A stretch of DNA of 63,889 nt, the filler included, from an uncultured Methanosarcinales archaeon (GTDB lineage: Archaea; Nanobdellota; Nanobdellia; Woesearchaeales; CAYXTQ01): NCBI GenBank assembly GCA_964608065.1. It is 5 parts of 4 records of this genome, joined end to end, with 100 filler letters (N's around TTAATTAATTAA, not from the genome) between each part and the next. Parts side by side here need not be neighbours in the genome. Positions count along the whole stretch, not along the records: positions 1 to 16,471 come from CAZSMA010000001.1; 4 more parts are not named here. One strand, given 5' to 3'. Shown here one piece after another: positions 1-63,889 of the stretch. The translations under genes and the position numbers were made by a program. How positions within the stretch are numbered: position 1 is the first letter of the stretch; every line of letters begins with the position of its first letter. The notes beneath the pieces were generated by a model. The model did not search any database and was not told the DNA's origin. It worked only from the letters and a program-made list of their open reading frames with translations.

Positions 1-51
1 TGGAGGAATAGGTTACCATTGCACTAAAGTGCAAGGTATCCTTTGAATGTA

Positions 52-822
52 ATGAATTCAAAAAATAATAAAATTATAATAAAATATGATATTGGTGAAA
101 ATATAATAATAGAAAATGGGGTTATGAGGGTAGCTAGGTCTGCACATATACTAAAAATTCCAAAAAGAGTAAATAAGGATCTAGCCTATTTAGCAGGCTA
201 TCATCTTGGAGATGGTTATTTGGAAGATGTTAACAAAACTTTGAACAGACAGGGAAGAGGAAGTTATGAGATTGACTATGCTGACAATAATATTAAACAA
301 CTTGAAATTATAAATAAAATAATAAAAGATGAGTTTAATCATAAATTAAGAATTTACAAAAGACCTAATGTCAATTTATGGATAGCTAGAACTGACTGTA
401 AAGTTTTGCACTGGTTTTTAAATAAAAAACTAGAATTACCAATTGGAAGAAGAAAAATTATCAAAATCCCACAATGGATTCTTGCTAACGAAAATTTCAT
501 AAGTAATTTTCTAAGCGGTTTTTTCGACGCTGAGAGTGATGTAAGTAAAACTACAAACTGTATTGTAAAAGGCAAAAGATATTATAAGATAAGAATCCAA
601 TTAACTCAAAAAGATAAAAATATACTTAATGAAATACAAAAAATACTCAAAAACAAATATGACATAAAATCTTGTATTTTTAAAAAACATAAACAAGAAG
701 CTTTTATTCTAAAAATTGATGCTAGAAAACCTATTAAAATATTTAAAGAAAAAATAAATTTTAGACACCCAAAAAAAAGAGAAAAACTTGAAATATTATG
801 TAAAGAATTTAACCTATTATAA
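52..822 (+). CDS. Free-standing double-motif LAGLIDADG homing endonuclease family protein
   Basis: Motifs LAYLAGYHLGDGYL and FLSGFFDAESDV about 110 aa apart; no intein splicing motifs; ATG at 52 (TTG at 43 possible); 3' end overlaps the leuS stop. Confidence 0.85.
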   Translation: MNSKNNKIIIKYDIGENIIIENGVMRVARSAHILKIPKRVNKDLAYLAGYHLGDGYLEDVNKTLNRQGRGSYEIDYADNNIKQLEIINKIIKDEFNHKLRIYKRPNVNLWIARTDCKVLHWFLNKKLELPIGRRKIIKIPQWILANENFISNFLSGFFDAESDVSKTTNCIVKGKRYYKIRIQLTQKDKNILNEIQKILKNKYDIKSCIFKKHKQEAFILKIDARKPIKIFKEKINFRHPKKREKLEILCKEFNLL

Positions 823-3466
823 TAGCAGGTTTATTAGGTAATGCCTTAGCTGCTTTTTGATCTTTAGAATCTTCTGCTTTTACAAATTCAACAGAAGCTT
901 TAAAATTTTTTTCAAAAACCTCTTTAGAATTTACTAAATTCTCAAACTCTGTTTTCTGGTCTAATACTGCTTTTGGCATTTTGGAAGGGTCCTTTAAGAA
1001 TATAGGAATCATTTTTGTGATATCTTTCCCATGTTTTCTTAACTTCTCTTCTTTCATCACAGCCTTAATCAACCCACTTATATCTCTTTGTTTCTCAATC
1101 TCTTTCTTTAAGATTTTAACAAACTTATATTTCCATTCTGCTGAAACAATCATTGTAATCTTTTTAGGATTCTTAACATTAATCAGTTCTAGAACTGCTT
1201 TAATATCAGCTATTGTTCTGTCAATTAACTCATCTACAGCATCTAGTTTAACATCAATCTTATTCTTATCATATTTAGGCCATTTCTCTAATGAAATAAA
1301 CTCTTTATTTCCTAATTTCTCCCACAATTCTTCTGATAAATGTGGAACAAAAGGTGCAAGCATAATAACCAAACTCTCAGCAACTTTTTTATTTATTTCA
1401 TCAAAATTACTCAAATAGTTTACTAACTCCATTAAAGATATTATCGCATTATTTAGTCTAAAGCTTTCAAAATTCTCTGTAACTTCTTTAATTGTTTTGT
1501 GCATCTTACTTATCTGTTTATTATCATCTTTATCTGTTCTTTTTTTCTCAGTTATCAGCCTATAAACCTTATTCAAGAATCTAAAGCTTCCTTCAACACC
1601 TTCATCACTCCATTCCATATCTTTACCAGGAGATGCAACAAAAAGAAGAAACAATCTTCCTGTATCAATACCATACTTTTTAGAAACTTCTTCCGGCAAA
1701 ACAACATTTCCTCTGCTTTTACTCATTACATGATTTTCTTTATGCAACATTCCCTGGTTAAACAACCTTAAAGCAGGTTCGTCAAAATCAATTAATCCTA
1801 AATCCTTGAAAAATTTAGTAAAAAATCTGAAATAAATCAAATGTCCTGTAGCATGCTCCTTTCCACCAATATACTGGTCTATAGGCAGCCAGTAATTCGC
1901 TTTTTCTTTTGAAAATATATTTTTACTATTCTTAGAGTCAGCATATCTCATAAAATACCAGCTGCTGTCAACAAAAGTATCCATTGTGTCTGTCTCTCTT
2001 TTTCCTTTTCCTCCGCATTTTGGACACTTAACATTAAAAAATTTCTTTGATGTCAGCATTGGATTTCCACTACCGCCAAATTTTACATCTTCTGGAAGCA
2101 AAACAGGTAAATCCTTTTCAGGAATAGGAACTCCTCCACATTTATCACAATAAATTATTGGTATAGGGCAACCCCAATATCTTTGTCTTGAAATTAACCA
2201 ATCCCTTAACTTATAATTAATAGTGCTTCCTCCTTTTTTTCTTTTCTCTAATTCTTTATTGATCTCTTTAATAGCCTCCTTGTTATTTGTTCCATTAAAT
2301 TTATCAGAATTAACCAGATTGCCATCATCAAGATAAGCTCTGCTCATCTTATCAGAATCCAAGTCAAACATAGGGCTACTAATAACAACCTTTATAGGGA
2401 TATCAAACTTCTTGGCAAACTCAAAATCTCTTTGGTCATGAGCAGGAACAGCCATAACAGCTCCAGCACCATAGCTGTATATTACAAAATTACCTATATA
2501 AACAGGAACTTCTTCATTAGTCATTGGATTTATAGCATACTTTCCAATAAACATTCCTTTTTTCTCTGCTTCTGCATTTGTCCTATCAATAAAGCTTTCT
2601 TTCTGAATCTCTTGCAAGAATTTTTCAAACTCTTTCTCATATTTAGTTCCTTTAACCCACCCTCTCACCAAATGATTTTCTGGAGCAAAAACCATGAATG
2701 TAACCCCATATATTGTATCAACCCTTGTTGTGAATATCGGAATTTCCTCATTAGTATCCTTCATCTTAAATTTTATAAGTGTTCCTTCACTCCTTCCAAT
2801 CCAGTTCCTCTGCATTATCTTTATATCTTCAGGCCATTCTTTTAATTTATCCAATCCTTTCAGCAACTTCTCACAATAATCTGTTATTTTGAAAAACCAT
2901 TGATCTAAGTCCTTAACTTCAACATCTGTATCAGTATGCCTCCAGCACTTTCCCTGAACAACCTGTTCATTAGCTAAAACTGTTTTACATTGAGGACACC
3001 AATTTACAAAACTCTTTTTCTTATAAGCTAGTCCTTTCTTATACAACTGTAAAAATATCCATTGATCCCATTTATAATATTCAGGAGTATGACATGCTAA
3101 CATCCTATTCCAATCATAACTCAACCCTAATTCCTTTTGCTGCTTTACAAAATTCTTGATTGCGTTCTCAGTAAATATTTTTGGATGTGATTTAGCCTTA
3201 ATAGCAGCATTCTCAGCTGGCAATCCGAAGCTATCATAACCCATAGGATAAAGAACATTAAATCCATTCATTCTTTTGTATCTTGCAAAACAGTCTCCTA
3301 TTGCATAATTCCTTGCATGACCCATATGCAATCCTGAAGCGCTTGGATAAGGGTACATTTCTAGAACATAGTATTTTTTTTTTTTTATATCTACTTCAAC
3401 CTCAAATACTTTCTTTTCTTCCCATTTTTTTTGCCATTTCTTGGCAATTTTGTTGAAATCAACCAT
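809..3466 (-). CDS. leuS: Leucyl-tRNA synthetase (bacterial-type core, archaeal-type C-terminus)
   Basis: LEMYPYPSASGLHMGH (HIGH), FTTRVDT editing domain, LRDWLISRQRYWGCPIP, DTMDTFVDSSWY, VMSKS, terminal ALPNKPAIII. Confidence 0.97.
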   Translation of the reverse strand: MVDFNKIAKKWQKKWEEKKVFEVEVDIKKKKYYVLEMYPYPSASGLHMGHARNYAIGDCFARYKRMNGFNVLYPMGYDSFGLPAENAAIKAKSHPKIFTENAIKNFVKQQKELGLSYDWNRMLACHTPEYYKWDQWIFLQLYKKGLAYKKKSFVNWCPQCKTVLANEQVVQGKCWRHTDTDVEVKDLDQWFFKITDYCEKLLKGLDKLKEWPEDIKIMQRNWIGRSEGTLIKFKMKDTNEEIPIFTTRVDTIYGVTFMVFAPENHLVRGWVKGTKYEKEFEKFLQEIQKESFIDRTNAEAEKKGMFIGKYAINPMTNEEVPVYIGNFVIYSYGAGAVMAVPAHDQRDFEFAKKFDIPIKVVISSPMFDLDSDKMSRAYLDDGNLVNSDKFNGTNNKEAIKEINKELEKRKKGGSTINYKLRDWLISRQRYWGCPIPIIYCDKCGGVPIPEKDLPVLLPEDVKFGGSGNPMLTSKKFFNVKCPKCGGKGKRETDTMDTFVDSSWYFMRYADSKNSKNIFSKEKANYWLPIDQYIGGKEHATGHLIYFRFFTKFFKDLGLIDFDEPALRLFNQGMLHKENHVMSKSRGNVVLPEEVSKKYGIDTGRLFLLFVASPGKDMEWSDEGVEGSFRFLNKVYRLITEKKRTDKDDNKQISKMHKTIKEVTENFESFRLNNAIISLMELVNYLSNFDEINKKVAESLVIMLAPFVPHLSEELWEKLGNKEFISLEKWPKYDKNKIDVKLDAVDELIDRTIADIKAVLELINVKNPKKITMIVSAEWKYKFVKILKKEIEKQRDISGLIKAVMKEEKLRKHGKDITKMIPIFLKDPSKMPKAVLDQKTEFENLVNSKEVFEKNFKASVEFVKAEDSKDQKAAKALPNKPAIIIG

Positions 3467-3510
3467 TTTATTATAATTTTTTTATTTTATTTTTTTATTT
3501 TTTTTTTTTT

Positions 3511-3551
3511 AAAAAATAAAAAAAAAAAAAATGCAGAGCCCTTAAAGGGCT
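3511..3551 (-). terminator. Candidate attenuator hairpin plus U-tract upstream of leuS
   Basis: Minus strand AGCCCUU-U-AAGGGCU (3551-3537), then CUGCA and about 20 U (3531-3511). Confidence 0.6.
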
Positions 3552-3598
3552 AAAAGTAATAAAAGAAGTAATAACAGCGATAAACTTGTTTGTTTCAT
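3542..3598 (-). CDS. Leucine-rich leader peptide MKQTSLSLLLLLLLLLAL (candidate leuS attenuation leader)
   Basis: ATG one nt after the rpoN TAA; 11 of 18 codons are Leu, nine consecutive; ends 75 nt before the leuS ATG. Confidence 0.7.
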   Translation of the reverse strand: MKQTSLSLLLLLLLLLAL

Positions 3599-3599
3599 T

Positions 3600-3797
3600 T
3601 TAAAACTTCTTAAACTGTGCTGCCTGATCTATAAGCTCAACATTACCTAAAAACATTGCTCTGCAGCAATATCTTTCTAATCCTATCCCATCTAATACTT
3701 TCTTTCTATCTTCTCCTTTTTCAACTCTTTCTTCATACTCTTCCCATAAATGAGCTAATGGTTTTCCGCAGCTCCAGCATCTTATTGGTATTATCAT
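3600..3797 (-). CDS. rpoN: RNA polymerase subunit N (Rpo10)
   Basis: MIIPIRCWSCGK...RYCCR zinc motif. Confidence 0.97.
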   Translation of the reverse strand: MIIPIRCWSCGKPLAHLWEEYEERVEKGEDRKKVLDGIGLERYCCRAMFLGNVELIDQAAQFKKF

Positions 3798-3819
3798 GAT
3801 ACAGGTTAGAATTAAGGTT

Positions 3820-3840
3820 TGGTTTATAAAATTATCGGAA
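3820..3840 (-). promoter_or_regulatory. Archaeal TATA-box promoter for rpoN-leader-leuS
   Basis: Minus strand CCGATAATTTTATAAACC; similar CCG-N-TTTATAAA pattern upstream of rps13 (~9700) and RNase P RNA (~14280). Confidence 0.55.
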
Positions 3841-3992
3841 ATAAATTTTCAAGTGTTGAAAATTATTTAATCAATTAGTAATATATATATAACTCAGAAT
3901 ATAAAGGATAATAAATCCTAAAAAAAATACGTTACTACTTTAGAAACATAATAAAAAGAAAGATTTAAATATTAACTTATATTTTTAACATA

Positions 3993-4625
3993 ATGGGGGG
4001 TAACATGAGAACAAGCACAGGATTATCAAGAAGGGATTTCATTAAATATTCTGGAATGGGAGTAGCAGGTGTGATAGCTCCTAAAGAGAATTCTACTCAA
4101 AAAAATCAACCTGACATATATGCAAGAGCTGCTAAAATAATAATATCAAAAGGTGATATGAAAGAAAGAGATATAAAATACAAGGATGGTACTATATCTA
4201 CATTTGAACATAGATTTAAACCTAAAAAAGAAGATAAATATGATTATACTATTCATAAGAGTGTTGACAATTCAAACTCTTCTACTCTTAGAGAAGAAAT
4301 ATGGGGAGGTATTACCCTACCGACATGGCCGCCTAGTTCAGAGGATATAGAAATAGAGAGAATTTATTTCTTTGCAGATTTAGCTGATGGTGAATTAGAT
4401 AGATTTGACGTAGGGTACCGTGTAAATGGAACTTTAGATGTTAAGTCTTACGGTAAGAGCAGCTACTCTGAAGAATACAGGACATTGTTTGATCTCCACA
4501 AAAATATGATGCAACAAACTTTTGATGATTCTATTAAAGGATTGTTAAACCCAAATAAGGAAATTAATTTAGAGAGTATTTTAGGTAAATTAAAAGAATT
4601 GTATGCTATATCTCCTGAAAGATAA
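3993..4625 (+). CDS. Hypothetical protein with twin-arginine-like N-terminal motif
   Basis: LSRRDFIKYSGMGVAGVIAP; rest not recognised; start may be ATG 4005. Confidence 0.65.
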   Translation: MGGNMRTSTGLSRRDFIKYSGMGVAGVIAPKENSTQKNQPDIYARAAKIIISKGDMKERDIKYKDGTISTFEHRFKPKKEDKYDYTIHKSVDNSNSSTLREEIWGGITLPTWPPSSEDIEIERIYFFADLADGELDRFDVGYRVNGTLDVKSYGKSSYSEEYRTLFDLHKNMMQQTFDDSIKGLLNPNKEINLESILGKLKELYAISPER

Positions 4626-4633
4626 CTTAATTT

Positions 4634-5779
4634 TTATTGTGAATGATAATTTATTCTTTCTATAATATGTTTTGGCGTTTTTAGTCTTCTTATATCCAAG
4701 TTATTCTCTTTCCTTACTCTCTGAACTTTTATAGCACTTACACCAACTTGTTCTGCTATTTGCCAAGCTGGAGCAGAAGGGTCTTTATGATGTAATTCAA
4801 TAATCTTTTTAATTATTTTTTGAGGTATTTTATTGTGAGGATGGGGCATCTTACTTTTGTAATCTTTTAATTCATCAAAATCACCATAAAGACTTAGCAT
4901 TCTTAGAAATTTATTGTATTTCTTAGGACTTAAACACATAAGTCTCTGTTTAAATAATTTAAGATTGTTTTCTTTTTTAGAGACAATTAATCCAACAAAA
5001 TTATCATAATTAGTTGAGCTTATTCCTAATCTATTTAAACAATCTTGGAATATTTTTCTTTCTTCAAATTTATTAGAACTTATATAAACCCTATAATGTT
5101 TAGATTGTTTATGAATCTCTACATTTGATTCTCCAGCTATTATTCCTCTCATAAAATTCCTTATTTCATCTTCTTCGTAACTTAATATATTTTGAGTCGT
5201 TTTTTTAACAAAATTCTTTATTATCTGACTTAGAATATTATTTTTACGTTCAATAATCAAAGTACCATAATCATAAAACCCCAATTCCTTATTCTCAGTA
5301 TTTTTAATATAACTAACTTTTTTAGGATAAGCTTGTTCTAGAGATAAACCTATTTTTTTAATCCAATGATTAACAACTTTACCCTCAACTTCTTTTTTAT
5401 AACTCTGATCCAAAGGTTCATTAATATTTATTTTTATGTACCATTTCCATCTATCTTTTGGAAAATAAAGTTCTTTATCAAACCAATTAATTACTTTGTT
5501 GATTAATTGGTGTTCGTGATTACAAAAATTAATACAGCCATTTTGTGTTTTGCCCATCTCTGCTTGTAGCAATCCTAAAACTTCAAATGTTTCATTTGTT
5601 TTTGAAATAAAACGCGGGATAATGTAACAATATTCCCTAAAACCTGCGTGTTCAGAAGGACGAAAGTAATAGCAAGTTAAAGATTCATCATCTACTTTTA
5701 CTTTCAACTCATATTCATATTTATTCTTCCCACTAACAATATTTTTTGGGAGATACTTTATTAAATCAATTTTTTCCAT
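4634..5779 (-). CDS. LAGLIDADG-like protein with C-terminal helix-turn-helix
   Basis: Divergent motifs FEVLGLLQAEMGK and FMRGIIAGESNV; C-terminal IIELHHKDPSAPAWQIAEQVGVSAIKVQRVRK is HTH-like. Confidence 0.75.
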   Translation of the reverse strand: MEKIDLIKYLPKNIVSGKNKYEYELKVKVDDESLTCYYFRPSEHAGFREYCYIIPRFISKTNETFEVLGLLQAEMGKTQNGCINFCNHEHQLINKVINWFDKELYFPKDRWKWYIKININEPLDQSYKKEVEGKVVNHWIKKIGLSLEQAYPKKVSYIKNTENKELGFYDYGTLIIERKNNILSQIIKNFVKKTTQNILSYEEDEIRNFMRGIIAGESNVEIHKQSKHYRVYISSNKFEERKIFQDCLNRLGISSTNYDNFVGLIVSKKENNLKLFKQRLMCLSPKKYNKFLRMLSLYGDFDELKDYKSKMPHPHNKIPQKIIKKIIELHHKDPSAPAWQIAEQVGVSAIKVQRVRKENNLDIRRLKTPKHIIERINYHSQ

Positions 5780-5874
5780 TTTTTATACCCTCTGAAATCT
5801 CATCTTATGTAAGATTTTCTTTTCATTTATTGAAAGGAATCTCTCAGAGGTCAAAAAAAAAAGAGAATGTTAAG

Positions 5875-5967
5875 CTAAACTGCATAATAGATTTTAGATG
5901 TAATAGAAAATCTTAATTTGGTAGTTTTGCGTGTTCTCTTTTTTGTAGAATTAGTAGATGTATTCAT
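5875..5967 (-). CDS. Possible 30-aa basic small ORF (MNTSTNSTKKRTRKTTKLRFSITSKIYYAV)
   Basis: GAGGT ribosome-binding site shortly upstream of the ATG; no homology recognised. Confidence 0.3.
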   Translation of the reverse strand: MNTSTNSTKKRTRKTTKLRFSITSKIYYAV

Positions 5968-6116
5968 TTATATACCTCACGCGAGGTTGGCCAGTGGCCA
6001 GTGAGTCAATAAATAATTAAAAGGTCTTAAAAAGGGTATAGAAGCGTTTTTAACCTCTATTCTTAAAAAAAGAGATAAAATATCTTTTATAGACTAAAAG
6101 AACTTCAAAATAACTT

Positions 6117-6509
6117 TTATCTGTAACTTTTTTGACGCTTAGCCCTAGCTTTTGAATCATTAGGTTTATAGACTTCTTTCCTTCTGACATCTGCAACTAA
6201 TAAATGTCTGTCATATTTTGAAAATACTTCCTGCAATTTCTTATCATACTTAGCTAAAGCTCTTGCAATTGCTAATCTAGAAGCTTCAGCTTGACCATTA
6301 ATTCCTCCTCCAAACACATTAATATCTATATCAATTTTATTTACTATATCTCCTGCTAATAATAAAGGTTCTCTAATCTTTAATCTTGCTAATTTTGGAG
6401 TAAAATTATCTAGTAAAACGCCATTGACTCTTACTTTTCCTTTACCTTCTCTTAAAGTTGCTCTTGACACTGCTCTTTTTCTTTTACCTGAAGTGTGTAC
6501 TACTTTCAT
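6117..6509 (-). CDS. rps9: 30S ribosomal protein S9
   Basis: SGKRKRAVSRA, GGGINGQAEA, ARAKRQKSYR. Confidence 0.97.
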   Translation of the reverse strand: MKVVHTSGKRKRAVSRATLREGKGKVRVNGVLLDNFTPKLARLKIREPLLLAGDIVNKIDIDINVFGGGINGQAEASRLAIARALAKYDKKLQEVFSKYDRHLLVADVRRKEVYKPNDSKARAKRQKSYR

Positions 6510-6916
6510 ATTTTACCACCTAAATATTGACATATTTCTCTTACAGTTATGCCTTTGTTAAGTTTAGACATTGCTGCTTCTTTAACTTCATTATATTTTT
6601 TATCTTTAAACTCTTCAGGAACTCCTACATAACATTTTATATTCTTAAAAGCATTTTTACCCCTGTCTTTTTTATAAGGCAGCATGCCTCTTATTGCCCT
6701 TCTCACAAATCTATCAGATGTTTTAGGAATAAAAGGACCTTTAGATGGAATTCCTCTATCAAACTTATGTTTATATCTTGTTAAGATTTCCCTTTTTTTT
6801 CCTACTACAACAGCATTCTCACAATTAATTATGTCTATTTTCTCTCCTAACAGGCTTTTCTTTGCAACAACTGTTCCTAATCTTCCAAGTATTGAATTTT
6901 TAGCGTCAATTATCAT
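6506..6916 (-). CDS. rpl13: 50S ribosomal protein L13
   Basis: MIIDAKNSILGRL, RRAIRGMLPYK. Confidence 0.97.
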   Translation of the reverse strand: MIIDAKNSILGRLGTVVAKKSLLGEKIDIINCENAVVVGKKREILTRYKHKFDRGIPSKGPFIPKTSDRFVRRAIRGMLPYKKDRGKNAFKNIKCYVGVPEEFKDKKYNEVKEAAMSKLNKGITVREICQYLGGKI

Positions 6917-7272
6917 CCTATTATCTTAACCCCTTTCCCTTTTATATTCTCTTTCATTAAATCTGTAATTGTCATTGCTTTTGCATTTTTTTCTTTTATC
7001 TTTTCCAACGCTCCTTCTGAAAAACTATAAGCTGCTATTGTCAGTTTATGGTTCAATAAACCTGACCCTAAGACCTTTCCTGGAACTATGATAGTATCAT
7101 TCTCCTTAGTGTGATGGCTGATTCTTGATAAATTAACAACTCTTCTCTGTCTTGTTGGTTTTTCCAGGTCCAGAGCTATCCTTTTCCATATTTTAAGACT
7201 CTGCTCACTACTTAATCTTTTTAAATCTTCAATAAGTTTTCTCAAATTCTGATTTGTTGGACCTGTTCTCAT
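6913..7272 (-). CDS. rpl18e: 50S ribosomal protein L18e
   Basis: RTGPTN, VNLSRI, VPGKVLGSG. Confidence 0.97.
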   Translation of the reverse strand: MRTGPTNQNLRKLIEDLKRLSSEQSLKIWKRIALDLEKPTRQRRVVNLSRISHHTKENDTIIVPGKVLGSGLLNHKLTIAAYSFSEGALEKIKEKNAKAMTITDLMKENIKGKGVKIIG

Positions 7273-7300
7273 CTTAAATTATTATTTTATTTTATTTTTT

Positions 7301-8089
7301 TTATTTCTTTAATTCTTTCTCAAAACATTGAAGTTGTTCCTGAAACATATTCAAAGATTCGATTGCGATCTCTTTTGGACTTAACTGCCCCCAGCTTTCT
7401 ATATAAAAAACAAACTCATCATCATTCTCTGTCAGTTTTACAGCATCTGAAGTGTCAACACAGGCTTTGCATAAATGGCATTTAAGCATATTATCTTTGT
7501 TGACAACAACTTTGTCATTCTTCAGCTCAAATATATCTACTGGACAGCTTTTTACTAACTCTTCAGGATTAGATGGATTCTTGGTTAATTCAATAAATGG
7601 CTTATACTTATAATAACATAAGCAAGGGCTCCATTTTGTATGTTCTTTTCCTTTTCCTAGTATCATAATACTTTCTAATTCAAGTTCCTGGTTTTTTAAT
7701 AATTTAACAATAGGTGTCTTTGGAAAGACTGGTTTTACTTTAGGATCCTTTGTTTTGATTTCAGAAGCATAAACTGTTCCAGGACCTTTAGCTTTTAACA
7801 CCATCTTCAATGTACATCTTGCGCATCCTTCACCTTTGCACTTACATTTTTCAGGTAATGTATAAGATTTCAAATCTGTAGTAAATGGTATTAACCCAAG
7901 TCTGTGAGCAATTATCTCATCATATAATATTGAATTATTCTTTCTAAACTCTACTTCTTCTACTGCCATTACTGGAACATCCTCTATCATATTCCTTCTT
8001 AATAAATTAGCTATCTGCGGGTTTATTCCTTTAATAACAAAAGAAATTTTATTCTTTTCTTTATCATTTTCCAATAATTTGACTTCCAT
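7301..8089 (-). CDS. rpoD: RNA polymerase subunit D (Rpo3) with Fe-S ferredoxin-like insert
   Basis: ANLLRR, YDEIIAHRLGLIP, CPVDIF...CHLCKAC; start moved to MEVKLL at 8089. Confidence 0.95.
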   Translation of the reverse strand: MEVKLLENDKEKNKISFVIKGINPQIANLLRRNMIEDVPVMAVEEVEFRKNNSILYDEIIAHRLGLIPFTTDLKSYTLPEKCKCKGEGCARCTLKMVLKAKGPGTVYASEIKTKDPKVKPVFPKTPIVKLLKNQELELESIMILGKGKEHTKWSPCLCYYKYKPFIELTKNPSNPEELVKSCPVDIFELKNDKVVVNKDNMLKCHLCKACVDTSDAVKLTENDDEFVFYIESWGQLSPKEIAIESLNMFQEQLQCFEKELKK

Positions 8090-8090
8090 A

Positions 8091-8507
8091 TTAAACCCTC
8101 CTACCTCTTCTGCCCCCTTTTTTTCTGCAGCCGTCATGAGGCACAGGAGTAACATCTTCTATTATTCCGATTTTTAGGCCCATCCTTGATAAAGCTCTTA
8201 CAGCTGCCTGAGCTCCAGGACCTGGTGTCCTTACACCATTATGGCCGCCTTTAGCCCTTATCTTAACATGAATTCCATTAATACCTTTTGACATTACTAT
8301 ATCAGCTACTTTTTTTGCAGCCATCATTGCTGCTGTCGGTGAACTTTCTAATCTATCTGTTTTAACAACCATTCCTCCTGAAACCTTTGCTATAGTCTCT
8401 GTTCCTGTAATATCTGTCACATGGATTATAGTATTATTATAGGATGAATAGATGTGGCATATTCCCCATCTTAGATTTCCTCTTCCCATAGTATCTCTTC
8501 CTCTCAC
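8091..8507 (-). CDS. rps11: 30S ribosomal protein S11
   Basis: [40 protein letters not shown]; start may be 8489. Confidence 0.97.
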
Positions 8508-9037
8508 TTTTTAGTCTCCTTCTTACCTGCAACTCTTTCAGGATGATCCTGAGATGCTAATTGTGATAATTGTGAGAAATTTATCTTCGGTTCTTCTGCT
8601 GTTACAACTAGATATGAGGGTGATGTAATCTTTTTATCTCCTATGCTGACATGGCCATGTACAATAAACTGTCTTGCCTGGCTTGCAGTTTTTGCAAGTC
8701 CTTTTCTAAAAACTAAGGTCTGTAATCTTCTTTCCATAATATCTTTAGGGGTAAGATTAAGTACATCTTCTAATTTCGATGTTTTTGTTATTAACCCTAA
8801 TGAAGATAATTTATTCAATAATTGTATTTTTTCTTTTTCTCCTTGTTTTGTTGTATCTGCAATTAATTGTCTTGTTATATTGATGAAAGTTCTAAGCATA
8901 GACTTCATTCTCCAGATTTCTTTTTTATTTCTGAAGCCATACTCTTTAGTTATTCCTTTCTCTTCATCTATCCTTTCTTTCTGCCAAGGATGTGATGGCT
9001 TCTGATATTTTTTTCTTTTTTTCTTTGGGTCTCCCAT
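8504..9037 (-). CDS. rps4: 30S ribosomal protein S4
   Basis: MGDPKK...[22 protein letters not shown]. Confidence 0.97.
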
Positions 9038-9097
9038 TTTTGACTCCGTTAAAAATGGGGCTCAAAAATTTTTGAAAAAAATTTTTTTTGTCCCATT

Positions 9098-9595
9098 TTA
9101 AGTTCTACCTGCCTTTACTCCTTTTTTACGTTTAACCCCTGTAACCTTTCCTTTGTTTCTCCTGAAATTAGATTTGGTTCTTTGCCCTCTTACTGGTAAT
9201 CCAAAAACATGTCTTATTCCTTTGTAGCTTTTTATCTTTTTCATTAACTTAATATCATTATCTTTGTGGAAATCTAAATCTCCTCCAACTAAATGCACAT
9301 CTTTTCCAGTTTCAAAATCTTTCTTTCTGTTAAACATCCATATAGGTAAACCATATTTAGCAGGATTATTTATTATATCATCTATTGCTTTTGTCTCAGC
9401 ATCACTAAGCTCTCCTATTTTTTTTATTCTATTTAGATTAGATACTACAACTATCGCATTTGCAAATGCATAACTAATCCCTTTTATTTTAGCTAAAGAA
9501 TGATATAAGGGTTTACTGCCATCAAGGTCTGTGTTTGCAATTCTAACCAGATGCCTAAAATCATCTTGTGATTCTTGATATTTTTGTTCTTCCAT
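9098..9595 (-). CDS. rps13: 30S ribosomal protein S13
   Basis: VRIANTDLDG, YKGIRH..GLPVRGQRTKSN. Confidence 0.97.
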   Translation of the reverse strand: MEEQKYQESQDDFRHLVRIANTDLDGSKPLYHSLAKIKGISYAFANAIVVVSNLNRIKKIGELSDAETKAIDDIINNPAKYGLPIWMFNRKKDFETGKDVHLVGGDLDFHKDNDIKLMKKIKSYKGIRHVFGLPVRGQRTKSNFRRNKGKVTGVKRKKGVKAGRT

Positions 9596-9766
9596 TTTAC
9601 TTTATATTTTAATTATTATAAATCCGAGAAAATCGTATCTAAACCCTAGATACGCCTTAATGACTCGGGCTTTATGCCTAGGAATTAGAAACCCTTTATA
9701 AAGATTGCGGAAACTATATTATAATCAGTAAAATTTATAACCTATTTAGTAATTCTTTGAACTTAT

Positions 9767-9840
9767 GGCGATGGTGATGTAGTCTGGCAGCATGGGAGAC
9801 TGTGGATCTCTCCGCCCGGGTTCAAATCCCGGCTATCGCC
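9767..9840 (+). tRNA. tRNA-His (GTG), G-1 encoded, CCA not encoded
   Basis: Cloverleaf: G-GCGATGG/CTATCGC-C acceptor, GGAGA-CT-GTG-GA-TCTCT anticodon arm, CCGGG-TTCAAAT-CCCGG T arm. Confidence 0.95.
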
Positions 9841-9871
9841 CTTTTCGTCCTTTTTTTTAATTTTTCTAGAT

Positions 9872-11035
9872 TTATTTCTTTTTGTTTTCTCTTTTTATAT
9901 AGTAACGCTTTTTAAAGGCTTTAAAAACATCATTTACTGTTATTTTTTCCATACAGGTTTTTGTATGATAACAAAAAAGGCTTACGCATTTACAATTCGA
10001 TTTGTCAATAACAATATCCCCTTTATTAGTAGGTTTAAATATTTTAGCACCAGGACCCAATAAGTTAATACTAGGTAAATCTATTAGATGAGCAATATGC
10101 CTAGGGCCACTGTCTATTCCTATAAAATAATCACAATTCTTCATAAATAATGTAAGATCCTTCAAATCTAATTTCTGTATCAAAGAATATAACTTAAAGT
10201 CTACTTTTTTCCTTATATGATTATAATGTTTTTTTTCCTCCCCATTAGCCCCAACAAAAATAAATTGAAAATTATCTAATTCATTAATCTTGTTTAATAA
10301 TTTAACCCATTTATTGTTGTCCCACAATTTGACTGGCCAGCCTGAACCTGTATGGATTACTATTTTTTTATTTTTTTTCTTAAACAGTTTTAATTTTTCA
10401 ATTTTCTTGTAATCTGATTTAGAAAATTTAAATATTTTATCAAAATCTAGCTTACTTATTTCTTTTTCACCTATAATCTCAAAATTCAGCTCTCTAATTT
10501 GTTTTACTGTATCCTTATTTGAAAGATTTCCAGCCAGATGAAGTCCATACCGTATATAAGGTCCTAAATATGATTTGATACTCTTAAATTTTATTTTTTT
10601 TAGGATATTATAGGCATCTTCACTTATTCTCATAACCAAAACAAAATCATAACTCGGGAATTTCTTCTGACTTGTACGCACTTGTTCTGTCTTTCGATTG
10701 CACAAAGACTTAGCAGTAAAAACCGTTCTAACCCCTACAATTCTCTTTGCAAGAGGTTTCACGGGGGGGGAAACCATCAAATCAACCTTTGCATTATTCT
10801 TATCAATAAAATATTTCAGAGCATGTAATGAGACCATGAAATCTCCTATCGTAATTGAGTTAATAATTAGAATTCTTTTTGGATTTTTGTTAAGTTTTTT
10901 AAATTTCTTTAACATAATTAATTTAAAAAGGAGGGCTATTTCTTTAAAAGTACCAAGGTATTCAACATTAATCTTATTGCTACTAACTCTTTTATTACTA
11001 ATTAAATTTTTTTTTTCCCCTCTTCTTTTTTGCAT
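9872..11035 (-). CDS. Glycosyltransferase family 9 (heptosyltransferase-like)
   Basis: IGDFMVS, HTGSGWPVKLW, FIGIDSGPRHIA, LLGP. Confidence 0.88.
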   Translation of the reverse strand: MQKRRGEKKNLISNKRVSSNKINVEYLGTFKEIALLFKLIMLKKFKKLNKNPKRILIINSITIGDFMVSLHALKYFIDKNNAKVDLMVSPPVKPLAKRIVGVRTVFTAKSLCNRKTEQVRTSQKKFPSYDFVLVMRISEDAYNILKKIKFKSIKSYLGPYIRYGLHLAGNLSNKDTVKQIRELNFEIIGEKEISKLDFDKIFKFSKSDYKKIEKLKLFKKKNKKIVIHTGSGWPVKLWDNNKWVKLLNKINELDNFQFIFVGANGEEKKHYNHIRKKVDFKLYSLIQKLDLKDLTLFMKNCDYFIGIDSGPRHIAHLIDLPSINLLGPGAKIFKPTNKGDIVIDKSNCKCVSLFCYHTKTCMEKITVNDVFKAFKKRYYIKRENKKK

Positions 11036-11129
11036 CTTTCCTTAAGAAACCCCTAACATTTTTATTACTTTTGTTTTTTATAGAAATTTCGCGAATTTAT
11101 AATCTAAATAATAATAGAATGTATCTCGG

Positions 11130-11627
11130 CTACCGACACCATTTTCTCTTCTTAACAATAGAATGATAAACAACATAAGGCAGAATAAAAAATATAGCAT
11201 AAACAGCTGCTACAACCAAAGGATTATGAGTGAAAATACCAATATTCAGCACATTCTTTAGATTATTAGCAACAACAGTTATAACAAAAAAACTTATTAC
11301 AGCAATAGACGGTATCAATATACTGATAATAATATGGTGCTTTTTCTCCAATTTCTCAATATCTCTAACCAGTATCTCAAAAAACAAACCAAATGACAAG
11401 CCAATTACAACCATAACAACATAAAGCATTACCTCATTCAAAGTAAGCAAAAACGGAATCAAAGAAATTGCTATCAACATATTTCCTAATATAGCAATAA
11501 ACAATGCAGCCCAATAAACTATTTTATCAAGAAATACATTCTTTTTCACTTTTAACTTACCCCTTTCTTCTCTAATCAATTTAAGTTTATGTTCTATTTC
11601 CTCTTTTCTTTTCTTACTTTTCCTCAT
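11130..11627 (-). CDS. Hypothetical membrane protein (~4 TM)
   Basis: Four hydrophobic segments; ATGA overlap with minD. Confidence 0.75.
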   Translation of the reverse strand: MRKSKKRKEEIEHKLKLIREERGKLKVKKNVFLDKIVYWAALFIAILGNMLIAISLIPFLLTLNEVMLYVVMVVIGLSFGLFFEILVRDIEKLEKKHHIIISILIPSIAVISFFVITVVANNLKNVLNIGIFTHNPLVVAAVYAIFFILPYVVYHSIVKKRKWCR

Positions 11628-12403
11628 CTTAATCCCAATCCTTTCAAGACATAATTAAACATACTTGACTTCTCTTCTTTATCTAACCCATATTCGTACT
11701 TTTCTCCTATTAGTTTAGCTGCTAATTTCTTAAAACCTACTGAAGCTGGACTCATTGGATAAGCATATATTATAGGATGTTTAAGATTAATTGATTTTTT
11801 TATATTCTTGTCTTCAGGAATCACAGCTAATATCTGTTTTCCAAGCATTCTCTCAATATTTTCTATATGCATCTCTGTTTCATTTCCAGTATACCTGTTC
11901 AGAACAACGCCTATTATAGTTGCATCATGGTCTTCTGCTAATTTGATTGTCTTCAAAGCATCTGTCACAGCTGCTAACTCAGGTGTTGTAACAACTAAAA
12001 CTTCATCTGAAGATTTGATTAAATCCTGCAGGTCTTTTCCAAAACCTGTTTCTGTATCTATTATAACTACATCAGTTGCTCCTGCTAATTTCATGATTAC
12101 ATCTGCAATGTTTTCTTTAACTCCTTTTGATTTATCAAAAGAAAGATGAGAAAGTATAACCTTTAAACCACTTGGATGAGAATAAACAACTTCTTTAATA
12201 TTTTTTTTCCCCATTAAAGCATCATGTAATGTCAATTGTGTAGAATGCATTCCCAAATGCAGCCCAACATTAGGTGTTGTTATATTTCCATCAACTATTA
12301 TAACATCCCTTCCAAAATCACTCAAAGCAGTTGCTATATTTATAGAAGCAGTTGTCTTTCCAGTACCTCCTTTTCCAGAAGCTATAACAATAAACTTAGT
12401 CAT
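11624..12403 (-). CDS. minD: MinD/ParA family ATPase
   Basis: SGKGGTGKTT deviant Walker A, VVTTPE..AVTDA, amphipathic C-terminus. Confidence 0.92.
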   Translation of the reverse strand: MTKFIVIASGKGGTGKTTASINIATALSDFGRDVIIVDGNITTPNVGLHLGMHSTQLTLHDALMGKKNIKEVVYSHPSGLKVILSHLSFDKSKGVKENIADVIMKLAGATDVVIIDTETGFGKDLQDLIKSSDEVLVVTTPELAAVTDALKTIKLAEDHDATIIGVVLNRYTGNETEMHIENIERMLGKQILAVIPEDKNIKKSINLKHPIIYAYPMSPASVGFKKLAAKLIGEKYEYGLDKEEKSSMFNYVLKGLGLR

Positions 12404-12862
12404 TTTCCACTTTTAATAGTGTCCTAACATAATTCAAATATTTTTTTATTATAATATAATATTCATTCACTTTGTCTATATTCATTTCCTGCGGTATTCC
12501 ATTTATAATCACAGTCATTGTAACATGTCTTCTGTATTCCCTTGCTTTTGTGTACGGTGCTCTATCAATATTTCTTAAGTTTAAATAAAATTGTATAAGT
12601 TCCAGGATAGTATCATCCTTTTTGAAGAATTCTTTCAACATTTTTGTTTTTTGGCCAGGAGTTTTTGGAATCTTTTTTATTTTATTCTTTTTTTTTTTTT
12701 TAAGTCTAGAAGTAAAGCATCCATCATAAAATCAAAAGAACTTATCATCCTCTTTATGACATGCTTTATCATATCAACAGTCCTTGTATATTTTAGACTG
12801 ACAAATATCAAATGGTCTACCTTCCTTATTTCCCTGAATGCGTTATCTAAAGATTCCCTCAT
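12396..12862 (-). CDS. Hypothetical helical protein, frameshifted in an A homopolymer (one gene of ~155 aa)
   Basis: ORFs 12677-12862 and 12396-12641 join if one A is added in the run at 12688-12701 (KKKKKNKIKKIPKTPGQKTKM); N-terminus resembles the upstream neighbour (DHL..SL.Y versus DHM..QTY). Confidence 0.7.
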
Positions 12863-13328
12863 TTTTATTCACTATAATGTTTGTTTCATGTATAAACATC
12901 TTTGATTTTGATATTATTTTTTTTAATTCTTCAACACTTATTGTCTTCATCTTGTAATTTTCAGAGCAGATAATGAATCTGTCATTCCTTACAAACTCTA
13001 CAGGACTTTTCTTGTGTGCTACAATAATATCCTTAACATCTCTTATCAATGATAGGTATTCTTTATCTAAATTATACCTTGGAACACATCTAGCTTTGAA
13101 AATATGGAATTTTCCTTCAAAACTGTCTGGAAACACAGGTATTTTCTTGAATAACCTGTCATAATGCAGCACTGAACTCATTGAATAGCTTAAAGCCAAA
13201 AACACGTTTTCTAATACTGTTAGCAATAATCTTACATCCTTAACTAAAGGATAAGTCTGTGTTAGCATATGGTCTGCTATACTGATTTTTTTTTTTGCAG
13301 ACTCTTTTAACTCCTGAAATTTCTCCAT
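12843..13328 (-). CDS. Hypothetical protein, possibly HEPN-like helical bundle
   Basis: AKKKISIADHMLTQTYPLVKD...HKKSPVEF; co-oriented with the minD cluster. Confidence 0.7.
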   Translation of the reverse strand: MEKFQELKESAKKKISIADHMLTQTYPLVKDVRLLLTVLENVFLALSYSMSSVLHYDRLFKKIPVFPDSFEGKFHIFKARCVPRYNLDKEYLSLIRDVKDIIVAHKKSPVEFVRNDRFIICSENYKMKTISVEELKKIISKSKMFIHETNIIVNKNEGIFR

Positions 13329-13365
13329 ATATAAGTTATAATGGCTTAGAAGTTTTTTAAACTTT

Positions 13366-13701
13366 CTATTTTAATTTTAAAATTGCTTCTGCTAAATCGC
13401 CTTTAGTGTCTTTTAATACTTGCTCTACTTCTTCCCTAGGCTTGTTTGTCTGCTCCATAACTGTTTTAATATCATCTTCATTAATATCAGGTTCTGTAGA
13501 TACTTCTCTTTCTTCAATATTTCCTACTACTTGGAATGTTTCCTGCCCCATCATATTGACTTTGCTTACTTGAGGCTCTGTTATAATAATGTCTTTTTCT
13601 GTTCCTCTTATAATAACTTCTTTAGCATCTATTTCAACCTGCTGAATACCCATCTTCTTCATCATCTTTTGTGCTTGTCTACTATTCATCCCAGGTATCA
13701 T
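13366..13701 (-). CDS. nac: Nascent polypeptide-associated complex protein
   Basis: MMKKMGI, MMGQETFQV, UBA-like DDIKTVMEQT...GDLAEAILKL; ATGA overlap with secG fixes the start at 13701. Confidence 0.95.
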   Translation of the reverse strand: MIPGMNSRQAQKMMKKMGIQQVEIDAKEVIIRGTEKDIIITEPQVSKVNMMGQETFQVVGNIEEREVSTEPDINEDDIKTVMEQTNKPREEVEQVLKDTKGDLAEAILKLK

Positions 13702-13874
13702 GGTAATCCTAGCCATCCTTGACCATACATATGCAGAACCAGTATTATTACTATAACTAATATTGTAAGAATTATAATATGTCCGGGTTTAAACTCTATT
13801 TTACTCTTATAGTCATCAAAGTATCTGGTAATTCCAGCTGTACTTGACGGCATTGATATTTTGTCTTTTGCCAT
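13698..13874 (-). CDS. secG: Preprotein translocase subunit Sec61beta/SecG (58 aa, not in ORF track)
   Basis: MAKDKISMPSSTAGITRYFDDYKSKIEFKPGH followed by one TM helix. Confidence 0.92.
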   Translation of the reverse strand: MAKDKISMPSSTAGITRYFDDYKSKIEFKPGHIIILTILVIVIILVLHMYGQGWLGLP

Positions 13875-13896
13875 TTTTTTTTTTTTTTAAAAGTAA

Positions 13897-14253
13897 AGGC
13901 AGGGTAAAAATAAGCCACCTTCTGTCAGATGTTCATGTGAAATCATCTGTCTTAGTATTTAACTAAGCCTTCATAGCGAAGTTGCACAAACCAGGGCTCA
14001 CCGTTTCATCCTTTCACTTGAAAAATTGGATTTTTCAAGTTCCCGGAAATTTGATTTCCCAGGACATAAAAAACGTCAGGAGGTTAACTCAGAACTGTTG
14101 CCAGTTCCTTCACATCCATCATCCTAAATTATGGTGGTATCGTTTCTGAGTGGTTGCCATCCCTTACAAAATCTCCCTTCCGAGAGTGGTCTTTCATAGT
14201 GGGTGGACTTTCCTCAGTTGTTTCCAACCGATAACTAAGTTCTTACCCTACCT
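13897..14253 (-). ncRNA. rnpB: RNase P RNA
   Basis: Minus strand GAGGAAAGUCC, CAGAAAC, GAUGAAACGG and ACAGAAGGUGGCUUA conserved regions; P1 AGGUAGGGUAA/UUACCCUGCCU; TATA box ~25 nt upstream. Confidence 0.92.
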
Positions 14254-14364
14254 CGCCTTAGAAATAATACTGGGTTTATAAAGTTAACGGAAAAATTATA
14301 TTAATAGGTTTTCAGCAAACCTTTTATACTTCATTATATCCTATTACACAAGATGTAAACAGAA

Positions 14365-14577
14365 ATGAAACTAAAACCATTATTCTTATTAAGCTGGAAG
14401 AAAGTTTGGATAATTATAGTTGCAGGTTTTGTTTCAATAATGTTGCATAATATAATAAGTGGGTTAATTGGAATAGAAGAGCCAGTATTCTTTATTATTA
14501 CAATATTTATTATTCCAACTTATTTCTTAATCTCTGTGATATATAGTTTAATCTATTTTATTAAGAATAAGAAATAG
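14365..14577 (+). CDS. Small hypothetical membrane protein (2 TM)
   Basis: Two hydrophobic segments around LHN...EEPVFF. Confidence 0.65.
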
Positions 14578-14580
14578 TTT

Positions 14581-14754
14581 TTATTTTATTTTTATCTTTA
14601 TTTTACCTTTTTTATTCTTCTCTAGAACACATTCTTTTATTCCTTGTTTCTCTGCATAAGCTTTAGCTTTTTCTTCAGTCTTAAAGCTCTTTAACCTTCT
14701 CTTTCTGTTTCTGCCCCTCTTAAGAAGGATTGGTCTTATTGCTCTTGTACTCAT
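14581..14754 (-). CDS. Small basic hypothetical protein
   Basis: KSFKTEEKAKAYAEKQGI; TATA box upstream at ~14780. Confidence 0.6.
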   Translation of the reverse strand: MSTRAIRPILLKRGRNRKRRLKSFKTEEKAKAYAEKQGIKECVLEKNKKGKIKIKIK

Positions 14755-14840
14755 AAACTGCAAGAATTCTGTTTTATTTATAAACTTTACTTAATTGTAT
14801 ATAAACTAGAATTATGTTTACTAATTAAAAAAGAAAAATA

Positions 14841-15170
14841 TTACAGATATTCAAACCTAAGAGTTTCATTAGTGATAAGCAAAGGAATTTCTTCAGCAAG
14901 CTTACCCATACCTAATAATAATCCATATGCATCTATTGATTTAACTATTCCGTCGCTTAAATCAGATAAACATTCCTCCCCAGCATCTTCAAAAATATAT
15001 CCTTTATTTAGATCAAATCCAAAAGCTTGAACAATTGGAAGTCTAGAATTACGGTTAATTACTACTGCACCTTTAAAATCCTTATTATGCTCTCTGTTCA
15101 AACGTTTTATAGTATCATCTAATCCAACTGTATTTTTAATAATTTCAAAAATTATATTATTGTTATCCAT
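14841..15170 (-). CDS. Hypothetical protein
   Basis: AGGTGA ribosome-binding site, 109-aa ORF. Confidence 0.6.
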   Translation of the reverse strand: MDNNNIIFEIIKNTVGLDDTIKRLNREHNKDFKGAVVINRNSRLPIVQAFGFDLNKGYIFEDAGEECLSDLSDGIVKSIDAYGLLLGMGKLAEEIPLLITNETLRFEYL

Positions 15171-15208
15171 GATATCACCTTAAGCACTTTAAGAATTTCC
15201 TTATCTTT

Positions 15209-16285
15209 TTAAGCTTTTTTGTTTAAGACTAAAACCTTCATCTCCTGCTCTCCCATAAACACACTTCTCTCTTCCTTAACCTTAAACTTATATTTTTCTC
15301 CTTTCTTCTTTAACTCTTCAGTTTTGTCAGAAATAACAACTATTTTACCGTTTTTTCTTAAAATATACTCAGCTTGGTAAAAAAACTCATCATATTTCTT
15401 CTCAATATCCTTTTTATCAGAATATTTAGATAAAGAGGGAACCTGAGTTACAATAATATCTACATTATCTTTAAACTTTAATTCTAAAAAATCAGTATCT
15501 GTCCTAGAAAAATGTAGTAATTTATTGACTCCAGCAATCTTAGAATTCTTCTCAGCAGATTTCACATTCCTCTGCGTTGTGTCAAAACAATAAACCTTAG
15601 ATTTTTTGCCAATCTTCTTGTCAACCTTGTCAAAATTAAACTTAAAGTTCAGTTTATTCTTATTATAATAGTTAGTTGGAAAATTGGAAGCAAACCTTGC
15701 AGCTTCTATCGCTATTTCCCCACTTCCACAAAAAGGATCTAATAAAACTTTATTTTTATCATAGCCAGCAATCCTAACCAAACTGTAAGCTATTGTCCCT
15801 TTTAACGAATTAGGCAAACTAAAAATCTTATAGTCTCTTTTGCTTAAATCCATTCCTGAAACATCAACACCAAAATAACATTTATTATTGTAAATATAGA
15901 CATAGTAAATAACATCTGGATTTTCTAAATCACACTTCAAATCAATATTTTCTCCAACTTCACCCTCTATTTCATGTGAAGAAAAATCATGCTCACCTAT
16001 TCTTTTACATTTAACTCTAAATGTTTTATTATTATTTTTTAGGATTTTAATTTTTTTTATTGTTTCAATGATTTTTTTCTTATCACTGAATTCAAAATAA
16101 TCATAAAGTTCAAGAACCTTAGCAAATGACTGCCCCCTATAACATAACTCATAAAGCTCTTCTTCTTTCTTAAAATCAAACATTACAACTGTATCTTCAA
16201 CCTTACCTTTACTTCCAATTATTTTTTTAACTTCTAGCACAGAAATATCTTCTATTCCTTTGTTTGTTATTATTAAGCCTTTCAT
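15209..16285 (-). CDS. THUMP-domain RNA methyltransferase (Trm14/RlmL-like)
   Basis: THUMP TFRVKCKRIGEHDFSS, DLSKRDYK, LLDPFCGSGEIAIEAA. Confidence 0.88.
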   Translation of the reverse strand: MKGLIITNKGIEDISVLEVKKIIGSKGKVEDTVVMFDFKKEEELYELCYRGQSFAKVLELYDYFEFSDKKKIIETIKKIKILKNNNKTFRVKCKRIGEHDFSSHEIEGEVGENIDLKCDLENPDVIYYVYIYNNKCYFGVDVSGMDLSKRDYKIFSLPNSLKGTIAYSLVRIAGYDKNKVLLDPFCGSGEIAIEAARFASNFPTNYYNKNKLNFKFNFDKVDKKIGKKSKVYCFDTTQRNVKSAEKNSKIAGVNKLLHFSRTDTDFLELKFKDNVDIIVTQVPSLSKYSDKKDIEKKYDEFFYQAEYILRKNGKIVVISDKTEELKKKGEKYKFKVKEERSVFMGEQEMKVLVLNKKA

Positions 16286-16471
16286 AAGAAATAAAGTTTC
16301 AATTTAGTTATTAAATGTTTTTATTAATGAGTTTTTGAATAATCTTTTAGAGCACATACGCAATGATAAATTTTAGTTAATTCATAAACCTTTTCTTCAG
16401 GATTCTTATTTGCAACTTCTAATCTAATCCCTTTAAGTCCTTTCTGCTTCATAATCTGATTAACAACTTGT

Positions 16472-16571
16472 NNNNNNNNNNNNNNNNNNNNNNNNNNNNN
16501 NNNNNNNNNNNNNNNTTAATTAATTAANNNNNNNNNNNNNNNNNNNNNNNNNNNNNNNNNNNNNNNNNNNN
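16472..16571. other. Artificial contig linker
   Basis: N44-TTAATTAATTAA-N44 (stops in all six frames). Confidence 0.95.
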
Positions 16572-16630
16572 ATTTTTGATTTTTTCTTCAAACATTTTCA
16601 ATAATTTTCACATAACTTTATATACTTATT

Positions 16631-16792
16631 TTATTTCTTTTTAATAGGTCTTAATGATTTAGACTTGCATCTTCTACAACTTATTTTGCCCTGGATTACT
16701 TTGAGGTTTGGAGCTTTAATTACAGATTTGCATTTTTTGCATACAAATTTCTTTAAGAAGATTCTTGCCTGTGCTTCTGGAAATTTAACCAT
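16631..16792 (-). CDS. rpl40e: 50S ribosomal protein L40e (not in ORF track)
   Basis: MVKFPEAQAR...VCKKC...CRRCKSKSLRPIKKK. Confidence 0.92.
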   Translation of the reverse strand: MVKFPEAQARIFLKKFVCKKCKSVIKAPNLKVIQGKISCRRCKSKSLRPIKKK

Positions 16793-17190
16793 TAGTTTCC
16801 ACCTTTAATTTGTTTCATTACTTTTTTATCAAGTATTGTCCAATACAATACTGTAGAGCCTTCAACACAGTCAGATTTTAATTCTTCAGGAATTTCAAGA
16901 TCAAAAGTTTCATAAGTTTCTGAATCCATGACATTAGCTGTGTTGCCTTGTATACTTAGAACTTGTGAATTTTTTTTTTCTATTATTGGAACATCTACAC
17001 TGTCATGACCTGGCATTACTACTACTTTTTTTTTTCCATCAATAATGCCAACAGCGCTTAATCTTACTTTTGCATGGCCGTGTTTACCAGGCCTAGATGT
17101 TTGAGTGTCAGTTATTTTGCAAGCAACATCATCTATAATAATATAACTTCCTTTTTTTAATGAGCCTACTGAGGCTTGTTTTGTTGACAT
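16792..17190 (-). CDS. eif5a: Translation factor aIF5A
   Basis: SRPGKHGHAK hypusination loop; GGTGA ribosome-binding site. Confidence 0.96.
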   Translation of the reverse strand: MSTKQASVGSLKKGSYIIIDDVACKITDTQTSRPGKHGHAKVRLSAVGIIDGKKKVVVMPGHDSVDVPIIEKKNSQVLSIQGNTANVMDSETYETFDLEIPEELKSDCVEGSTVLYWTILDKKVMKQIKGGN

Positions 17191-17199
17191 AGTGATCAC

Positions 17200-17406
17200 C
17201 TATTTTGCTGCTAATTTAATGTCTCCTGATTTGACTGTTTTTCTTCCAGCATGCATTGCCAGTTTAACAGCTTGTGCTGCAATCTCTTCTGCTTTTGCTT
17301 CAACAACATCTTTTAGAGCTGTTTTTGCACTATCAGAAACTCTTTCTGCACCACTTTTTTTTAATATTTTCTCCATTGCAGCCAATGGTAATAATCTTTT
17401 AGACAT
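17200..17406 (-). CDS. Archaeal histone
   Basis: [19 protein letters not shown]...[15 protein letters not shown]. Confidence 0.95.
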
Positions 17407-17480
17407 TTTAGCACCCCTTGATTTGTTCTGTTTCTTAGGAAAAGATGGTTGTTTATAAAGTTTTTGTTTTAATAGTGTTT

Positions 17481-18146
17481 TTAGAAGAATCTAAAGAAGG
17501 AACGGCTCTTATGACGTATTCTAGGCAGTTTTTTCAGTTTTTCTTCGATAATAAGGCTATTAGGGAACTTTTTTTCCTTTTGTCTGAATTCTTTATCATG
17601 ATAATGGTTTCTTCCGTTTTTTGATTTGAATTTGTGTTTTTTATGCAATATTTCATGATACATTACATAATCTAAAAGTTCTTTGTCTTGGTTTTTTAGA
17701 TTAGAGGTTATTGTTATAGTGTCAGAGCCATATTCATAAGAGCCAAGTTTATAATTTGAGTTGTTCCAGGCTAAATTTGGCTGTTCTATTAAACCATAGA
17801 AGTATTGGTTGTTTACTCTGTTGAAAGAATCTTCTAGAATTGGATCTGATTTTGTTTTTGGAGCTGCTAAATGAATTTTTTTCATAAAGATGTTGTACAT
17901 GTCCATATTAATTGTTGATTTCTTTTCTTTGAATAGCTTTAACAGAAGGCTTTGGATCAAACCAATTTTTATGTCTGAGCTTATTGGTTTCCAATGCTTG
18001 CTTAGGTTAAATGTTAGATTATTGCCAGTGTATTTGACATTAGCATTATATGGGCTGAATTTTGCACTGTACTTTAGTTTGAATTCGTAATTAGCTAAAT
18101 GTTTTTCTGGGAATAAGAGATTAAATGATTTTTGGGAGATGTTCAT
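17481..18146 (-). CDS. SprT/YgjP-like zinc metallopeptidase domain protein
   Basis: KLGSYEY...[13 protein letters not shown]...H..EF. Confidence 0.75.
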
Positions 18147-18148
18147 GA

Positions 18149-19249
18149 TTAGAAATTAACTTCATATCTTAGAATTGCAGCAACTTTACCAATGTCTCTT
18201 AGTTGGACTCCTTCTCTTGTTTCAATTGAGATTATTATTACATTTGTCTTCATCTTTTCTGCTTCTTTTTCAAATTCCTCTATTGTTTCATCATCCAATG
18301 TTTCTGACAATAATAAAGTGTCTACAGAACCCATCTTTAAATTCTTCATGACTTCGTCTTTTCCATAGCTGGCTTGTGCTGGTTTTTTTGCTAATGTTTC
18401 AAAAAATTTAGCCATTATCTGTTTTTCTGCAGTAATTTCTTCTTTTGCAAGAACATCATCGCATTTTTCAACTAATTCCTGCAGGCCAAATTCACCAGTA
18501 TAAGAAATGTCTTTTACAGCTATTATTTTATTTTTTATTTCTGTTGGAATAAAGCCTTCATTTATGAAATCATATTTGCTTGGGCCTGGGCCTCCAACAA
18601 TGATTCCTTTTAATTCCTTTTTACCTAAGAATTGTTCTTTTACATACTCTGCTACTTTTTTGTAATGGTCTTTTATTGCTCCTAAACGTAATCTAGCGAA
18701 ACGAGGAGCTGATTGACCTCCTGCACGCTGCTTACCTGGAATATGAGAGTGTGTTTTTAGCAACGGAATTATTGTTTTTCCTTTTAATATTGCAATATCA
18801 GCATCTCTTCTGTCTACAACAATAAGGCCATAGATTTCTTTTGTTTCCATCATGTCTTCCAGTAAATCCACTACAAATGCTTTATCGCATCTATAGATGC
18901 GGGTTTTTAGTGGAACTGGGGGTTCAATAGAAAATACTTGATAGTCCTGTTGGCCTTCTCTTTCAGCAACATTTCCAGAGAAAACAGCCAATCCATGATC
19001 TGGTGTTTTTTTAAAAAGCTTTAAGTGCTGAGTCATTTTTTCTAATGCTGCTGTTACATTGTTTCTAGTAGAAGTTGATTTTATGTTAGTTGCAGTACCT
19101 TTTTCCTGGAATAAATGGTTTATGATTTTATTAAGATCATAACCTTGGGGAATATATACTGTGACCAGTTCTGTATGGGTTCTTTTATATTGAATAAGCT
19201 GTTTTACAAATTTTTTCAGTTCATATTTCTGTTTTTCACTTAAAGCCAT
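18149..19249 (-). CDS. prf1: Peptide chain release factor aRF1
   Basis: GTATNIKS, YRCD, AGGQSAPRF. Confidence 0.97.
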   Translation of the reverse strand: MALSEKQKYELKKFVKQLIQYKRTHTELVTVYIPQGYDLNKIINHLFQEKGTATNIKSTSTRNNVTAALEKMTQHLKLFKKTPDHGLAVFSGNVAEREGQQDYQVFSIEPPVPLKTRIYRCDKAFVVDLLEDMMETKEIYGLIVVDRRDADIAILKGKTIIPLLKTHSHIPGKQRAGGQSAPRFARLRLGAIKDHYKKVAEYVKEQFLGKKELKGIIVGGPGPSKYDFINEGFIPTEIKNKIIAVKDISYTGEFGLQELVEKCDDVLAKEEITAEKQIMAKFFETLAKKPAQASYGKDEVMKNLKMGSVDTLLLSETLDDETIEEFEKEAEKMKTNVIIISIETREGVQLRDIGKVAAILRYEVNF

Positions 19250-19360
19250 TTTATTTATAGATATCTATATAGTGTTTATAAAAGTTTTGTATATATAGCA
19301 AAGCAAAAGCTTTATAAATCAAGTACTATTTCTAAACACAAATTAAGCTACCTATAGAAT

Positions 19361-19546
19361 GGGATTATATAATGTATTTATATAACATTAAGCTATGGGG
19401 TAGCTTGGCCTTATCCTTTCTGGTTTGGGGCCAGATGACCCCGGTTCGAAACGACTGGTTACGCGCGGTCGACACGCAAAGTGCAACATAAAGTTGCACG
19501 AGCTCGCTTGACGCTCGCAACTATCGAGAAAGTCCGGGTAGCCCCA
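19361..19546 (+). tRNA. tRNA-Pro (TGG) with two introns (positions 3/4 and 59/60)
   Basis: Exons 19361-19363, 19392-19450 and 19533-19546 give a 76-nt cloverleaf: GGGGCTA/TAGCCCC acceptor, TCTGG-TT-TGG-GG-CCAGA, CCCGG-TTCGAAT-CCGGG; both junction pairs form bulge-helix-bulge motifs. Confidence 0.88.
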
Positions 19547-19582
19547 TATTTAAATAAAATAAAAAAAAACTATGATTTAAAA

Positions 19583-19903
19583 ATGGCAGAAGAAGTAAAA
19601 TTAGGATCAATAAAAAGGTTTGGAGCTAGATATGGAAGGAAAGTAAAGCATAAACTAGCTGAGATTGAAGCTTTACGTAGAAAAAAATACAAATGTCCAT
19701 ATTGTACACAACCTAGGGTAAAAAGAATTAGTGCAGGAATCTGGGAATGTAATAAGTGTGGATCAAAATTTACAAGTAAAGCTTATATGGTTCAAAAGAA
19801 AGTAGTATTAAAAGAAGAAGTTAAGAAAACTGTTAAAGTGGAAGGTAAGAAAGAAGTTGAAAAAGTAAAAAAAATAGAAGAGGAAGAAGTTAAAAAATGG
19901 TAA
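19583..19903 (+). CDS. rpl37ae: 50S ribosomal protein L37Ae
   Basis: RFGARYG, CPYC...RISAGIWECNKC; K/E-rich tail; start moved to 19583. Confidence 0.95.
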   Translation: MAEEVKLGSIKRFGARYGRKVKHKLAEIEALRRKKYKCPYCTQPRVKRISAGIWECNKCGSKFTSKAYMVQKKVVLKEEVKKTVKVEGKKEVEKVKKIEEEEVKKW

Positions 19904-20034
19904 ACTATAAATGTTTTTTTTGCAATAAGAAAGTATCAAAAGAGATGCTGGGTAAAAGGATAAGGTGTCCTTATTGCGGTGGAAAAATACTTTTTAAGCC
20001 AAGAAGTACTGTAACAAAATTCAAAGCAAGATGA
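19897..20034 (+). CDS. rpoP: RNA polymerase subunit P (Rpo12), not in ORF track
   Basis: MVNYKCFFC...RIRCPYCGGKILFKPR...KAR. Confidence 0.93.
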   Translation: MVNYKCFFCNKKVSKEMLGKRIRCPYCGGKILFKPRSTVTKFKAR

Positions 20035-20249
20035 AAGTTAAAGTTTGTTTGTATGGGGATACTGATTTATTATATAAATGTTACAAACCAGAGATTTTAA
20101 AGAGGGAGAGAGCAAGTTATACTTTAAGAAAGAATAAAGACAATTTGGAATTTAATATAAAAGCAAAAGATGATGTTGCTTTAAAAGCTGCAGTGAATTC
20201 AATTTTTAAATTGTTTATTATATATAACAAATTAAGGAAGGTAACATAA
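20031..20249 (+). CDS. pcc1: KEOPS complex subunit Pcc1
   Basis: ERA...IKAKDDVALKAAVNS; conserved position between rpoP and pfdB. Confidence 0.8.
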   Translation: MKVKVCLYGDTDLLYKCYKPEILKRERASYTLRKNKDNLEFNIKAKDDVALKAAVNSIFKLFIIYNKLRKVT

Positions 20250-20250
20250 A

Positions 20251-20586
20251 ATGGTTGAAATGAGCAAAGAAGATGAACAAAAGATTTCTCAGTTGCAATT
20301 ACTAGAGCAAAACGTGCAAAATTTCTTAATGCAAAGACAGCAATTTCAGGCACAACTATCAGAGATAGAGTCTGCTTTAAGTGAATTAAAGGATGCAAAA
20401 CAGAGCTATAAGATAGTTGGCAATATAATGGTGGACAGCAGCAAGGCAGATCTAGAGAAAGACCTGAAAAGAAAGAAAGAAGTAATTGAGCTAAGAATAA
20501 AGAATATAGAAAAACAGGAAGGAAGTATTAAAGAAAAACAAAAAAAAATACAAGAGGAAGTTCTGAGTAATATCAAAAAAGAGTGA
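20251..20586 (+). CDS. pfdB: Prefoldin beta subunit
   Basis: Coiled coils around YKIVGNIMV. Confidence 0.93.
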   Translation: MVEMSKEDEQKISQLQLLEQNVQNFLMQRQQFQAQLSEIESALSELKDAKQSYKIVGNIMVDSSKADLEKDLKRKKEVIELRIKNIEKQEGSIKEKQKKIQEEVLSNIKKE

Positions 20587-20837
20587 TTACAATGAAAGAA
20601 AAGGAAATAAAAGATGTAATTAAAGTTCTTTCTAGCTTAGAGGAAGATTCTACTGTTCCAAGGAATATTAAGGAGTGTGTTAAAGAAGTGTTGTGTGTGT
20701 TAAAAGAGAATAAAGAAGCATCTTTAAGGATTAATAAGGCATTGCATATTCTAGAAGAAGTAAGCAATGATATGAATATGGAGCCTTATACAAGAACACA
20801 ATTATTGAATGTTGTTAGTTTGTTAGAAGGTATATAA
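20583..20837 (+). CDS. UPF0147 family protein
   Basis: EDSTVPRNIK...LEEVSNDMNMEPYTRTQL. Confidence 0.88.
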   Translation: MITMKEKEIKDVIKVLSSLEEDSTVPRNIKECVKEVLCVLKENKEASLRINKALHILEEVSNDMNMEPYTRTQLLNVVSLLEGI

Positions 20838-20845
20838 TCTCTCCT

Positions 20846-21409
20846 TTATTTCTTGTTAAGTTTTATAACTTCGTTTTTAGTTAAAATAGAGTTGGGGATA
20901 TGGATAATATCTTTTTTTTTTGTCTGTATTTTTGTTTCTATCAGATTAATGTGGATTACTTTGCCTTCCATGTTTTTTATTTTTATGAAGTCTCCTTCTT
21001 CAATGAAGTTTTTTCTGTGAATTGTGAAGCCCGCCATGACATTTGGGATAAAGTCTTTTATTCCAAGGAAAAAAGAGATGATGATTACAATCATTATAGC
21101 CCATGAGACTATATTCAATACATCAGTTGCCAAACCAATATGTTTTAAAGCCATTATTATAGCAATGAAATATATAAAATAAGTTGTTATGTGGCTAAGA
21201 ATCTCTTCTATGGATATTTTTATATGTGCTGCTTTTTTTATGATTTTATCAACTTCCATTTCATGAAGTACTTTTTGGACTATTTTGCCAATTATCCTTC
21301 CTAGAATAAATCCCATTAACAGAATAATAGCTGCTACAATTACTTTTGATATGAATCCTGATAATATTTCCTTAAGGAACCCATACATGCTTGGTAGTGT
21401 ATCCGCCAT
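20846..21409 (-). CDS. Short MscS-family mechanosensitive channel protein
   Basis: TM helices, KDFIPNVMAG, GDFIKI..MEGKV, IHIPNS. Confidence 0.82.
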   Translation of the reverse strand: MADTLPSMYGFLKEILSGFISKVIVAAIILLMGFILGRIIGKIVQKVLHEMEVDKIIKKAAHIKISIEEILSHITTYFIYFIAIIMALKHIGLATDVLNIVSWAIMIVIIISFFLGIKDFIPNVMAGFTIHRKNFIEEGDFIKIKNMEGKVIHINLIETKIQTKKKDIIHIPNSILTKNEVIKLNKK

Positions 21410-21484
21410 CTTAGTATTTTGATATATTATGTGTGTTTATAAATCTTATGGAAAAGAAGTATTAAAGGATGATGATTTCATATG

Positions 21485-21744
21485 TCGGAAATATACCTCT
21501 GGTTTCTAACCAGTGGATGAAATCCACTATCCTAAACCTATTGTGCTATATTTCCGAGTGTTTGAAATGCAAGGCATTTCTAACAAACCAAAAATTCACT
21601 ATGTGAATTTTTCAGTTCATGCTCAAAAACCACTCAATAATCATTGTACATGTAGCAACATCCTTGAAAATCTAAGATTTTCGGGACACCGAAAATGCAA
21701 AGCATTTTCCAGTGTGCCACTCATCTATTGTGGGTGGTTTTTGA
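21485..21744. repeat. Nested array of short palindromes
   Basis: At least six hairpins plus two long closing stems (see findings). Confidence 0.75.
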
Positions 21745-21785
21745 CAAACTTAATAAACTCTGAAGTTTTTTTTTTTTTAATACTA

Positions 21786-22457
21786 ATGACTGGAAAAAAA
21801 GGATTTAAGAAAGGCGGAAAACAGGGGAAAAAAGAAGTTACAGAAAGAAAGAAATTAACTGCAAATGAAAAGATTAAGGAATTACAGGAAGATATAAGCA
21901 AGACTAAATACAACAAACGAACACAAGGCGCTATTGGAGTTATGAAGGCCAAGCTAGCCAATCTTAAAGATAGGGCTGTTCAAAGATCTTCAATTGGAAA
22001 GGGGAAAGGTGATGACAGGTTTACTGTCAGAAAAACCGGAGACGGTACTGTTGTGATATTAGGTTTTCCTTCTGTAGGTAAATCAACTTTGCTTAATAAA
22101 ATTACTAACGCAAAATCTGATATAGCTGCATATTCTTTTACTACACTTAAAGCTGTTCCAGGACTTATGGAATACTGTTTTGCAAAAATCCAGATAATTG
22201 ATGTTCCGGGCATAGTATATGGGGCAGCTTCTGGCAGAGGACGAGGGAAAGAGGTCCTTGGAATGCTTAGGACTGCTGATTTAATTTTAATCTTAGTTGA
22301 TGCTATGAACCCTGAACATTACCCTGCTATATTAAAAGAAATATGGGAAACCTCTATTAGGATAAACGAAGAAAAACCTGATGTTAAGATTATTAAAAAG
22401 GAAAAAGGGGGGGTAAATATAAGTGAAACTGTAAAACTAACAAAAATAAATCATAAA
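21786..22457 (+). CDS. DRG family (OBG-like) GTPase, 3' partial
   Basis: KTKYNKRT, GFPSVGKST, YSFTTL, DVPG, GRGRG; cut by the contig end. Confidence 0.93.
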
Positions 22458-22557
22458 NNNNNNNNNNNNNNNNNNNNNNNNNNNNNNNNNNNNNNNNNNN
22501 NTTAATTAATTAANNNNNNNNNNNNNNNNNNNNNNNNNNNNNNNNNNNNNNNNNNNN
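22458..22557. other. Artificial contig linker
   Basis: N44-TTAATTAATTAA-N44. Confidence 0.95.
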
Positions 22558-22619
22558 AAAAATAAAAAAAATAAAAATTATAATTTAGAATTAAATAAGG
22601 CTATATAAATTTATGGGTT

Positions 22620-23231
22620 TTATATTGTCAGAATTTCACAATTCTTAACAGAATCATCAATTATCTTTTTTATATTAATCCTGGATTCTTCGTTTTCTAT
22701 AAAAGAAAGATTGCTTTTTGTTGCAGGGTTTTGTGGGACCATGTTGCAGCACATTCCTGGCAGTATGGATGTTTCATAAGTGTCTATTTTTCTTGCTATA
22801 GCCATTGTTTCAACCTTGTCATTGCAGAGCAAAGGCCTTAGTATAGGTATTTTAACTGCGCTATCAGTTGTTGCCATATTACTTAAAGTCTGAGAAGCTA
22901 CCTGCCCAAGGTTTTCTCCTGTTACTAAGAATTTACAGCTTTCCTTTTTAGCTATTGCTTCTGATACTCTGAACATGATTCTTCTGCAAAGTATGCATTG
23001 GAATTTTCTGTTTGTGTTTTTTATAATTTCAGCCTGGTTTTTTCCATGCTGTATTATGTATAGTTTCTTTATTCCAATTTTCTTTGCAAGTTTTTTTGTT
23101 TTTTCCAAAGATTTTTCGTCTGTAAATGGCTGGTTGTCAAAGTGTATAGCTATTAAATCCAGTTTGTTTTTCATCAAATAACCTGCGACAGGGCTATCAA
23201 TTCCTCCTGAGAGTAATAGTAACGCTTTCAT
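22620..23231 (-). CDS. thiI: tRNA 4-thiouridine synthase ThiI, catalytic PP-loop domain only
   Basis: LLSGGIDSPVA, CILCRR, TGENLGQVASQTL, ILRPL, IDTYETSI...CC; no THUMP domain. Confidence 0.88.
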   Translation of the reverse strand: MKALLLLSGGIDSPVAGYLMKNKLDLIAIHFDNQPFTDEKSLEKTKKLAKKIGIKKLYIIQHGKNQAEIIKNTNRKFQCILCRRIMFRVSEAIAKKESCKFLVTGENLGQVASQTLSNMATTDSAVKIPILRPLLCNDKVETMAIARKIDTYETSILPGMCCNMVPQNPATKSNLSFIENEESRINIKKIIDDSVKNCEILTI

Positions 23232-23482
23232 GAACCCACCTTATAGATTTTTTCACTTATTTTTTTTATTTTTGCTTCATCTTTTAATTTTTTGAACAGA
23301 ATTTCACCATGGTTGTGCACTACAATACCTTTGTGTTCTTCTATAACCATGCAGATAGGAGTGAATATGCTTACTTTAAAATGATTTTTGATTTTATTTA
23401 GATCTAGTTTTATTTTTTTTATGGGCTTAACTGAATAAGCTGCTTTTGTTTTACAAGGTTTTATGTTGAACATTTTATTCAT
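23228..23482 (-). CDS. Small hypothetical protein coupled to thiI
   Basis: ATGA overlap with thiI; IKPCKTKAAY, GEILFK. Confidence 0.65.
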   Translation of the reverse strand: MNKMFNIKPCKTKAAYSVKPIKKIKLDLNKIKNHFKVSIFTPICMVIEEHKGIVVHNHGEILFKKLKDEAKIKKISEKIYKVGS

Positions 23483-23568
23483 TATAAGAGATAGCGCCTT
23501 ACAATAAGGAAGAATATAATAAAGAAACCGATTATTATCGTTATGTCAGCAACTATTTTGCCAATCAT
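23482..23568 (-). CDS. Possible 28-aa single-TM protein (MIGKIVADITIIIGFFIIFFLIVRRYLL)
   Basis: Fills the gap after atpD; TAATG coupling to the next gene. Confidence 0.45.
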   Translation of the reverse strand: MIGKIVADITIIIGFFIIFFLIVRRYLL

Positions 23569-23593
23569 AAGCCAATAATATATATTTTTTTTA

Positions 23594-24217
23594 TTAGGAC
23601 GCTTCATCTGATTTCATAGCAGCCTTTATTTTTTTCAGTCTTGTGAAAGATTCGCGCTCTAATTCTTCTAGTTTGAATGTAATAATCTTTTTTGTTGATT
23701 CCATTGAAGGCATTATCAGATATTCCAATGAATTGACTCTACGCTTTGTTTTCTTGATTTCATCTGCTAAATATCTCAACATTAGCTGTTTTTCTGAAAG
23801 TTTAAGCAGCATAGGCAATAGTTCTTTGTATCTTATTATTGCATTGTCTAATTCAACAGACTGTCCATAATAGCCATATTCATTATGTTCTGTCTTAATA
23901 TCCTTAATCTGCGGGAATTCAACACCCATTATTGATTTTTTGTCCATATCAAGGGTTGTTCCTGCTGATAAGCTGGATGAAATTCTTTCAATAGAGGGTT
24001 CACCTTCAATAGCTATTGCATTTATCAAAGAGTTTTGGGCTTTTTTCAGCTTGTCTCCTATGTCTTTTCTTATTTTCTTTATAGATTTAAGGGTGCCAAA
24101 GAATTCCAAAATAAGGACGTCGTTCTTCTGCTTAAGAAGCTTGTGTCCTTTTTCAGCTAGCTTAAGCTTTCTACGTAGTTTCAATAATTCCATACGTGTT
24201 GGTTTTATCTGAGCCAT
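23594..24217 (-). CDS. atpD: A/V-type ATP synthase subunit D
   Basis: KPTRMELL, GHKLLK, KTKRRVNSLE. Confidence 0.96.
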   Translation of the reverse strand: MAQIKPTRMELLKLRRKLKLAEKGHKLLKQKNDVLILEFFGTLKSIKKIRKDIGDKLKKAQNSLINAIAIEGEPSIERISSSLSAGTTLDMDKKSIMGVEFPQIKDIKTEHNEYGYYGQSVELDNAIIRYKELLPMLLKLSEKQLMLRYLADEIKKTKRRVNSLEYLIMPSMESTKKIITFKLEELERESFTRLKKIKAAMKSDEAS

Positions 24218-24220
24218 TTG

Positions 24221-25717
24221 TTAGTAGATTAATTTCTTTTTCCTTTTTAGTGGTTCTTTGACTACATCTGTTGAAGTTGTTGTGTCTGCTGTTTCTGCCA
24301 TTACTTCTGTTGAACCTACATTTGATTTCATGTCTGCTCTTTTTTTTATGTCTTTGCCGTATTTGTCAATGAATTCATCTTTGATTCTCTTTAATTCTTC
24401 TTTTGGGAAAGCTGATAAAAGTTCCCATGCTAAAGATAGTGTTTCTTCAATAGTTCTGTTTTCTTCATAATCCTGATTTACAAATTTTTCTTCAAATGCT
24501 TCTGCAAAATCCATGTATTTAAGGTCAAGTTCAGTCAATGATTCTTTACCGATAACTGCAACTAAGTCTCTAAGTTCAAGACCATGTGCATAAGCTGCAT
24601 ACATCTGATTGCTGACTTCAAGATGATCTTCTCTTGTCTTTCCTGGACCAATACCATTCTTCATCAATCTTGATAATGAAGGCAGTACATTAACTGGTGG
24701 ATATATTTTTTTCCTGTGCAAATCCCTGGATTGTACGAATTGGCCTTCTGTGATATAACCAGTCAAGTCTGCAATTGGGTGCGTAATGTCATCGTCTGGC
24801 ATTGATAGTATTGGCATCTGTGTTAGTGAGCCTTTTCTATTCTTTATCCTGCCTGCTCTTTCATAGATAGTTGATAAGTCAGTATACATGTATCCTGGAT
24901 ATCCTCTTCTACCTGGAACTTCATTTCTAGCTGCTGAAATCTCTCTTAAAGCTTCACAATAATTTGTCATGTCTGTCAAAATAGCAAGTATATGCATATC
25001 TTTTTCATATGCAAGATATTCTGCTACTGTCAAAGCAATTCTTGGTGTAATGATTCTTTCAATAGCTGGATCATTTGCCAGGTTCAGGAACATGATAACA
25101 TTGCTTAATGCACCTGTTCTTTCGAATTCTTTTTTGAAGAATAAAGCTTCTTCGTTTGTTATACCCATTGCTACGAATACTACTGCGAATTTCTCTTTTC
25201 CTTTTCTAACCTGTGCCTGACGAGCAATCTGTGCTGCAAGCATGTTGTGAGGAAGTCCAGAACCTGAGAAAATTGGAAGTTTCTGTCCTCTAACTAGAGT
25301 ATTCATCAAGTCTATTGTTGAAATTCCTGTCTGGATGAATTCTGATGGGTGCATTCTTCTTGTCGGATTTATTGCATTGCCATTTATATCAAGTCTTTTT
25401 TCTGCTATTATTTCCGAGCCACCATCAATAGGTTTTCCAACTCCATTGAAAACACGTCCAAGCATCTCTGGGGAAACACCAATTTTCATTGTTTCTCCAA
25501 CAAACCTTACTTTAGTGTTTTTTGTGTCAATACCTGATGTACCTTCAAATAACTGGACAATAGCTTTGTCTTTTCTTATTTCTAATACTTGTCCATTACG
25601 TTCTTCTCCTGTTGATGTTTTAATCCTGACTAGTTCACCATAAGCTACATCTTCAACATTTTCTACAATCATCAAAGGACCTGCAACATCTGAAACTGAG
25701 GTGTATTCTTTCATCAT
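24221..25717 (-). CDS. atpB: A/V-type ATP synthase subunit B
   Basis: [30 protein letters not shown]; low-complexity C-terminal tail. Confidence 0.97.
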
Positions 25718-25718
25718 T

Positions 25719-27452
25719 TTACATCACCTCCTTAAGCTGAGTTATAATGTCTTTTTCGATTTCACCAACATCTTTTTCAATTTGTTTAGAGTAACGCATT
25801 TTTGCGATCTTTTCCTTAACAGTAAGTCTGTATATATCTGTCATTTTAACTCCAGCTTTAACTGCTTTTAATGCTTCATTGTAATAATCCAGTATAGTTT
25901 TCATCATCAGATACTGTTTTTTTATGTCACAGAATGTGTCTGTGTCATCATAAGCGTTTTGCTGTAAAAAGTCTTCTCTCATGATTTTGGTTATGAACAA
26001 TATCAGCTTGTCTTCTTCTGGAAGTGCGTCTGGACCTACCAACTGGACAATTTCCTGCAGTTCTGATTCTTTCTGAAGCAATGTCATCATCTCTGTCCTT
26101 AATTCCGGGAAGTTACCTGCTATTTTCCTGAAATAAGGGTCAACACTGTTTGTATAAAGTGTATAAGATGTCAGCCAGTTAATAGCTGGGAAATGTCTTC
26201 TATAAGCTAATGGAGCATCTAATGCCCAGAACACTTTTGTGATTCTCAATGTGTTTTGTGTGACAGGTTCTGAGAAGTCTCCTCCTGGAGGAGATACTGC
26301 TCCAATTACTGAAACAGAGCCATGAGTATCATTTATATTAATCACACGGCCTGCTCTTTCATAGAACTGGGCAAGCCTTGTTGCCAAGTAAGCAGGATAT
26401 CCTTCTTCACCTGGCATTTCTTCTAATCTAGCTGAGATTTCTCTCATAGCTTCTGCCCATCTTGATGTTGAGTCTGCCATTAAAGCTACATCATAACCCT
26501 GGTCTCTAAAGTATTCAGCAATAGTTATTCCGGTATAAACTGAAGCTTCTCTTGCTGCTACTGGCATATTAGAAGTGTTAGCAATTAAAGTAGTTCTTTC
26601 CATTAATGGTTTGCCTGATTTTGGGTCTATAAGCTTAGGGAACTCATCCAATACTTCTGTCATCTCATTACCACGTTCTCCACAGCCAACATAGACAACT
26701 ATTTGCGCATCAGACCATTTAGCTAACTGATGTTGTGAGACTGTTTTTCCAGAACCAAAAGGACCTGGAATGCATGCTGTTCCACCTTTAGCTAATGGAA
26801 ATAAAGTGTCAAAAATTCTTTGTCCTGTGACTAAGGGTATTTCAGGAGCAAGTTTTTCTTTGAAAAGACGGGCCTTCCTTACAGGCCATTTTTGATACAT
26901 CTTTAGATTTTCTTTTTTGCTGTTTCCTATGTCAACAACAGCTATTGTATCTTCAATAGTGAAATTTCCTTTTTCTATTTTTGTGATTTTTCCAGAAACT
27001 CCGTGCGGAACAAGAATCCTATGTGTGATAACCTCTGTTTCTTTTACTTCACCTATTATATCGCATGGCTTTACTTCCTGGCCAACTTTAGCAGTTGGTT
27101 TAAAATCATATTTTCTTTTTCTGTCCAGTGTATTGACTTCTATACCTCTTGTGATAAAATCTCCAGTTAGTTTTGCTATTTCAGGCAAAGGACGTGCTAT
27201 TCCATCATAGATGGATCTCAACAGACCAGGACCTAGCTCTATGCTTAATGGCATTTCTGTAGATTCAACAGGGTCTCCAGGCTTTAATCCATTAGTATCC
27301 TCATATACCTGTATTGTAGCAGTATCTTGTTTAAGTTGGATAATTTCACCAATAAGTCTTTCTTTACCTACTTTAACGACATCATACATCTTACATCCTT
27401 TCATGCCCCCTGCCCTTACAACAGGACCGGCAATTGCTAGTATTTCTCCCAT
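25719..27452 (-). CDS. atpA: A/V-type ATP synthase subunit A
   Basis: [30 protein letters not shown]; no intein. Confidence 0.97.
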
Positions 27453-27477
27453 TTTTTATTTACCTCTCAGTTTATTG

Positions 27478-27756
27478 TTAAATATTTATCTCAATACCTA
27501 CTGCTGATTTTATTATTTCCTTTAAATCATCAGTATTCTCAAATTCGTCTACATTATCAGGCAGACTAACCACGTTCCTGAACTCTTCTATTTCAGGAGC
27601 AAGCTTGATAACAGAGACAGTTGCGATTATGAATTCATCTTTATCTATTTTTTCTAAAACTTTCAAAGCATCTTCTTTTTTTCTGATAATATGGCTGTCT
27701 TTAATTCCAGCAAGTTTCATTCCAGTTGCAAATTCTGCATTGCCTAATATTATCAT
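27478..27756 (-). CDS. atpF: A/V-type ATP synthase subunit F
   Basis: ILGNAEFATGMKLAGI...IIKSAVGI; GGAGG ribosome-binding site. Confidence 0.92.
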   Translation of the reverse strand: MIILGNAEFATGMKLAGIKDSHIIRKKEDALKVLEKIDKDEFIIATVSVIKLAPEIEEFRNVVSLPDNVDEFENTDDLKEIIKSAVGIEINI

Positions 27757-27814
27757 GTTTAAAAATTCCTCCTGAATTTTTGACATGTAAAAAATTTGTT
27801 TAGCAAATTTTTTA

Positions 27815-28906
27815 TCATATTATCATACCTCTTATTTGCTCAGGCTTTAGTTTTGAATCAATTCCTTTGCTTATGACAAATAAATTTCTGTTCTCTATTT
27901 CTTTTTTTGTTAAAAATGAAAATAAAGGGTATGGACCCAAAATGTGAGCTAGTTCAGCTCCTACTACAAATTTTTTGTAAAATCTAAATAGTTCATATTC
28001 AAAATGAGCTAATAAGGAGTCTTTATTATATTGCTCAAGAGCATTTGATAAAGCTTCATGATAAGGAAGTCCTTTGCAGATTTCAACAAATTGGGTTAAG
28101 TCTTTTGAATTTATCAGATCATTAAATCTTTTTGAAAGTTCTGTTTCAGTGCTTATCAAAAGATTTTTTTGCTTTTCTTTGTCAGTTTCTCTTAACCTCA
28201 TTTTTAATAATGCCAGGATGTTTAGTATGTCTGCTTTTTTATTCACCATATCAACTATGTATATTGCATCATACATTTTATTCTGGCTTTGTTCTATGAA
28301 ATTGTTCAATACAAAATTATCAAGCGCTATTTCAAATTCTTCTGTTGTCTGATATTTTTGCTTGAAGACTTTGCTGTAAGGTGTTGGTTCTAATGTGACT
28401 CCAATATCAGCTGTTGTTTTAGCTTCAAGCAGGTGTTTTAATGTGATTTCATCTATATTTCCTATTGGAAAAACAAGATCTTCATTTAACTCTGTGTTTG
28501 AGAATTTTGCCCTGTAGATTGTCTTTAATATTTTTGTTTCAAAGAACATCATGTATGCTTCAAGAAGCTTTTTTATGTTTTTTGGGCTTAAATCTTGGAG
28601 TTCTTCTACTGATCTTAAGAAACTTTTTTCAAGAGCAGAATGAATCTTTCCAAGTTCATCTATATTGACTTTATCAACTTCCTGTATATAGTCAGAGTCT
28701 TTTATTTTGTTGATTAATTCTCTTAATGATTTTGATTCTGTTAAGTCACGCATTCTTTGATCACTTATCAGCATATTGCTTTTTCCCTGGATTCTGGCAT
28801 TAGAGTATATAAAAGAGCTTACAGGCATTACTTTTTTAACTACATAAATCATTATGACTGCAGTAAATACAATTACAAATATCAATACTAATATTTCTTG
28901 TTGCAT
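27815..28906 (-). CDS. atpC: A/V-type ATP synthase subunit C
   Basis: YSNARIQG, KKEIENRNL; operon position. Confidence 0.92.
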   Translation of the reverse strand: MQQEILVLIFVIVFTAVIMIYVVKKVMPVSSFIYSNARIQGKSNMLISDQRMRDLTESKSLRELINKIKDSDYIQEVDKVNIDELGKIHSALEKSFLRSVEELQDLSPKNIKKLLEAYMMFFETKILKTIYRAKFSNTELNEDLVFPIGNIDEITLKHLLEAKTTADIGVTLEPTPYSKVFKQKYQTTEEFEIALDNFVLNNFIEQSQNKMYDAIYIVDMVNKKADILNILALLKMRLRETDKEKQKNLLISTETELSKRFNDLINSKDLTQFVEICKGLPYHEALSNALEQYNKDSLLAHFEYELFRFYKKFVVGAELAHILGPYPLFSFLTKKEIENRNLFVISKGIDSKLKPEQIRGMII

Positions 28907-28924
28907 TTTTTATTTTTTTTTTTA

Positions 28925-29467
28925 TTAACCGAATAGTGCTTTGCTTACCTTATCTCTCAGTATATCTTTTTGTGCGTTTATTGCTCCATCAAGTGTCAGA
29001 TCGTAAGTTACAGCTCCAACTACAAATTTAACTCCGATGATTGTGTTGTCAATCTCTAATTTTGTCTTTGGAAAAGACTTTTTGTAGAATGTTGAATCTG
29101 CTATAATACTGAATCCATTCTTTGGTGTGTTTATTTTCAAAAAATCAATGTATTTCTTGCTGTGTGCTGTGGTTGCTACTTTTTTGAATGCTATATCAAA
29201 TATCTGGTTGATTATTTCTTCACGTTTTTGCTCGAACTCTTTTTTAGCTTTTAAGTTTTCTTCACTTTCTATCTTTGATGTTGCTTTTCTTATGTCTGCT
29301 TCTGTTTTAGTAGCTATTCTTGATTTTTTAAGAGCAATCTCACTGTTACTTTCTTTTTCAAGCCATTTTATTCTAGATGACACTTCATCATCTACTTTTT
29401 TTATCTCTGCAGCGTATTTTTTTTCTATTGATTGTTTTAATCCATCTATATTTCCATATATTTCCAT
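28925..29467 (-). CDS. atpE: A/V-type ATP synthase subunit E
   Basis: Coiled coil plus IIGV...YDLTLD; operon position. Confidence 0.85.
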   Translation of the reverse strand: MEIYGNIDGLKQSIEKKYAAEIKKVDDEVSSRIKWLEKESNSEIALKKSRIATKTEADIRKATSKIESEENLKAKKEFEQKREEIINQIFDIAFKKVATTAHSKKYIDFLKINTPKNGFSIIADSTFYKKSFPKTKLEIDNTIIGVKFVVGAVTYDLTLDGAINAQKDILRDKVSKALFG

Positions 29468-29543
29468 CTTCTGTCACCTAATTAATTGTATTGGCTTAAG
29501 CCCGATAAAATATTTTAAAAAAAAAAAAAAAAATATCTGAGGC

Positions 29544-30029
29544 TTATCCAAGTACGTTTAATCCAACTACTAGCAGTATAAGTGCTGCTATAAATCCGAA
29601 AATAGCTGGTGTTTCACACTGTCCTGAAAAGACTATGCTTGGTGCAAATGCATCAGGGTTTTTTGCACATGATACTATGCCGGCACTAGCAACTAAACCT
29701 TGACCAATAGCTGAGATTCCAGTTATAGCTACTGTGAGTCCTGCTCCCATCATAACCAATCCCTGAGCTGTGGTAAGGTCTTTTGCTCCACCACCTAACA
29801 ATCCAGCGCCCATTAAGATTAATAAGGCTGTAATGAATGCATAGACTGTTTGTGTTTGAGGCAATGCCTGCAAAATTAAGGCGTTCTTGAAGTTTTCTTT
29901 TTTCTCTGCAACAGCACCTGCTCCTGCAATACCTGCTGCCTTAACTCCGAATGCAGTACTTACTCCTGCTACACCCAAAGCCAATGCTGCTCCGCCCACT
30001 GCAAATGCAGTTCCCATAGTTATTGCCAT
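29544..30029 (-). CDS. atpK: A/V-type ATP synthase proteolipid subunit K (c), 4 TM
   Basis: LQALPQTQTVY, SAIGQG, CETPAIFG. Confidence 0.95.
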   Translation of the reverse strand: MAITMGTAFAVGGAALALGVAGVSTAFGVKAAGIAGAGAVAEKKENFKNALILQALPQTQTVYAFITALLILMGAGLLGGGAKDLTTAQGLVMMGAGLTVAITGISAIGQGLVASAGIVSCAKNPDAFAPSIVFSGQCETPAIFGFIAALILLVVGLNVLG

Positions 30030-30064
30030 TTTTGTTTACCTCCGTTTATCATTATTTTATTTAT

Positions 30065-31790
30065 TTATTCCTCTAAATATGTATCTTTTCTGTTAGCATG
30101 GAATGGCTTGTAAACGCGGCCCCCGCCATCATAGAATTTTGTGAAAAACTCCAAGAAATGAAGCCTTGTTGTATGGATAAAAGCTCCAAGACCATTCATA
30201 GCCAAGTTGAAAGTATGACCTATTATGAAAACGATTATTGCAATTGGAATTCCGGCATAGGGTATCATACCTGCTGCCAAAAATGCTATGAAATTAACTG
30301 CTAGTGATATTCCTGATGTGCCTATTCCTAAAGCCATAAGCCTGGCATAAGAGAAGAGATCTCCAATGAATCCAGTGAATGAGAATATTGAAAGCAAAGC
30401 TGACATGAACCCTGCTGATATAAATGTGAAAACTATCTGAAGTAAAACTGCAAGACCCATGAAGCTCAATCCAATGCTTGATTTTTGTAAGATAATAAAT
30501 ACAATTCCTGCCATAAATAAAAGCCATACACCCTGAGAAGCAAAGGCATCTCTGATATTATACTTCCTTATATTATCATAAAAACCGGACAATAATCCTA
30601 TTAAAATATGTATAGCTCCGAATCCAATGGCAATTCCCAGTGTAAGCATAACCTGTTTCATACCATCTATAAACATAGGCAATTTTATTCCTAATTCCTG
30701 GAAGAAGTTTCCAAAATAAGCTCCAAAAACAATCCCCCAGAACATTGTTGATATACCTATAATAAGTATGAATGCTGCAACATCTCTTGTCGACTGTTTT
30801 TTCTTTTTAAGCTTCATAAATGCTACAAATCCTGCAGCTGCCAGTATTATGCCATAGAAAAAATCATTGAGCATGAAACCAAAGAATATTGTAAAAAATA
30901 TGGCAATCCATGGTGTTGGGTCAAATCCATTGTATACTGGTGGAGAATATAAATTTGTAATCATCTCAAAAGGTCTTACCAATGAATTGTTTTTGTAAAT
31001 AGTTGGAGCTTCTTTTCTTTCTTCAACTTCAGCATAATAATCAGAAGCATGTTCTTTTATTATTTTACTGAAATCCTGCATTTGTGAGGCTGGCACCCAT
31101 GCTTCAAGAACTGAGAAAGAATTAGCAGATTTTATGTTTTTCAATGCGTCTACTTTTTCTTTGCAAATCTCCAGTTCTTCTATCAAGATTTTGTTTTTTT
31201 CCTCGTTTTCTTTTTGTAGTTTCTTTAATGAAGATTCTATTGCTCTTATTTTATTATTAAGCACGTCGTTTTCTTTTTTTAATTTTTTGATAAGTTCAAG
31301 AGGTTTTTTGTTTTCAAAAGGAATTGTTAAGGTTTCAAAACCAACTTCATGCAGTAATCTTTCAACTTTTTGGTTATTTTCGCTAAAAGTGAATGTTGTT
31401 AGTAAAATTTGATCTTTTCCTAGTTTCTTTGAACCTATAACTGCTATATTTTCAAGCTTTTTTTCAATTTTTTTTAAACTGTTTTTATTAATTAAGCCTA
31501 AGTAAGTTTTAATGTTTTCTGTTGATTTGAAAACATCTGTGTTTACATCTGGAATCATGTATAGGTTAGAAATAAGGAACTTGTTATGAGTTATCTTCTT
31601 CTGATAGTCTGATAGTTCACTTAAATGGTTTTTAATCACGGACTCTATCTTATCTAATAATTTTTTAACAGCTTCAACAATTTTTTGTGTTAGTTTAAGG
31701 CTAAGTCTGTATTTGATAGGCTCTTTTTTTTTTTTGTTTTTTTTTTTCTTAAATAAATTTTTTATTTATTTTTCTGTCTAAGGAACTTCC
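30065..31790 (-). CDS. atpI: A/V-type ATP synthase subunit I (a), 5' partial
   Basis: DPTPW..FFGFML.D, SYARLMALG, HTTRLHFLEFF; the true start lies at or beyond the low-quality contig edge. Confidence 0.93.
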
Positions 31791-31890
31791 NNNNNNNNNN
31801 NNNNNNNNNNNNNNNNNNNNNNNNNNNNNNNNNNTTAATTAATTAANNNNNNNNNNNNNNNNNNNNNNNNNNNNNNNNNNNNNNNNNNNN
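31791..31890. other. Artificial contig linker
   Basis: N44-TTAATTAATTAA-N44. Confidence 0.95.
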
Positions 31891-32077
31891 ATAATAATAT
31901 ATAATAATATATAATAATATAATATATTTATAATAATATATATAATAAATAATACAAAAAAACAAAACAAAAAACACCAAAAAACAAATTTTCATTTTCC
32001 ATAAGAAATGAAGGTGTATCTATAGAAACATAAAAAAACCAAAAACTATTTATAATCCATATCTTAGAAATCAACCT

Positions 32078-32929
32078 ATGGTACTTGAAGCATTAATCAA
32101 CCCATTAAAAGCAGAGAAAAAACCATGGGAGATGTTTTTTTTAGGTTCGATCTACGCGTCAATTGCGATTTTTCTTTCTTTATGGATATTTGAAAGCCAA
32201 GCAAGCCTAATCTTAGTTTTCCTAATAGTCTTGGCATGCACCCCTTTAATGTATAGCGCAATAAAAAACGAGGAAAAAAAAACCCTTATCTTAGATAAAG
32301 AAAAAACAATACTCAAAGAACATGGTAAGGTGATATATTATCTGATTTTATTGTTTTTAGGAATCACAGTTGCAATAGCATTATGGTACACCGTCTTACC
32401 CTCAGAACTTGTTGCAAAGCTATTCACAATACAACACGAAACAATCACAGGAATCAACGCAAAAGTAACAGCCAACGCAGTTTTACAATTTCAAACATTT
32501 ACTAAGATCTTCTTTAACAATATGAAAGTTTTAACATTCTGTTTACTATTTTCATTTATATATGGTGTAGGCGCGATCTTTATTCTAACATGGAACGCGT
32601 CAGTTATTGGAGTTGCAGTAGGTAATGCTATTAGATCTAATCTGAGTGGTATAGGTAATAGTGTTGGGCTTGTAAAACTTGGAGGATATTTTAGTGCAGT
32701 ATCCTACGGCCTATTAAGATATTTTATACACGGAATCCCTGAAATTGCAGCATACTTTGTTGGAGGTATGGCTGGGAGCATAATCTCTATAGCTATAATA
32801 AGACAGGATTTCAGAACAAAAAAGTTTGAACACATAATCCTTGATTCAACCAACTTAATTATAATTGCAGTTTTACTTTTGTTTATTGCAGGACTTATTG
32901 AAGTTTATGTCACGCCTTTACTATTCTAA
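32078..32929 (+). CDS. SpoIIM (DUF95) family membrane protein
   Basis: IFFNNMKV, WNASVIG, HGIPEI, AGLIEVYVTP. Confidence 0.88.
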   Translation: MVLEALINPLKAEKKPWEMFFLGSIYASIAIFLSLWIFESQASLILVFLIVLACTPLMYSAIKNEEKKTLILDKEKTILKEHGKVIYYLILLFLGITVAIALWYTVLPSELVAKLFTIQHETITGINAKVTANAVLQFQTFTKIFFNNMKVLTFCLLFSFIYGVGAIFILTWNASVIGVAVGNAIRSNLSGIGNSVGLVKLGGYFSAVSYGLLRYFIHGIPEIAAYFVGGMAGSIISIAIIRQDFRTKKFEHIILDSTNLIIIAVLLLFIAGLIEVYVTPLLF

Positions 32930-33580
32930 AACCTTTAATTTTCCAGGCTTTAACTCAAATATTTCCCCCTCTTGGAGCAAATTAGAAATCAATTCTTCAG
33001 CATTATTTAATTTGGAATTATTTATTACGTCGTCAAAATCAACACCATCCCCCGTATCCATCTTTTTTATTAATTCACATACCATTTGAGAAGAAGAAAT
33101 AACCCCTGGTTCCTCTTTTACAACGTTTTCCTTAATCTCTTGTACATATGTTTCCCCAACTACATGTTTTCTTCCAATATTAATTTTTTTTAACTCCAGC
33201 TTTCGCACCTCAACCCAACCCATATCTATATTTTTTTTTATTATCTCAGGAAGCACATATCTTTCTTGGTTATATTCTCTTATTTTTCCTATCAACAAAA
33301 CAATATCACCAATCTCTAACCCCTCAGCACCTTTATTTTCCTCAAAACCCCTTACAGAAATCTTGCCTGTACCATCATCCAACAAAAAACTATATTGGTT
33401 TGACTCTGTTTGCTCAGGCTTTGACAAAACAACAGCCATCAAATTAACTCTAGAAATTTTTTTATATCCTGAAACAACATAATTAGAACCCCACCCCTCT
33501 TCTTTAACATATTTTCCAGAAAGCACATCACTTATACTTACTTTTTGTGCTACTACTCTTTTCACACTCTCAGGCGGCAT
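32921..33580 (-). CDS. RPA32-like OB-fold protein with C-terminal winged helix
   Basis: SRVNLMAVV, LDDGTGKISVR, IGKIREY, GEIFELKPG. Confidence 0.85.
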   Translation of the reverse strand: MPPESVKRVVAQKVSISDVLSGKYVKEEGWGSNYVVSGYKKISRVNLMAVVLSKPEQTESNQYSFLLDDGTGKISVRGFEENKGAEGLEIGDIVLLIGKIREYNQERYVLPEIIKKNIDMGWVEVRKLELKKINIGRKHVVGETYVQEIKENVVKEEPGVISSSQMVCELIKKMDTGDGVDFDDVINNSKLNNAEELISNLLQEGEIFELKPGKLKVLE

Positions 33581-33581
33581 T

Positions 33582-35600
33582 TTAAATCCTCTGTATAAAA
33601 CCTCTTTTTGGTTCAAAAATATCTCCACTTCTTTTCAGTCTTTCTAACACTTCCTCAACCTTAGTATCTTCTATTCCAGAATCTGCAGCACCCTTTAAAA
33701 CATCTTCAATAGGGATTGTTTTTCCAATACTTCCTTCTAAATCAGCGATTATCCCTTTTATTGTTGAAATATGACTTCGTTGTGAAGCAGTAATCCCAGT
33801 TACAATTCTGTCAATATCTATTTTTCCTGTGGAAGGATCCATACCCACCTCATTCAAACAAAAATTCAATAATTCAACAGCCTTACGCGCATCTTTCCTC
33901 AGAACCTTATCAGAAAGCCTGATCCTTGCACTAGCCTCACTTAATCTTACTAATGCCTCCAACTGCCTTGGTGAAATAGGTATTGCCTTTATACCCTCCT
34001 CCCCTCCAGACTCACTTGCTCTCATCTCCATATAATACTCCTTAATCTCTTCTATAGCACCATCAGTTAATTTTGGACCTACCGCTCGCCTAGCATATGC
34101 CAAATATTGTTTTAATAACTTTGTTGGAATTTCAGGCAACTCCAGTTCTGGACTTTGATGTAAAGAGAGAATATGTGTAGCTATTTTTTGGTCTCTATCT
34201 TTATCAGGTAAATCCTTTATAGGAAAAATCAAATCAAATCTGTTAATCAATGTTGGGGGCATGTCAATCTGCTTTGCTAATACTTCATATGGATCAAACC
34301 TCCCAAACTTGGGATTTGCTGCAGCTAGAACAGTAGTTCTTGCCAATAGTGTTGCTTGAATATTTGCTTTTGATATACTGATAGTCTGGCTTTCCAGTGC
34401 TTCATGCATTGCAGCCCTATCTTCCACACCCATCTTATCTAACTCATCAATACAACAAATTCCATTAGAAGCTAAAACCATCGCTCCTGCCTCTAAACTC
34501 CAGCCTCTCAAAAACTCATCTTTAACAACAGTAGCAGTTAAACCAGCAGCACTGACGCCCTTTCCAGAAATATATCTTCCTTTTGGTGCAATTAACCCCA
34601 CCCTTTTCAATAACTGAGTCTTGCCTGCACCAGGATCTCCTACTAACAAAACATGCATATCTCCCCTAACAAAACTTCCGTCTGCTCTTGTTTTTTGGAC
34701 CCCTCCTGCTAATTGTAATACTAAAGCCTCTTTTATTTTATCATAACCAAAAATTGAAGGAGCTACAGAATTAACTAATTTCTTAAGTAGTTTAGGGTCC
34801 TTAGCCAGATCCTTAATCTCTTTTTCCTCTTTTTTTGTGATCCCTATATCATAAAAAGTTTCTTCCACTGATTCAACATAATTTGCTTCAATTATTAAAT
34901 CAGATCTAGTTGATTTGCTTCCAGACCTTAAAATTATTGGAACCTCGTTTATAACGCCCATAACTAATATCTTAGAGCCGGGCTGTGTTTTTCTCTCACT
35001 CATTGGGCTAACTAAATCATTTTTTAAAAGTATGTTTATCCTTTTTGGTTGTGATCCTCCTTCTAATTCTTCAGGAACCTCTTCTAAAACAATACCCTGA
35101 GCATCAACCAATTCCTTGCTCAATAATCTAAACTTACCTTTCCTCCCACAGCTACACTTTGTTGGTTCTTTGAAAGCAGAATCCAGCTGTAAAACTGTTA
35201 TAATCTGACCGCAAGCAGGACATTCAAACCTTGCTGTAGTAACCTGTGGCCTGACATCAGACTTTTGCCTTACTACTCCACGAACCGAAACAAACCCCCC
35301 TATATGGCTGCTTCTGATATCTCTAACCATTATTTCTTGGCTTTTTGGCAGATTAGTAAATCTTATTCTAAAACTTTTTACATCACCTAAATCAAAATTT
35401 TCTAAAGCAAGCTCAGCAGATTTTATAGAATCTTCAGGTTCCTCTAATAAGGTATCAGCTAAACCAGGATCAAAACTAGCTAATTTTTGAAAATCTACAA
35501 CAAGAAACTTCTCTCCTTTTCTTATCTTTTCAGACAATAAATCTAGATAACTATCTTCAAGAAACTCCTGAAACTTCTTAATCTGATCTACTACAACCAT
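33582..35600 (-). CDS. mcm: MCM replicative helicase
   Basis: Zn finger CPAC..CSC, GDPGAGKT, CIDELDKM, AAANP, RFDLIF. Confidence 0.97.
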   Translation of the reverse strand: MVVVDQIKKFQEFLEDSYLDLLSEKIRKGEKFLVVDFQKLASFDPGLADTLLEEPEDSIKSAELALENFDLGDVKSFRIRFTNLPKSQEIMVRDIRSSHIGGFVSVRGVVRQKSDVRPQVTTARFECPACGQIITVLQLDSAFKEPTKCSCGRKGKFRLLSKELVDAQGIVLEEVPEELEGGSQPKRINILLKNDLVSPMSERKTQPGSKILVMGVINEVPIILRSGSKSTRSDLIIEANYVESVEETFYDIGITKKEEKEIKDLAKDPKLLKKLVNSVAPSIFGYDKIKEALVLQLAGGVQKTRADGSFVRGDMHVLLVGDPGAGKTQLLKRVGLIAPKGRYISGKGVSAAGLTATVVKDEFLRGWSLEAGAMVLASNGICCIDELDKMGVEDRAAMHEALESQTISISKANIQATLLARTTVLAAANPKFGRFDPYEVLAKQIDMPPTLINRFDLIFPIKDLPDKDRDQKIATHILSLHQSPELELPEIPTKLLKQYLAYARRAVGPKLTDGAIEEIKEYYMEMRASESGGEEGIKAIPISPRQLEALVRLSEASARIRLSDKVLRKDARKAVELLNFCLNEVGMDPSTGKIDIDRIVTGITASQRSHISTIKGIIADLEGSIGKTIPIEDVLKGAADSGIEDTKVEEVLERLKRSGDIFEPKRGFIQRI

Positions 35601-35658
35601 TTCATCTCCCCCAAATTAGATAAAATTATCTATGAAATAAAATAAAAACAAAAAAAAA

Positions 35659-36210
35659 CTACTTCTTAATCTTCTTCAAATTAGCAATCAACATATCTAA
35701 AGCGATATGAACTTCTTTTTCTGATTTTGTCCCAGTACAAACAACCTTTCCATTGCTGAATAACAGGAAAGTTGCTTTTGCTTCCACTAATTTATACACT
35801 AAACCTGGAAACTGTTCTGGTTCATACTCTGTATTCTCTAGTTTCATAGCCAATGTATTAAGATTAAGGGCCATTCCAATTGAACCACTAGCTACAATAT
35901 TCTGTATTGTAATTTCAGGCGTTATAGTAATCTTAACCTTAATTTTTTCAAGGCTCTTAATGATTTTCTTGATACTCTCACGCACATCTGTCATGGTTCT
36001 AGCCCCCGTACAAACAACTTTACCACTGCTGAATATTAAAGCAGACGTTTTAGGCTCTTTTATCCTAATTACAAGGCCAGGAAACTGTTCCGGGTTGTAT
36101 TCAGTATTAGATAACGTTGCAGCCATCTTTTCAAGAGGTATATCGTGCTTTAAATTAGTACTAACCACGATATTAACCACTTTTATGTTTTTAAAGGTTT
36201 TTTTAGTCAT
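35659..36210 (-). CDS. tbp: TATA-binding protein
   Basis: Two repeats of EY(N/E)PEQFPGLV...FS.GKVVCTG. Confidence 0.97.
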   Translation of the reverse strand: MTKKTFKNIKVVNIVVSTNLKHDIPLEKMAATLSNTEYNPEQFPGLVIRIKEPKTSALIFSSGKVVCTGARTMTDVRESIKKIIKSLEKIKVKITITPEITIQNIVASGSIGMALNLNTLAMKLENTEYEPEQFPGLVYKLVEAKATFLLFSNGKVVCTGTKSEKEVHIALDMLIANLKKIKK

Positions 36211-36407
36211 TTTTTGACCCCCAATATAAGTTTTATTTATAAACTTTATAAATAATCACTTATTTATAAATACTTCCCTTTTTAAATGGTTATTTTCTAC
36301 TTTATAAGCCCCCTTGACTTCCTGTGGAAAATCATTTATAAAACCACAATCTTTATATATTCTTACTCTAAGTGAAATACCGTCGTAAAATTTAAAGGGG
36401 GATAAGA

Positions 36408-37502
36408 ATGAAAACAACTTTAAGTTTAATTAAAGCAGATATAGGTTCTATTGGTGGCCATGTCAAACCAAGTGAAAAAGTCATTCAGACAGTTAAAGAC
36501 TTTATAAAAAAATCAGACATAATAATAGATAATTTCATTTTCCATACAGGAGATGATATAGCAATATTGATGACACACGATAAAGGCAAAGACAACGAAG
36601 CAATACACAAACTTGCATGGGATGCTTTTATAGCAGGAACTAATGTAGCTAAAGAACAAGGACTTTACGGAGCAGGACAAGACTTATTAAAAGATTCATT
36701 TTCAGGAAATGTTAAAGGAATGGGTCCAGCAGTAGCTGAATTAGAATTTGATGAAAGACCAAATGAACCCTTTGTGATTTTTGCAGCAGACAAAACAGAC
36801 CCAGGAGCTTACAATCTTCCAGTATATCTTGGTTTTTCAGATCCAATGCACAACTCAGGATTAATGCTAAGCCCAAAAATGGCTAAAGGCTTCAAATTTG
36901 TTATAATGGATGTTGCAAACACAGAAGGAGACAGAGTCATTGAATTAAACACACCAGAAGATTTATATGATATTGCTTGTTTGTTAAGAGAAACAGACAG
37001 ATATGTTATAGAAAAAGTTTTTTCAAGAAGTTCAGGAGAACAAGCAGCATCAATCTCCACAACACGCTTACATAATATTGCAGGAATATACACAGGAAAA
37101 GACGACCCGATATTAATAGCAAGAGTCCAGGGAGAATTCCCAGCAACAGGAGAATTATTATCACCATATGAAACATGTCATTTTGTTGCAGGATTCATGA
37201 GAGGATCACATACAGGACCATTAATGCCTGTAAGACATAATGCAACAATCAGTTTTTTTGATGGGCCGCCAATTGTATCTGCCTTAGGATTCTGTGTTCA
37301 AAATGGAAAACTAACAGAAGCTGTTGACTTATTTGATCACCATTTCTGGGATTTTGTCAGAGACAAAGCAGCACACAAAGCAGTCAGCATTAGGGAACAG
37401 GGTTTCTTTGGTAATGCAATGCTCGGAATGAATGAATTGGAATATGGCGGTATCAAAGAAAAACTAAAAAAATTAGATCCAAAATTTAAGATAAGGGAAT
37501 AA
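36408..37502 (+). CDS. fbp: Fructose-1,6-bisphosphate aldolase/phosphatase
   Basis: IKADIGSIGGH, GLYGAGQDLL, YTGKDDP, MRGSH.GPLMP. Confidence 0.96.
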   Translation: MKTTLSLIKADIGSIGGHVKPSEKVIQTVKDFIKKSDIIIDNFIFHTGDDIAILMTHDKGKDNEAIHKLAWDAFIAGTNVAKEQGLYGAGQDLLKDSFSGNVKGMGPAVAELEFDERPNEPFVIFAADKTDPGAYNLPVYLGFSDPMHNSGLMLSPKMAKGFKFVIMDVANTEGDRVIELNTPEDLYDIACLLRETDRYVIEKVFSRSSGEQAASISTTRLHNIAGIYTGKDDPILIARVQGEFPATGELLSPYETCHFVAGFMRGSHTGPLMPVRHNATISFFDGPPIVSALGFCVQNGKLTEAVDLFDHHFWDFVRDKAAHKAVSIREQGFFGNAMLGMNELEYGGIKEKLKKLDPKFKIRE

Positions 37503-37513
37503 AAAAAAAAAAA

Positions 37514-38362
37514 ATGTTTGCCCCAATGAAGCAAATTTTAATCAAAGCCTATAAACAAAAATATGCGGTTGGTGCTTTTAACTTCTCTACAATTGAAATT
37601 ATAAACGCAATATTCCAAGCTAGCTTAAAAACAAAATCAGATATTATCCTAAGCACATCACAAGGAGAACTAACACACTTTGGACCAGAAAATGCAGTTG
37701 CAGTTGTAAAATCTTTGGGAAACAAAACAAAAAACAATATTACATTACATCTGGACCATGGAAAAGATTTTGAAACAGTAAAACATTGCATTAAATCTGG
37801 CTATCCTTCAGTACATATCGATGCTTCTAGCAAAAAGTTTGAACAAAACACCAAACTTACAAAAAAAGTAGTCAACTTTGCAAAAAATAAAATATGGGTT
37901 GAAGGAGAACTAGGAAGTATTTCCGGAAGCTCAACATTACACCAACAAAAATATTCTGAAGTTGTTAAAGAAGAACTTATGACTTCTCCTGATTTAGCAA
38001 AAGAATTTGTGGAAAAAACAAATATAAATGCTTTAGCTATTTCAATTGGAAATGTTCATGGTGTTTGGAAAGGTGTTCCAAAACTTGATTTTAACAGATT
38101 AAAACAAATACACAAAAAAATAAAAATCCCTTTAGTTTTACACGGAGGTTCAGGAATAGCTGATAAAGATATAATCAAAGCAATAAAGTTTGGAATAGCA
38201 AAAATAAATGTTAATACCGAAATGAGAATAGCATTTGCAAAAGCTTTAAGGGAAACTTTAAATAAAGACAAAAAACAAAAAGTCCCATATAAAATATTGA
38301 ACGCAACAGTTCCTGCTGTTCAAAAAGTTGTTGAAAATAAGATAAAACTGTTCAAAATGTGA
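37514..38362 (+). CDS. fba: Class II fructose-bisphosphate aldolase
   Basis: AVGAFN, LHLDHG, VEGELG, GNVHG, LVLHGGSG, KINVNT. Confidence 0.93.
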   Translation: MFAPMKQILIKAYKQKYAVGAFNFSTIEIINAIFQASLKTKSDIILSTSQGELTHFGPENAVAVVKSLGNKTKNNITLHLDHGKDFETVKHCIKSGYPSVHIDASSKKFEQNTKLTKKVVNFAKNKIWVEGELGSISGSSTLHQQKYSEVVKEELMTSPDLAKEFVEKTNINALAISIGNVHGVWKGVPKLDFNRLKQIHKKIKIPLVLHGGSGIADKDIIKAIKFGIAKINVNTEMRIAFAKALRETLNKDKKQKVPYKILNATVPAVQKVVENKIKLFKM

Positions 38363-38366
38363 TACC

Positions 38367-39377
38367 ATGTCAATAAAAGTAGGTGTTGTGGGTTATGGTA
38401 CTATTGGTAAAAGAGTTGCTGATACAGTCTTATTACAAAAAGACATGAAATTAGCAGGAATAACAGCACATAACTATAATTGGAAAGTTAAAATAGCTGA
38501 TGATCGCGGACTTAAGATTTTTACTGCAGATGGAAAAGAACTTTTTGAAGAAAAAGGAATAAAAATTGCAGGAGATATTAATAATTTAATTGAAGAATCA
38601 GATGTTATTGTAGATTGTACTCCAAAAAAAGTTGGCAAAGAAAACAAAGAAAAATTTTACTTACCAAAGAAAATAAAAGCAGTATTCCAGGGTGGAGAGC
38701 AACATGATGTAGCAGACGTAAGCTTTGTAGCACAATGCAATTATAAAGAAGCATTAAACAAAGAGTTTGTAAGGATTGTCAGCTGCAACACAACAGGATT
38801 ATGCAGAACTTTAAACGCTATCAACAACAAATTAGGAATTGAAGAAGTCCATGCAACAATGATCAGAAGAGGGGCAGACCCTTGGGATATCAGACATGGG
38901 CCAATAAATGCTATAGTCCCTGTTTTAGAGCTTCCATCCCATCATGGCCCAGATGTCAGAACAGTTCTGCCAAATATTGAAATCTTCACAACAGCATTAT
39001 CAGTACCAAGCACATTAATGCACATGCACAACATAACAGTTGATTTAAAAAAAAAAACAAATATAGGAGAAGTCATAGACCTTTTCGAGAAAACAACAAG
39101 GGTAACTTTAGTTGATAACGCATCTATGGTTAGATCTACTGCAGAGATAATGGAATATGCTCGTGACTTAGGAAGATCTACAAGAGGAGACATGCCGGAA
39201 ATCTGTGTTTGGAGAGAAGGCATAGGCACACACAAAAATAAATTATTGTATATGCAGGCAATACATCAGGAATCAGACGTTATTCCAGAAAACATTGATG
39301 CAATCAGAGCAATGACTGGCTTTGAAGACGGAGAAAAAAGCATTAAAATAACAAACAAAACCTTAAACATCAAATAA
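38367..39377 (+). CDS. gap: Archaeal type II glyceraldehyde-3-phosphate dehydrogenase
   Basis: GYGTIGKRVAD, VSCNTTGL, PSHHGPDV, HQESDVIPENIDAIRA. Confidence 0.96.
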   Translation: MSIKVGVVGYGTIGKRVADTVLLQKDMKLAGITAHNYNWKVKIADDRGLKIFTADGKELFEEKGIKIAGDINNLIEESDVIVDCTPKKVGKENKEKFYLPKKIKAVFQGGEQHDVADVSFVAQCNYKEALNKEFVRIVSCNTTGLCRTLNAINNKLGIEEVHATMIRRGADPWDIRHGPINAIVPVLELPSHHGPDVRTVLPNIEIFTTALSVPSTLMHMHNITVDLKKKTNIGEVIDLFEKTTRVTLVDNASMVRSTAEIMEYARDLGRSTRGDMPEICVWREGIGTHKNKLLYMQAIHQESDVIPENIDAIRAMTGFEDGEKSIKITNKTLNIK

Positions 39378-40208
39378 ATTATATTTTTCATTAATTTCTT
39401 TTTCAGAAAACACAATTAACGGCTTTAGTACAACTAAATTTGTTTTAACATCTTTAAAATCATCTAAAGTTTGCCCTACAACCAAAGCATTAAGTTCCTT
39501 TTCTTCAGCAATCTTTTCAATGTCCCTCATACTTTTTACTTTTGTTAACTCAATATCATAACCATAACTATATTTTTTTAATAAATTTATATTAACTTTA
39601 TCAAAACTAACAGGGAAGATGCTGCAACCCCTCTTCATAACCATCAAAGCAGCCAAAATTGATTTTTTATCTTCAACTAATACAGCAACACCCCCTTCAA
39701 TCCCAACAGGCAGTCCTCCAAAACATTTAACTCTTTCACTGAAAACATACGCTTCATTGTCTATTACCTCAACACCTAATTCAAAATCAAATTTTTCTAA
39801 AGAAACCTTTGCTTTGGTCTTATTTTGTATAAAAGCACCAATTTTTATATTAATATCCATAGACCTCATTTTTTTATTGCTTAAATTCTTAGCACTAACT
39901 CTAAAGCTTTTATTCTTATTTAATTTTTTTATAAATTTCAATGTTATTTTTTTTATTGATTCCATATCAGCTTCTGTTTTTATCGCAGGACTAAAATTTA
40001 TTATTCCAAAAACATATTTTAGACAATCACATTTATTATTAGTATAGATAACAATCCTGTTTCTCAGTCTTTTAATCTCTTTAAATTCTACTTGTTTTTT
40101 TTTTAAACAATCCCTCATATTATTGACTAACTTTCTCTCAAACATATTCCTGTTCTTTCCTTTCAGAGATATCTCCCCATACCTCACTAAAACACAGTTC
40201 TCTTCCAT
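39363..40208 (-). CDS. ThiI-like protein: ferredoxin-like and THUMP domains plus degenerate PP-loop domain
   Basis: VRYGEISLKGKNR..FE, THUMP, GGLPVG..G; SGGIDS replaced by EDKKS. Confidence 0.85.
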   Translation of the reverse strand: MEENCVLVRYGEISLKGKNRNMFERKLVNNMRDCLKKKQVEFKEIKRLRNRIVIYTNNKCDCLKYVFGIINFSPAIKTEADMESIKKITLKFIKKLNKNKSFRVSAKNLSNKKMRSMDINIKIGAFIQNKTKAKVSLEKFDFELGVEVIDNEAYVFSERVKCFGGLPVGIEGGVAVLVEDKKSILAALMVMKRGCSIFPVSFDKVNINLLKKYSYGYDIELTKVKSMRDIEKIAEEKELNALVVGQTLDDFKDVKTNLVVLKPLIVFSEKEINEKYNLFDV

Positions 40209-40281
40209 AATCCTTGGTTTATACTGGTCTTATATATACTTTATCAAAAGTTTTAAATAAACACTAATAACATTGAATCAT

Positions 40282-40890
40282 ATGTTTTCAGATATTGTTT
40301 TTCCAAAAGATAATGAGAAAAAATTAATTAACATGGCAATTAGATTAGGTTATTCTACATTATATCTTGTTTATGATTCTAAAGAAGATTTTGCTAAAAT
40401 AAAAATAAAATTAGAGGAACTAAAAGACAAAGAAATAAAACTCAAAATAGGAGTTAAAACTAATATTAAAAACATAAATAAATTCAGAAAATTTGATATT
40501 ACATTAATAGAAGCATCAGATAAAAGCAGATATATAATAGAAAATTCTAAGCCAAATTTAATCTATAACCTAGAATTAATTGGAAGAAAAGACTTTATGC
40601 ACCATATGAACTCTGGGCTTAACCAAGTTCTGTGTAAATTAGCTAATCAAAACAAGGTGGCTATTGGAATAAACTTTAATAATCTTCTTAAAGAAACAAA
40701 TCTAAGAAAAGACATTATTATCGGAAGAACCAAACAAAACATAAAACTTTGCAGAAAGTACAAAGTTAGATTCATTACAGGAAGCTTTGCTTCATCTGCT
40801 TTTGAAATGCGCAACCCACAAGATTTACGTAGTTTTTTAACAGTTATTGGAATGCATCCAGAAGAAGCAAAGCAAAGCATAATTTATTAA
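40282..40890 (+). CDS. rnp3: RNase P protein Rpp30
   Basis: AIRLGY, NSGLNQVLCKLA, IKLCRKYKV, FEMRNPQDL. Confidence 0.88.
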   Translation: MFSDIVFPKDNEKKLINMAIRLGYSTLYLVYDSKEDFAKIKIKLEELKDKEIKLKIGVKTNIKNINKFRKFDITLIEASDKSRYIIENSKPNLIYNLELIGRKDFMHHMNSGLNQVLCKLANQNKVAIGINFNNLLKETNLRKDIIIGRTKQNIKLCRKYKVRFITGSFASSAFEMRNPQDLRSFLTVIGMHPEEAKQSIIY

Positions 40891-40962
40891 AAGCGATAAT
40901 TTTATATATCTCTTTAAAGATAATTTGAATATTATAGAAATAAGAATAAAAAGAGGTTATTG

Positions 40963-43900
40963 ATGAAAAAACAAAAAATATTTTTCTTAGCGCTCNNNNN
41001 NNNNNTTAGCACTCATAATAATCTTTACCACATCATTTTTCTCTATCTATTCGATTAGTGTTACATCTTCAAGTGGAAACTGTGAAGATCCTGATGGGTG
41101 TGTTTCAGATGTAAAACTTGAATTATCTTTAAATCCATGTAAGACAGGATGGGGGAAATCTACAGGAATGACTTACTTCCAAATGTGTTATACCCAATCA
41201 AAAGGGGCAGGAGCATATATAGAAGATTTGAAATATATGGCTAAAGCAGGCGACACCAGCTGTACGTCTGCGAATTGTATAACTGGTTATGAAATCTCAG
41301 GACAAGCCGTGTCTGGAAACATATGCTACTGGCTTTGTAAAAAAATTGGAGAACCAAAGATTAATGATATCAAATTTAAGTACAAAGAAATAAAGACTCT
41401 TCAAGATACAAAGCCATTATGTGATGATATTTATAATTTGAATTTAGGTAGTCAGTGGGACCTAGACACTCTTTTGTATACATTACTATGCGCAAAACCA
41501 GTAACACTACCACTTACATGCACAACCAACGGAGGCAAATGTCAAATTGATGCATGCGAATCAGGAAAAGAAGTAGGTGGAACCTGTGCCGACAATAAAA
41601 ACTGCTGTGAAATACCACCACCACCACCAAATCAATGCACAGAATCAGGAAAAGTGTGTGTTCCAACAGCTAGTTGCTCTCAGGATAAAAGATTAAACAC
41701 TCCTGGTTGCGGACAAGGAAATACATGCTGCGAGCCATCTAATCCTTGCCAAGACTTAGGAGGAACATGCAAATCTTCTTGTTCAAATGAGCTTGAGCTT
41801 CCTCTTGAAGCAGATTATTTTTGCAGACAAGATAACAACAAATGCTGTAAACCTTACAGCGAGATAGACTTCATAAGACCTTATAAATATTCATCTATAC
41901 TAAACCCACAAATAATAATCAGGACTGCTCAGGAAGCTACAACCTGCACAGCAACTTTAGAAAAAGTTAATGATAATGGAGATAGGATAAGATTTATTAC
42001 TCCTCACCCAATTTTGAATAAACAAGCAGACAACAACCTACAGCATAAAAGAGAGGATACTAGTGCTTTAGAAAAAGGAAATTATAAATTAAGTGTAACA
42101 TGCAACAAAATAACTACAAGGAAAAAATGCTGTACTGCTTCTGGAACAACAGGAACAAACTGCCAGACTGCTGGTGGAGATTGTGTAGTAACAACAGCGT
42201 TATGCCCTACAGGAAAAACAAATGTTTTATCAACAGCAGCAGACTCATGCCACGCAACTTCACGTATAAATGCAGAATATTTTTTCACAATAAACACATC
42301 ATACCAAGGAGAATATTGTGAAGGTAATATTGCAAAATGCCAACCAAACCACATATTTGATGGTTTTAGGGAAGTTGGGCTTCCACAGCAGCATTATGAA
42401 CCTGCTAACAGGGATATACAAGGTTATAATCTAGTCTGTGTAGATGCAGGCAACCAACAAACAAACTTAGACGGATATTGCAGAGCAACATGTGCAAATA
42501 CAATCTGCCCTTACGAACCTCGTTTACCAAATAATCCAGAATCAGTACACTTAGCTTACACTATCGGCTGCTTCAAACCATACATTGAACCAAGATGCAT
42601 CAATTACAAAGGTTTTACAGGAAACGAAGAAGTAAATTCTATGGAAAGCTGTGCAGACCCTCCAAGCCCATACCTTCATGATGCTCCGGGCTTTACCCTT
42701 TGCAAAAAAGGATACAACCCAGCAACAGGTTCAACTGTATACTTCAACCCTCACGGAATGGATTGGAACTCAGAAACAGGAGCTGAAAATTTGTGTATGT
42801 GGACATTTTTCAGAAGAGAAGCATGGGCCATGTGCGATCAGGAAGGAGGTTCATGTGATTGTTATTCAGGCAATGATGTAAACCGTGTTGGTTGCAAATG
42901 CTATCAACACACAGAATGCAAAAACAATATATGTGAATTAGTGGATGGTAAAGGGGCAGACCAGTGCTCTGCTGTTGGTTCAGCTTGTGAACCACCATCA
43001 TGCGGAACAGCAGCAGAATGTATAGTAAGCTGTGATAAAAACCTATACTGTGAAACAGAACAAGACTGTGCAATATCTTCTAAAAAATTCTGGTATGGAG
43101 ACACTACAAAATCATATTCATTCACACATGATAAAGAAGAAAAATTAAACTGTACTGTTACTGTTGAAACTGCTTGTTTTGGAGGTAACAATATAGAGAC
43201 CAATGAAAAATTAAGAGTAGCAATAAATGGAGAATTTGTCGGAATTACAGAAGATGATTACTGCAACACCCAGGGAACATGCTCTGAAGATGGCCCACAA
43301 ACCACAACATTTACAGCACAAGCACAAATAAAAAAACAAAACACAATAAAAATTGAGCATGTTGAAAATAGTGTTAGCCTAACATCACTATATATGCAAT
43401 GCCATGGAGAAAAACAATACACATGGGATAGGTCAGAATCTGGATATTGTAGATCACCTTCCCAATGTTTAGTCAACCCATACTCAGATAATGAAGATAG
43501 AAGTGAAGTAACATATATAGACCTTGATATCCCGACTTATAATGATATAAAATGCATAGATTCAGGCCAGTTTATAGGAGATCATTATTGTGACAACGGA
43601 ATTTGGACTACAAGAACAAAAGCAATAGCATTGCAACTATTACAATCAGCAGAAAACTACAATCCAGATGATTATGTTTTATTCTGTGATAATTATCTAA
43701 ACACATTAAACTATTATGATTATGATATTGTAACAACCTATGGAACCAACAAAGCCAGAGACTATTTATCTAATAATTGCGAGGTATTAAACACACCAGT
43801 TTCATGCATCAACAAAGTCTGTGTCCTAAAATACAAAACACCTGATGATGATAATTACAAAGTTGCTGTTGGAACTTCTTTAAATCATGACATGACACAA

Positions 43901-44470
43901 ACACAAAGTTACTCAATCATGGAATTATTTGGGCAATCATTGAATTATTGCAATAGAATAGGAGAAGACTATGGGCAATTCCAAAGCTGTGACCCAAGCC
44001 AGGACATGTGGTTCAATAAGAACTTGAACAGCATAATTTATTCCAGAGACTCAATCAACTTAGGAAAATTAAGCTTTTCACAAAAATTCCTACAATTCCT
44101 AAAAAACCCTTTCACAAAAATATTCAACACAATCTTAAAAGTAATAAAACCAAAATTCCCTAGAGGGGCAGAGTTTGACTATGATTTTATCAAAGACACA
44201 GAAGACTTTGACAGGATATACATAGCAAACAAAGACTCTAAAAATGTAAGAGGGATAATTGAGGAAATTGGAAAAGACAAATTCATGTCAGTCACTTATG
44301 ATGGTTTTGAAGCAAACATCTGCAAATCAGTTGAACCCTACTGGAGAAAAACACCTGCATTCGGAGTTCTAAGCTGCAATGAAACTAGCGGAACTTATTA
44401 TATAGAAACACTATACAAACAAAGAATGGACGCATGGCAGGAACTGACTTCTAAATTAAGAGTTAAATAA
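40963..44470 (+). CDS. Large Cys-rich exported protein (~1170 aa)
   Basis: Signal peptide MKKQKIFFLAL..LALIIIF spanning a 10-N gap; the downstream part is in frame with the 41168 ORF; repeated C..GG.C...CC modules; GAGG ribosome-binding site. Confidence 0.8.
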
Positions 44471-44574
44471 AAATATTTATATATAACACCCTACTAAATT
44501 CTAACTAAAAAGAGGCAGCGAAAATTACTATGTAATTTTCTGGTCTTCTTTTTGCAAGCAAAAAGAGGTGTTAG

Positions 44575-46719
44575 ATGTATAAAAAATCACAGATTACCGT
44601 ATTCATAATTCTTGGGATAGTTATCCTTACAATTGTAGGCTTTGTGTTTTATTTATCAGAAACAAGCTTGAAAAAAAAAATAGAAGCCCCTTTAGAAAAA
44701 ACAATTAAAGAATTCATTAAATCCAAAGCAATAAACTATTATGTAACAACCTGCTTGGATGAAACTTCAAAAAAAGCACTGATCCTTATTGGAGACCAGG
44801 GAGGATTTATCCATAAACAACAAAATGGATTAATTGACTGGGAAACTCCATATATAGAATACAATGGAAAAAACACAACATATCAAATTTACAGTTCACT
44901 AAGCGACAAATTAAAGAAAAAAGATATCTTAATCAACAACCCTTTCCTATACCCTTGCTGGACCAAAGGCCCAAATGCAGGAATTAACTGCCATATAAAT
45001 TACAATCACTTGGAAAAAGATTATTATTTTGGAAGCACAAAAGAACCAACAAACAGCATTAACCCAGATTTATGCAAAAAAAAAGAAACAATGCCTGCTT
45101 ATGTCTGCAGCTGCTATAACCCTCCAGACTCATTACAATGCAAATATTCTATACAAGCACAATTGGAAGACTATATCCAAAAAACAATTAAAGAATGCAC
45201 TGATTTCTCCAACATCAAAGGATACGATATTACTGTACAGGATGTTAAAGCAAATGTCACTTTCAGCAATGATAATGTGCTGTTCAGGATAGAGTTTCCA
45301 ATAAAAATAGTGGTTAAAGACGCACAGCCTGTAATAAAAGTTATGGAATTCTCTCTTCCACAGCCAGTAAGGCTTAAAACAATACATAAACTTTCCAGAG
45401 AATTGATTGAAAAAGATATTGATGACATCAACTTTGATATTGTTAAAGACGGACAGAAAATAGCAGATAATTATGGAAATTTTGAAATAAGCAGCACTTA
45501 CCCTTACCCTAACACAAGCATAATATCAATTAAAGACGCCGAATCAAAACTTGATGGAAAAGATTATGTATTTACTTTTGCTCGTGAAAACAGAGCCCCA
45601 GCTTTGGATTACATGACTTTTATCTCATTCGAAGATTATGATTATTATCTAATAGAAAACCAGACACTAAACTTTACACCCACAGCATTTGATCCAGATG
45701 AATCATATCTGGTTTATGATTATATCAATTGGAGAGATGATAAACTAACACAAAGCCAGATTTACATATCTCCAAGACCTTATGAATGTATACATCCTTT
45801 CTCAGGAGAAAGAGAAGCAAGAAGATGTACAACTTATAAACTAAATAATTTAGATGTAGGAGAACATGTGGTAACCATAAGACCAAAAGACCCAGAAACA
45901 TTATTTGATTATCAGGATATAAACCTACTTGTTGACGACATACCTAAAATAGAAATCGAAACAGACAATAATTACATGTATATCCCTAACTTAATAACCT
46001 CTACAGAAGACCTATTTATTGTTGATGCTTCTAGATCCTCAGATCAATACCCTAATCCTGTAAAACTTCTATTCAGTTTATTCAAAAAAGTAGATAATAA
46101 TATTGAAACAATATATCTAGAAACTAGCAACCCAATATTAGAAATACCAAGAAAAAAAAACGATAAAGAAATAGAAAACATAAAAGATAAAGGCTTCAAA
46201 CTGCCTCTTGGTGTTAAAAAACAAACCCAAACACTAATTCTTGATTTAAAAAACAAAGCAAACACACCATTAGACAACACAGCAGTAAAAAAAATAGACA
46301 TAGAAGTCTGGCAATGTCTGCCTCATAGAAATGCCAACTCTCCACCATACCCTTTCCATACAATTGAAGACCCTTTCAAAGCAGACCACACCTGCTGCAA
46401 ATTAGATGGTTCATATGAAAGCACAAGCAAAACATGCTACAATTTAGTTGATTACGGATGCTTGGGAGATTTCACAAACCCTTCAAGCGAACACTATGAC
46501 CCCGGGAACTTGAGAACTAAAGGAAAACAACCTTTAGTGAGCTACAACCCTTCAGGAAGAGACGATTCAGCAGATAAATATAAAAGAACACTAATCACAA
46601 AATGCAGCGGCAATCGCGGAAACACATGTGATAATGTTGAAACATATAAAATAGAATTTCTAGGTTCTAGTTGCTTAACTAATTGTAAATATAGTCCTAC
46701 AATAATAGGTATATGTTAA
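44575..46719 (+). CDS. Large pilin-like protein with class III signal peptide and Ig-like domains
   Basis: MYKKS|QITVFIILGIVIL; NRAP...AFDPD Ig-like module. Confidence 0.8.
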   Translation: MYKKSQITVFIILGIVILTIVGFVFYLSETSLKKKIEAPLEKTIKEFIKSKAINYYVTTCLDETSKKALILIGDQGGFIHKQQNGLIDWETPYIEYNGKNTTYQIYSSLSDKLKKKDILINNPFLYPCWTKGPNAGINCHINYNHLEKDYYFGSTKEPTNSINPDLCKKKETMPAYVCSCYNPPDSLQCKYSIQAQLEDYIQKTIKECTDFSNIKGYDITVQDVKANVTFSNDNVLFRIEFPIKIVVKDAQPVIKVMEFSLPQPVRLKTIHKLSRELIEKDIDDINFDIVKDGQKIADNYGNFEISSTYPYPNTSIISIKDAESKLDGKDYVFTFARENRAPALDYMTFISFEDYDYYLIENQTLNFTPTAFDPDESYLVYDYINWRDDKLTQSQIYISPRPYECIHPFSGEREARRCTTYKLNNLDVGEHVVTIRPKDPETLFDYQDINLLVDDIPKIEIETDNNYMYIPNLITSTEDLFIVDASRSSDQYPNPVKLLFSLFKKVDNNIETIYLETSNPILEIPRKKNDKEIENIKDKGFKLPLGVKKQTQTLILDLKNKANTPLDNTAVKKIDIEVWQCLPHRNANSPPYPFHTIEDPFKADHTCCKLDGSYESTSKTCYNLVDYGCLGDFTNPSSEHYDPGNLRTKGKQPLVSYNPSGRDDSADKYKRTLITKCSGNRGNTCDNVETYKIEFLGSSCLTNCKYSPTIIGIC

Positions 46720-46733
46720 AACTAATATTACTC

Positions 46734-46915
46734 AGTATGTAGTTATCATACTTAATACTTATTTATCATATTAATACGTAATTATATGTAATAGTATGTA
46801 ATAGTAGGTTATAATATGTATTAGAAAATATCTAACACTATTCTAGACAAAACAAACACTCACAGAAACCTTTAAATAATACTTAGTATGTAGTTATACA
46901 CATTAGTAAGTATTA
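46734..46915. promoter_or_regulatory. Repeat array, candidate operator sites
   Basis: AGTATGTAGTTAT at 46734 and 46885; further AGTATGTA at 46793; inverted TAATACTTA/TAAGTATTA at 46877/46907. Confidence 0.5.
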
Positions 46916-47016
46916 AAAACCGACAATCATATATAAATATTAAATTACTTATCCGAAATATACATAGCAGTTTTGAATATGCTCGGAAATCTCCGATTTC
47001 CGACATAATCCCCAAA

Positions 47017-47166
47017 ATGAAAGAGCGTATCACAATAACTATTGACAAAAAACTTCTTAAGTGGTTAGATGAGAATGTAGATAAGAGAATATTTGCAAAC
47101 AGATCTCATGGTTTTGAATTTTTAATACAAAAAAAAATAGAAGAGGAAAATGGGAAAAAGAAGTAA
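47017..47166 (+). CDS. Ribbon-helix-helix DNA-binding protein (49 aa, not in ORF track)
   Basis: MKERITITIDKKLLKWLDENVDKRIFANRSHGFEFLI. Confidence 0.88.
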   Translation: MKERITITIDKKLLKWLDENVDKRIFANRSHGFEFLIQKKIEEENGKKK

Positions 47167-50100
47167 AAAAATAATACTAGCACTATTTACATTAGTATTA
47201 ACTATTTTAATAGCTTCTGTAGTTAATGCTGTTTGCTGTACAGAACCCGGAGATAATTATTGTCAGGAAACAGATCAAGCAACCTGCGCTGACTCATACG
47301 AATCAGTAAGTTGTGATAGTTTACAATCAATATGTACTGATGTAGGTTGTTGTAAAGCAACTTGTGAATCATATGTAACACGTGCATATTGCAATATAGC
47401 AGATGCATTTGTAGCAGACAAAGACTGCAGTGATGAATCAATAACAGAATGTCAGAAAGGCTGCTGTGTTCAGATTGACTCTGATAACACACCTCATGAC
47501 TGTTACGATGAACAGGATCATAAAGGAATATATGAAAAAGATTGTGTAGCAGACCCATTATATGCTAATAAAATATTTTATCCAGGAGAGTTCGGAAACA
47601 ATTGCACTGACCTATGTGAAGCAGGAACACTACAAAAAGGAACTATCAAAGGATTTGTGTATTATGGAATTCCAAAACAATCTGCTGATGATGCTAAAGT
47701 AATTATTGGAGGAGATCTAAAAAATTGGATATACAATGATAAGAACACTGGCTTTGAATTTACTGAACAATCTTATGGAAGCCACTCAATTACTGCTTAC
47801 TATGCAGGTTATAAACCAAAAACAGAAAACATAGTTTTATCCCAAGCAATTCTTGAAATTGAAATACATCTTACTGAAACAACAGACAAAGGCCATGTAT
47901 CAGGGCTAGTCAGGGAAAAAAACACTGGAAAACTAATTAAAAATGCTGTTGTCTCTTATTCCAATGGACAGGATTCAACAGATGATGATGCTTTTTTCTT
48001 CATAGAAAATATTGATGAAGGACCAATAACATTAACAGCAACAGCTACAGGCTACAACAGCGAAAGCAAACCAATAACTATTACAGCAGGAGAACTGACA
48101 ACAACAAACTTTGATTTAACACCAGCAACAACAGAAGAAACAGGCTGGCTTACAGGCTATGTAAAAGATACAACTTCAGGAGATTATCTTAATGATGTTG
48201 TAATAGACGTATTCAAAGATAATATAATAGAAGGTACAGGAATCTCAGAAACAGATTTCACAATACCTCCAAAAAAAGGATTCTACCAAATACTTGAATT
48301 ACCAGAAGGAACTCTTAAAGTAAGAGCATCAAAACAAGGTTATTACTCTTCTGCAGATATTCCTATCCAGATAAACAAAAACACAGGAACTTCTTTAGAA
48401 GACATAGAATTAGAACCATTACCTGCAGAATGCTTAGCAGACTTACCTTCCCCATATTTAGAGCTTTCTAATATTAAAGGAACAAAAAGTATAAAAATAA
48501 AATGGAATCAAAAATGCATACAGGAATTAGGGGTAACAGATTACAAGCTTTATAGAAATAATATACTAATCAAAACCTTCAAAGAAGAAGATAAGATATA
48601 TGAGTATGAGGATGATGGAAGCAGCATTGGAAAATTAAGATGGGACACAACATACACATACAAACTTATTGCACTAGCTTCAAACCAACAAAGCATTGCA
48701 ATAAGAACTATCAACACAGGAAACAAGTTCTGTGAAAACAAATTAGATGAAGAATTCTGCTTAGATAATAATTTAGGCAACATAATTCCATTGACAGTAA
48801 GAGCAAAATGCAATAATCAGAATATACTTTCTGTTGTAGAAGGCTGCGCAGATGAACAAATATGCAGGCAACTGAATGACTTGACATATTGTATAGATCC
48901 AGACGATTGCCAAAACCTAGGGATAGATTATAACCAAGGATATTTCCCAAACATCCTGGGAATGTTTTACTACAGCGCATATGCTGAAATAACATGCCTT
49001 CAAAATCAAAATAACCAGCCAAGATTCTGTTATATGGATTATTACAAAGCAGCAGGCCCGTTCACAACAGTAGATAGATGCCTTAACTGCAAGCAGGATG
49101 GAAACTGCTTTGATTACCAGTCAAAACAAGCATGCCAACAGGACAATTGCGGTTATAGTGATTGTGAATGGTATAACAATTACGCATTTGCACCATTAGG
49201 AAGAGGCTTCTGTTATGAAAAAAGCTATACTGGAACAGACTACTGCAGTTTATGCAGCTCTAATAACAACCTATTCTCCAATGTTTATTGTACAAAAGAA
49301 CTTTGCAGCAAACTAGGCTCCTGCTTTGCTACAGGAGACAGCTGTGAATCATGCACCCAGGATAGCACATGCGAATTATATACTACCAGGGAAGCATGTG
49401 TTGGAAATTCTCAGGGCTTTGAAGCAGAAATATGCAATCCTGACGAAGAATTCAAATACAGCAAAGACACTTGCGGATTAAAAAGATGCAAATGGCTAAA
49501 CAATCAATGCATTAAAGACGGAAATGATGACAATATAGCAGATTGCAAAGAAAATGATATATTATGCCAGATAGACACAACACCCCCAACAACATTTATT
49601 AGCTCAAAACCAGAAGCTATAATCTCTGAAGAAACTGAAATCAGATTCATAACTGACGGAACATCCACTTATTATTGCATTGATGAGTTTAATTGCTGCC
49701 CAGACAAGATTGTAAACAACAATAATCTTGTACTACCTAATGAAGATTTCCTCTTAAAAGATATAAAAGCAAACCATACGCTTTATTTCTACTCTATTGA
49801 TACTTATAATAACACAGAAACCATCCAAAAAGAAATAATCTATGTTAATACAAAAAAACCAAAATTCACATTCACAACATTAGTAGAAGACAACACAGAA
49901 TCTGATACAACATCAGATTTGACAGTAACACTAAATGTCGAAGACAAATATTATTGTGAAGACGACTTAAGTTTTGGATATGGAAATACAGTTGATTCTA
50001 AAATAAGTCAGGATGTTGCAACAGACCTAAGTGTAACATACTCTGCACTAAAAGACGGCTATTATTATTATACTGTAACTTGTAGAGACGAGCTTGGAAA

Positions 50101-53100
50101 CATAAATGAAACATCTGCATGGTTATTAATTGACAGAATCAAAGGCATAACCTATGCAGGTCCTAATAATAATGCTGTAGTAAAAAACCCAGTTAATATT
50201 ATCATAAGAACAACAACTAAAAATTACTGCAGATACAAGGATCAAAACAATAACTGGCAGTTTATGGGGATCAACAAAGGCCAGGGAATATTCGATCCAA
50301 CTTCAGGAGAATTCAAATACGAAGCAACACTAGCTACTCTAATCAGCGGAACACACAATATAGATGTCAGTTGCCACAAAGATCATTTATTTACACAACA
50401 TTTTGATTCTATTAACTTAGCATTCACAGTAGATAACATACCCCCTACAACTACACCAACCTTTGAAACAGTAACAGGCTCTTATGTAGATTTAATAAGC
50501 ACATTCAGCAGCAGCCAACTAACAATAAGATTAGAATGCGCAGATGATCCAACAACAAACTTTGGATGCAAAGAAACAAAATACTGCTATGACTCAACAG
50601 ATTGCACACCTGACATAACACTTCCTGTAAATGGAATATTTACTATTGAAGACATCAATAATACTATCCTATGTTATTACTCTGTTGATAAGGGAGGTAA
50701 TGAAGAGCAGACAACATGCATTAGCCTTACTGTTGACAGCACACCTCCTGGAATCAGCCTTTATTTAGAAGGAAGCCAGACTACTGGATCAGATAATATC
50801 ATAATATCTTATGAACCCAAACCCATTATTGTAGTAGATGCAACAGAAACAATAACTATAGTTGAAAAACATCTGAGCAGCGGAAGCAGCGGAACTCCAG
50901 AACTTGAACAGATAGATAACATAGAAAATAAAATATTAAAACTTCAGCCAAAAGAAAACCTTGAAAAAGGAACATACACTGCAACTATAAAAGTTGTAGA
51001 CGGCATTGCAGGAATAGGCAACGAAAAAACCGCAACATTAACCTTCAGAGTAGAACCATCACCAATAGACATCACTTATATTGAACCAAAACACGGAGTT
51101 TCCTCCAAAGATACATTTAATCTCACACTTCTGATAAAACAGCAAAACGAATGCAGATACACAATAAATCCTGATGGCTATGGTTATGTTTTTCATACTA
51201 TGATTCCATTAAACAAAAGTGAAACTAACTTAGAGATATATTACAAACAAAATTTCAATGAAATAACTAACAATGATTACCGTACTCTTTACATAGCCTG
51301 CAACAACAGCTTAGGAGAAATACAAAGAGGCTTCAAATATCTGCGAGTTGACAAACTAAAGCCAAGCTTCGATAAATTGGAAGCAGTACCGCACACAATA
51401 TCTGACGAGCCAGTAGAAACAACACTTGTAGTAGATACAAATAAAGAAACAATTTGTAAATATAGCACTACTCCAAAAGATTATGAAGCTATGGAAGGAA
51501 AACTAAGCGGTTATGATAATAATGATTTTAATATATCTCACAGAAAACCTCTTGAGTTTTCAACAGCTAAGCAGGACTACAAATATTATGTAATATGCGA
51601 AGCAATGAATGGATTAAAAACAGATGGAGGAGAAGTAACAATAAAAGTTGACTTAACACTTCCTTTGGCAATAACTGACCAGACCTCTGATTACTTCAGC
51701 CAGGGTTCTGTTGACCTAGAGATTTATACCAATAAGTGGTCCCAATGCAGCTATGGAACAAGTTCCAGCAATATAACTTTATTCTATACAGATGAAGGCT
51801 CAATGAACAAGAACCACAAACAGACATTATCATTAAATGAAGGATCTTATAAATATTATATCAAATGTGTTAAAGGCTCAGAAACAGCCACTAAAGAAAT
51901 AGAATTCTCAATAGACACATCCCCTCCAGACATGCTTTATGTAAGAGAAATTGGAACTGCAGATTATCCTGATAAATCACCTTACAAGAACAGATTAAAA
52001 GGAGAATGGAAAGCAGAAGACAACCAAAGCGGAATAGATTATTACAATGTACTTCTTTACTTAGATAAATATAGTGAAGACGAACTTATTGATTCATTCA
52101 CAACATCAGATACAAATGGAGAAGTCACAGGACTCGAGCTTAATGATTCTGAAGAATATTATTTTGAAGTAAGTGCTGTTAATAAAGTTGGATTATGGAG
52201 CGACAACGAAACAGGAGACGGCATCATAATAGACACAAGCCTATCAACATTAGATTGCAATAATAGGGAAAAAGATAATGATGAAACAGACATAGACTGC
52301 GGAGGCTCATGCTCAAAAGGATGCCCTGATAATTCAAGCTGCAAAGAGAATTCTGACTGTAAAAACGGATTCTGTCATAACGATATTTGCAAAGAATCTA
52401 CATGTTATGATGGCTTAAAAGGCCCAAAAGAATCAGACAAGGATTGTGGAGGAACATGCAGCAAAAAATGTGAGGTGGATGAAAAATGCGGAGATGACGA
52501 CGACTGTAAATCAGGAAGCTGCGATATAAGCAAAGGAATTTGTACAGAAGGAGGCAAATGTTATAATAATAAATTAGATCCAGGAGAGACTGATGAAGAC
52601 TGTGGAGGCATTTGTTTAGTTAAATGTGATAATAGTGATACTTGTGAAGAAGCTTATGATTGCGAAAGCAATAATTGTATAGAGAACATCTGTGTTTCTG
52701 CAAACAAATGCAGCAATAACAAACTAGACCCAGGAGAAACAGACATAGACTGCGGAGGCTCATGCAGCCAATGTAGAAATGGAAGATCTTGCTTGACAGA
52801 TGATGACTGCTCATCAGGAAACTGCAACCTAGACATATGTGAAGAACAGCTTGATGATACAGACAATGATGGTTTGAGTGATACATGGGAAGATAGATAT
52901 AATGAAGGAGATCTTGATTCAGAATTATATGATACTGATGGAAACGAAAAATCTGATGGAGAAGAAGACTTTGATAAAGACGGATTAATAAACACAGTTG
53001 AAGAAAAATATAGGACAGACCCTCACAAAAGAGACACAGATGGAGACGGCTATACAGACAAAGAAGAAATAGACAAAGGAACAGACCCTCTGGATAAAGA

Positions 53101-53992
53101 TGATTATCCAGAATCTGATATGCTATTCATACTATTCTTATTAGTTGCTTTAATTTTACTGGGTGTTGGAGGCTACTTTGGATATAGAAAATATAAAGAT
53201 ATGAAAGAAAGCAAGATAGAGCTTCCACCAATAAAAGAAGAGCAAATCTTACCAAAACCAAAACCTCTTGCAGGAAAACCAGAACAAAAAACCACTACAA
53301 AGAAAACATTCCCTCCAAGAACAAGAACAGAATTAGATAAAAAAATAGAAGAAAAAAGAAAGAAAAGAGAAAAACTGCTTAGCAAATTCGGTTTTGGAGA
53401 AACCCTGATAAAAAAAGAATTTGAGGTAAAAGAAGAAGAAAAACCGACAGAAACATTTGAAGAAGGGCCTAAGATTGGTTGGGTTGAATTAAAAACTCCT
53501 GGAAGAACCAAAACAATATCATCTGAAAAAACAATTTTTGAAAAACTACCTAAACTAAAACCAGGTGAAGATGTATTTATAGCATTATCAAAAATGATAG
53601 GAGCAGAAATCAAACAAGAAACAATAACAGAATTCAAAGATGTAGCTCAAAAAAAGAAACTAACAAAAGAAGAGCTCCTAACAATAATAAACAAATTCTC
53701 TAAACAGAAAAAGATAGATGAAGAATCGTTACACAACGTATTGGCTTCAATACTTGAAGAGAAAAAAAACATCCCTAAAAAAGAAAATAAAGCAAAACTA
53801 CCAACAATTATTAAGAAAGAGGTTAAAACAATACCTGTAGTTTCAACACAAACTGCAAACATTTATCATAAAAAAGGATGTATAACTATAAAGAAAAAAA
53901 AAAATCTTAAAACTTATAAAAGCAAAAAAGAAGCACAAGACAAAAAACTAAAACCTTGCAGTGTCTGTTTCCCAACTAAAGGAAGAAAATGA
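47150..53992 (+). CDS. Giant membrane-anchored surface protein (2280 aa)
   Basis: Signal peptide; carboxypeptidase-regulatory-like repeats; Fn3/Ig modules (D.TPP); four E(T/S)DxDCGG Cys repeats; DTDxDG Ca-binding repeats; TM helix; cytoplasmic tail ending YH..GC...PCSVC. Confidence 0.88.
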   Translation: MGKRSKKIILALFTLVLTILIASVVNAVCCTEPGDNYCQETDQATCADSYESVSCDSLQSICTDVGCCKATCESYVTRAYCNIADAFVADKDCSDESITECQKGCCVQIDSDNTPHDCYDEQDHKGIYEKDCVADPLYANKIFYPGEFGNNCTDLCEAGTLQKGTIKGFVYYGIPKQSADDAKVIIGGDLKNWIYNDKNTGFEFTEQSYGSHSITAYYAGYKPKTENIVLSQAILEIEIHLTETTDKGHVSGLVREKNTGKLIKNAVVSYSNGQDSTDDDAFFFIENIDEGPITLTATATGYNSESKPITITAGELTTTNFDLTPATTEETGWLTGYVKDTTSGDYLNDVVIDVFKDNIIEGTGISETDFTIPPKKGFYQILELPEGTLKVRASKQGYYSSADIPIQINKNTGTSLEDIELEPLPAECLADLPSPYLELSNIKGTKSIKIKWNQKCIQELGVTDYKLYRNNILIKTFKEEDKIYEYEDDGSSIGKLRWDTTYTYKLIALASNQQSIAIRTINTGNKFCENKLDEEFCLDNNLGNIIPLTVRAKCNNQNILSVVEGCADEQICRQLNDLTYCIDPDDCQNLGIDYNQGYFPNILGMFYYSAYAEITCLQNQNNQPRFCYMDYYKAAGPFTTVDRCLNCKQDGNCFDYQSKQACQQDNCGYSDCEWYNNYAFAPLGRGFCYEKSYTGTDYCSLCSSNNNLFSNVYCTKELCSKLGSCFATGDSCESCTQDSTCELYTTREACVGNSQGFEAEICNPDEEFKYSKDTCGLKRCKWLNNQCIKDGNDDNIADCKENDILCQIDTTPPTTFISSKPEAIISEETEIRFITDGTSTYYCIDEFNCCPDKIVNNNNLVLPNEDFLLKDIKANHTLYFYSIDTYNNTETIQKEIIYVNTKKPKFTFTTLVEDNTESDTTSDLTVTLNVEDKYYCEDDLSFGYGNTVDSKISQDVATDLSVTYSALKDGYYYYTVTCRDELGNINETSAWLLIDRIKGITYAGPNNNAVVKNPVNIIIRTTTKNYCRYKDQNNNWQFMGINKGQGIFDPTSGEFKYEATLATLISGTHNIDVSCHKDHLFTQHFDSINLAFTVDNIPPTTTPTFETVTGSYVDLISTFSSSQLTIRLECADDPTTNFGCKETKYCYDSTDCTPDITLPVNGIFTIEDINNTILCYYSVDKGGNEEQTTCISLTVDSTPPGISLYLEGSQTTGSDNIIISYEPKPIIVVDATETITIVEKHLSSGSSGTPELEQIDNIENKILKLQPKENLEKGTYTATIKVVDGIAGIGNEKTATLTFRVEPSPIDITYIEPKHGVSSKDTFNLTLLIKQQNECRYTINPDGYGYVFHTMIPLNKSETNLEIYYKQNFNEITNNDYRTLYIACNNSLGEIQRGFKYLRVDKLKPSFDKLEAVPHTISDEPVETTLVVDTNKETICKYSTTPKDYEAMEGKLSGYDNNDFNISHRKPLEFSTAKQDYKYYVICEAMNGLKTDGGEVTIKVDLTLPLAITDQTSDYFSQGSVDLEIYTNKWSQCSYGTSSSNITLFYTDEGSMNKNHKQTLSLNEGSYKYYIKCVKGSETATKEIEFSIDTSPPDMLYVREIGTADYPDKSPYKNRLKGEWKAEDNQSGIDYYNVLLYLDKYSEDELIDSFTTSDTNGEVTGLELNDSEEYYFEVSAVNKVGLWSDNETGDGIIIDTSLSTLDCNNREKDNDETDIDCGGSCSKGCPDNSSCKENSDCKNGFCHNDICKESTCYDGLKGPKESDKDCGGTCSKKCEVDEKCGDDDDCKSGSCDISKGICTEGGKCYNNKLDPGETDEDCGGICLVKCDNSDTCEEAYDCESNNCIENICVSANKCSNNKLDPGETDIDCGGSCSQCRNGRSCLTDDDCSSGNCNLDICEEQLDDTDNDGLSDTWEDRYNEGDLDSELYDTDGNEKSDGEEDFDKDGLINTVEEKYRTDPHKRDTDGDGYTDKEEIDKGTDPLDKDDYPESDMLFILFLLVALILLGVGGYFGYRKYKDMKESKIELPPIKEEQILPKPKPLAGKPEQKTTTKKTFPPRTRTELDKKIEEKRKKREKLLSKFGFGETLIKKEFEVKEEEKPTETFEEGPKIGWVELKTPGRTKTISSEKTIFEKLPKLKPGEDVFIALSKMIGAEIKQETITEFKDVAQKKKLTKEELLTIINKFSKQKKIDEESLHNVLASILEEKKNIPKKENKAKLPTIIKKEVKTIPVVSTQTANIYHKKGCITIKKKKNLKTYKSKKEAQDKKLKPCSVCFPTKGRK

Positions 53993-54477
53993 GTTCTAGA
54001 AAAAGCCAAATTATAGGACAAGTTTTTATATACATTTTAGCAATAATTATCTTTTCAGGAATATTGCTTTACGGGTATAAAATAATAAAAGGTTTTAGCA
54101 ATAAAGCAGATGACGTTACATTCATTCAGCTGACCACAGATCTTAAAACATCTGTAAAAAAAATAAAATCAGATTATGGGACTGTAATAAAGAAAGAACT
54201 CAGGATTCCAGGAAAATACAGTACTATTTGTTTTATTGATCTAGACTATCTTGCAGAGATTTCGTTACAAGATGAACATCCTGCAGTATACAACAGCTGG
54301 AAGGACAAGACAAAAGAGAACATGTTTCTAATAACAGCTACAGAAGACATACAGCCTTATCATATAGAGGGAATAAAGATTTCAAGCAAATATAATTGTA
54401 TGGCTGTTAACCAAGGAAAAATACTATTGAGATTAGAGGGTAAAGGTGAATATGTGGAACTATCAGAATGGGAATAA
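53989..54477 (+). CDS. Pilin-like protein (class III signal)
   Basis: RKS|QIIGQVFIYILAIII. Confidence 0.8.
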   Translation: MSSRKSQIIGQVFIYILAIIIFSGILLYGYKIIKGFSNKADDVTFIQLTTDLKTSVKKIKSDYGTVIKKELRIPGKYSTICFIDLDYLAEISLQDEHPAVYNSWKDKTKENMFLITATEDIQPYHIEGIKISSKYNCMAVNQGKILLRLEGKGEYVELSEWE

Positions 54478-55613
54478 GAAAAATAAAAATAAAAAAGAAA
54501 AGAGGTGCTATAGAAGTACAATTTAACTGGGTCTTTATTTTGATAATTGGAGCCATTATTCTTTTATTTTTTTTCTCTGTTGTGAAAACACAGAAAAAAA
54601 TCTCTGAAACAAAAATATCAAGCAGTGTGAGAAGAGATATAACATCAATATTTACAGGGGCAAGTATAAGTACCAACACTTTCTCTTTGATTGAAATCCC
54701 AAAAACAGAAATAATATATGACTGTGAAGGCTATTCAATACAAAAAACAAATCCTATTAAACAACTAGTAAGTTTTTCTCCAGATACAATATATAGCTCC
54801 CAACTAATGCTATGGGCACTTCCTTGGAACATAGGCTACAGAGTTACTAACTTCTTATACATAACATCTCCTAATATAAGATATGTCATGGTTTATAAGG
54901 ATAATAAGCCAGACCAGCACATGTTTGTGGATATACTCAATGAAACCTTGCCATCAAAATATATTGAAGAAGACGAAGACAGGAAAATCTTAATGAATAA
55001 GGAGAAAGCAGTAACAGATGGTAATAAAATAACAGACTTACAAGACAACGATTTTGAAGATAAAAACAACCCTAAAGTAAGATTCATATTCTTTGATGAA
55101 AACCCAATACCTATAGATATTGATGTATTAGAAGGAATGGATAATTATGATGTAACTGCGGTCCAGATAATCCCTGATAACAGCTGTGGAGACGAATTAG
55201 ACTGTTTTGGAGAAGTAATCTTCTACAAAAAAACAAACAACAACAAGTTCGAATTCTATAATCAGAATAGACCCTCAAGCAATTCTTACTACATAGGATT
55301 ACCCAGCTTAATAGGTGCAGCATTTGGTGATTTAGAAACTTATGAATGCAATATGGAAAACGCGTTTCAAAGACTACAGTTAGTAACTCAAGTCTACTTA
55401 AACAAAACTAAGACACTAAAACAATATTATACAGATAATCTTAACTATCCTTGCATCACTATAATGGGTGAAGTAGAAACAGTTCTGCAGAGCATCTTAA
55501 GTTATTCTGATAGTTTCAATGAAGATAATATAGAAGATATTTATGATGGAATAACTAGTTTAGAAGACCTGAATGACAGGGCTATAAGGCTATCATGCTC
55601 TGAAATTTATTAA
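54468..55613 (+). CDS. Pilin-like protein (class III signal)
   Basis: KKRG|AIEVQFNWVFILIIGAIILLFF. Confidence 0.8.
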   Translation: MGIRKIKIKKKRGAIEVQFNWVFILIIGAIILLFFFSVVKTQKKISETKISSSVRRDITSIFTGASISTNTFSLIEIPKTEIIYDCEGYSIQKTNPIKQLVSFSPDTIYSSQLMLWALPWNIGYRVTNFLYITSPNIRYVMVYKDNKPDQHMFVDILNETLPSKYIEEDEDRKILMNKEKAVTDGNKITDLQDNDFEDKNNPKVRFIFFDENPIPIDIDVLEGMDNYDVTAVQIIPDNSCGDELDCFGEVIFYKKTNNNKFEFYNQNRPSSNSYYIGLPSLIGAAFGDLETYECNMENAFQRLQLVTQVYLNKTKTLKQYYTDNLNYPCITIMGEVETVLQSILSYSDSFNEDNIEDIYDGITSLEDLNDRAIRLSCSEIY

Positions 55614-55618
55614 ATAAA

Positions 55619-56134
55619 ATGAGAAAAAGAAAATCACAGATGGAAATAATGGGTTTGGTAATAATAGTTATTCTCATAACATTAGGGATGTTTTTTGTTG
55701 TAAGATTCAGCATAACAAAACAACCATCTGAGCTAAAAAAATCATATACTCAGACTGAAACAGCAGCAAACATACTAAATAGCATGCTAAAAACAACATC
55801 AGAAGATTGTATTGGAATGACAACAACACAGCTGCTGCAGGACTGTGCTGTTAATTATGAAATAGAAAACAACCAGGTAAAATGTGGAGATGGGCAATAC
55901 TCCTGTGATTATGCAAAAGATATTATTGACACGATTTTTACTGAAACACTTGTTGAATGGGGCAATCAAAATTATAATTTAAAAGCAACAATTAATTCCG
56001 AAATAATCCTTCGTTGCAATAACGAAGAAGGATGTTATGCAGAAGAAGATGCATGCCAGGGGGAAAGAGAAGCCAAACAACAACCAATTCCAACAAAAGT
56101 AGGAACATTAATATTAACCTTAGAGGTATGTTAA
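55619..56134 (+). CDS. Pilin-like protein (class III signal)
   Basis: KRKS|QMEIMGLVIIVILI. Confidence 0.8.
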   Translation: MRKRKSQMEIMGLVIIVILITLGMFFVVRFSITKQPSELKKSYTQTETAANILNSMLKTTSEDCIGMTTTQLLQDCAVNYEIENNQVKCGDGQYSCDYAKDIIDTIFTETLVEWGNQNYNLKATINSEIILRCNNEEGCYAEEDACQGEREAKQQPIPTKVGTLILTLEVC

Positions 56135-56614
56135 ATGAGGAAAAGAAAAAGCCAGATAGGGATGACTGAAACCATTGCAATACTTTTCATATTCTTTATT
56201 TTGCTGGCATTTGGGTTTATGTTTTATTTGCGTGTATTCAGAACATCTGTAAAAACACAAATTGAAAAAAATACAGACCTCACTTCAATAGAAATCACTC
56301 AAAAAGCGTCTTTTTTACCAGAACTTCAATGCTCAACAAAAAACATAATAACTGACAACTGCATAGATATACTTAAATTAGACCCTGCAAAATATACTAT
56401 CAATGAAAACAAGCAGATTTATTATGATTTGTTTTTTGGCAGTGAGATAGTAATCGAAGAAATATACCCCAAGAAAAAAAAATGGGTTTTATACAACAAC
56501 ACCATTGAAGATACATCTGCCATATTCACACCAGTACCTATCCTGTTATATAACTCTACGTCAGATGAAAACTACTTTGGTGTTTTAAAAATCAAATATT
56601 TCCCAGTAAACTAA
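56135..56614 (+). CDS. Pilin-like protein (class III signal)
   Basis: KRKS|QIGMTETIAILFIFFILL. Confidence 0.8.
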   Translation: MRKRKSQIGMTETIAILFIFFILLAFGFMFYLRVFRTSVKTQIEKNTDLTSIEITQKASFLPELQCSTKNIITDNCIDILKLDPAKYTINENKQIYYDLFFGSEIVIEEIYPKKKKWVLYNNTIEDTSAIFTPVPILLYNSTSDENYFGVLKIKYFPVN

Positions 56615-56692
56615 ATAACTTAAAACCATAGAAAGTTTTAAATAGGGATTAACTAATAAATGATATAAGATAAAAAAAAAGAGGCGTTTATA

Positions 56693-57239
<547 letters not shown>

Positions 57240-57278
57240 CCAAAAAACTTAAATATCCATTAATTTCTTTAATTTAAT

Positions 57279-57533
57279 ATGATAAAACCAAGGAAAGCAC
57301 AAGGACTTTCTTTAACAACTATAATAATAGCAATATTAGTCATAATAGTCATGGTTGTTCTTATCATGATCTTCACAGGCAGGATGAACCTTTTCGGAAA
57401 AGCAATAGATGCTTGTGAAGGAGATTGTGTTGTATTATCTCGCGATTGCCCAGAAGGAACCTCAATGCCAATACCTATGGACTGCAATAAAGACAGAGAA
57501 GGTATAGAATACTGCTGTAAACCTGTTTCTTAA
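57279..57533 (+). CDS. Small type IV pilin (copy 3)
   Basis: RKA|QGLSLTTIIIAILVIIVMVVLIMIFTGRM plus Cys domain. Confidence 0.82.
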   Translation: MIKPRKAQGLSLTTIIIAILVIIVMVVLIMIFTGRMNLFGKAIDACEGDCVVLSRDCPEGTSMPIPMDCNKDREGIEYCCKPVS

Positions 57534-57572
57534 ATCGAAAGACTTAAATATTTAAATCCTTAATATTAGGAT

Positions 57573-57707
57573 ATGTTTCGTAAACTAAAAAAAAGAGGAG
57601 CGCCAGTTCTCAAAACATTAATTGTAACAATCATAGTCATGTTATGTATTTTGATTCTCTTTATTTTACTTTTTTATAAAGTCCCCCAAGCAATCTTATT
57701 TTCATAA
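57573..57707 (+). CDS. Minimal pilin-like peptide (44 aa, not in ORF track)
   Basis: MFRKLKKRG|APVLKTLIVTIIVMLCILILFILLF. Confidence 0.65.
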   Translation: MFRKLKKRGAPVLKTLIVTIIVMLCILILFILLFYKVPQAILFS

Positions 57708-57708
57708 A

Positions 57709-58758
57709 ATGCAAAGAAAATCAAAAATTTTCGTGGATTTGAAAACTTTGTTTTCAAACAATAAAAAAAGCCAATTACAAACTTACTTAAAAGCAATAAT
57801 CATTGGCTTAGTTTTTCTTATAGTTTTCCTTTTTTTTCTGAATAGCTTCAAGAATTTCACAGAAACAAGATCAACAGAAGACATCTGTAAAGTATCTGTT
57901 GAAACAATGTCTGCTCAAAATATTGATTTAGGACCTTTAAACACAATAGAACAAATTGAATATCTTTTTGGCTCTAAAACAAAAAAAGCATCTGATATTA
58001 AATGTCCAACTATATACAAAACAATAGACAAAAAAGAAGATAAGGAAATAATGCACGAATTAGCAGAAAACATGAGAAAATGCTGGAACACATTTGGAGA
58101 AGGAAGAAAAAAATTATTTGAATTCAAAAAAGGAGATGAACGTTATTGTATAATCTGCCATCATTTAGATTTTAAAAAAGAAACAACAATTAGTGGCACA
58201 GAATTTCTTAAATATCTAAAAGAAACAAAAATACCAAAGATACACACACAAGGAGATGATATAACTTATTTTAAATATCTGCAAAGATACAGAACAAATG
58301 AAGATATTTTTGATGAAAACAAAATCCCTCAGGATTATAACATACAGACTGAATTACCTTATTCAACAGTATTTGTATATACAAAAAGAGGTAATTGGGG
58401 TAAAATAATGGGCACAGCATTTGGTGCAACCATTGGCCTAAGTGCTTCTACAGGTGGAGTTTTATTTGCACAAATCTCTACTACTGCAGGCATTATTGGA
58501 GGCCTTGCAACTGGAGGAGCTGGTGGTGGCTTAATTAAGATAGCTGGAAGTTCTATAAAAGACATTACAGGAAGAGTAGCACCCATTGTAGTTCTTGGAA
58601 TTGTAATATTAGGAACAGCAGCAGGAGGAGCAACAGGAGCAGCAACAGGCGCAGACACAACAAATAATTGGGACTCAGCTATTGTTTTAATACCATATGA
58701 ATCGATAAATTTAAAACAATTGAATTGCACCTATTTACCTGCAATACAAACAGAGTGA
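57709..58758 (+). CDS. Pilin-like protein with internal glycine-zipper region
   Basis: NKKS|QLQTYLKAIIIGLVFLIV; LAENMRKCW..FG...C.IC; Gly/Ala-rich GxxxG segment. Confidence 0.8.
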   Translation: MQRKSKIFVDLKTLFSNNKKSQLQTYLKAIIIGLVFLIVFLFFLNSFKNFTETRSTEDICKVSVETMSAQNIDLGPLNTIEQIEYLFGSKTKKASDIKCPTIYKTIDKKEDKEIMHELAENMRKCWNTFGEGRKKLFEFKKGDERYCIICHHLDFKKETTISGTEFLKYLKETKIPKIHTQGDDITYFKYLQRYRTNEDIFDENKIPQDYNIQTELPYSTVFVYTKRGNWGKIMGTAFGATIGLSASTGGVLFAQISTTAGIIGGLATGGAGGGLIKIAGSSIKDITGRVAPIVVLGIVILGTAAGGATGAATGADTTNNWDSAIVLIPYESINLKQLNCTYLPAIQTE

Positions 58759-58764
58759 TAAAAC

Positions 58765-58902
58765 ATGATAAAAAACAAAAAAGCACAAGAAGTATCTTTC
58801 ATTGTTAAGTTAATATTAACCATAGCAATTATACTTTTTGTACTATGGCTTATTTGGAAAATATCTCCTAATTTAGGTGATAAAATATTTGGTTGGATTT
58901 AA
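58765..58902 (+). CDS. Minimal pilin-like peptide (45 aa, not in ORF track)
   Basis: MIKNKKA|QEVSFIVKLILTIAIILFVLWLIW; stop abuts the next ATG. Confidence 0.7.
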   Translation: MIKNKKAQEVSFIVKLILTIAIILFVLWLIWKISPNLGDKIFGWI

Positions 58903-59325
58903 ATGATAAATAATAAAAGAGGCCAGCTTTGGACAAAATTATATAAGGTTATAATTGGAATTGCTTTGCTTGTGGTAATATTACTAGTTTTTTATACTCC
59001 TTTAGAAGGCATGGTTAAGGACACCATACAAGTTACTAGTCCAGAACCAGATTGTGGAATGAGAACCGGTAGCCTTAGTTTAGGAATAACATCTCCAGAA
59101 AACGGAAAAACATATTCTCCAGATAATGAAATAGAATTTATAGCTAATCCTGAAGAATATTGCACTATTGATTCATATGAGTGGGAATTAGATAAAAAGA
59201 CAATAGGAAGAGAACAATCTTTTAAGAAAAAAATAGATAAAAAAGGAACACACTCAATAATCCTCAAGATCAACTATAACAATGGAAACACAGAGGAATG
59301 GAAAGCGGAAATAATAATAAATTAA
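58903..59325 (+). CDS. Pilin-like protein with PKD/Ig domain
   Basis: NKRG|QLWTKLYKVIIG; ITSPENG...SYEW...GTHSIILKI. Confidence 0.8.
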   Translation: MINNKRGQLWTKLYKVIIGIALLVVILLVFYTPLEGMVKDTIQVTSPEPDCGMRTGSLSLGITSPENGKTYSPDNEIEFIANPEEYCTIDSYEWELDKKTIGREQSFKKKIDKKGTHSIILKINYNNGNTEEWKAEIIIN

Positions 59326-59349
59326 AATAATCATAAAAAGGTGTTTAAT

Positions 59350-59787
59350 ATGAAAAAAATGAATAAAAAAGGCCAACCAATGTTAACATGGGTTATGAAA
59401 GCAGCACTAATATTAGCTTTATTAGCAGTAGGATTTTTTTTTATTAATAAATTTATCCTTAAACCAAGTGATACATTCAGCAAAACAAATCTAATGGCTC
59501 AACAAAACTTATGTGAATTTGATGGAAAAAGGCTTAAGAATTATGTTGATTTAGATAAAGACAAAATACCAGATATTTGTGATATTTGTGTTGGAGGAAA
59601 TAATTATGAGGATGATGATGTAGACGGAATGCCTAATGCATGCGATCCAGATGATAGAAACGAACCAGATAAAAAAACAAAAATGAAAGATTTATGTACT
59701 GATTCTGGAGGTGTGTGGGACGAGCAATCAAAGAAACCAAGATGTTTCACTAGTAATGAACTCTATGAGGGATATTACTCAGGCTAA
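59350..59787 (+). CDS. Pilin-like protein with thrombospondin type 3-like Ca-binding motifs
   Basis: NKKG|QPMLTWVMKAALIL; DLDKDKIPDICD, DDDVDGMPNACD. Confidence 0.8.
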   Translation: MKKMNKKGQPMLTWVMKAALILALLAVGFFFINKFILKPSDTFSKTNLMAQQNLCEFDGKRLKNYVDLDKDKIPDICDICVGGNNYEDDDVDGMPNACDPDDRNEPDKKTKMKDLCTDSGGVWDEQSKKPRCFTSNELYEGYYSG

Positions 59788-59796
59788 TTTTCTAAA

Positions 59797-60540
59797 ATGA
59801 AAAAAAAGAAAAAAAGAGGAACATTATCTATGTTACAAATTTTAATTATAGGTTTAGTTGTAGCAATAGTCCTGTTTTCTGCCCAATATGGTTGGACTAA
59901 AACTATGAATAAAGCATTAGATATTGAAGGTTGTAGAGCTAGTGTTGTAAAACATTCAGAAAAAATAGCAGTACCAGTTTTGCCTGATATAGATTATGGT
60001 AAACAAGTTAAATTAGATTGTTCTAGGCATTATATCACTTTCTATGATGACCATGTTCAGCTTATGATAGAAGGCAAAGAGCACGAATATAAAGTTTCAA
60101 CAGAAGATGGAGAATCAAGGTTTTATGATAAATTAACAGAAAATATAGTTAATCAGGTTGTTGCAGAAGAAGCGCGCTGGTGTTTGTATAAATTAGGAGA
60201 ATACAATATTCCAATAAGACATATAAAAAATTGTATATTCTGCGCACAATTTAAGTTTGAGGAAGAAGTTGAAAAAGACAAATTTACTGGAATGTATGAT
60301 TACTTAAAAAATAATGATATGCCTATAGGAAAATCAAGAAAACAGACAGAATCAACTGAAAAGTATCTTACATATTTCTCAAAAACTCTAAAAAATGGAG
60401 AAAACACATTAAAAATAAATCCTAACTTAGTCTTTGAAAGGGGCAAAGCATACATCACATTTTATGAAATAGATGGAAATGATTACTATTTACATATTGG
60501 AGAAATTTCAGATATAGAGGATTGTATGTGGTATAACTAA
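59797..60540 (+). CDS. Pilin-like protein (class III signal), related to the 57709 protein
   Basis: KKRG|TLSMLQILIIG; CRASV, VAEEARWC..KLG...CIFC. Confidence 0.78.
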   Translation: MKKKKKRGTLSMLQILIIGLVVAIVLFSAQYGWTKTMNKALDIEGCRASVVKHSEKIAVPVLPDIDYGKQVKLDCSRHYITFYDDHVQLMIEGKEHEYKVSTEDGESRFYDKLTENIVNQVVAEEARWCLYKLGEYNIPIRHIKNCIFCAQFKFEEEVEKDKFTGMYDYLKNNDMPIGKSRKQTESTEKYLTYFSKTLKNGENTLKINPNLVFERGKAYITFYEIDGNDYYLHIGEISDIEDCMWYN

Positions 60541-60541
60541 T

Positions 60542-61670
60542 ATGAAATCAAAAAAAGCACAAAAAAGCGAACCAATAACAGAAGGATTTATAGGCCCTGG
60601 CTTAGCAGTTGTCGCTTTAGTAGTTCTGATATTTACTGGAACAAAAATGTATGCAGCTTTAGCTCCTACTGACAAATTTGTCTCTACAGAAAATAATTTT
60701 GATGTGCTAATAGGCAAAATCACTGAATTACTAGAAGACGATAATAAATTTGTAGCAACAAAAAAAGATGACCCATTACAATTTTCAATAAATTCTAAAT
60801 ATATACTAGTTGGCTTCAATAAAGAAGGTAAAATTGAAGATGGATGCCAATATGAAACAGCTACAAAACCAGACGAATGTCTAAATAAAGCCTGTTTATG
60901 CACATATAAAGATACAGTCCAAAAAGGAATCAAACTACTCAGAAAAAAAGATAATGATTTTGATAAAAGAGGCAATAATTTTCCTATAAAATGCCAAACA
61001 CTCAATGAAGTTGATTATATTTTTACTTTAGAATACACTCCAAAGAAAACAAAAACAAAAGAAGAAGAAGTATTATATCTAGATAACGTTGGTAAAGAAC
61101 AAAAAGAAAAAATATACAAGAATATTATTGGGGGTACTTTCAACCCAACTGCTGATGATTACCCAGATAATTATGCTTATTTTTTCCTGTATGGTCAATG
61201 TGAGGATTGGAGTAAAGATAAAAACTTTAATACAGCAGACTTATATATAGAAATATTCAGAGACAATGGAAAAACATACTTGTTCATAGCACCAAAGACA
61301 GAATACACAAATAAACGTTATGAAGATATGATAAAAAAATACCCTATAAAATTAACAGAGTTTGAATACAAGAAAAAAATAGAATCAGCTATAGAAGGTA
61401 AAAGTTATAAAAAAGTAATAGACTACTATGAATCATTTTTAAAAATCTATCCAAAATCAACACTGACAACAAATAATCTATATAAGATAGCACAAGCTTA
61501 CGACACTAACAGACAATATGACGCCGCATTAGAAGTCTACAATGATCTTCTAACAAAAGAACAAAACAAAACAAAATTAGTGGAAATACGTTACAATATC
61601 GGAATAATATATGAGCAAAAAGGGGAAAAGGATAATGCTTTGCTTGAATACAAAAAAATAATTGCAAACT
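60542..61670 (+). CDS. Pilin-like protein with C-terminal TPR repeats, 3' partial
   Basis: KKA|QKSEPITEG...LAVVALVVLIF; YKIAQAY, YNIGIIYEQKGEKDNALLEY. Confidence 0.78.
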
Positions 61671-61770
61671 NNNNNNNNNNNNNNNNNNNNNNNNNNNNNN
61701 NNNNNNNNNNNNNNTTAATTAATTAANNNNNNNNNNNNNNNNNNNNNNNNNNNNNNNNNNNNNNNNNNNN
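61671..61770. other. Artificial contig linker
   Basis: N44-TTAATTAATTAA-N44. Confidence 0.95.
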
Positions 61771-61959
61771 TTGTTTTTGTTTTCCATCGCTGTTGTGTGC
61801 CTGGCTTGATTTATAAATATTGTCGAGATGGGGGGATGGATTGAGTGGTTTATGTCCACGCCGTACCTACCTGTATATGCGTAACGCCCTTTTGTTTTTC
61901 TTAAAATACCAACGAAGATGTAGTTTTTAAAATGGAGCTGCTACTTGCTGGGTGCAGAA

Positions 61960-62712
61960 TTAAAGATACTTTGCCATCGCTTGTAATATTTCGTAAGCAG
62001 TTGCTTTTTTATCTTCTGCTTTTGTTATTGCTCCACCTATAACAAGAATAGAATTAGAACAATCCTGGACTGCTAAATCTGGGGTATATAATTGTTTTTG
62101 GCCTTCTCTTTGTACTCCTGCCCATTTAATCCCAGGTGTAACATACATAAAATCAGAACCAAATTCTTTTTCAAGTCCTCCTGCTTTCTTAGCAGGACAT
62201 ACAATTCCATCTAATCCCCATTTTTTAGCAAGTTCTGTTCTTCTCTTAACTAAATCATCATAACCAATACCTAAATTCTGAGTTTTTAGGTCATCATCAT
62301 CCAAACTTGTTAAAACAGTTACTCCAATTACTCTAGACCTTTCCAATCCTTTAGCTTGCGCTCCTTCATAAGCTCCTTCAATTGCTTTTTTACACATTTC
62401 TTCTCCACCAGAAACATGGATATTAAAAAAAGAAACACCAGGAACTGCACTTGCTTTTGCTGCTCCATAAACTGTATTTGGAGTATCATGAAATTTTAAA
62501 TCTAAAAAAACTGCGCCCTTTCTATCAAAGATTTCTCTTACGATTGGAATACCTTCATTACATGCTGCAGTATGAAGTTCTTTTCCTATTTTATACATCC
62601 CAACATAATCAGATAATTCTCCTGCAAGGCTTAATGCTCCTTCTACAGTTGGTACATCTAAAGCTAAACAAACTCTTTTCCTTGCCTCTTGTTCTTTTGG
62701 TGTTAATTCCAT
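61960..62712 (-). CDS. pyrF: Orotidine-5'-phosphate decarboxylase
   Basis: LALD, FLDLKFHDTPNTV, VTVLTS, VTPGI. Confidence 0.96.
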   Translation of the reverse strand: MELTPKEQEARKRVCLALDVPTVEGALSLAGELSDYVGMYKIGKELHTAACNEGIPIVREIFDRKGAVFLDLKFHDTPNTVYGAAKASAVPGVSFFNIHVSGGEEMCKKAIEGAYEGAQAKGLERSRVIGVTVLTSLDDDDLKTQNLGIGYDDLVKRRTELAKKWGLDGIVCPAKKAGGLEKEFGSDFMYVTPGIKWAGVQREGQKQLYTPDLAVQDCSNSILVIGGAITKAEDKKATAYEILQAMAKYL

Positions 62713-62713
62713 T

Positions 62714-63382
62714 TTATCTTTCTACTTTTGGAAAGCCATGTTTTTCTCCCCATCCAAAAGGATCTGCTCTCCACCCAGCCAACATTTCAGCTTGTTGATC
62801 ATTAATATAACCTGTTTCTTTAGCAGTTTCTAATAAGGTCTCATAATTTAAAAGAGATCTTACTTCACATTTAGGGTTTAAAGTATCAAATGCTTGAACC
62901 GCTTTATCTAATCCATAATTAAATATTGAAATACAATAATCACAGTTTCCATTTGCATCTCTTATATTTTGGACAGCCCTTGCAGAACTTCCCCCAGTAG
63001 AAATTAAATCTTCAATTAGAATAACTTTTCTCCCTTGTAAATCTGATTCTGCATCTATTCCTTCAATTTGATTTTTTAATCCATGATCTTTTGGTTTATC
63101 CCTAACATAAATCATTGGTTTATTTAAAGAATCAGCTAATGTTGTGGCAGGAGGAATCCCAGAGGTAGAAGTTCCTGCGATAACTTCATAAGGAATATCC
63201 TTAACTAAATTAGTAAAACCCTCTGCAATTAATTTTCTATGCTCTGGAAAAAAGAGAAACATTCGATTATCATTATAAATAGGCATTCTAAATCCAGAGG
63301 CCCATGTAAAAGGATTATCAGGTCTTAATTTAATAGCATTTATTTCTAATCCTGCTTTTGCAATCTCTTTTCCATAATCCAT
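62714..63382 (-). CDS. pyrE: Orotate phosphoribosyltransferase
   Basis: FTWASGFRMPIYNDNR, YVRDKPKDHG, IEDLISTGGS. Confidence 0.96.
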   Translation of the reverse strand: MDYGKEIAKAGLEINAIKLRPDNPFTWASGFRMPIYNDNRMFLFFPEHRKLIAEGFTNLVKDIPYEVIAGTSTSGIPPATTLADSLNKPMIYVRDKPKDHGLKNQIEGIDAESDLQGRKVILIEDLISTGGSSARAVQNIRDANGNCDYCISIFNYGLDKAVQAFDTLNPKCEVRSLLNYETLLETAKETGYINDQQAEMLAGWRADPFGWGEKHGFPKVER

Positions 63383-63497
63383 TTTATTATCTTAAAACAA
63401 GAAAGAAGTTTATAAAGATTCCGTCGGAGAATTTGTCCAATTGAAGTAGCAAATAATTTGCAGGTAATTTTAAAAATCATTGTTTATTGAAGTATTT

Positions 63498-63889
63498 ATG
63501 ATAGATCCCCATGTGCATTGTAGAGATTGGAATCAAAGGCATAAAGAAACAATTGAACATGCCCTAAGTGTTGCTGATAGAATTGGATTAAGTGGAATTT
63601 TTGATATGCCTAATACAGATCCTGCAATAGATTCTAGAGAATTAATAGAAAGAAGATTGAAAGATGCTGAACAAGTTAGAAGTCCTGTATTTTATGGTTT
63701 ATATGCAGGATTAACTTCAAGACCAGATCAGATTAGAGAAGTTGTCCAAGCATGGAAGGACCTTTTTCCTAGAGATGAAAAAATGGTTGGCGTAATTGGA
63801 TTAAAAATGTTTGCAGGACATTCTGTTGGGAGTTTAGGAATAATTGATGAAGATGAACAAAGAGCTGTTTATCAAACCTTAACACAAGC
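63498..63889 (+). CDS. pyrC: Dihydroorotase, 3' partial (window edge)
   Basis: MIDPHVHCRD, IFDMPNTDP, GLKMFAG; divergent from pyrE. Confidence 0.9.
   Translation, partial: MIDPHVHCRDWNQRHKETIEHALSVADRIGLSGIFDMPNTDPAIDSRELIERRLKDAEQVRSPVFYGLYAGLTSRPDQIREVVQAWKDLFPRDEKMVGVIGLKMFAGHSVGSLGIIDEDEQRAVYQTLTQ

Follow-up and report, generated by a model that had tools for sequence, protein, structure and literature searches.

Leader peptides that are read by the ribosome belong to the textbook repertoire of bacterial gene control, and both pheM, the leader of pheST, and leuL of E. coli are leader-peptide attenuators of this bacterial type. In E. coli pyrBI, a single terminator hairpin overlaps the end of the leader ORF, and the ribosome can block formation of that hairpin. 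Classical attenuators have also been predicted upstream of leuS and trpS in Streptomyces, as set out in the available text of PMC1262725, and in mycobacteria short leaderless ORFs encoding polycysteine are described, in the accessible part of Canestrari et al. (bioRxiv 10.1101/834739), as cysteine-responsive attenuators. On the archaeal side, the accessible sections of PMC13675443 state that RNA polymerase terminates at oligo-T without a hairpin, and that hairpins can enhance this process without being required for it, while those of PMC8716108 describe termination assisted by aCPSF1. Our literature searches found no published archaeal case of a leader peptide or of attenuation, and neither "attenuat" nor "leader peptide" occurs in the portion of the 2026 review of termination signals that was available (PMC13675443).

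Here we describe a leucine-rich mini-ORF that lies between rpoN and leuS in an archaeal genome of 1.40 Mb and 31% GC (G000). The window, that is, the whole stretch of DNA analysed, is 63,889 nucleotides long, and an archaeal, DPANN-type ancestry fits both the gene for RNA polymerase subunit N that it carries and the BRE/TATA motif found throughout the genome. Comparison with related sequences suggests that the mini-ORF is most likely an amino-acid gauge read by the ribosome, in an archaeal variant of a mechanism for which only bacteria have so far supplied proof.

Organization of the rpoN-leuS Locus

All of the features lie on the minus strand and are given here in the direction of transcription.

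3823..3836, minus strand: GATAATTTTATAAA, the predicted BRE/TATA promoter of rpoN, which begins 39 nt upstream of that gene's ATG (PWM 11.4 bits at -39)
3600..3797, minus strand: rpoN (RNA polymerase subunit N/Rpo10), 65 aa (Pfam RNA_pol_N, E 1.1e-27)
3542..3598, minus strand: mini-ORF of 18 codons, product MKQTSLSLLLLLLLLLAL, candidate leucine-gauge leader peptide (translation; homologues in the two closest relatives and across the order)
3537..3551, minus strand: hairpin AGCCCU-UUA-AGGGCU, 6 bp with a 3-nt loop (covariation; sequence unique in the genome)
3511..3531, minus strand: T14-A-T6 tract, archaeal oligo-T termination signal (sequence; length without confirmation from independent contigs)
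3467..3510, minus strand: A-rich spacer of 44 nt, in which AAAAAAAATAAAAA (3492-3505) is a degenerate equivalent of the canonical BRE/TATA that leuS has in the congeners (PWM 8.6 bits at -39; alignment with the congeners)
809..3466, minus strand: leuS, bacterial-type leucyl-tRNA synthetase, 885 aa (Pfam; NCBIfam leuS_bact 978 bits, with a leuS_arch match of 304 bits that is under its cut-off)

An earlier note on this DNA had reported a Leu-rich ORF of 18 codons one nucleotide after the rpoN stop, and translation bears this out. The ORF runs from an ATG at 3598-3596 to a TAA at 3544-3542, a single base (3599) separates it from the rpoN stop codon (3602-3600), and 11 of its 18 codons specify Leu, nine of them in a row, with TTA used six times, CTT four times and CTG once. 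The end of the ORF lies inside the hairpin and the leuS ATG, at 3466, follows 75 nt past it, again as the note had it. The hairpin had, however, been drawn with 7 bp and a 1-nt loop, which cannot form; the actual structure has 6 bp and a 3-nt loop, the 5' arm AGCCCU (3551-3546) coinciding with the last two sense codons of the mini-ORF and the stop codon spanning the loop UUA (3545-3543) and the first base of the 3' arm AGGGCU (3542-3537). After an intervening CUGCA comes the T-tract, in which T14 (3531-3518) is followed by an A and by T6 (3516-3511), in keeping with the "about 20 U" noted previously. Situated 69 nt past the rpoN stop, this tract qualifies as a plain archaeal oligo-T terminator (at least five T shortly after a gene), and such a terminator of rpoN is compatible with the reading of the mini-ORF as a gauge, not exclusive of it. 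That no separate antiterminator is visible, another point of the note, agrees with the MFE and centroid folds, which contain only the hairpin and a pairing of the U-tract with the A-tract, and with the alignment to the congeners, which contains no conserved alternative pairing. No Rfam covariance model came near its gathering score, the best being Phe_leader with 18.6 bits against a gathering score of 55, on the opposite strand. The independent check of the sequence succeeded for the ORF and hairpin, which recur without difference in Logan contigs of three runs, each of a different study (3540-3742, X1; 3540-3860, X3; 3556-3706, X4), but not for the homopolymers at 3465-3539, where the contigs from the three runs break and which no Logan DNA contig among them bridges.

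Set beside the bacterial leader-peptide attenuators, the locus has in common a short ORF that precedes the cognate gene and abounds in cognate codons, a hairpin and U-tract at or after the end of that ORF and, as the putative sensor, the speed of the ribosome on hungry codons. It differs in being archaeal, in having no antiterminator/terminator pair but a stop codon inside the only hairpin, in belonging to a wider family predicted to be leaderless, in the separate synthetase promoter predicted downstream of the U-tract, and in a termination step that would be of the archaeal oligo-T kind, with or without aCPSF1/FttA. The overlap of a terminator hairpin with the end of the leader ORF recalls pyrBI of E. 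coli, although pyrBI is bacterial and senses UTP through polymerase pausing, not an amino acid. From the accessible part of the mycobacterial report, the poly-Cys ORFs are comparable in that a leaderless mini-ORF forms the first cistron and a run of codons for a single amino acid serves as the sensor, and the sharing of one amino-acid signal by several loci, termed a "ribulon", is reminiscent of the leuS/ileS/valS set described below; in contrast to those ORFs, the one in G000 follows rpoN and is not leaderless, and the G000 leuS has no Shine-Dalgarno sequence to be freed. With ordinary archaeal oligo-T/aCPSF1 termination the locus shares the T-tract after a gene, whereas its hairpin is conserved with compensatory changes and tied to the stop codon of the ORF, in a genome where GC hairpins immediately preceding T-runs after genes are rare (3/566).

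Mini-ORFs and Hairpins in Related Genomes

Homologues of the mini-ORF are found in a genome of the same genus (L031; MKEKFNSLTFLLFLLLLLAL) and in a related metagenome contig (L036; MKENNSLTLLILLLFLAL), together referred to as the two congeners, with Leu contents of 10/20 and 8/18, respectively. The start, the stop within a hairpin and the T-run are kept in both, at an identity of only 0.57-0.64 among the three sequences at four-fold degenerate sites of leuS. In the alignment of the three genomes the indels inside the mini-ORF are all multiples of three, whereas the flanks show other gap lengths.

A relaxed scan for homologous mini-ORFs with a Leu-rich hydrophobic tail was extended to 190 leuS loci, made up of 30 loci from related genomes, 80 metagenome loci and 80 loci from genomes of named species (Woesearchaeota, Pacearchaeota and Nanoarchaeota), and returned 24-25 matches in the sense orientation, including one identical pair and one match inside another ORF, as against 3 antisense. 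Twenty of the distant members are distinct (for example MKLTQNLLVLVLVLVLALL and MKQTQLLCLLLMLVLVLAL), and 17-18 of these 20 have a BRE/TATA match of 9-13 bits that starts 35-37 nt before the ATG of the mini-ORF, so placed that the distant mini-ORFs look like independent leaderless mini-genes. They carry a hairpin at or just past the stop codon, usually with a T-run after it, and between mini-ORF and leuS they contain a small ORF of 72-112 aa, here called X. No promoter match of its own was found for X in the distant members, no Pfam family matched it at E ≤0.05 apart from three sub-threshold matches, and there was no match in the ESM Atlas. The leuS gene follows 288-660 nt downstream of the mini-ORF, mostly with its own promoter, and X may be the primary or direct target in these members. 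The peptides of the leuS family are rich in Leu and Val, not purely Leu, and show replacements of L by F and of L by I in relatives; the purest Leu run of the family is that of G000.

Stems of 6-9 bp embrace the stop codon in 14 family members (12 distinct), with arms as different as AGCCCT/AGGGCT, GACTCT/AGAGTC, GGCTCT/AGAGTC, TGGCCT/AGGTCA, GCTCTT/AGGGGC and TGCTTT/AAAGCA. None of the six core pairs is broken; each is represented by two to four pair types, and both sides have changed in up to 44 of 66 sequence pairs. This full pairing arises by construction, as the arms come from a search for perfect stems. The sole informative test is therefore the arm-shuffle control, in which exchanging the 3' arms among members lowered pairing to 77% on average and none of 5000 shuffles reached the observed value. 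U-G pairs occur several times, consistent with a sense-strand RNA, and a run of at least four T lies within about 12 nt past the hairpin in 10/14 members, as read from the sequences. RNAalifold with MAFFT returned no structure for the hairpin windows, the stop codons and not the arms having been aligned in register. By the arm-shuffle comparison, the hairpin is conserved with compensatory changes, and Leu-rich uORFs and covarying hairpins, which the earlier note had proposed to look for in relatives, are present in some of them.

Predicted Promoters and Leaderless Transcription

The regions upstream of 670 genes with a gap of at least 70 nt share an archaeal BRE/TATA motif, GAAAACTTTATATA, that starts between -39 and -36 from the ATG in 226 of 368 sites, and it is this clustering that points to leaderless mRNAs in the genome. 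In the accessible text on GeneMarkS-2 (PMC6028130), the distance between the archaeal promoter box and a leaderless start is ∼26 nt. The rpoN transcript would be leaderless if its predicted promoter is used. For leuS, the two congeners have a canonical predicted BRE/TATA, ATAAAAATTATAAA, which scores 9.7 bits at -39/-38 and falls within the top 0.04% of genome positions; its counterpart in G000, between T-tract and leuS, is A-rich and degenerate, with 8.6 bits. Across the 53 related loci that have an ATG as the aligned first codon, the best promoter match within 120 nt upstream of leuS falls at -41..-35 in 41. No Shine-Dalgarno sequence precedes the G000 leuS (AATTATAATAAAATG), which looks leaderless.

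Given a predicted promoter downstream of the T-tract, leuS need not depend on readthrough, and the element is not in a simple 5' leader. The earlier note had named a separate leuS promoter past the T-tract beforehand as grounds for refutation; one is predicted at that position, canonical in the congeners and degenerate here. The core of its reading, a leucine-sensing leader for leuS, is strongly supported by comparison, through the conserved ORF, the covarying hairpin, the T-run and the Ile and Val counterparts at ileS and valS; the location of the predicted leuS promoter speaks against it.

Codon Runs Upstream of Other Synthetase Genes

Further synthetase genes were searched in like manner for an upstream ATG with a promoter in front of it (5 synthetases sampled, at most 190 loci), with the unpublished ileS loci L257, L258, L264 and L276 left out of all counts. 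The ileS count refers to mini-ORFs of 8-35 aa with a promoter of at least 7 bits.

leuS family, 190 loci: 23 peptides tallied; last 8 residues L 98, V 49, I 7, F 2
ileS (TIGR00392, 736 bits), 47 published loci: 8 promoter-proximal mini-ORFs; last 8 residues I 36, L 2, V 3, F 2
valS (1005 bits), 35 loci: 4 mini-ORFs, 3 of them with V5 runs, all one family; last 8 residues V 16, L 1, I 1
pheS, 25 loci: 1 promoter-proximal mini-ORF, no run
PF00579 (Trp/Tyr-type) synthetase, 21 loci: 2 promoter-proximal mini-ORFs, no run

Upstream of ileS, the peptides are MPNTIIMAISIITA (this genome), MPFLINIGIMRISIIIIA, MEQKIEILISII, MNETIVYIIGIVASLVSIIIIIS, MTGSCSIRNGISIII, MRAKKPQNIRISSIVSFIIII, MSADLIQLQISVIII and MSLNIFSIIII, of which seven of the eight end in or next to an Ile run, that of G000 being Ile-rich without a run. 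A stricter scan (at least 6 aa and at least 8 bits) gave nine ileS mini-ORFs, six with an Ile run of three or more; the odd one out, MYYYIL, lies 653 nt upstream. The V5 peptides before valS are MICVVVVVA, MTHVVVVVA and MSQASLVNVVVVVL, and in one valS relative a GGAGG stands behind the Val5 mini-ORF; the valS of the congener G001 has no mini-ORF. The expectation that cognate-rich uORFs would precede other synthetase genes of this genome holds for ileS, where the mini-ORF and hairpin lie upstream of a canonical promoter in the same build as at leuS, but for none of the remainder of the 15 other synthetase genes scanned in G000. When only L, I, V and F among the last eight residues are considered, the mini-ORFs are 84% Ile before ileS and 89% Val before valS. 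Within each family the sequences are barely alignable and the dominant residue is still kept. The members are kin and each family is of common descent, so that these counts overstate independence and amount to few effective independent observations. As far as the scanned loci tell, the codon runs match the downstream synthetase for leuS, ileS and valS.

These data bear most directly on the alternative that the mini-ORF encodes a very small hydrophobic (membrane) peptide and has its own terminator, its adjacency to leuS being inherited gene order with no regulatory role. We consider this rather unlikely, although it accounts for several observations: the peptides combine a polar N terminus with a hydrophobic tail, L, V, I, F and M interchange in the leuS family, and the distant members have an independent leaderless promoter, a hairpin or T-run and another small gene after them. 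A Val-rich mini-ORF of the same design in G000, the stop codon of which sits in a GUCGUA-UAAU-UACGAC hairpin, moreover precedes not valS but a non-synthetase gene of 106 aa with a GGAGG site. What a purely hydrophobic peptide does not predict is that in three cases the dominant residue agrees with the synthetase encoded downstream. In generic hydrophobic 12-mers from the proteome, the L, I, V and F shares are.32,.32,.16 and.19, which leaves the Ile and Val excesses at ileS and valS unexplained, and the mini-ORF peptide of G000 itself has 11 L and no I, V or F. The hydrophobic stretch, furthermore, is only 12-14 residues long, and some examples, such as MICVVVVVA, have 9 aa in all, which is short for a membrane span, and the runs always abut the stop codon and hairpin.

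Persistence of the Element and Sequence Background

Less probable still, and in our estimation quite unlikely, is that the mini-ORF is a decaying relic, a once-functional leader that lost its promoter and its partner gene X within the genus and whose only remaining use, if any, is to terminate rpoN. In favor of decay, a canonical promoter before the ORF is missing in all three genus members (the best match in G000 reaches only -0.7 bits), tblastn finds no homologue of X in G000, a deletion between AAGTTYTAA repeats in G000 fused the ORF to rpoN, leaving it one base away, and the mini-ORF is missing in the closest relatives outside the genus, whose LeuRS N termini are 81-85% identical. A relic would nevertheless not be expected to survive as ORF, hairpin and T-run in three species at roughly 40% neutral-site divergence, nor to hold the purest Leu run of its family in G000, and in one further relative (L148) rpoN is independently followed by a mini-ORF of 16 aa that contains an LLLL run, then by a hairpin with T9 and by leuS.

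The composition of the mini-ORF also stands out against its own genome. Only three Leu runs of nine or more occur in the six-frame translation of the entire 1.40 Mb, and among 900 ATG uORFs of 6-45 aa upstream of genes of at least 100 aa the mini-ORF ranks first both in single-residue run and in single-residue fraction, so that on this background it is not, as we read it, a chance ORF. Two further candidates were set aside. A repeat or mobile element is ruled out by the hairpin motif, which is unique in the genome. The earlier note had considered the signal peptide of a longer gene; a remnant of such a signal peptide from a lost gene is rejected on the ORFs that intervene between rpoN and leuS at 7 other loci, none of which has a similar N terminus. 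The feature is real and conserved, and we regard it as very probably functional.

Least tenable is the proposal that the locus holds nothing but an rpoN terminator (hairpin plus oligo-T) and then a leuS promoter, with the ORF a by-product of T-rich sequence, which we hold to be very improbable: T-runs directly past stop codons are indeed the usual pattern here (of 234 first runs of five or more T, 73 lie within 10 nt), other lineages with rpoN directly upstream of leuS show a T-rich stretch and a TATA at about -30 with no mini-ORF, and random T-rich ORFs are common (43 hydrophobic intergenic ORFs), but three species and a family of at least 20 members have kept the start, the frame and the stop, GC hairpins that lead straight into a T-run are as rare after genes as stated above, the distant homologues do not follow rpoN and are preceded by promoters of their own, and the chance ORFs are F/L/I mixtures, not pure Leu. 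A terminator of rpoN followed by a promoter of leuS explains part of the anatomy, but neither the ORF nor the hairpin.

Proposed Mechanism

The best explanation of these comparisons, in our view, is that the mini-ORF is one of a set of gauges that stand in front of leuS, ileS and valS across the order. That it is a ribosome-read gauge of charged tRNA-Leu, by whatever mechanism, we put at somewhat better than an even chance. What the sequences show is the anatomy, its conservation, the covariation of the hairpin and the agreement of the codon runs with the downstream synthetase; that the mini-ORF is translated, that ribosomes stall on it, that this is coupled to termination, and in which direction the effect goes, are inferred.

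In G000 the mini-ORF would be transcribed together with rpoN from the rpoN promoter, and because its start lies one base past the rpoN stop it would probably be translated by termination-reinitiation, a process that requires overlaps or very short gaps according to the accessible parts of PMC6728339 and PMC10666635. Re-initiation after rpoN, as envisaged in the earlier note, thus fits this genome, but it does not carry over to the congeners, where 40 nt and 100 nt separate the ORF from rpoN, or to the distant relatives with their own leaderless promoters. The speed of the ribosome over the Leu codons would then decide whether the hairpin around the stop codon forms while RNA polymerase is on the T-tract, and formation of the hairpin would in turn decide whether upstream transcription ends at the T-tract or continues into the leuS promoter and gene. 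The occlusion model of the earlier note suits a ribosome stalled on the late Leu codons (12-18), which would hide the 5' arm and block the hairpin; one stalled at the first hungry codons (6, 8-10) would stop short of the arm and the hairpin would form. Such occlusion-type antitermination takes up about half of the probability that we give to a gauge as a whole. As the predicted leuS promoter lies downstream of the T-tract, two outputs are possible: readthrough could add leuS mRNA, as the earlier note had proposed, or it could occlude the leaderless leuS promoter, in which case termination under starvation would free that promoter.

The most specific form of the gauge reading is an archaeal ribulon across the order, in which mini-ORFs with Leu, Ile or Val runs, mostly leaderless, would gauge charged tRNA from outside the messenger, and the hairpin embracing the stop codon would decide whether strong transcription from upstream stops short of the leaderless promoter of the synthetase or passes across it, so that the output would be either promoter occlusion under the control of attenuation or additional readthrough. 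Taken with all of its parts, this scheme is unlikely. If it were true, it would offer an organism with leaderless mRNAs a way to build an amino-acid sensor of the leader type. For the gauge more generally, its confirmation would mean that archaea couple translation to transcription for regulation, including the genome-reduced DPANN lineages that are unable to make their own amino acids, that the means employed are archaeal promoters, leaderless mRNAs and oligo-T termination, and that the numerous short ORFs left without annotation in archaeal genomes are a place to look for an added regulatory class. Having Leu, Ile and Val versions gives experiments an internal control for specificity, and the elements are short (about 60-100 nt) and can be transferred to reporters in Haloferax, Methanococcus or Thermococcus.

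A conserved AAGTTTTAAAATG at the start of the mini-ORF has a weak TATA score of 5.3-6.8 bits and could direct a transcription start inside the mini-ORF instead. At ileS of G000, the stretch of Ile codons pairs with a stretch beside the ileS TATA, and a relative shows one compensatory change, from C-G to U-A, in this pairing.

Mini-ORFs upstream of ileS and valS

Ile- or Val-rich mini-ORFs are also found away from leuS, in the genome of the window (G000) and in related loci.

L114:2182-2226 (G000:C34:4513-4557), minus strand: ileS mini-ORF, encoding MPNTIIMAISIITA
L243:1414-1443, plus strand: valS mini-ORF with a Val5 run; counterparts in L333 and L336
L255:1148-1234 (G000:C16:8447-8533), minus strand: Val-rich mini-ORF of 28 aa, with a 13.4-bit promoter match

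The ileS mini-ORF of G000 lies 81 nt upstream of its gene and, judged by a promoter match (motif score 10.7 bits at -38), is predicted to be leaderless. On its 3' side is an 8-bp hairpin, CUCUGGGUU..AAACCCAGA, and in an outer pairing the Ile-codon stretch UUUCUAUCAU is matched with AUGAUAGAAA, which adjoins the ileS TATA box. This outer pairing reads UUUCUAUUAU/AUAAUAGAAA in one relative, a compensatory change with respect to G000.

Upstream of valS, three genomes, all of one family, carry leaderless-type mini-ORFs with a Val5 run (MICVVVVVA, MTHVVVVVA and MSQASLVNVVVVVL; loci L243, L333 and L336), at a distance of 51-72 nt from the gene. The stop codon in L243 falls within the hairpin GUGGC-GUGA-GCCAC, downstream of which is the conserved stretch CTCATTGT..TTCTCYAG. 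Because valS of L243 has a GGAGG site behind the mini-ORF, masking of the ribosome-binding site, as in the mycobacterial type, is possible there.

The G000 assembly lacks the valS N-terminus, and its own Val-rich mini-ORF (12 Val, ending in VVVVVV) lies elsewhere. The stop codon is again held in a hairpin (GUCGUA-UAAU-UACGAC), followed 81 nt downstream of the mini-ORF by a 106-aa gene that belongs to no Pfam family and is preceded by a GGAGG site.

The leuS locus and its relatives

The leuS locus is on G000 contig C1; window positions 31891-61670 are contig C3, and runs of N join the contigs at 16472-16571, 22458-22557, 31791-31890 and 61671-61770.

Window 809-3466, minus strand: leuS
L031:1559-1658 and L036:1034-1076: rpoN/mini-ORF spacer of two congeners
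L172:315-584, L160:340-561 and L064:580-855: examples of ORF X
G001:C146 (L032) and G000:C99:5-463: extra leuS fragments
Window 43-822, plus strand: ORF with a LAGLIDADG_3 homing-endonuclease-like domain (E 1.2e-11)
Window 4634-5779, minus strand: ORF with the same domain (E 6.8e-05)

Both congeners have a perfect palindrome, TTGAAAATTTTCAA, in the spacer; G000 has no spacer, apparently through deletion between AAGTTYTAA repeats. In distant members of the family, ORF X, a small, fast-evolving frame of 72-112 aa, always stands between the Leu/Val-rich mini-ORF and leuS. Its sequences fall by BLAST into a few small families; neither Pfam nor the Atlas gives a match for them, and they lack a promoter match of their own.

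The leuS of the window is of bacterial type (leuS_bact 978 bits; leuS_arch under the cut-off). Over the first 150 residues, the hits of the named-genome scan included entries with 64-68% identity whose titles read Clostridium, Garciella and Pseudobacteroides, which suggests either that the gene passed between Firmicutes and these archaea or that contigs were mis-binned. The extra fragments, one in each of the two assemblies of the genus (77% identical over the N-terminus, 45% over the C-terminus), may represent a second copy or bin contamination. The two LAGLIDADG_3 ORFs border the rpoN-leuS region on either side.

Follow-up and report, generated by a model that had tools for sequence, protein, structure and literature searches.

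Introns between positions 3 and 4 of archaeal tRNAs have been described, 'in an extreme case', for certain Thermoproteales (Sugahara et al. 2008, as cited in Yoshihisa 2014, PMC4090602). Like the intron of our locus, these introns lie three bases into the acceptor stem, belong to the protein-spliced bulge-helix-bulge (BHB) class and sit in genes in which additional introns are common. A 3/4 intron, in the Thermoproteales as elsewhere, must take bases of its central helix from the 5' leader. A contribution from outside the mature tRNA is also a feature of split tRNAs (Nanoarchaeum equitans, Caldivirga), in which leader and trailer sequences build the BHB motif and hold the pieces for ligation, and of permuted tRNAs (Cyanidioschyzon, Thermofilum pendens), in which outside sequence likewise pairs to form the BHB; in both kinds end-processing enzymes make the mature ends afterwards. 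A second non-canonical position, 59/60 in the T-loop, is reported for pre-tRNA-Cys and pre-tRNA-Pro of ARMAN-2 (Fujishima et al. 2011, PMC3239211).

The splicing enzymes differ in what they accept, alpha4 and alpha'2 endonucleases being described as requiring a strict hBHBh' motif, and alpha4 enzymes with an L3 loop are reported in DPANN lineages, where they accompany more tRNA gene disruption. Incomplete tRNA sets in DPANN genomes have led one published analysis to suspect disrupted genes that have escaped identification, and tRNAscan-SE 2.0 is described as lengthening its candidates by 60 nt so that introns close to the ends are not missed. The accessible text of a 2026 preprint on Asgard tRNA introns gives few acceptor-stem cases and does not mention the leader. 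In the literature on tRNA introns of DPANN archaea and Woesearchaeota we found no description of a 3/4 intron in tRNA-Pro; the label '3/4' cannot be searched for, so this does not establish its absence from print.

Here we describe a tRNA-Pro(UGG) gene in a 63,889-nt stretch of archaeal DNA (the whole stretch analysed, filler included, hereafter the window). We consider it probable (roughly 0.8) that this is a working gene of a Woesearchaeota-type (DPANN) archaeon, cut by two endonuclease-type introns, the first of which has a splice motif built with the 5' leader, and matured by splicing followed by RNase P. Since the 3/4 position and leader-built motifs are already known, the feature is not a new kind of system but a further 3/4 BHB intron, conserved in a DPANN lineage new to this kind, with a strict motif and a long antisense leader. 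Compared with the Thermoproteales cases, the host is of Woesearchaeota type rather than a crenarchaeon; in our locus the motif is strict, with a leader that forms 13 antisense pairs. The leader resembles that of split tRNAs in building the BHB, but the likeness to split and permuted genes is limited to this point: the normal exon order on one strand rules out either arrangement, the transcript is contiguous, and the leader pairs with the tRNA body (positions 5-17a) instead of with the trailer of another transcript.

A proline tRNA gene with two introns

We confirmed that the tRNA-Pro is interrupted three bases past the start of the gene, as had been proposed. Three exons follow one another in normal order on one strand within 186 nt. 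Exon 1 (19361..19363, +) is the GGG of tRNA positions 1-3; exon 2 (19392..19450, +) comprises positions 4-59, with the anticodon TGG at 19426-19428; and exon 3 (19533..19546, +) comprises positions 60-73, ending in the discriminator A (19546), with CCA not encoded. They are separated by intron 1 (19364..19391, +), 28 nt long at position 3/4, and by intron 2 (19451..19532, +), 82 nt long with 54% G+C at position 59/60 in the T-loop, which was absent from the original prediction. The insertion point of intron 1 lies between tRNA positions 3 and 4, exon 2 beginning at G4, and the AA at the end of the intron leaves no ambiguity about the junction.

When both introns were removed in silico, ARAGORN returned a 76-nt tRNA-Pro(UGG) with 7/7 acceptor pairs and a 7-nt T-loop, whereas with intron 1 alone removed it found nothing. 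Excision of 19364-19391 therefore does restore the acceptor stem, as proposed, but a full tRNA is recovered only with intron 2 out as well. The 5' exon is indeed 3 nt long, the in-silico cut leaving GGG followed directly by GCTA. On the unspliced locus ARAGORN made no tRNA call, reporting only a tRNA-His in the whole window, and the Rfam tRNA model had no match there at its gathering threshold; where a pseudogene label from standard scans had been expected, these two thus call nothing at all. Permissive Rfam scans (19000-20000 with E up to 10; the whole window with E up to 1) found neither a tRNA at the locus nor an Rfam family matching one of the introns, and the three weak matches that the first of them gave were all far under their thresholds. 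A scan of both strands for T-arm hairpins, which genes with interrupted T-loops would escape, found no other tRNA gene in the window than the tRNA-His.

In the mature tRNA-Pro two bases, not one, separate the D-stem from the anticodon stem (19417-19418), and the variable loop has 4 nt (19436-19439). Both peculiarities recur in one of the related loci described below (L003) and therefore appear to be features of the lineage.

A splice motif predicted to span leader and tRNA

Around intron 1, the region 19343-19406 presents its elements in the order h-H-B-h' on the 5' strand and h'-H-B-h on the 3' strand. The outer helix h joins a leader strand (19345..19357, +), antisense to tRNA positions 5-17a, to an exon strand (19393..19406, +) consisting of those positions, with G19398 bulged; it comprises 13 pairs, one of them T.G. 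The central helix has AATG as its 5' strand (19358..19361, +), the final base being G1 of the tRNA itself, and CATT as its 3' strand (19386..19389, +), giving 4 bp. It is flanked by a 5' bulge, GG/A (19362..19364, +), with a predicted cut at 19363/19364, and a 3' bulge, AA/G (19390..19392, +), with a predicted cut at 19391/19392. The inner helix h' is the intron hairpin (19365..19385, +), in which 19365-19372 pairs with 19378-19385 (8 pairs) around a 5-nt loop. Thus the GGG 28 nt upstream, the 28-nt insert and every helix and bulge of the originally drawn BHB are present as described.

With a 4-bp central helix, opposed 3-nt bulges and outer helices on both sides, the window motif is a strict hBHBh', and it matches the canonical archaeal BHB geometry as defined in section 4 of Yoshihisa 2014 (PMC4090602). 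Cuts at 19363/19364 and 19391/19392 join GGG to GCTA and yield a 7-bp acceptor stem, and theirs is the only junction that restores it. Together with the relatives and compensatory changes reported below, this geometry supports a BHB intron at position 3/4 whose motif would be made from the 5' leader.

Folding of 19340-19410 with RNAfold recovered the outer and inner helices with a minimum free energy (MFE) of -22.9 kcal/mol (z = -3.8), which none of 200 shuffles equalled. The minimum shows the centre of the motif as two 2x2 internal loops, not as 3-nt bulges; the explicit BHB structure has -19.5 kcal/mol, 3.4 kcal/mol above the MFE. As a direct test of chance, the 92 nt upstream of exon 2 were shuffled 200,000 times, requiring the strict motif with a GGG exon. 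No shuffle contained it at h of at least 4 bp and h' of at least 3 bp (0/200,000), and a single one (1/200,000) contained the relaxed form with at least 2 bp in each helix. A chance origin of the motif is excluded.

An 8-nt word, TTAAGCTA, stands where the leader helix begins (19343-19350) and again 45 nt further on, across the boundary of intron 1 and exon 2 (19388-19395). As tRNA positions 4-7 are complementary to positions 13-16, either copy of TTAAGCTA can pair with 19401-19406, giving a competing local hairpin.

Conservation in related genomes

Relatives were sought in one scan of genome representatives, using as pattern a 6-base leader word 28-58 nt before a tRNA-Pro D-arm; because a match needed a given D-arm as well as the distal leader word, the scan is silent on how common the architecture is. 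It returned five loci, the window's own genome not being among them, and three of these (L002, L003 and L004) have the window's architecture. The remaining two are chance matches, L001 being a bacterial locus with no tRNA and L005 a tRNA-Pro of Thermoplasmata that has no interruption at its 5' end.

The tRNA-Pro loci are orthologous. The gene order tRNA-Pro, L37Ae, prefoldin beta, MscS is common to the window, L003 and L004, with L37Ae 57-60% identical among these loci; L002 had no match to any of the three proteins, no locus had a match to the aRF1 of the window, and a topoisomerase I gene lies upstream of the tRNA in all three relatives. The number of introns varies: L003 has the 3/4 intron only, L002 has in addition a canonical 37/38 intron, and L004 has both a canonical and a 59/60 intron besides. 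After splicing in silico, all four genes are tRNA-Pro(UGG) with 7/7 acceptor pairs, and the mature sequences are identical at 67-71 of 75 positions.

Intron 1 itself differs in sequence and length (28 nt in the window and 37, 31 and 32 nt in L002, L003 and L004, respectively), and yet each splice site is embedded in ten bases, AGAATGGGAT and ACATTAAGCT, that all four sequences share without a change. The central helix, including its AATG strand, and both bulges show no variation among the four. On an alignment of these sequences (A1), the structure is paired in 95% of 100 cells, compared with 27-41% after displacement of the partners by 1-3 columns. Of the 25 pairs on A1, six change on both sides, a number reached by 1 of 500 shuffles. 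Five of these are among the eight pairs of the intron hairpin across the four genomes; the sixth is a pair between leader and exon, T:A7 in the window and C:G7 in L004, where the 3' acceptor strand has changed too, keeping the 7:66 pair. Covariation of the leader, which had been put forward as a check, is accordingly present in one leader/exon pair, and the same architecture recurs in three other genomes with compensatory changes.

Leader, promoter and predicted order of processing

A TATA-like octamer, TTTATAAA (19311..19318, +), lies 26 nt before the leader helix and is a putative archaeal promoter of the pre-tRNA; in L002, L003 and L004 the distance from a similar octamer to the helix is 20-23 nt. 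Usual archaeal promoter spacing would place the transcription start within a few bases of the leader helix. The 5' leader would accordingly occupy 19341..19360 (+), its start being approximate, as it is taken from the position of the TATA-like octamer, and its end lying one base before G1; the RNase P site would fall after 19360.

It could be that the intron is spliced as just outlined but that only a minimal motif matters (central helix, bulges, intron hairpin and 2-3 leader pairs) and that the distal part, 19345-19352 with 19399-19406, is dispensable for cleavage, in which case this stretch could delay cloverleaf folding or RNase P access, or have no role. The leader base opposite A7 is mismatched in L002 and L003, so that only two pairs stand directly beside the 3' bulge before mismatches break the helix, and in L004 a 5-nt unpaired insert separates its proximal and distal parts. 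Furthermore, the search pattern itself demanded six of the eight distal leader pairs, which makes their invariance in the relatives circular. However, the two leader bases outside the required word, AA facing TT, are kept in 4/4 sequences; the predicted transcription start coincides with the start of the distal helix in 4/4 sequences; and an exon of 3 nt needs something that holds it for ligation. We regard a dispensable distal helix as unlikely, although it is the least improbable of the alternatives that we considered.

The full leader-built motif carries a consequence for the order of events. Nucleotides upstream of G1 take part in the whole of the outer helix and in three of the four pairs of the central helix, and because leader bases -16 to -1 build the outer and central helices, endonuclease cleavage would have to precede RNase P. 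This order, splicing first and RNase P second, follows directly from the structural model, in agreement with the original prediction. In partition-function folding, the leader helix has a pairing probability of 0.93-0.98 in the full precursor, which drops to 0.001 once the introns are removed in silico, G1-C72 then pairing with a probability of 0.74; the modelled change is consistent with the leader being freed for RNase P. The predicted MFE structure of the mature sequence is not a cloverleaf, thermodynamic folding being unreliable for tRNAs.

We propose the following pathway. The primary transcript would start about 20 nt before G1, and leader bases -16 to -4 would pair with tRNA positions 5-17a. 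Bases -3 to +1 would pair with the last intron bases ahead of the 3' bulge, and the intron hairpin would complete a strict hBHBh'. EndA would then cut after G3 (19363/19364) and before G4 (19391/19392), freeing the 28-nt intron, while the long leader/exon helix would keep the fragment of leader plus GGG on the tRNA body for joining by an RtcB-type ligase; in holding this fragment, the helix would double as a tether, in the manner of the leaders and trailers of split tRNAs, besides belonging to the recognition motif. Exon joining would allow the G/C-rich acceptor stem of 7 bp to form and displace the leader, and RNase P would then cut after 19360. The T-loop intron would be removed independently, through a BHB with the T-stem as its outer helix. 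The window has genes for p30, a protein subunit of RNase P (40273-40890, +), and for an RNase P RNA of archaeal type (13902-14248, -; 120.8 bits), so that the enzyme needed for leader removal is present. No Pfam match to the splicing endonuclease EndA or the ligase RtcB was found among the 56 different window ORFs scanned.

The gene could also be colinear, with a transcript that begins at about 19389 and carries TAA opposite CCC, to be repaired by trimming of these three bases and 3'-to-5' templated addition of GGG by a Thg1-like enzyme. Archaeal Thg1-like proteins have repair activity, and the colinear reading does look like a tRNA whose first three bases are mismatched, which is how ARAGORN draws the window gene when only intron 2 is removed; at L003 (3045-3121), too, it calls a tRNA-Pro that begins on the last three intron bases. 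Yet 5' repair leaves unexplained why GGG, central helix and bulges stand invariant 28-37 nt upstream in four genomes, why the intervening hairpin carries compensatory changes, and why a promoter-like box is set for a start some 50 nt upstream of 19392. With the three bases present in the DNA 28 nt upstream, as part of a splice motif that is conserved, classification among the 5'-edited or repaired tRNAs is ruled out, and an absence of 3/4 splicing is in our view highly improbable. Least probable of all is a decaying or non-functional tRNA-Pro whose BHB-like fold is a by-product of the palindromic GCTA/TAGC words in the tRNA, since, although standard detectors make no call and exon positions 4-7 and 13-16 are self-complementary, so that some hairpin potential is built in, the exons are far more alike than the neighbouring L37Ae proteins (67-71/75 as against 57-60% identity), the acceptor stems are perfect in all four genes with a compensated A7-to-G7 change, and the motif appeared in none of the 200,000 shuffles. 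All three alternatives are much less likely than the pathway proposed above.

Implications

For annotation, the gene escapes both ARAGORN and the tRNA model of Rfam, and its relatives are called with a wrong 5' end, as at L003, or a wrong identity, as at L002 (3051-3157), where ARAGORN calls a tRNA-Ser(tga) with an intron; at L004 it finds nothing at the tRNA-Pro gene. Were a tRNA-Pro(UGG) overlooked in this way, a gap in decoding would be falsely deduced. For mechanism, the gene offers a natural case in which the splice motif cannot outlast 5' maturation, so that the order of two processing steps would be fixed, and it is a simple substrate for studying how a 3-nt exon is held for ligation. 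For evolution, an acceptor-stem intron with an invariant core has been kept across genomes as divergent as their L37Ae sequences suggest, and the 3/4 position extends beyond the Thermoproteales.

A broader interpretation can be offered tentatively, and we think it possible but doubtful in full: the acceptor-stem intron of tRNA-Pro(UGG) in Woesearchaeota would be an old, fixed feature, the antisense leader a guide and tether, and splicing an obligatory gate before RNase P, the whole forming a cis counterpart of split-tRNA trans-splicing and possibly descending from it. If so, the leader would force a non-cloverleaf fold and offer a strict motif within reach of even an alpha4-type endonuclease of narrow specificity. 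It would also hold the 3-nt exon for ligation and let go only after joining, so that the processing order would be written into the gene.

The T-loop intron

At intron 2 the T-loop is broken after TTCGAA (19445-19450) and resumes with T, followed by CCGGG and the 3' acceptor strand. Its BHB is slightly relaxed, with 3/4 central pairs, the T-stem serving as outer helix and TTCG as a central strand. Among five variants of the boundaries submitted to ARAGORN, 19451-19532 was the only one that gave a 7-nt T-loop. The window intron and those described for ARMAN-2 are alike in their 59/60 position, in using the T-stem as outer helix and in having a tRNA-Pro host; the window intron differs in being 82 nt long, in its 54% G+C within a genome of about 31% G+C and in its one central mismatch, and the ARMAN-2 enzyme is of the epsilon2 type. 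The 59/60 intron of L004 is 96 nt long with 38% G+C, and its boundary words are those of the window.

Intron 2 folds into a long irregular hairpin (-27.2 kcal/mol), its G+C content standing at 54% against about 31% for the window, and inspection by eye for a C/D-box RNA found no C-box-like word in it. A 140-aa ORF from a GTG at 19481 spans intron 2 and exon 3 (19481-19582); because homology to L37Ae begins at the ATG at 19583, the upstream part of this ORF is a spurious extension.

Lineage and gene neighbourhood

The window has about 31% G+C and encodes ribosomal proteins, an A-type ATPase, MCM and TBP. The aRF1 gene adjoins the tRNA, and among the best 120 relatives listed for its product all organism names are Candidatus Woesearchaeota or Nanoarchaeota, at 72-75% identity. 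Named relatives of the topoisomerase I of L004 are likewise Woesearchaeota or Nanoarchaeota, except SM23-78 itself (75% identity) and one 'archaeon'. Judged by their nearest named protein relatives, the window and the related loci appear to belong to the Woesearchaeota (DPANN). The record titles of the relatives read Methanosarcinales in two cases (L002 and L004) and Euryarchaeota in one. Given these protein relatives and the synteny of L004 with the Woesearchaeota-like window, the Methanosarcinales titles look like mislabels.

Elsewhere in the window, two free-standing ORFs with LAGLIDADG-like domains (43-822, +, E 1.2e-11; 4634-5779, -, E 6.8e-5) flank a gene for a bacterial-type leucyl-tRNA synthetase at 809-3466. 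Paired runs of 44 Ns, 12 bases apart, occur at 16472-16571, 22458-22557, 31791-31890 and 61671-61770, together with a run of 10 Ns at 40996-41005; one of the pairs truncates the ORF of a DRG-type GTPase at 21513-22505, and the runs look like scaffold gaps or masking. A 2280-aa ORF (47150-53992, +) with CarboxypepD_reg, Ig-like and TSP3 repeats is followed by ORFs without a Pfam match (53989-60540), and the region 47150-60540 is probably a surface protein cluster.
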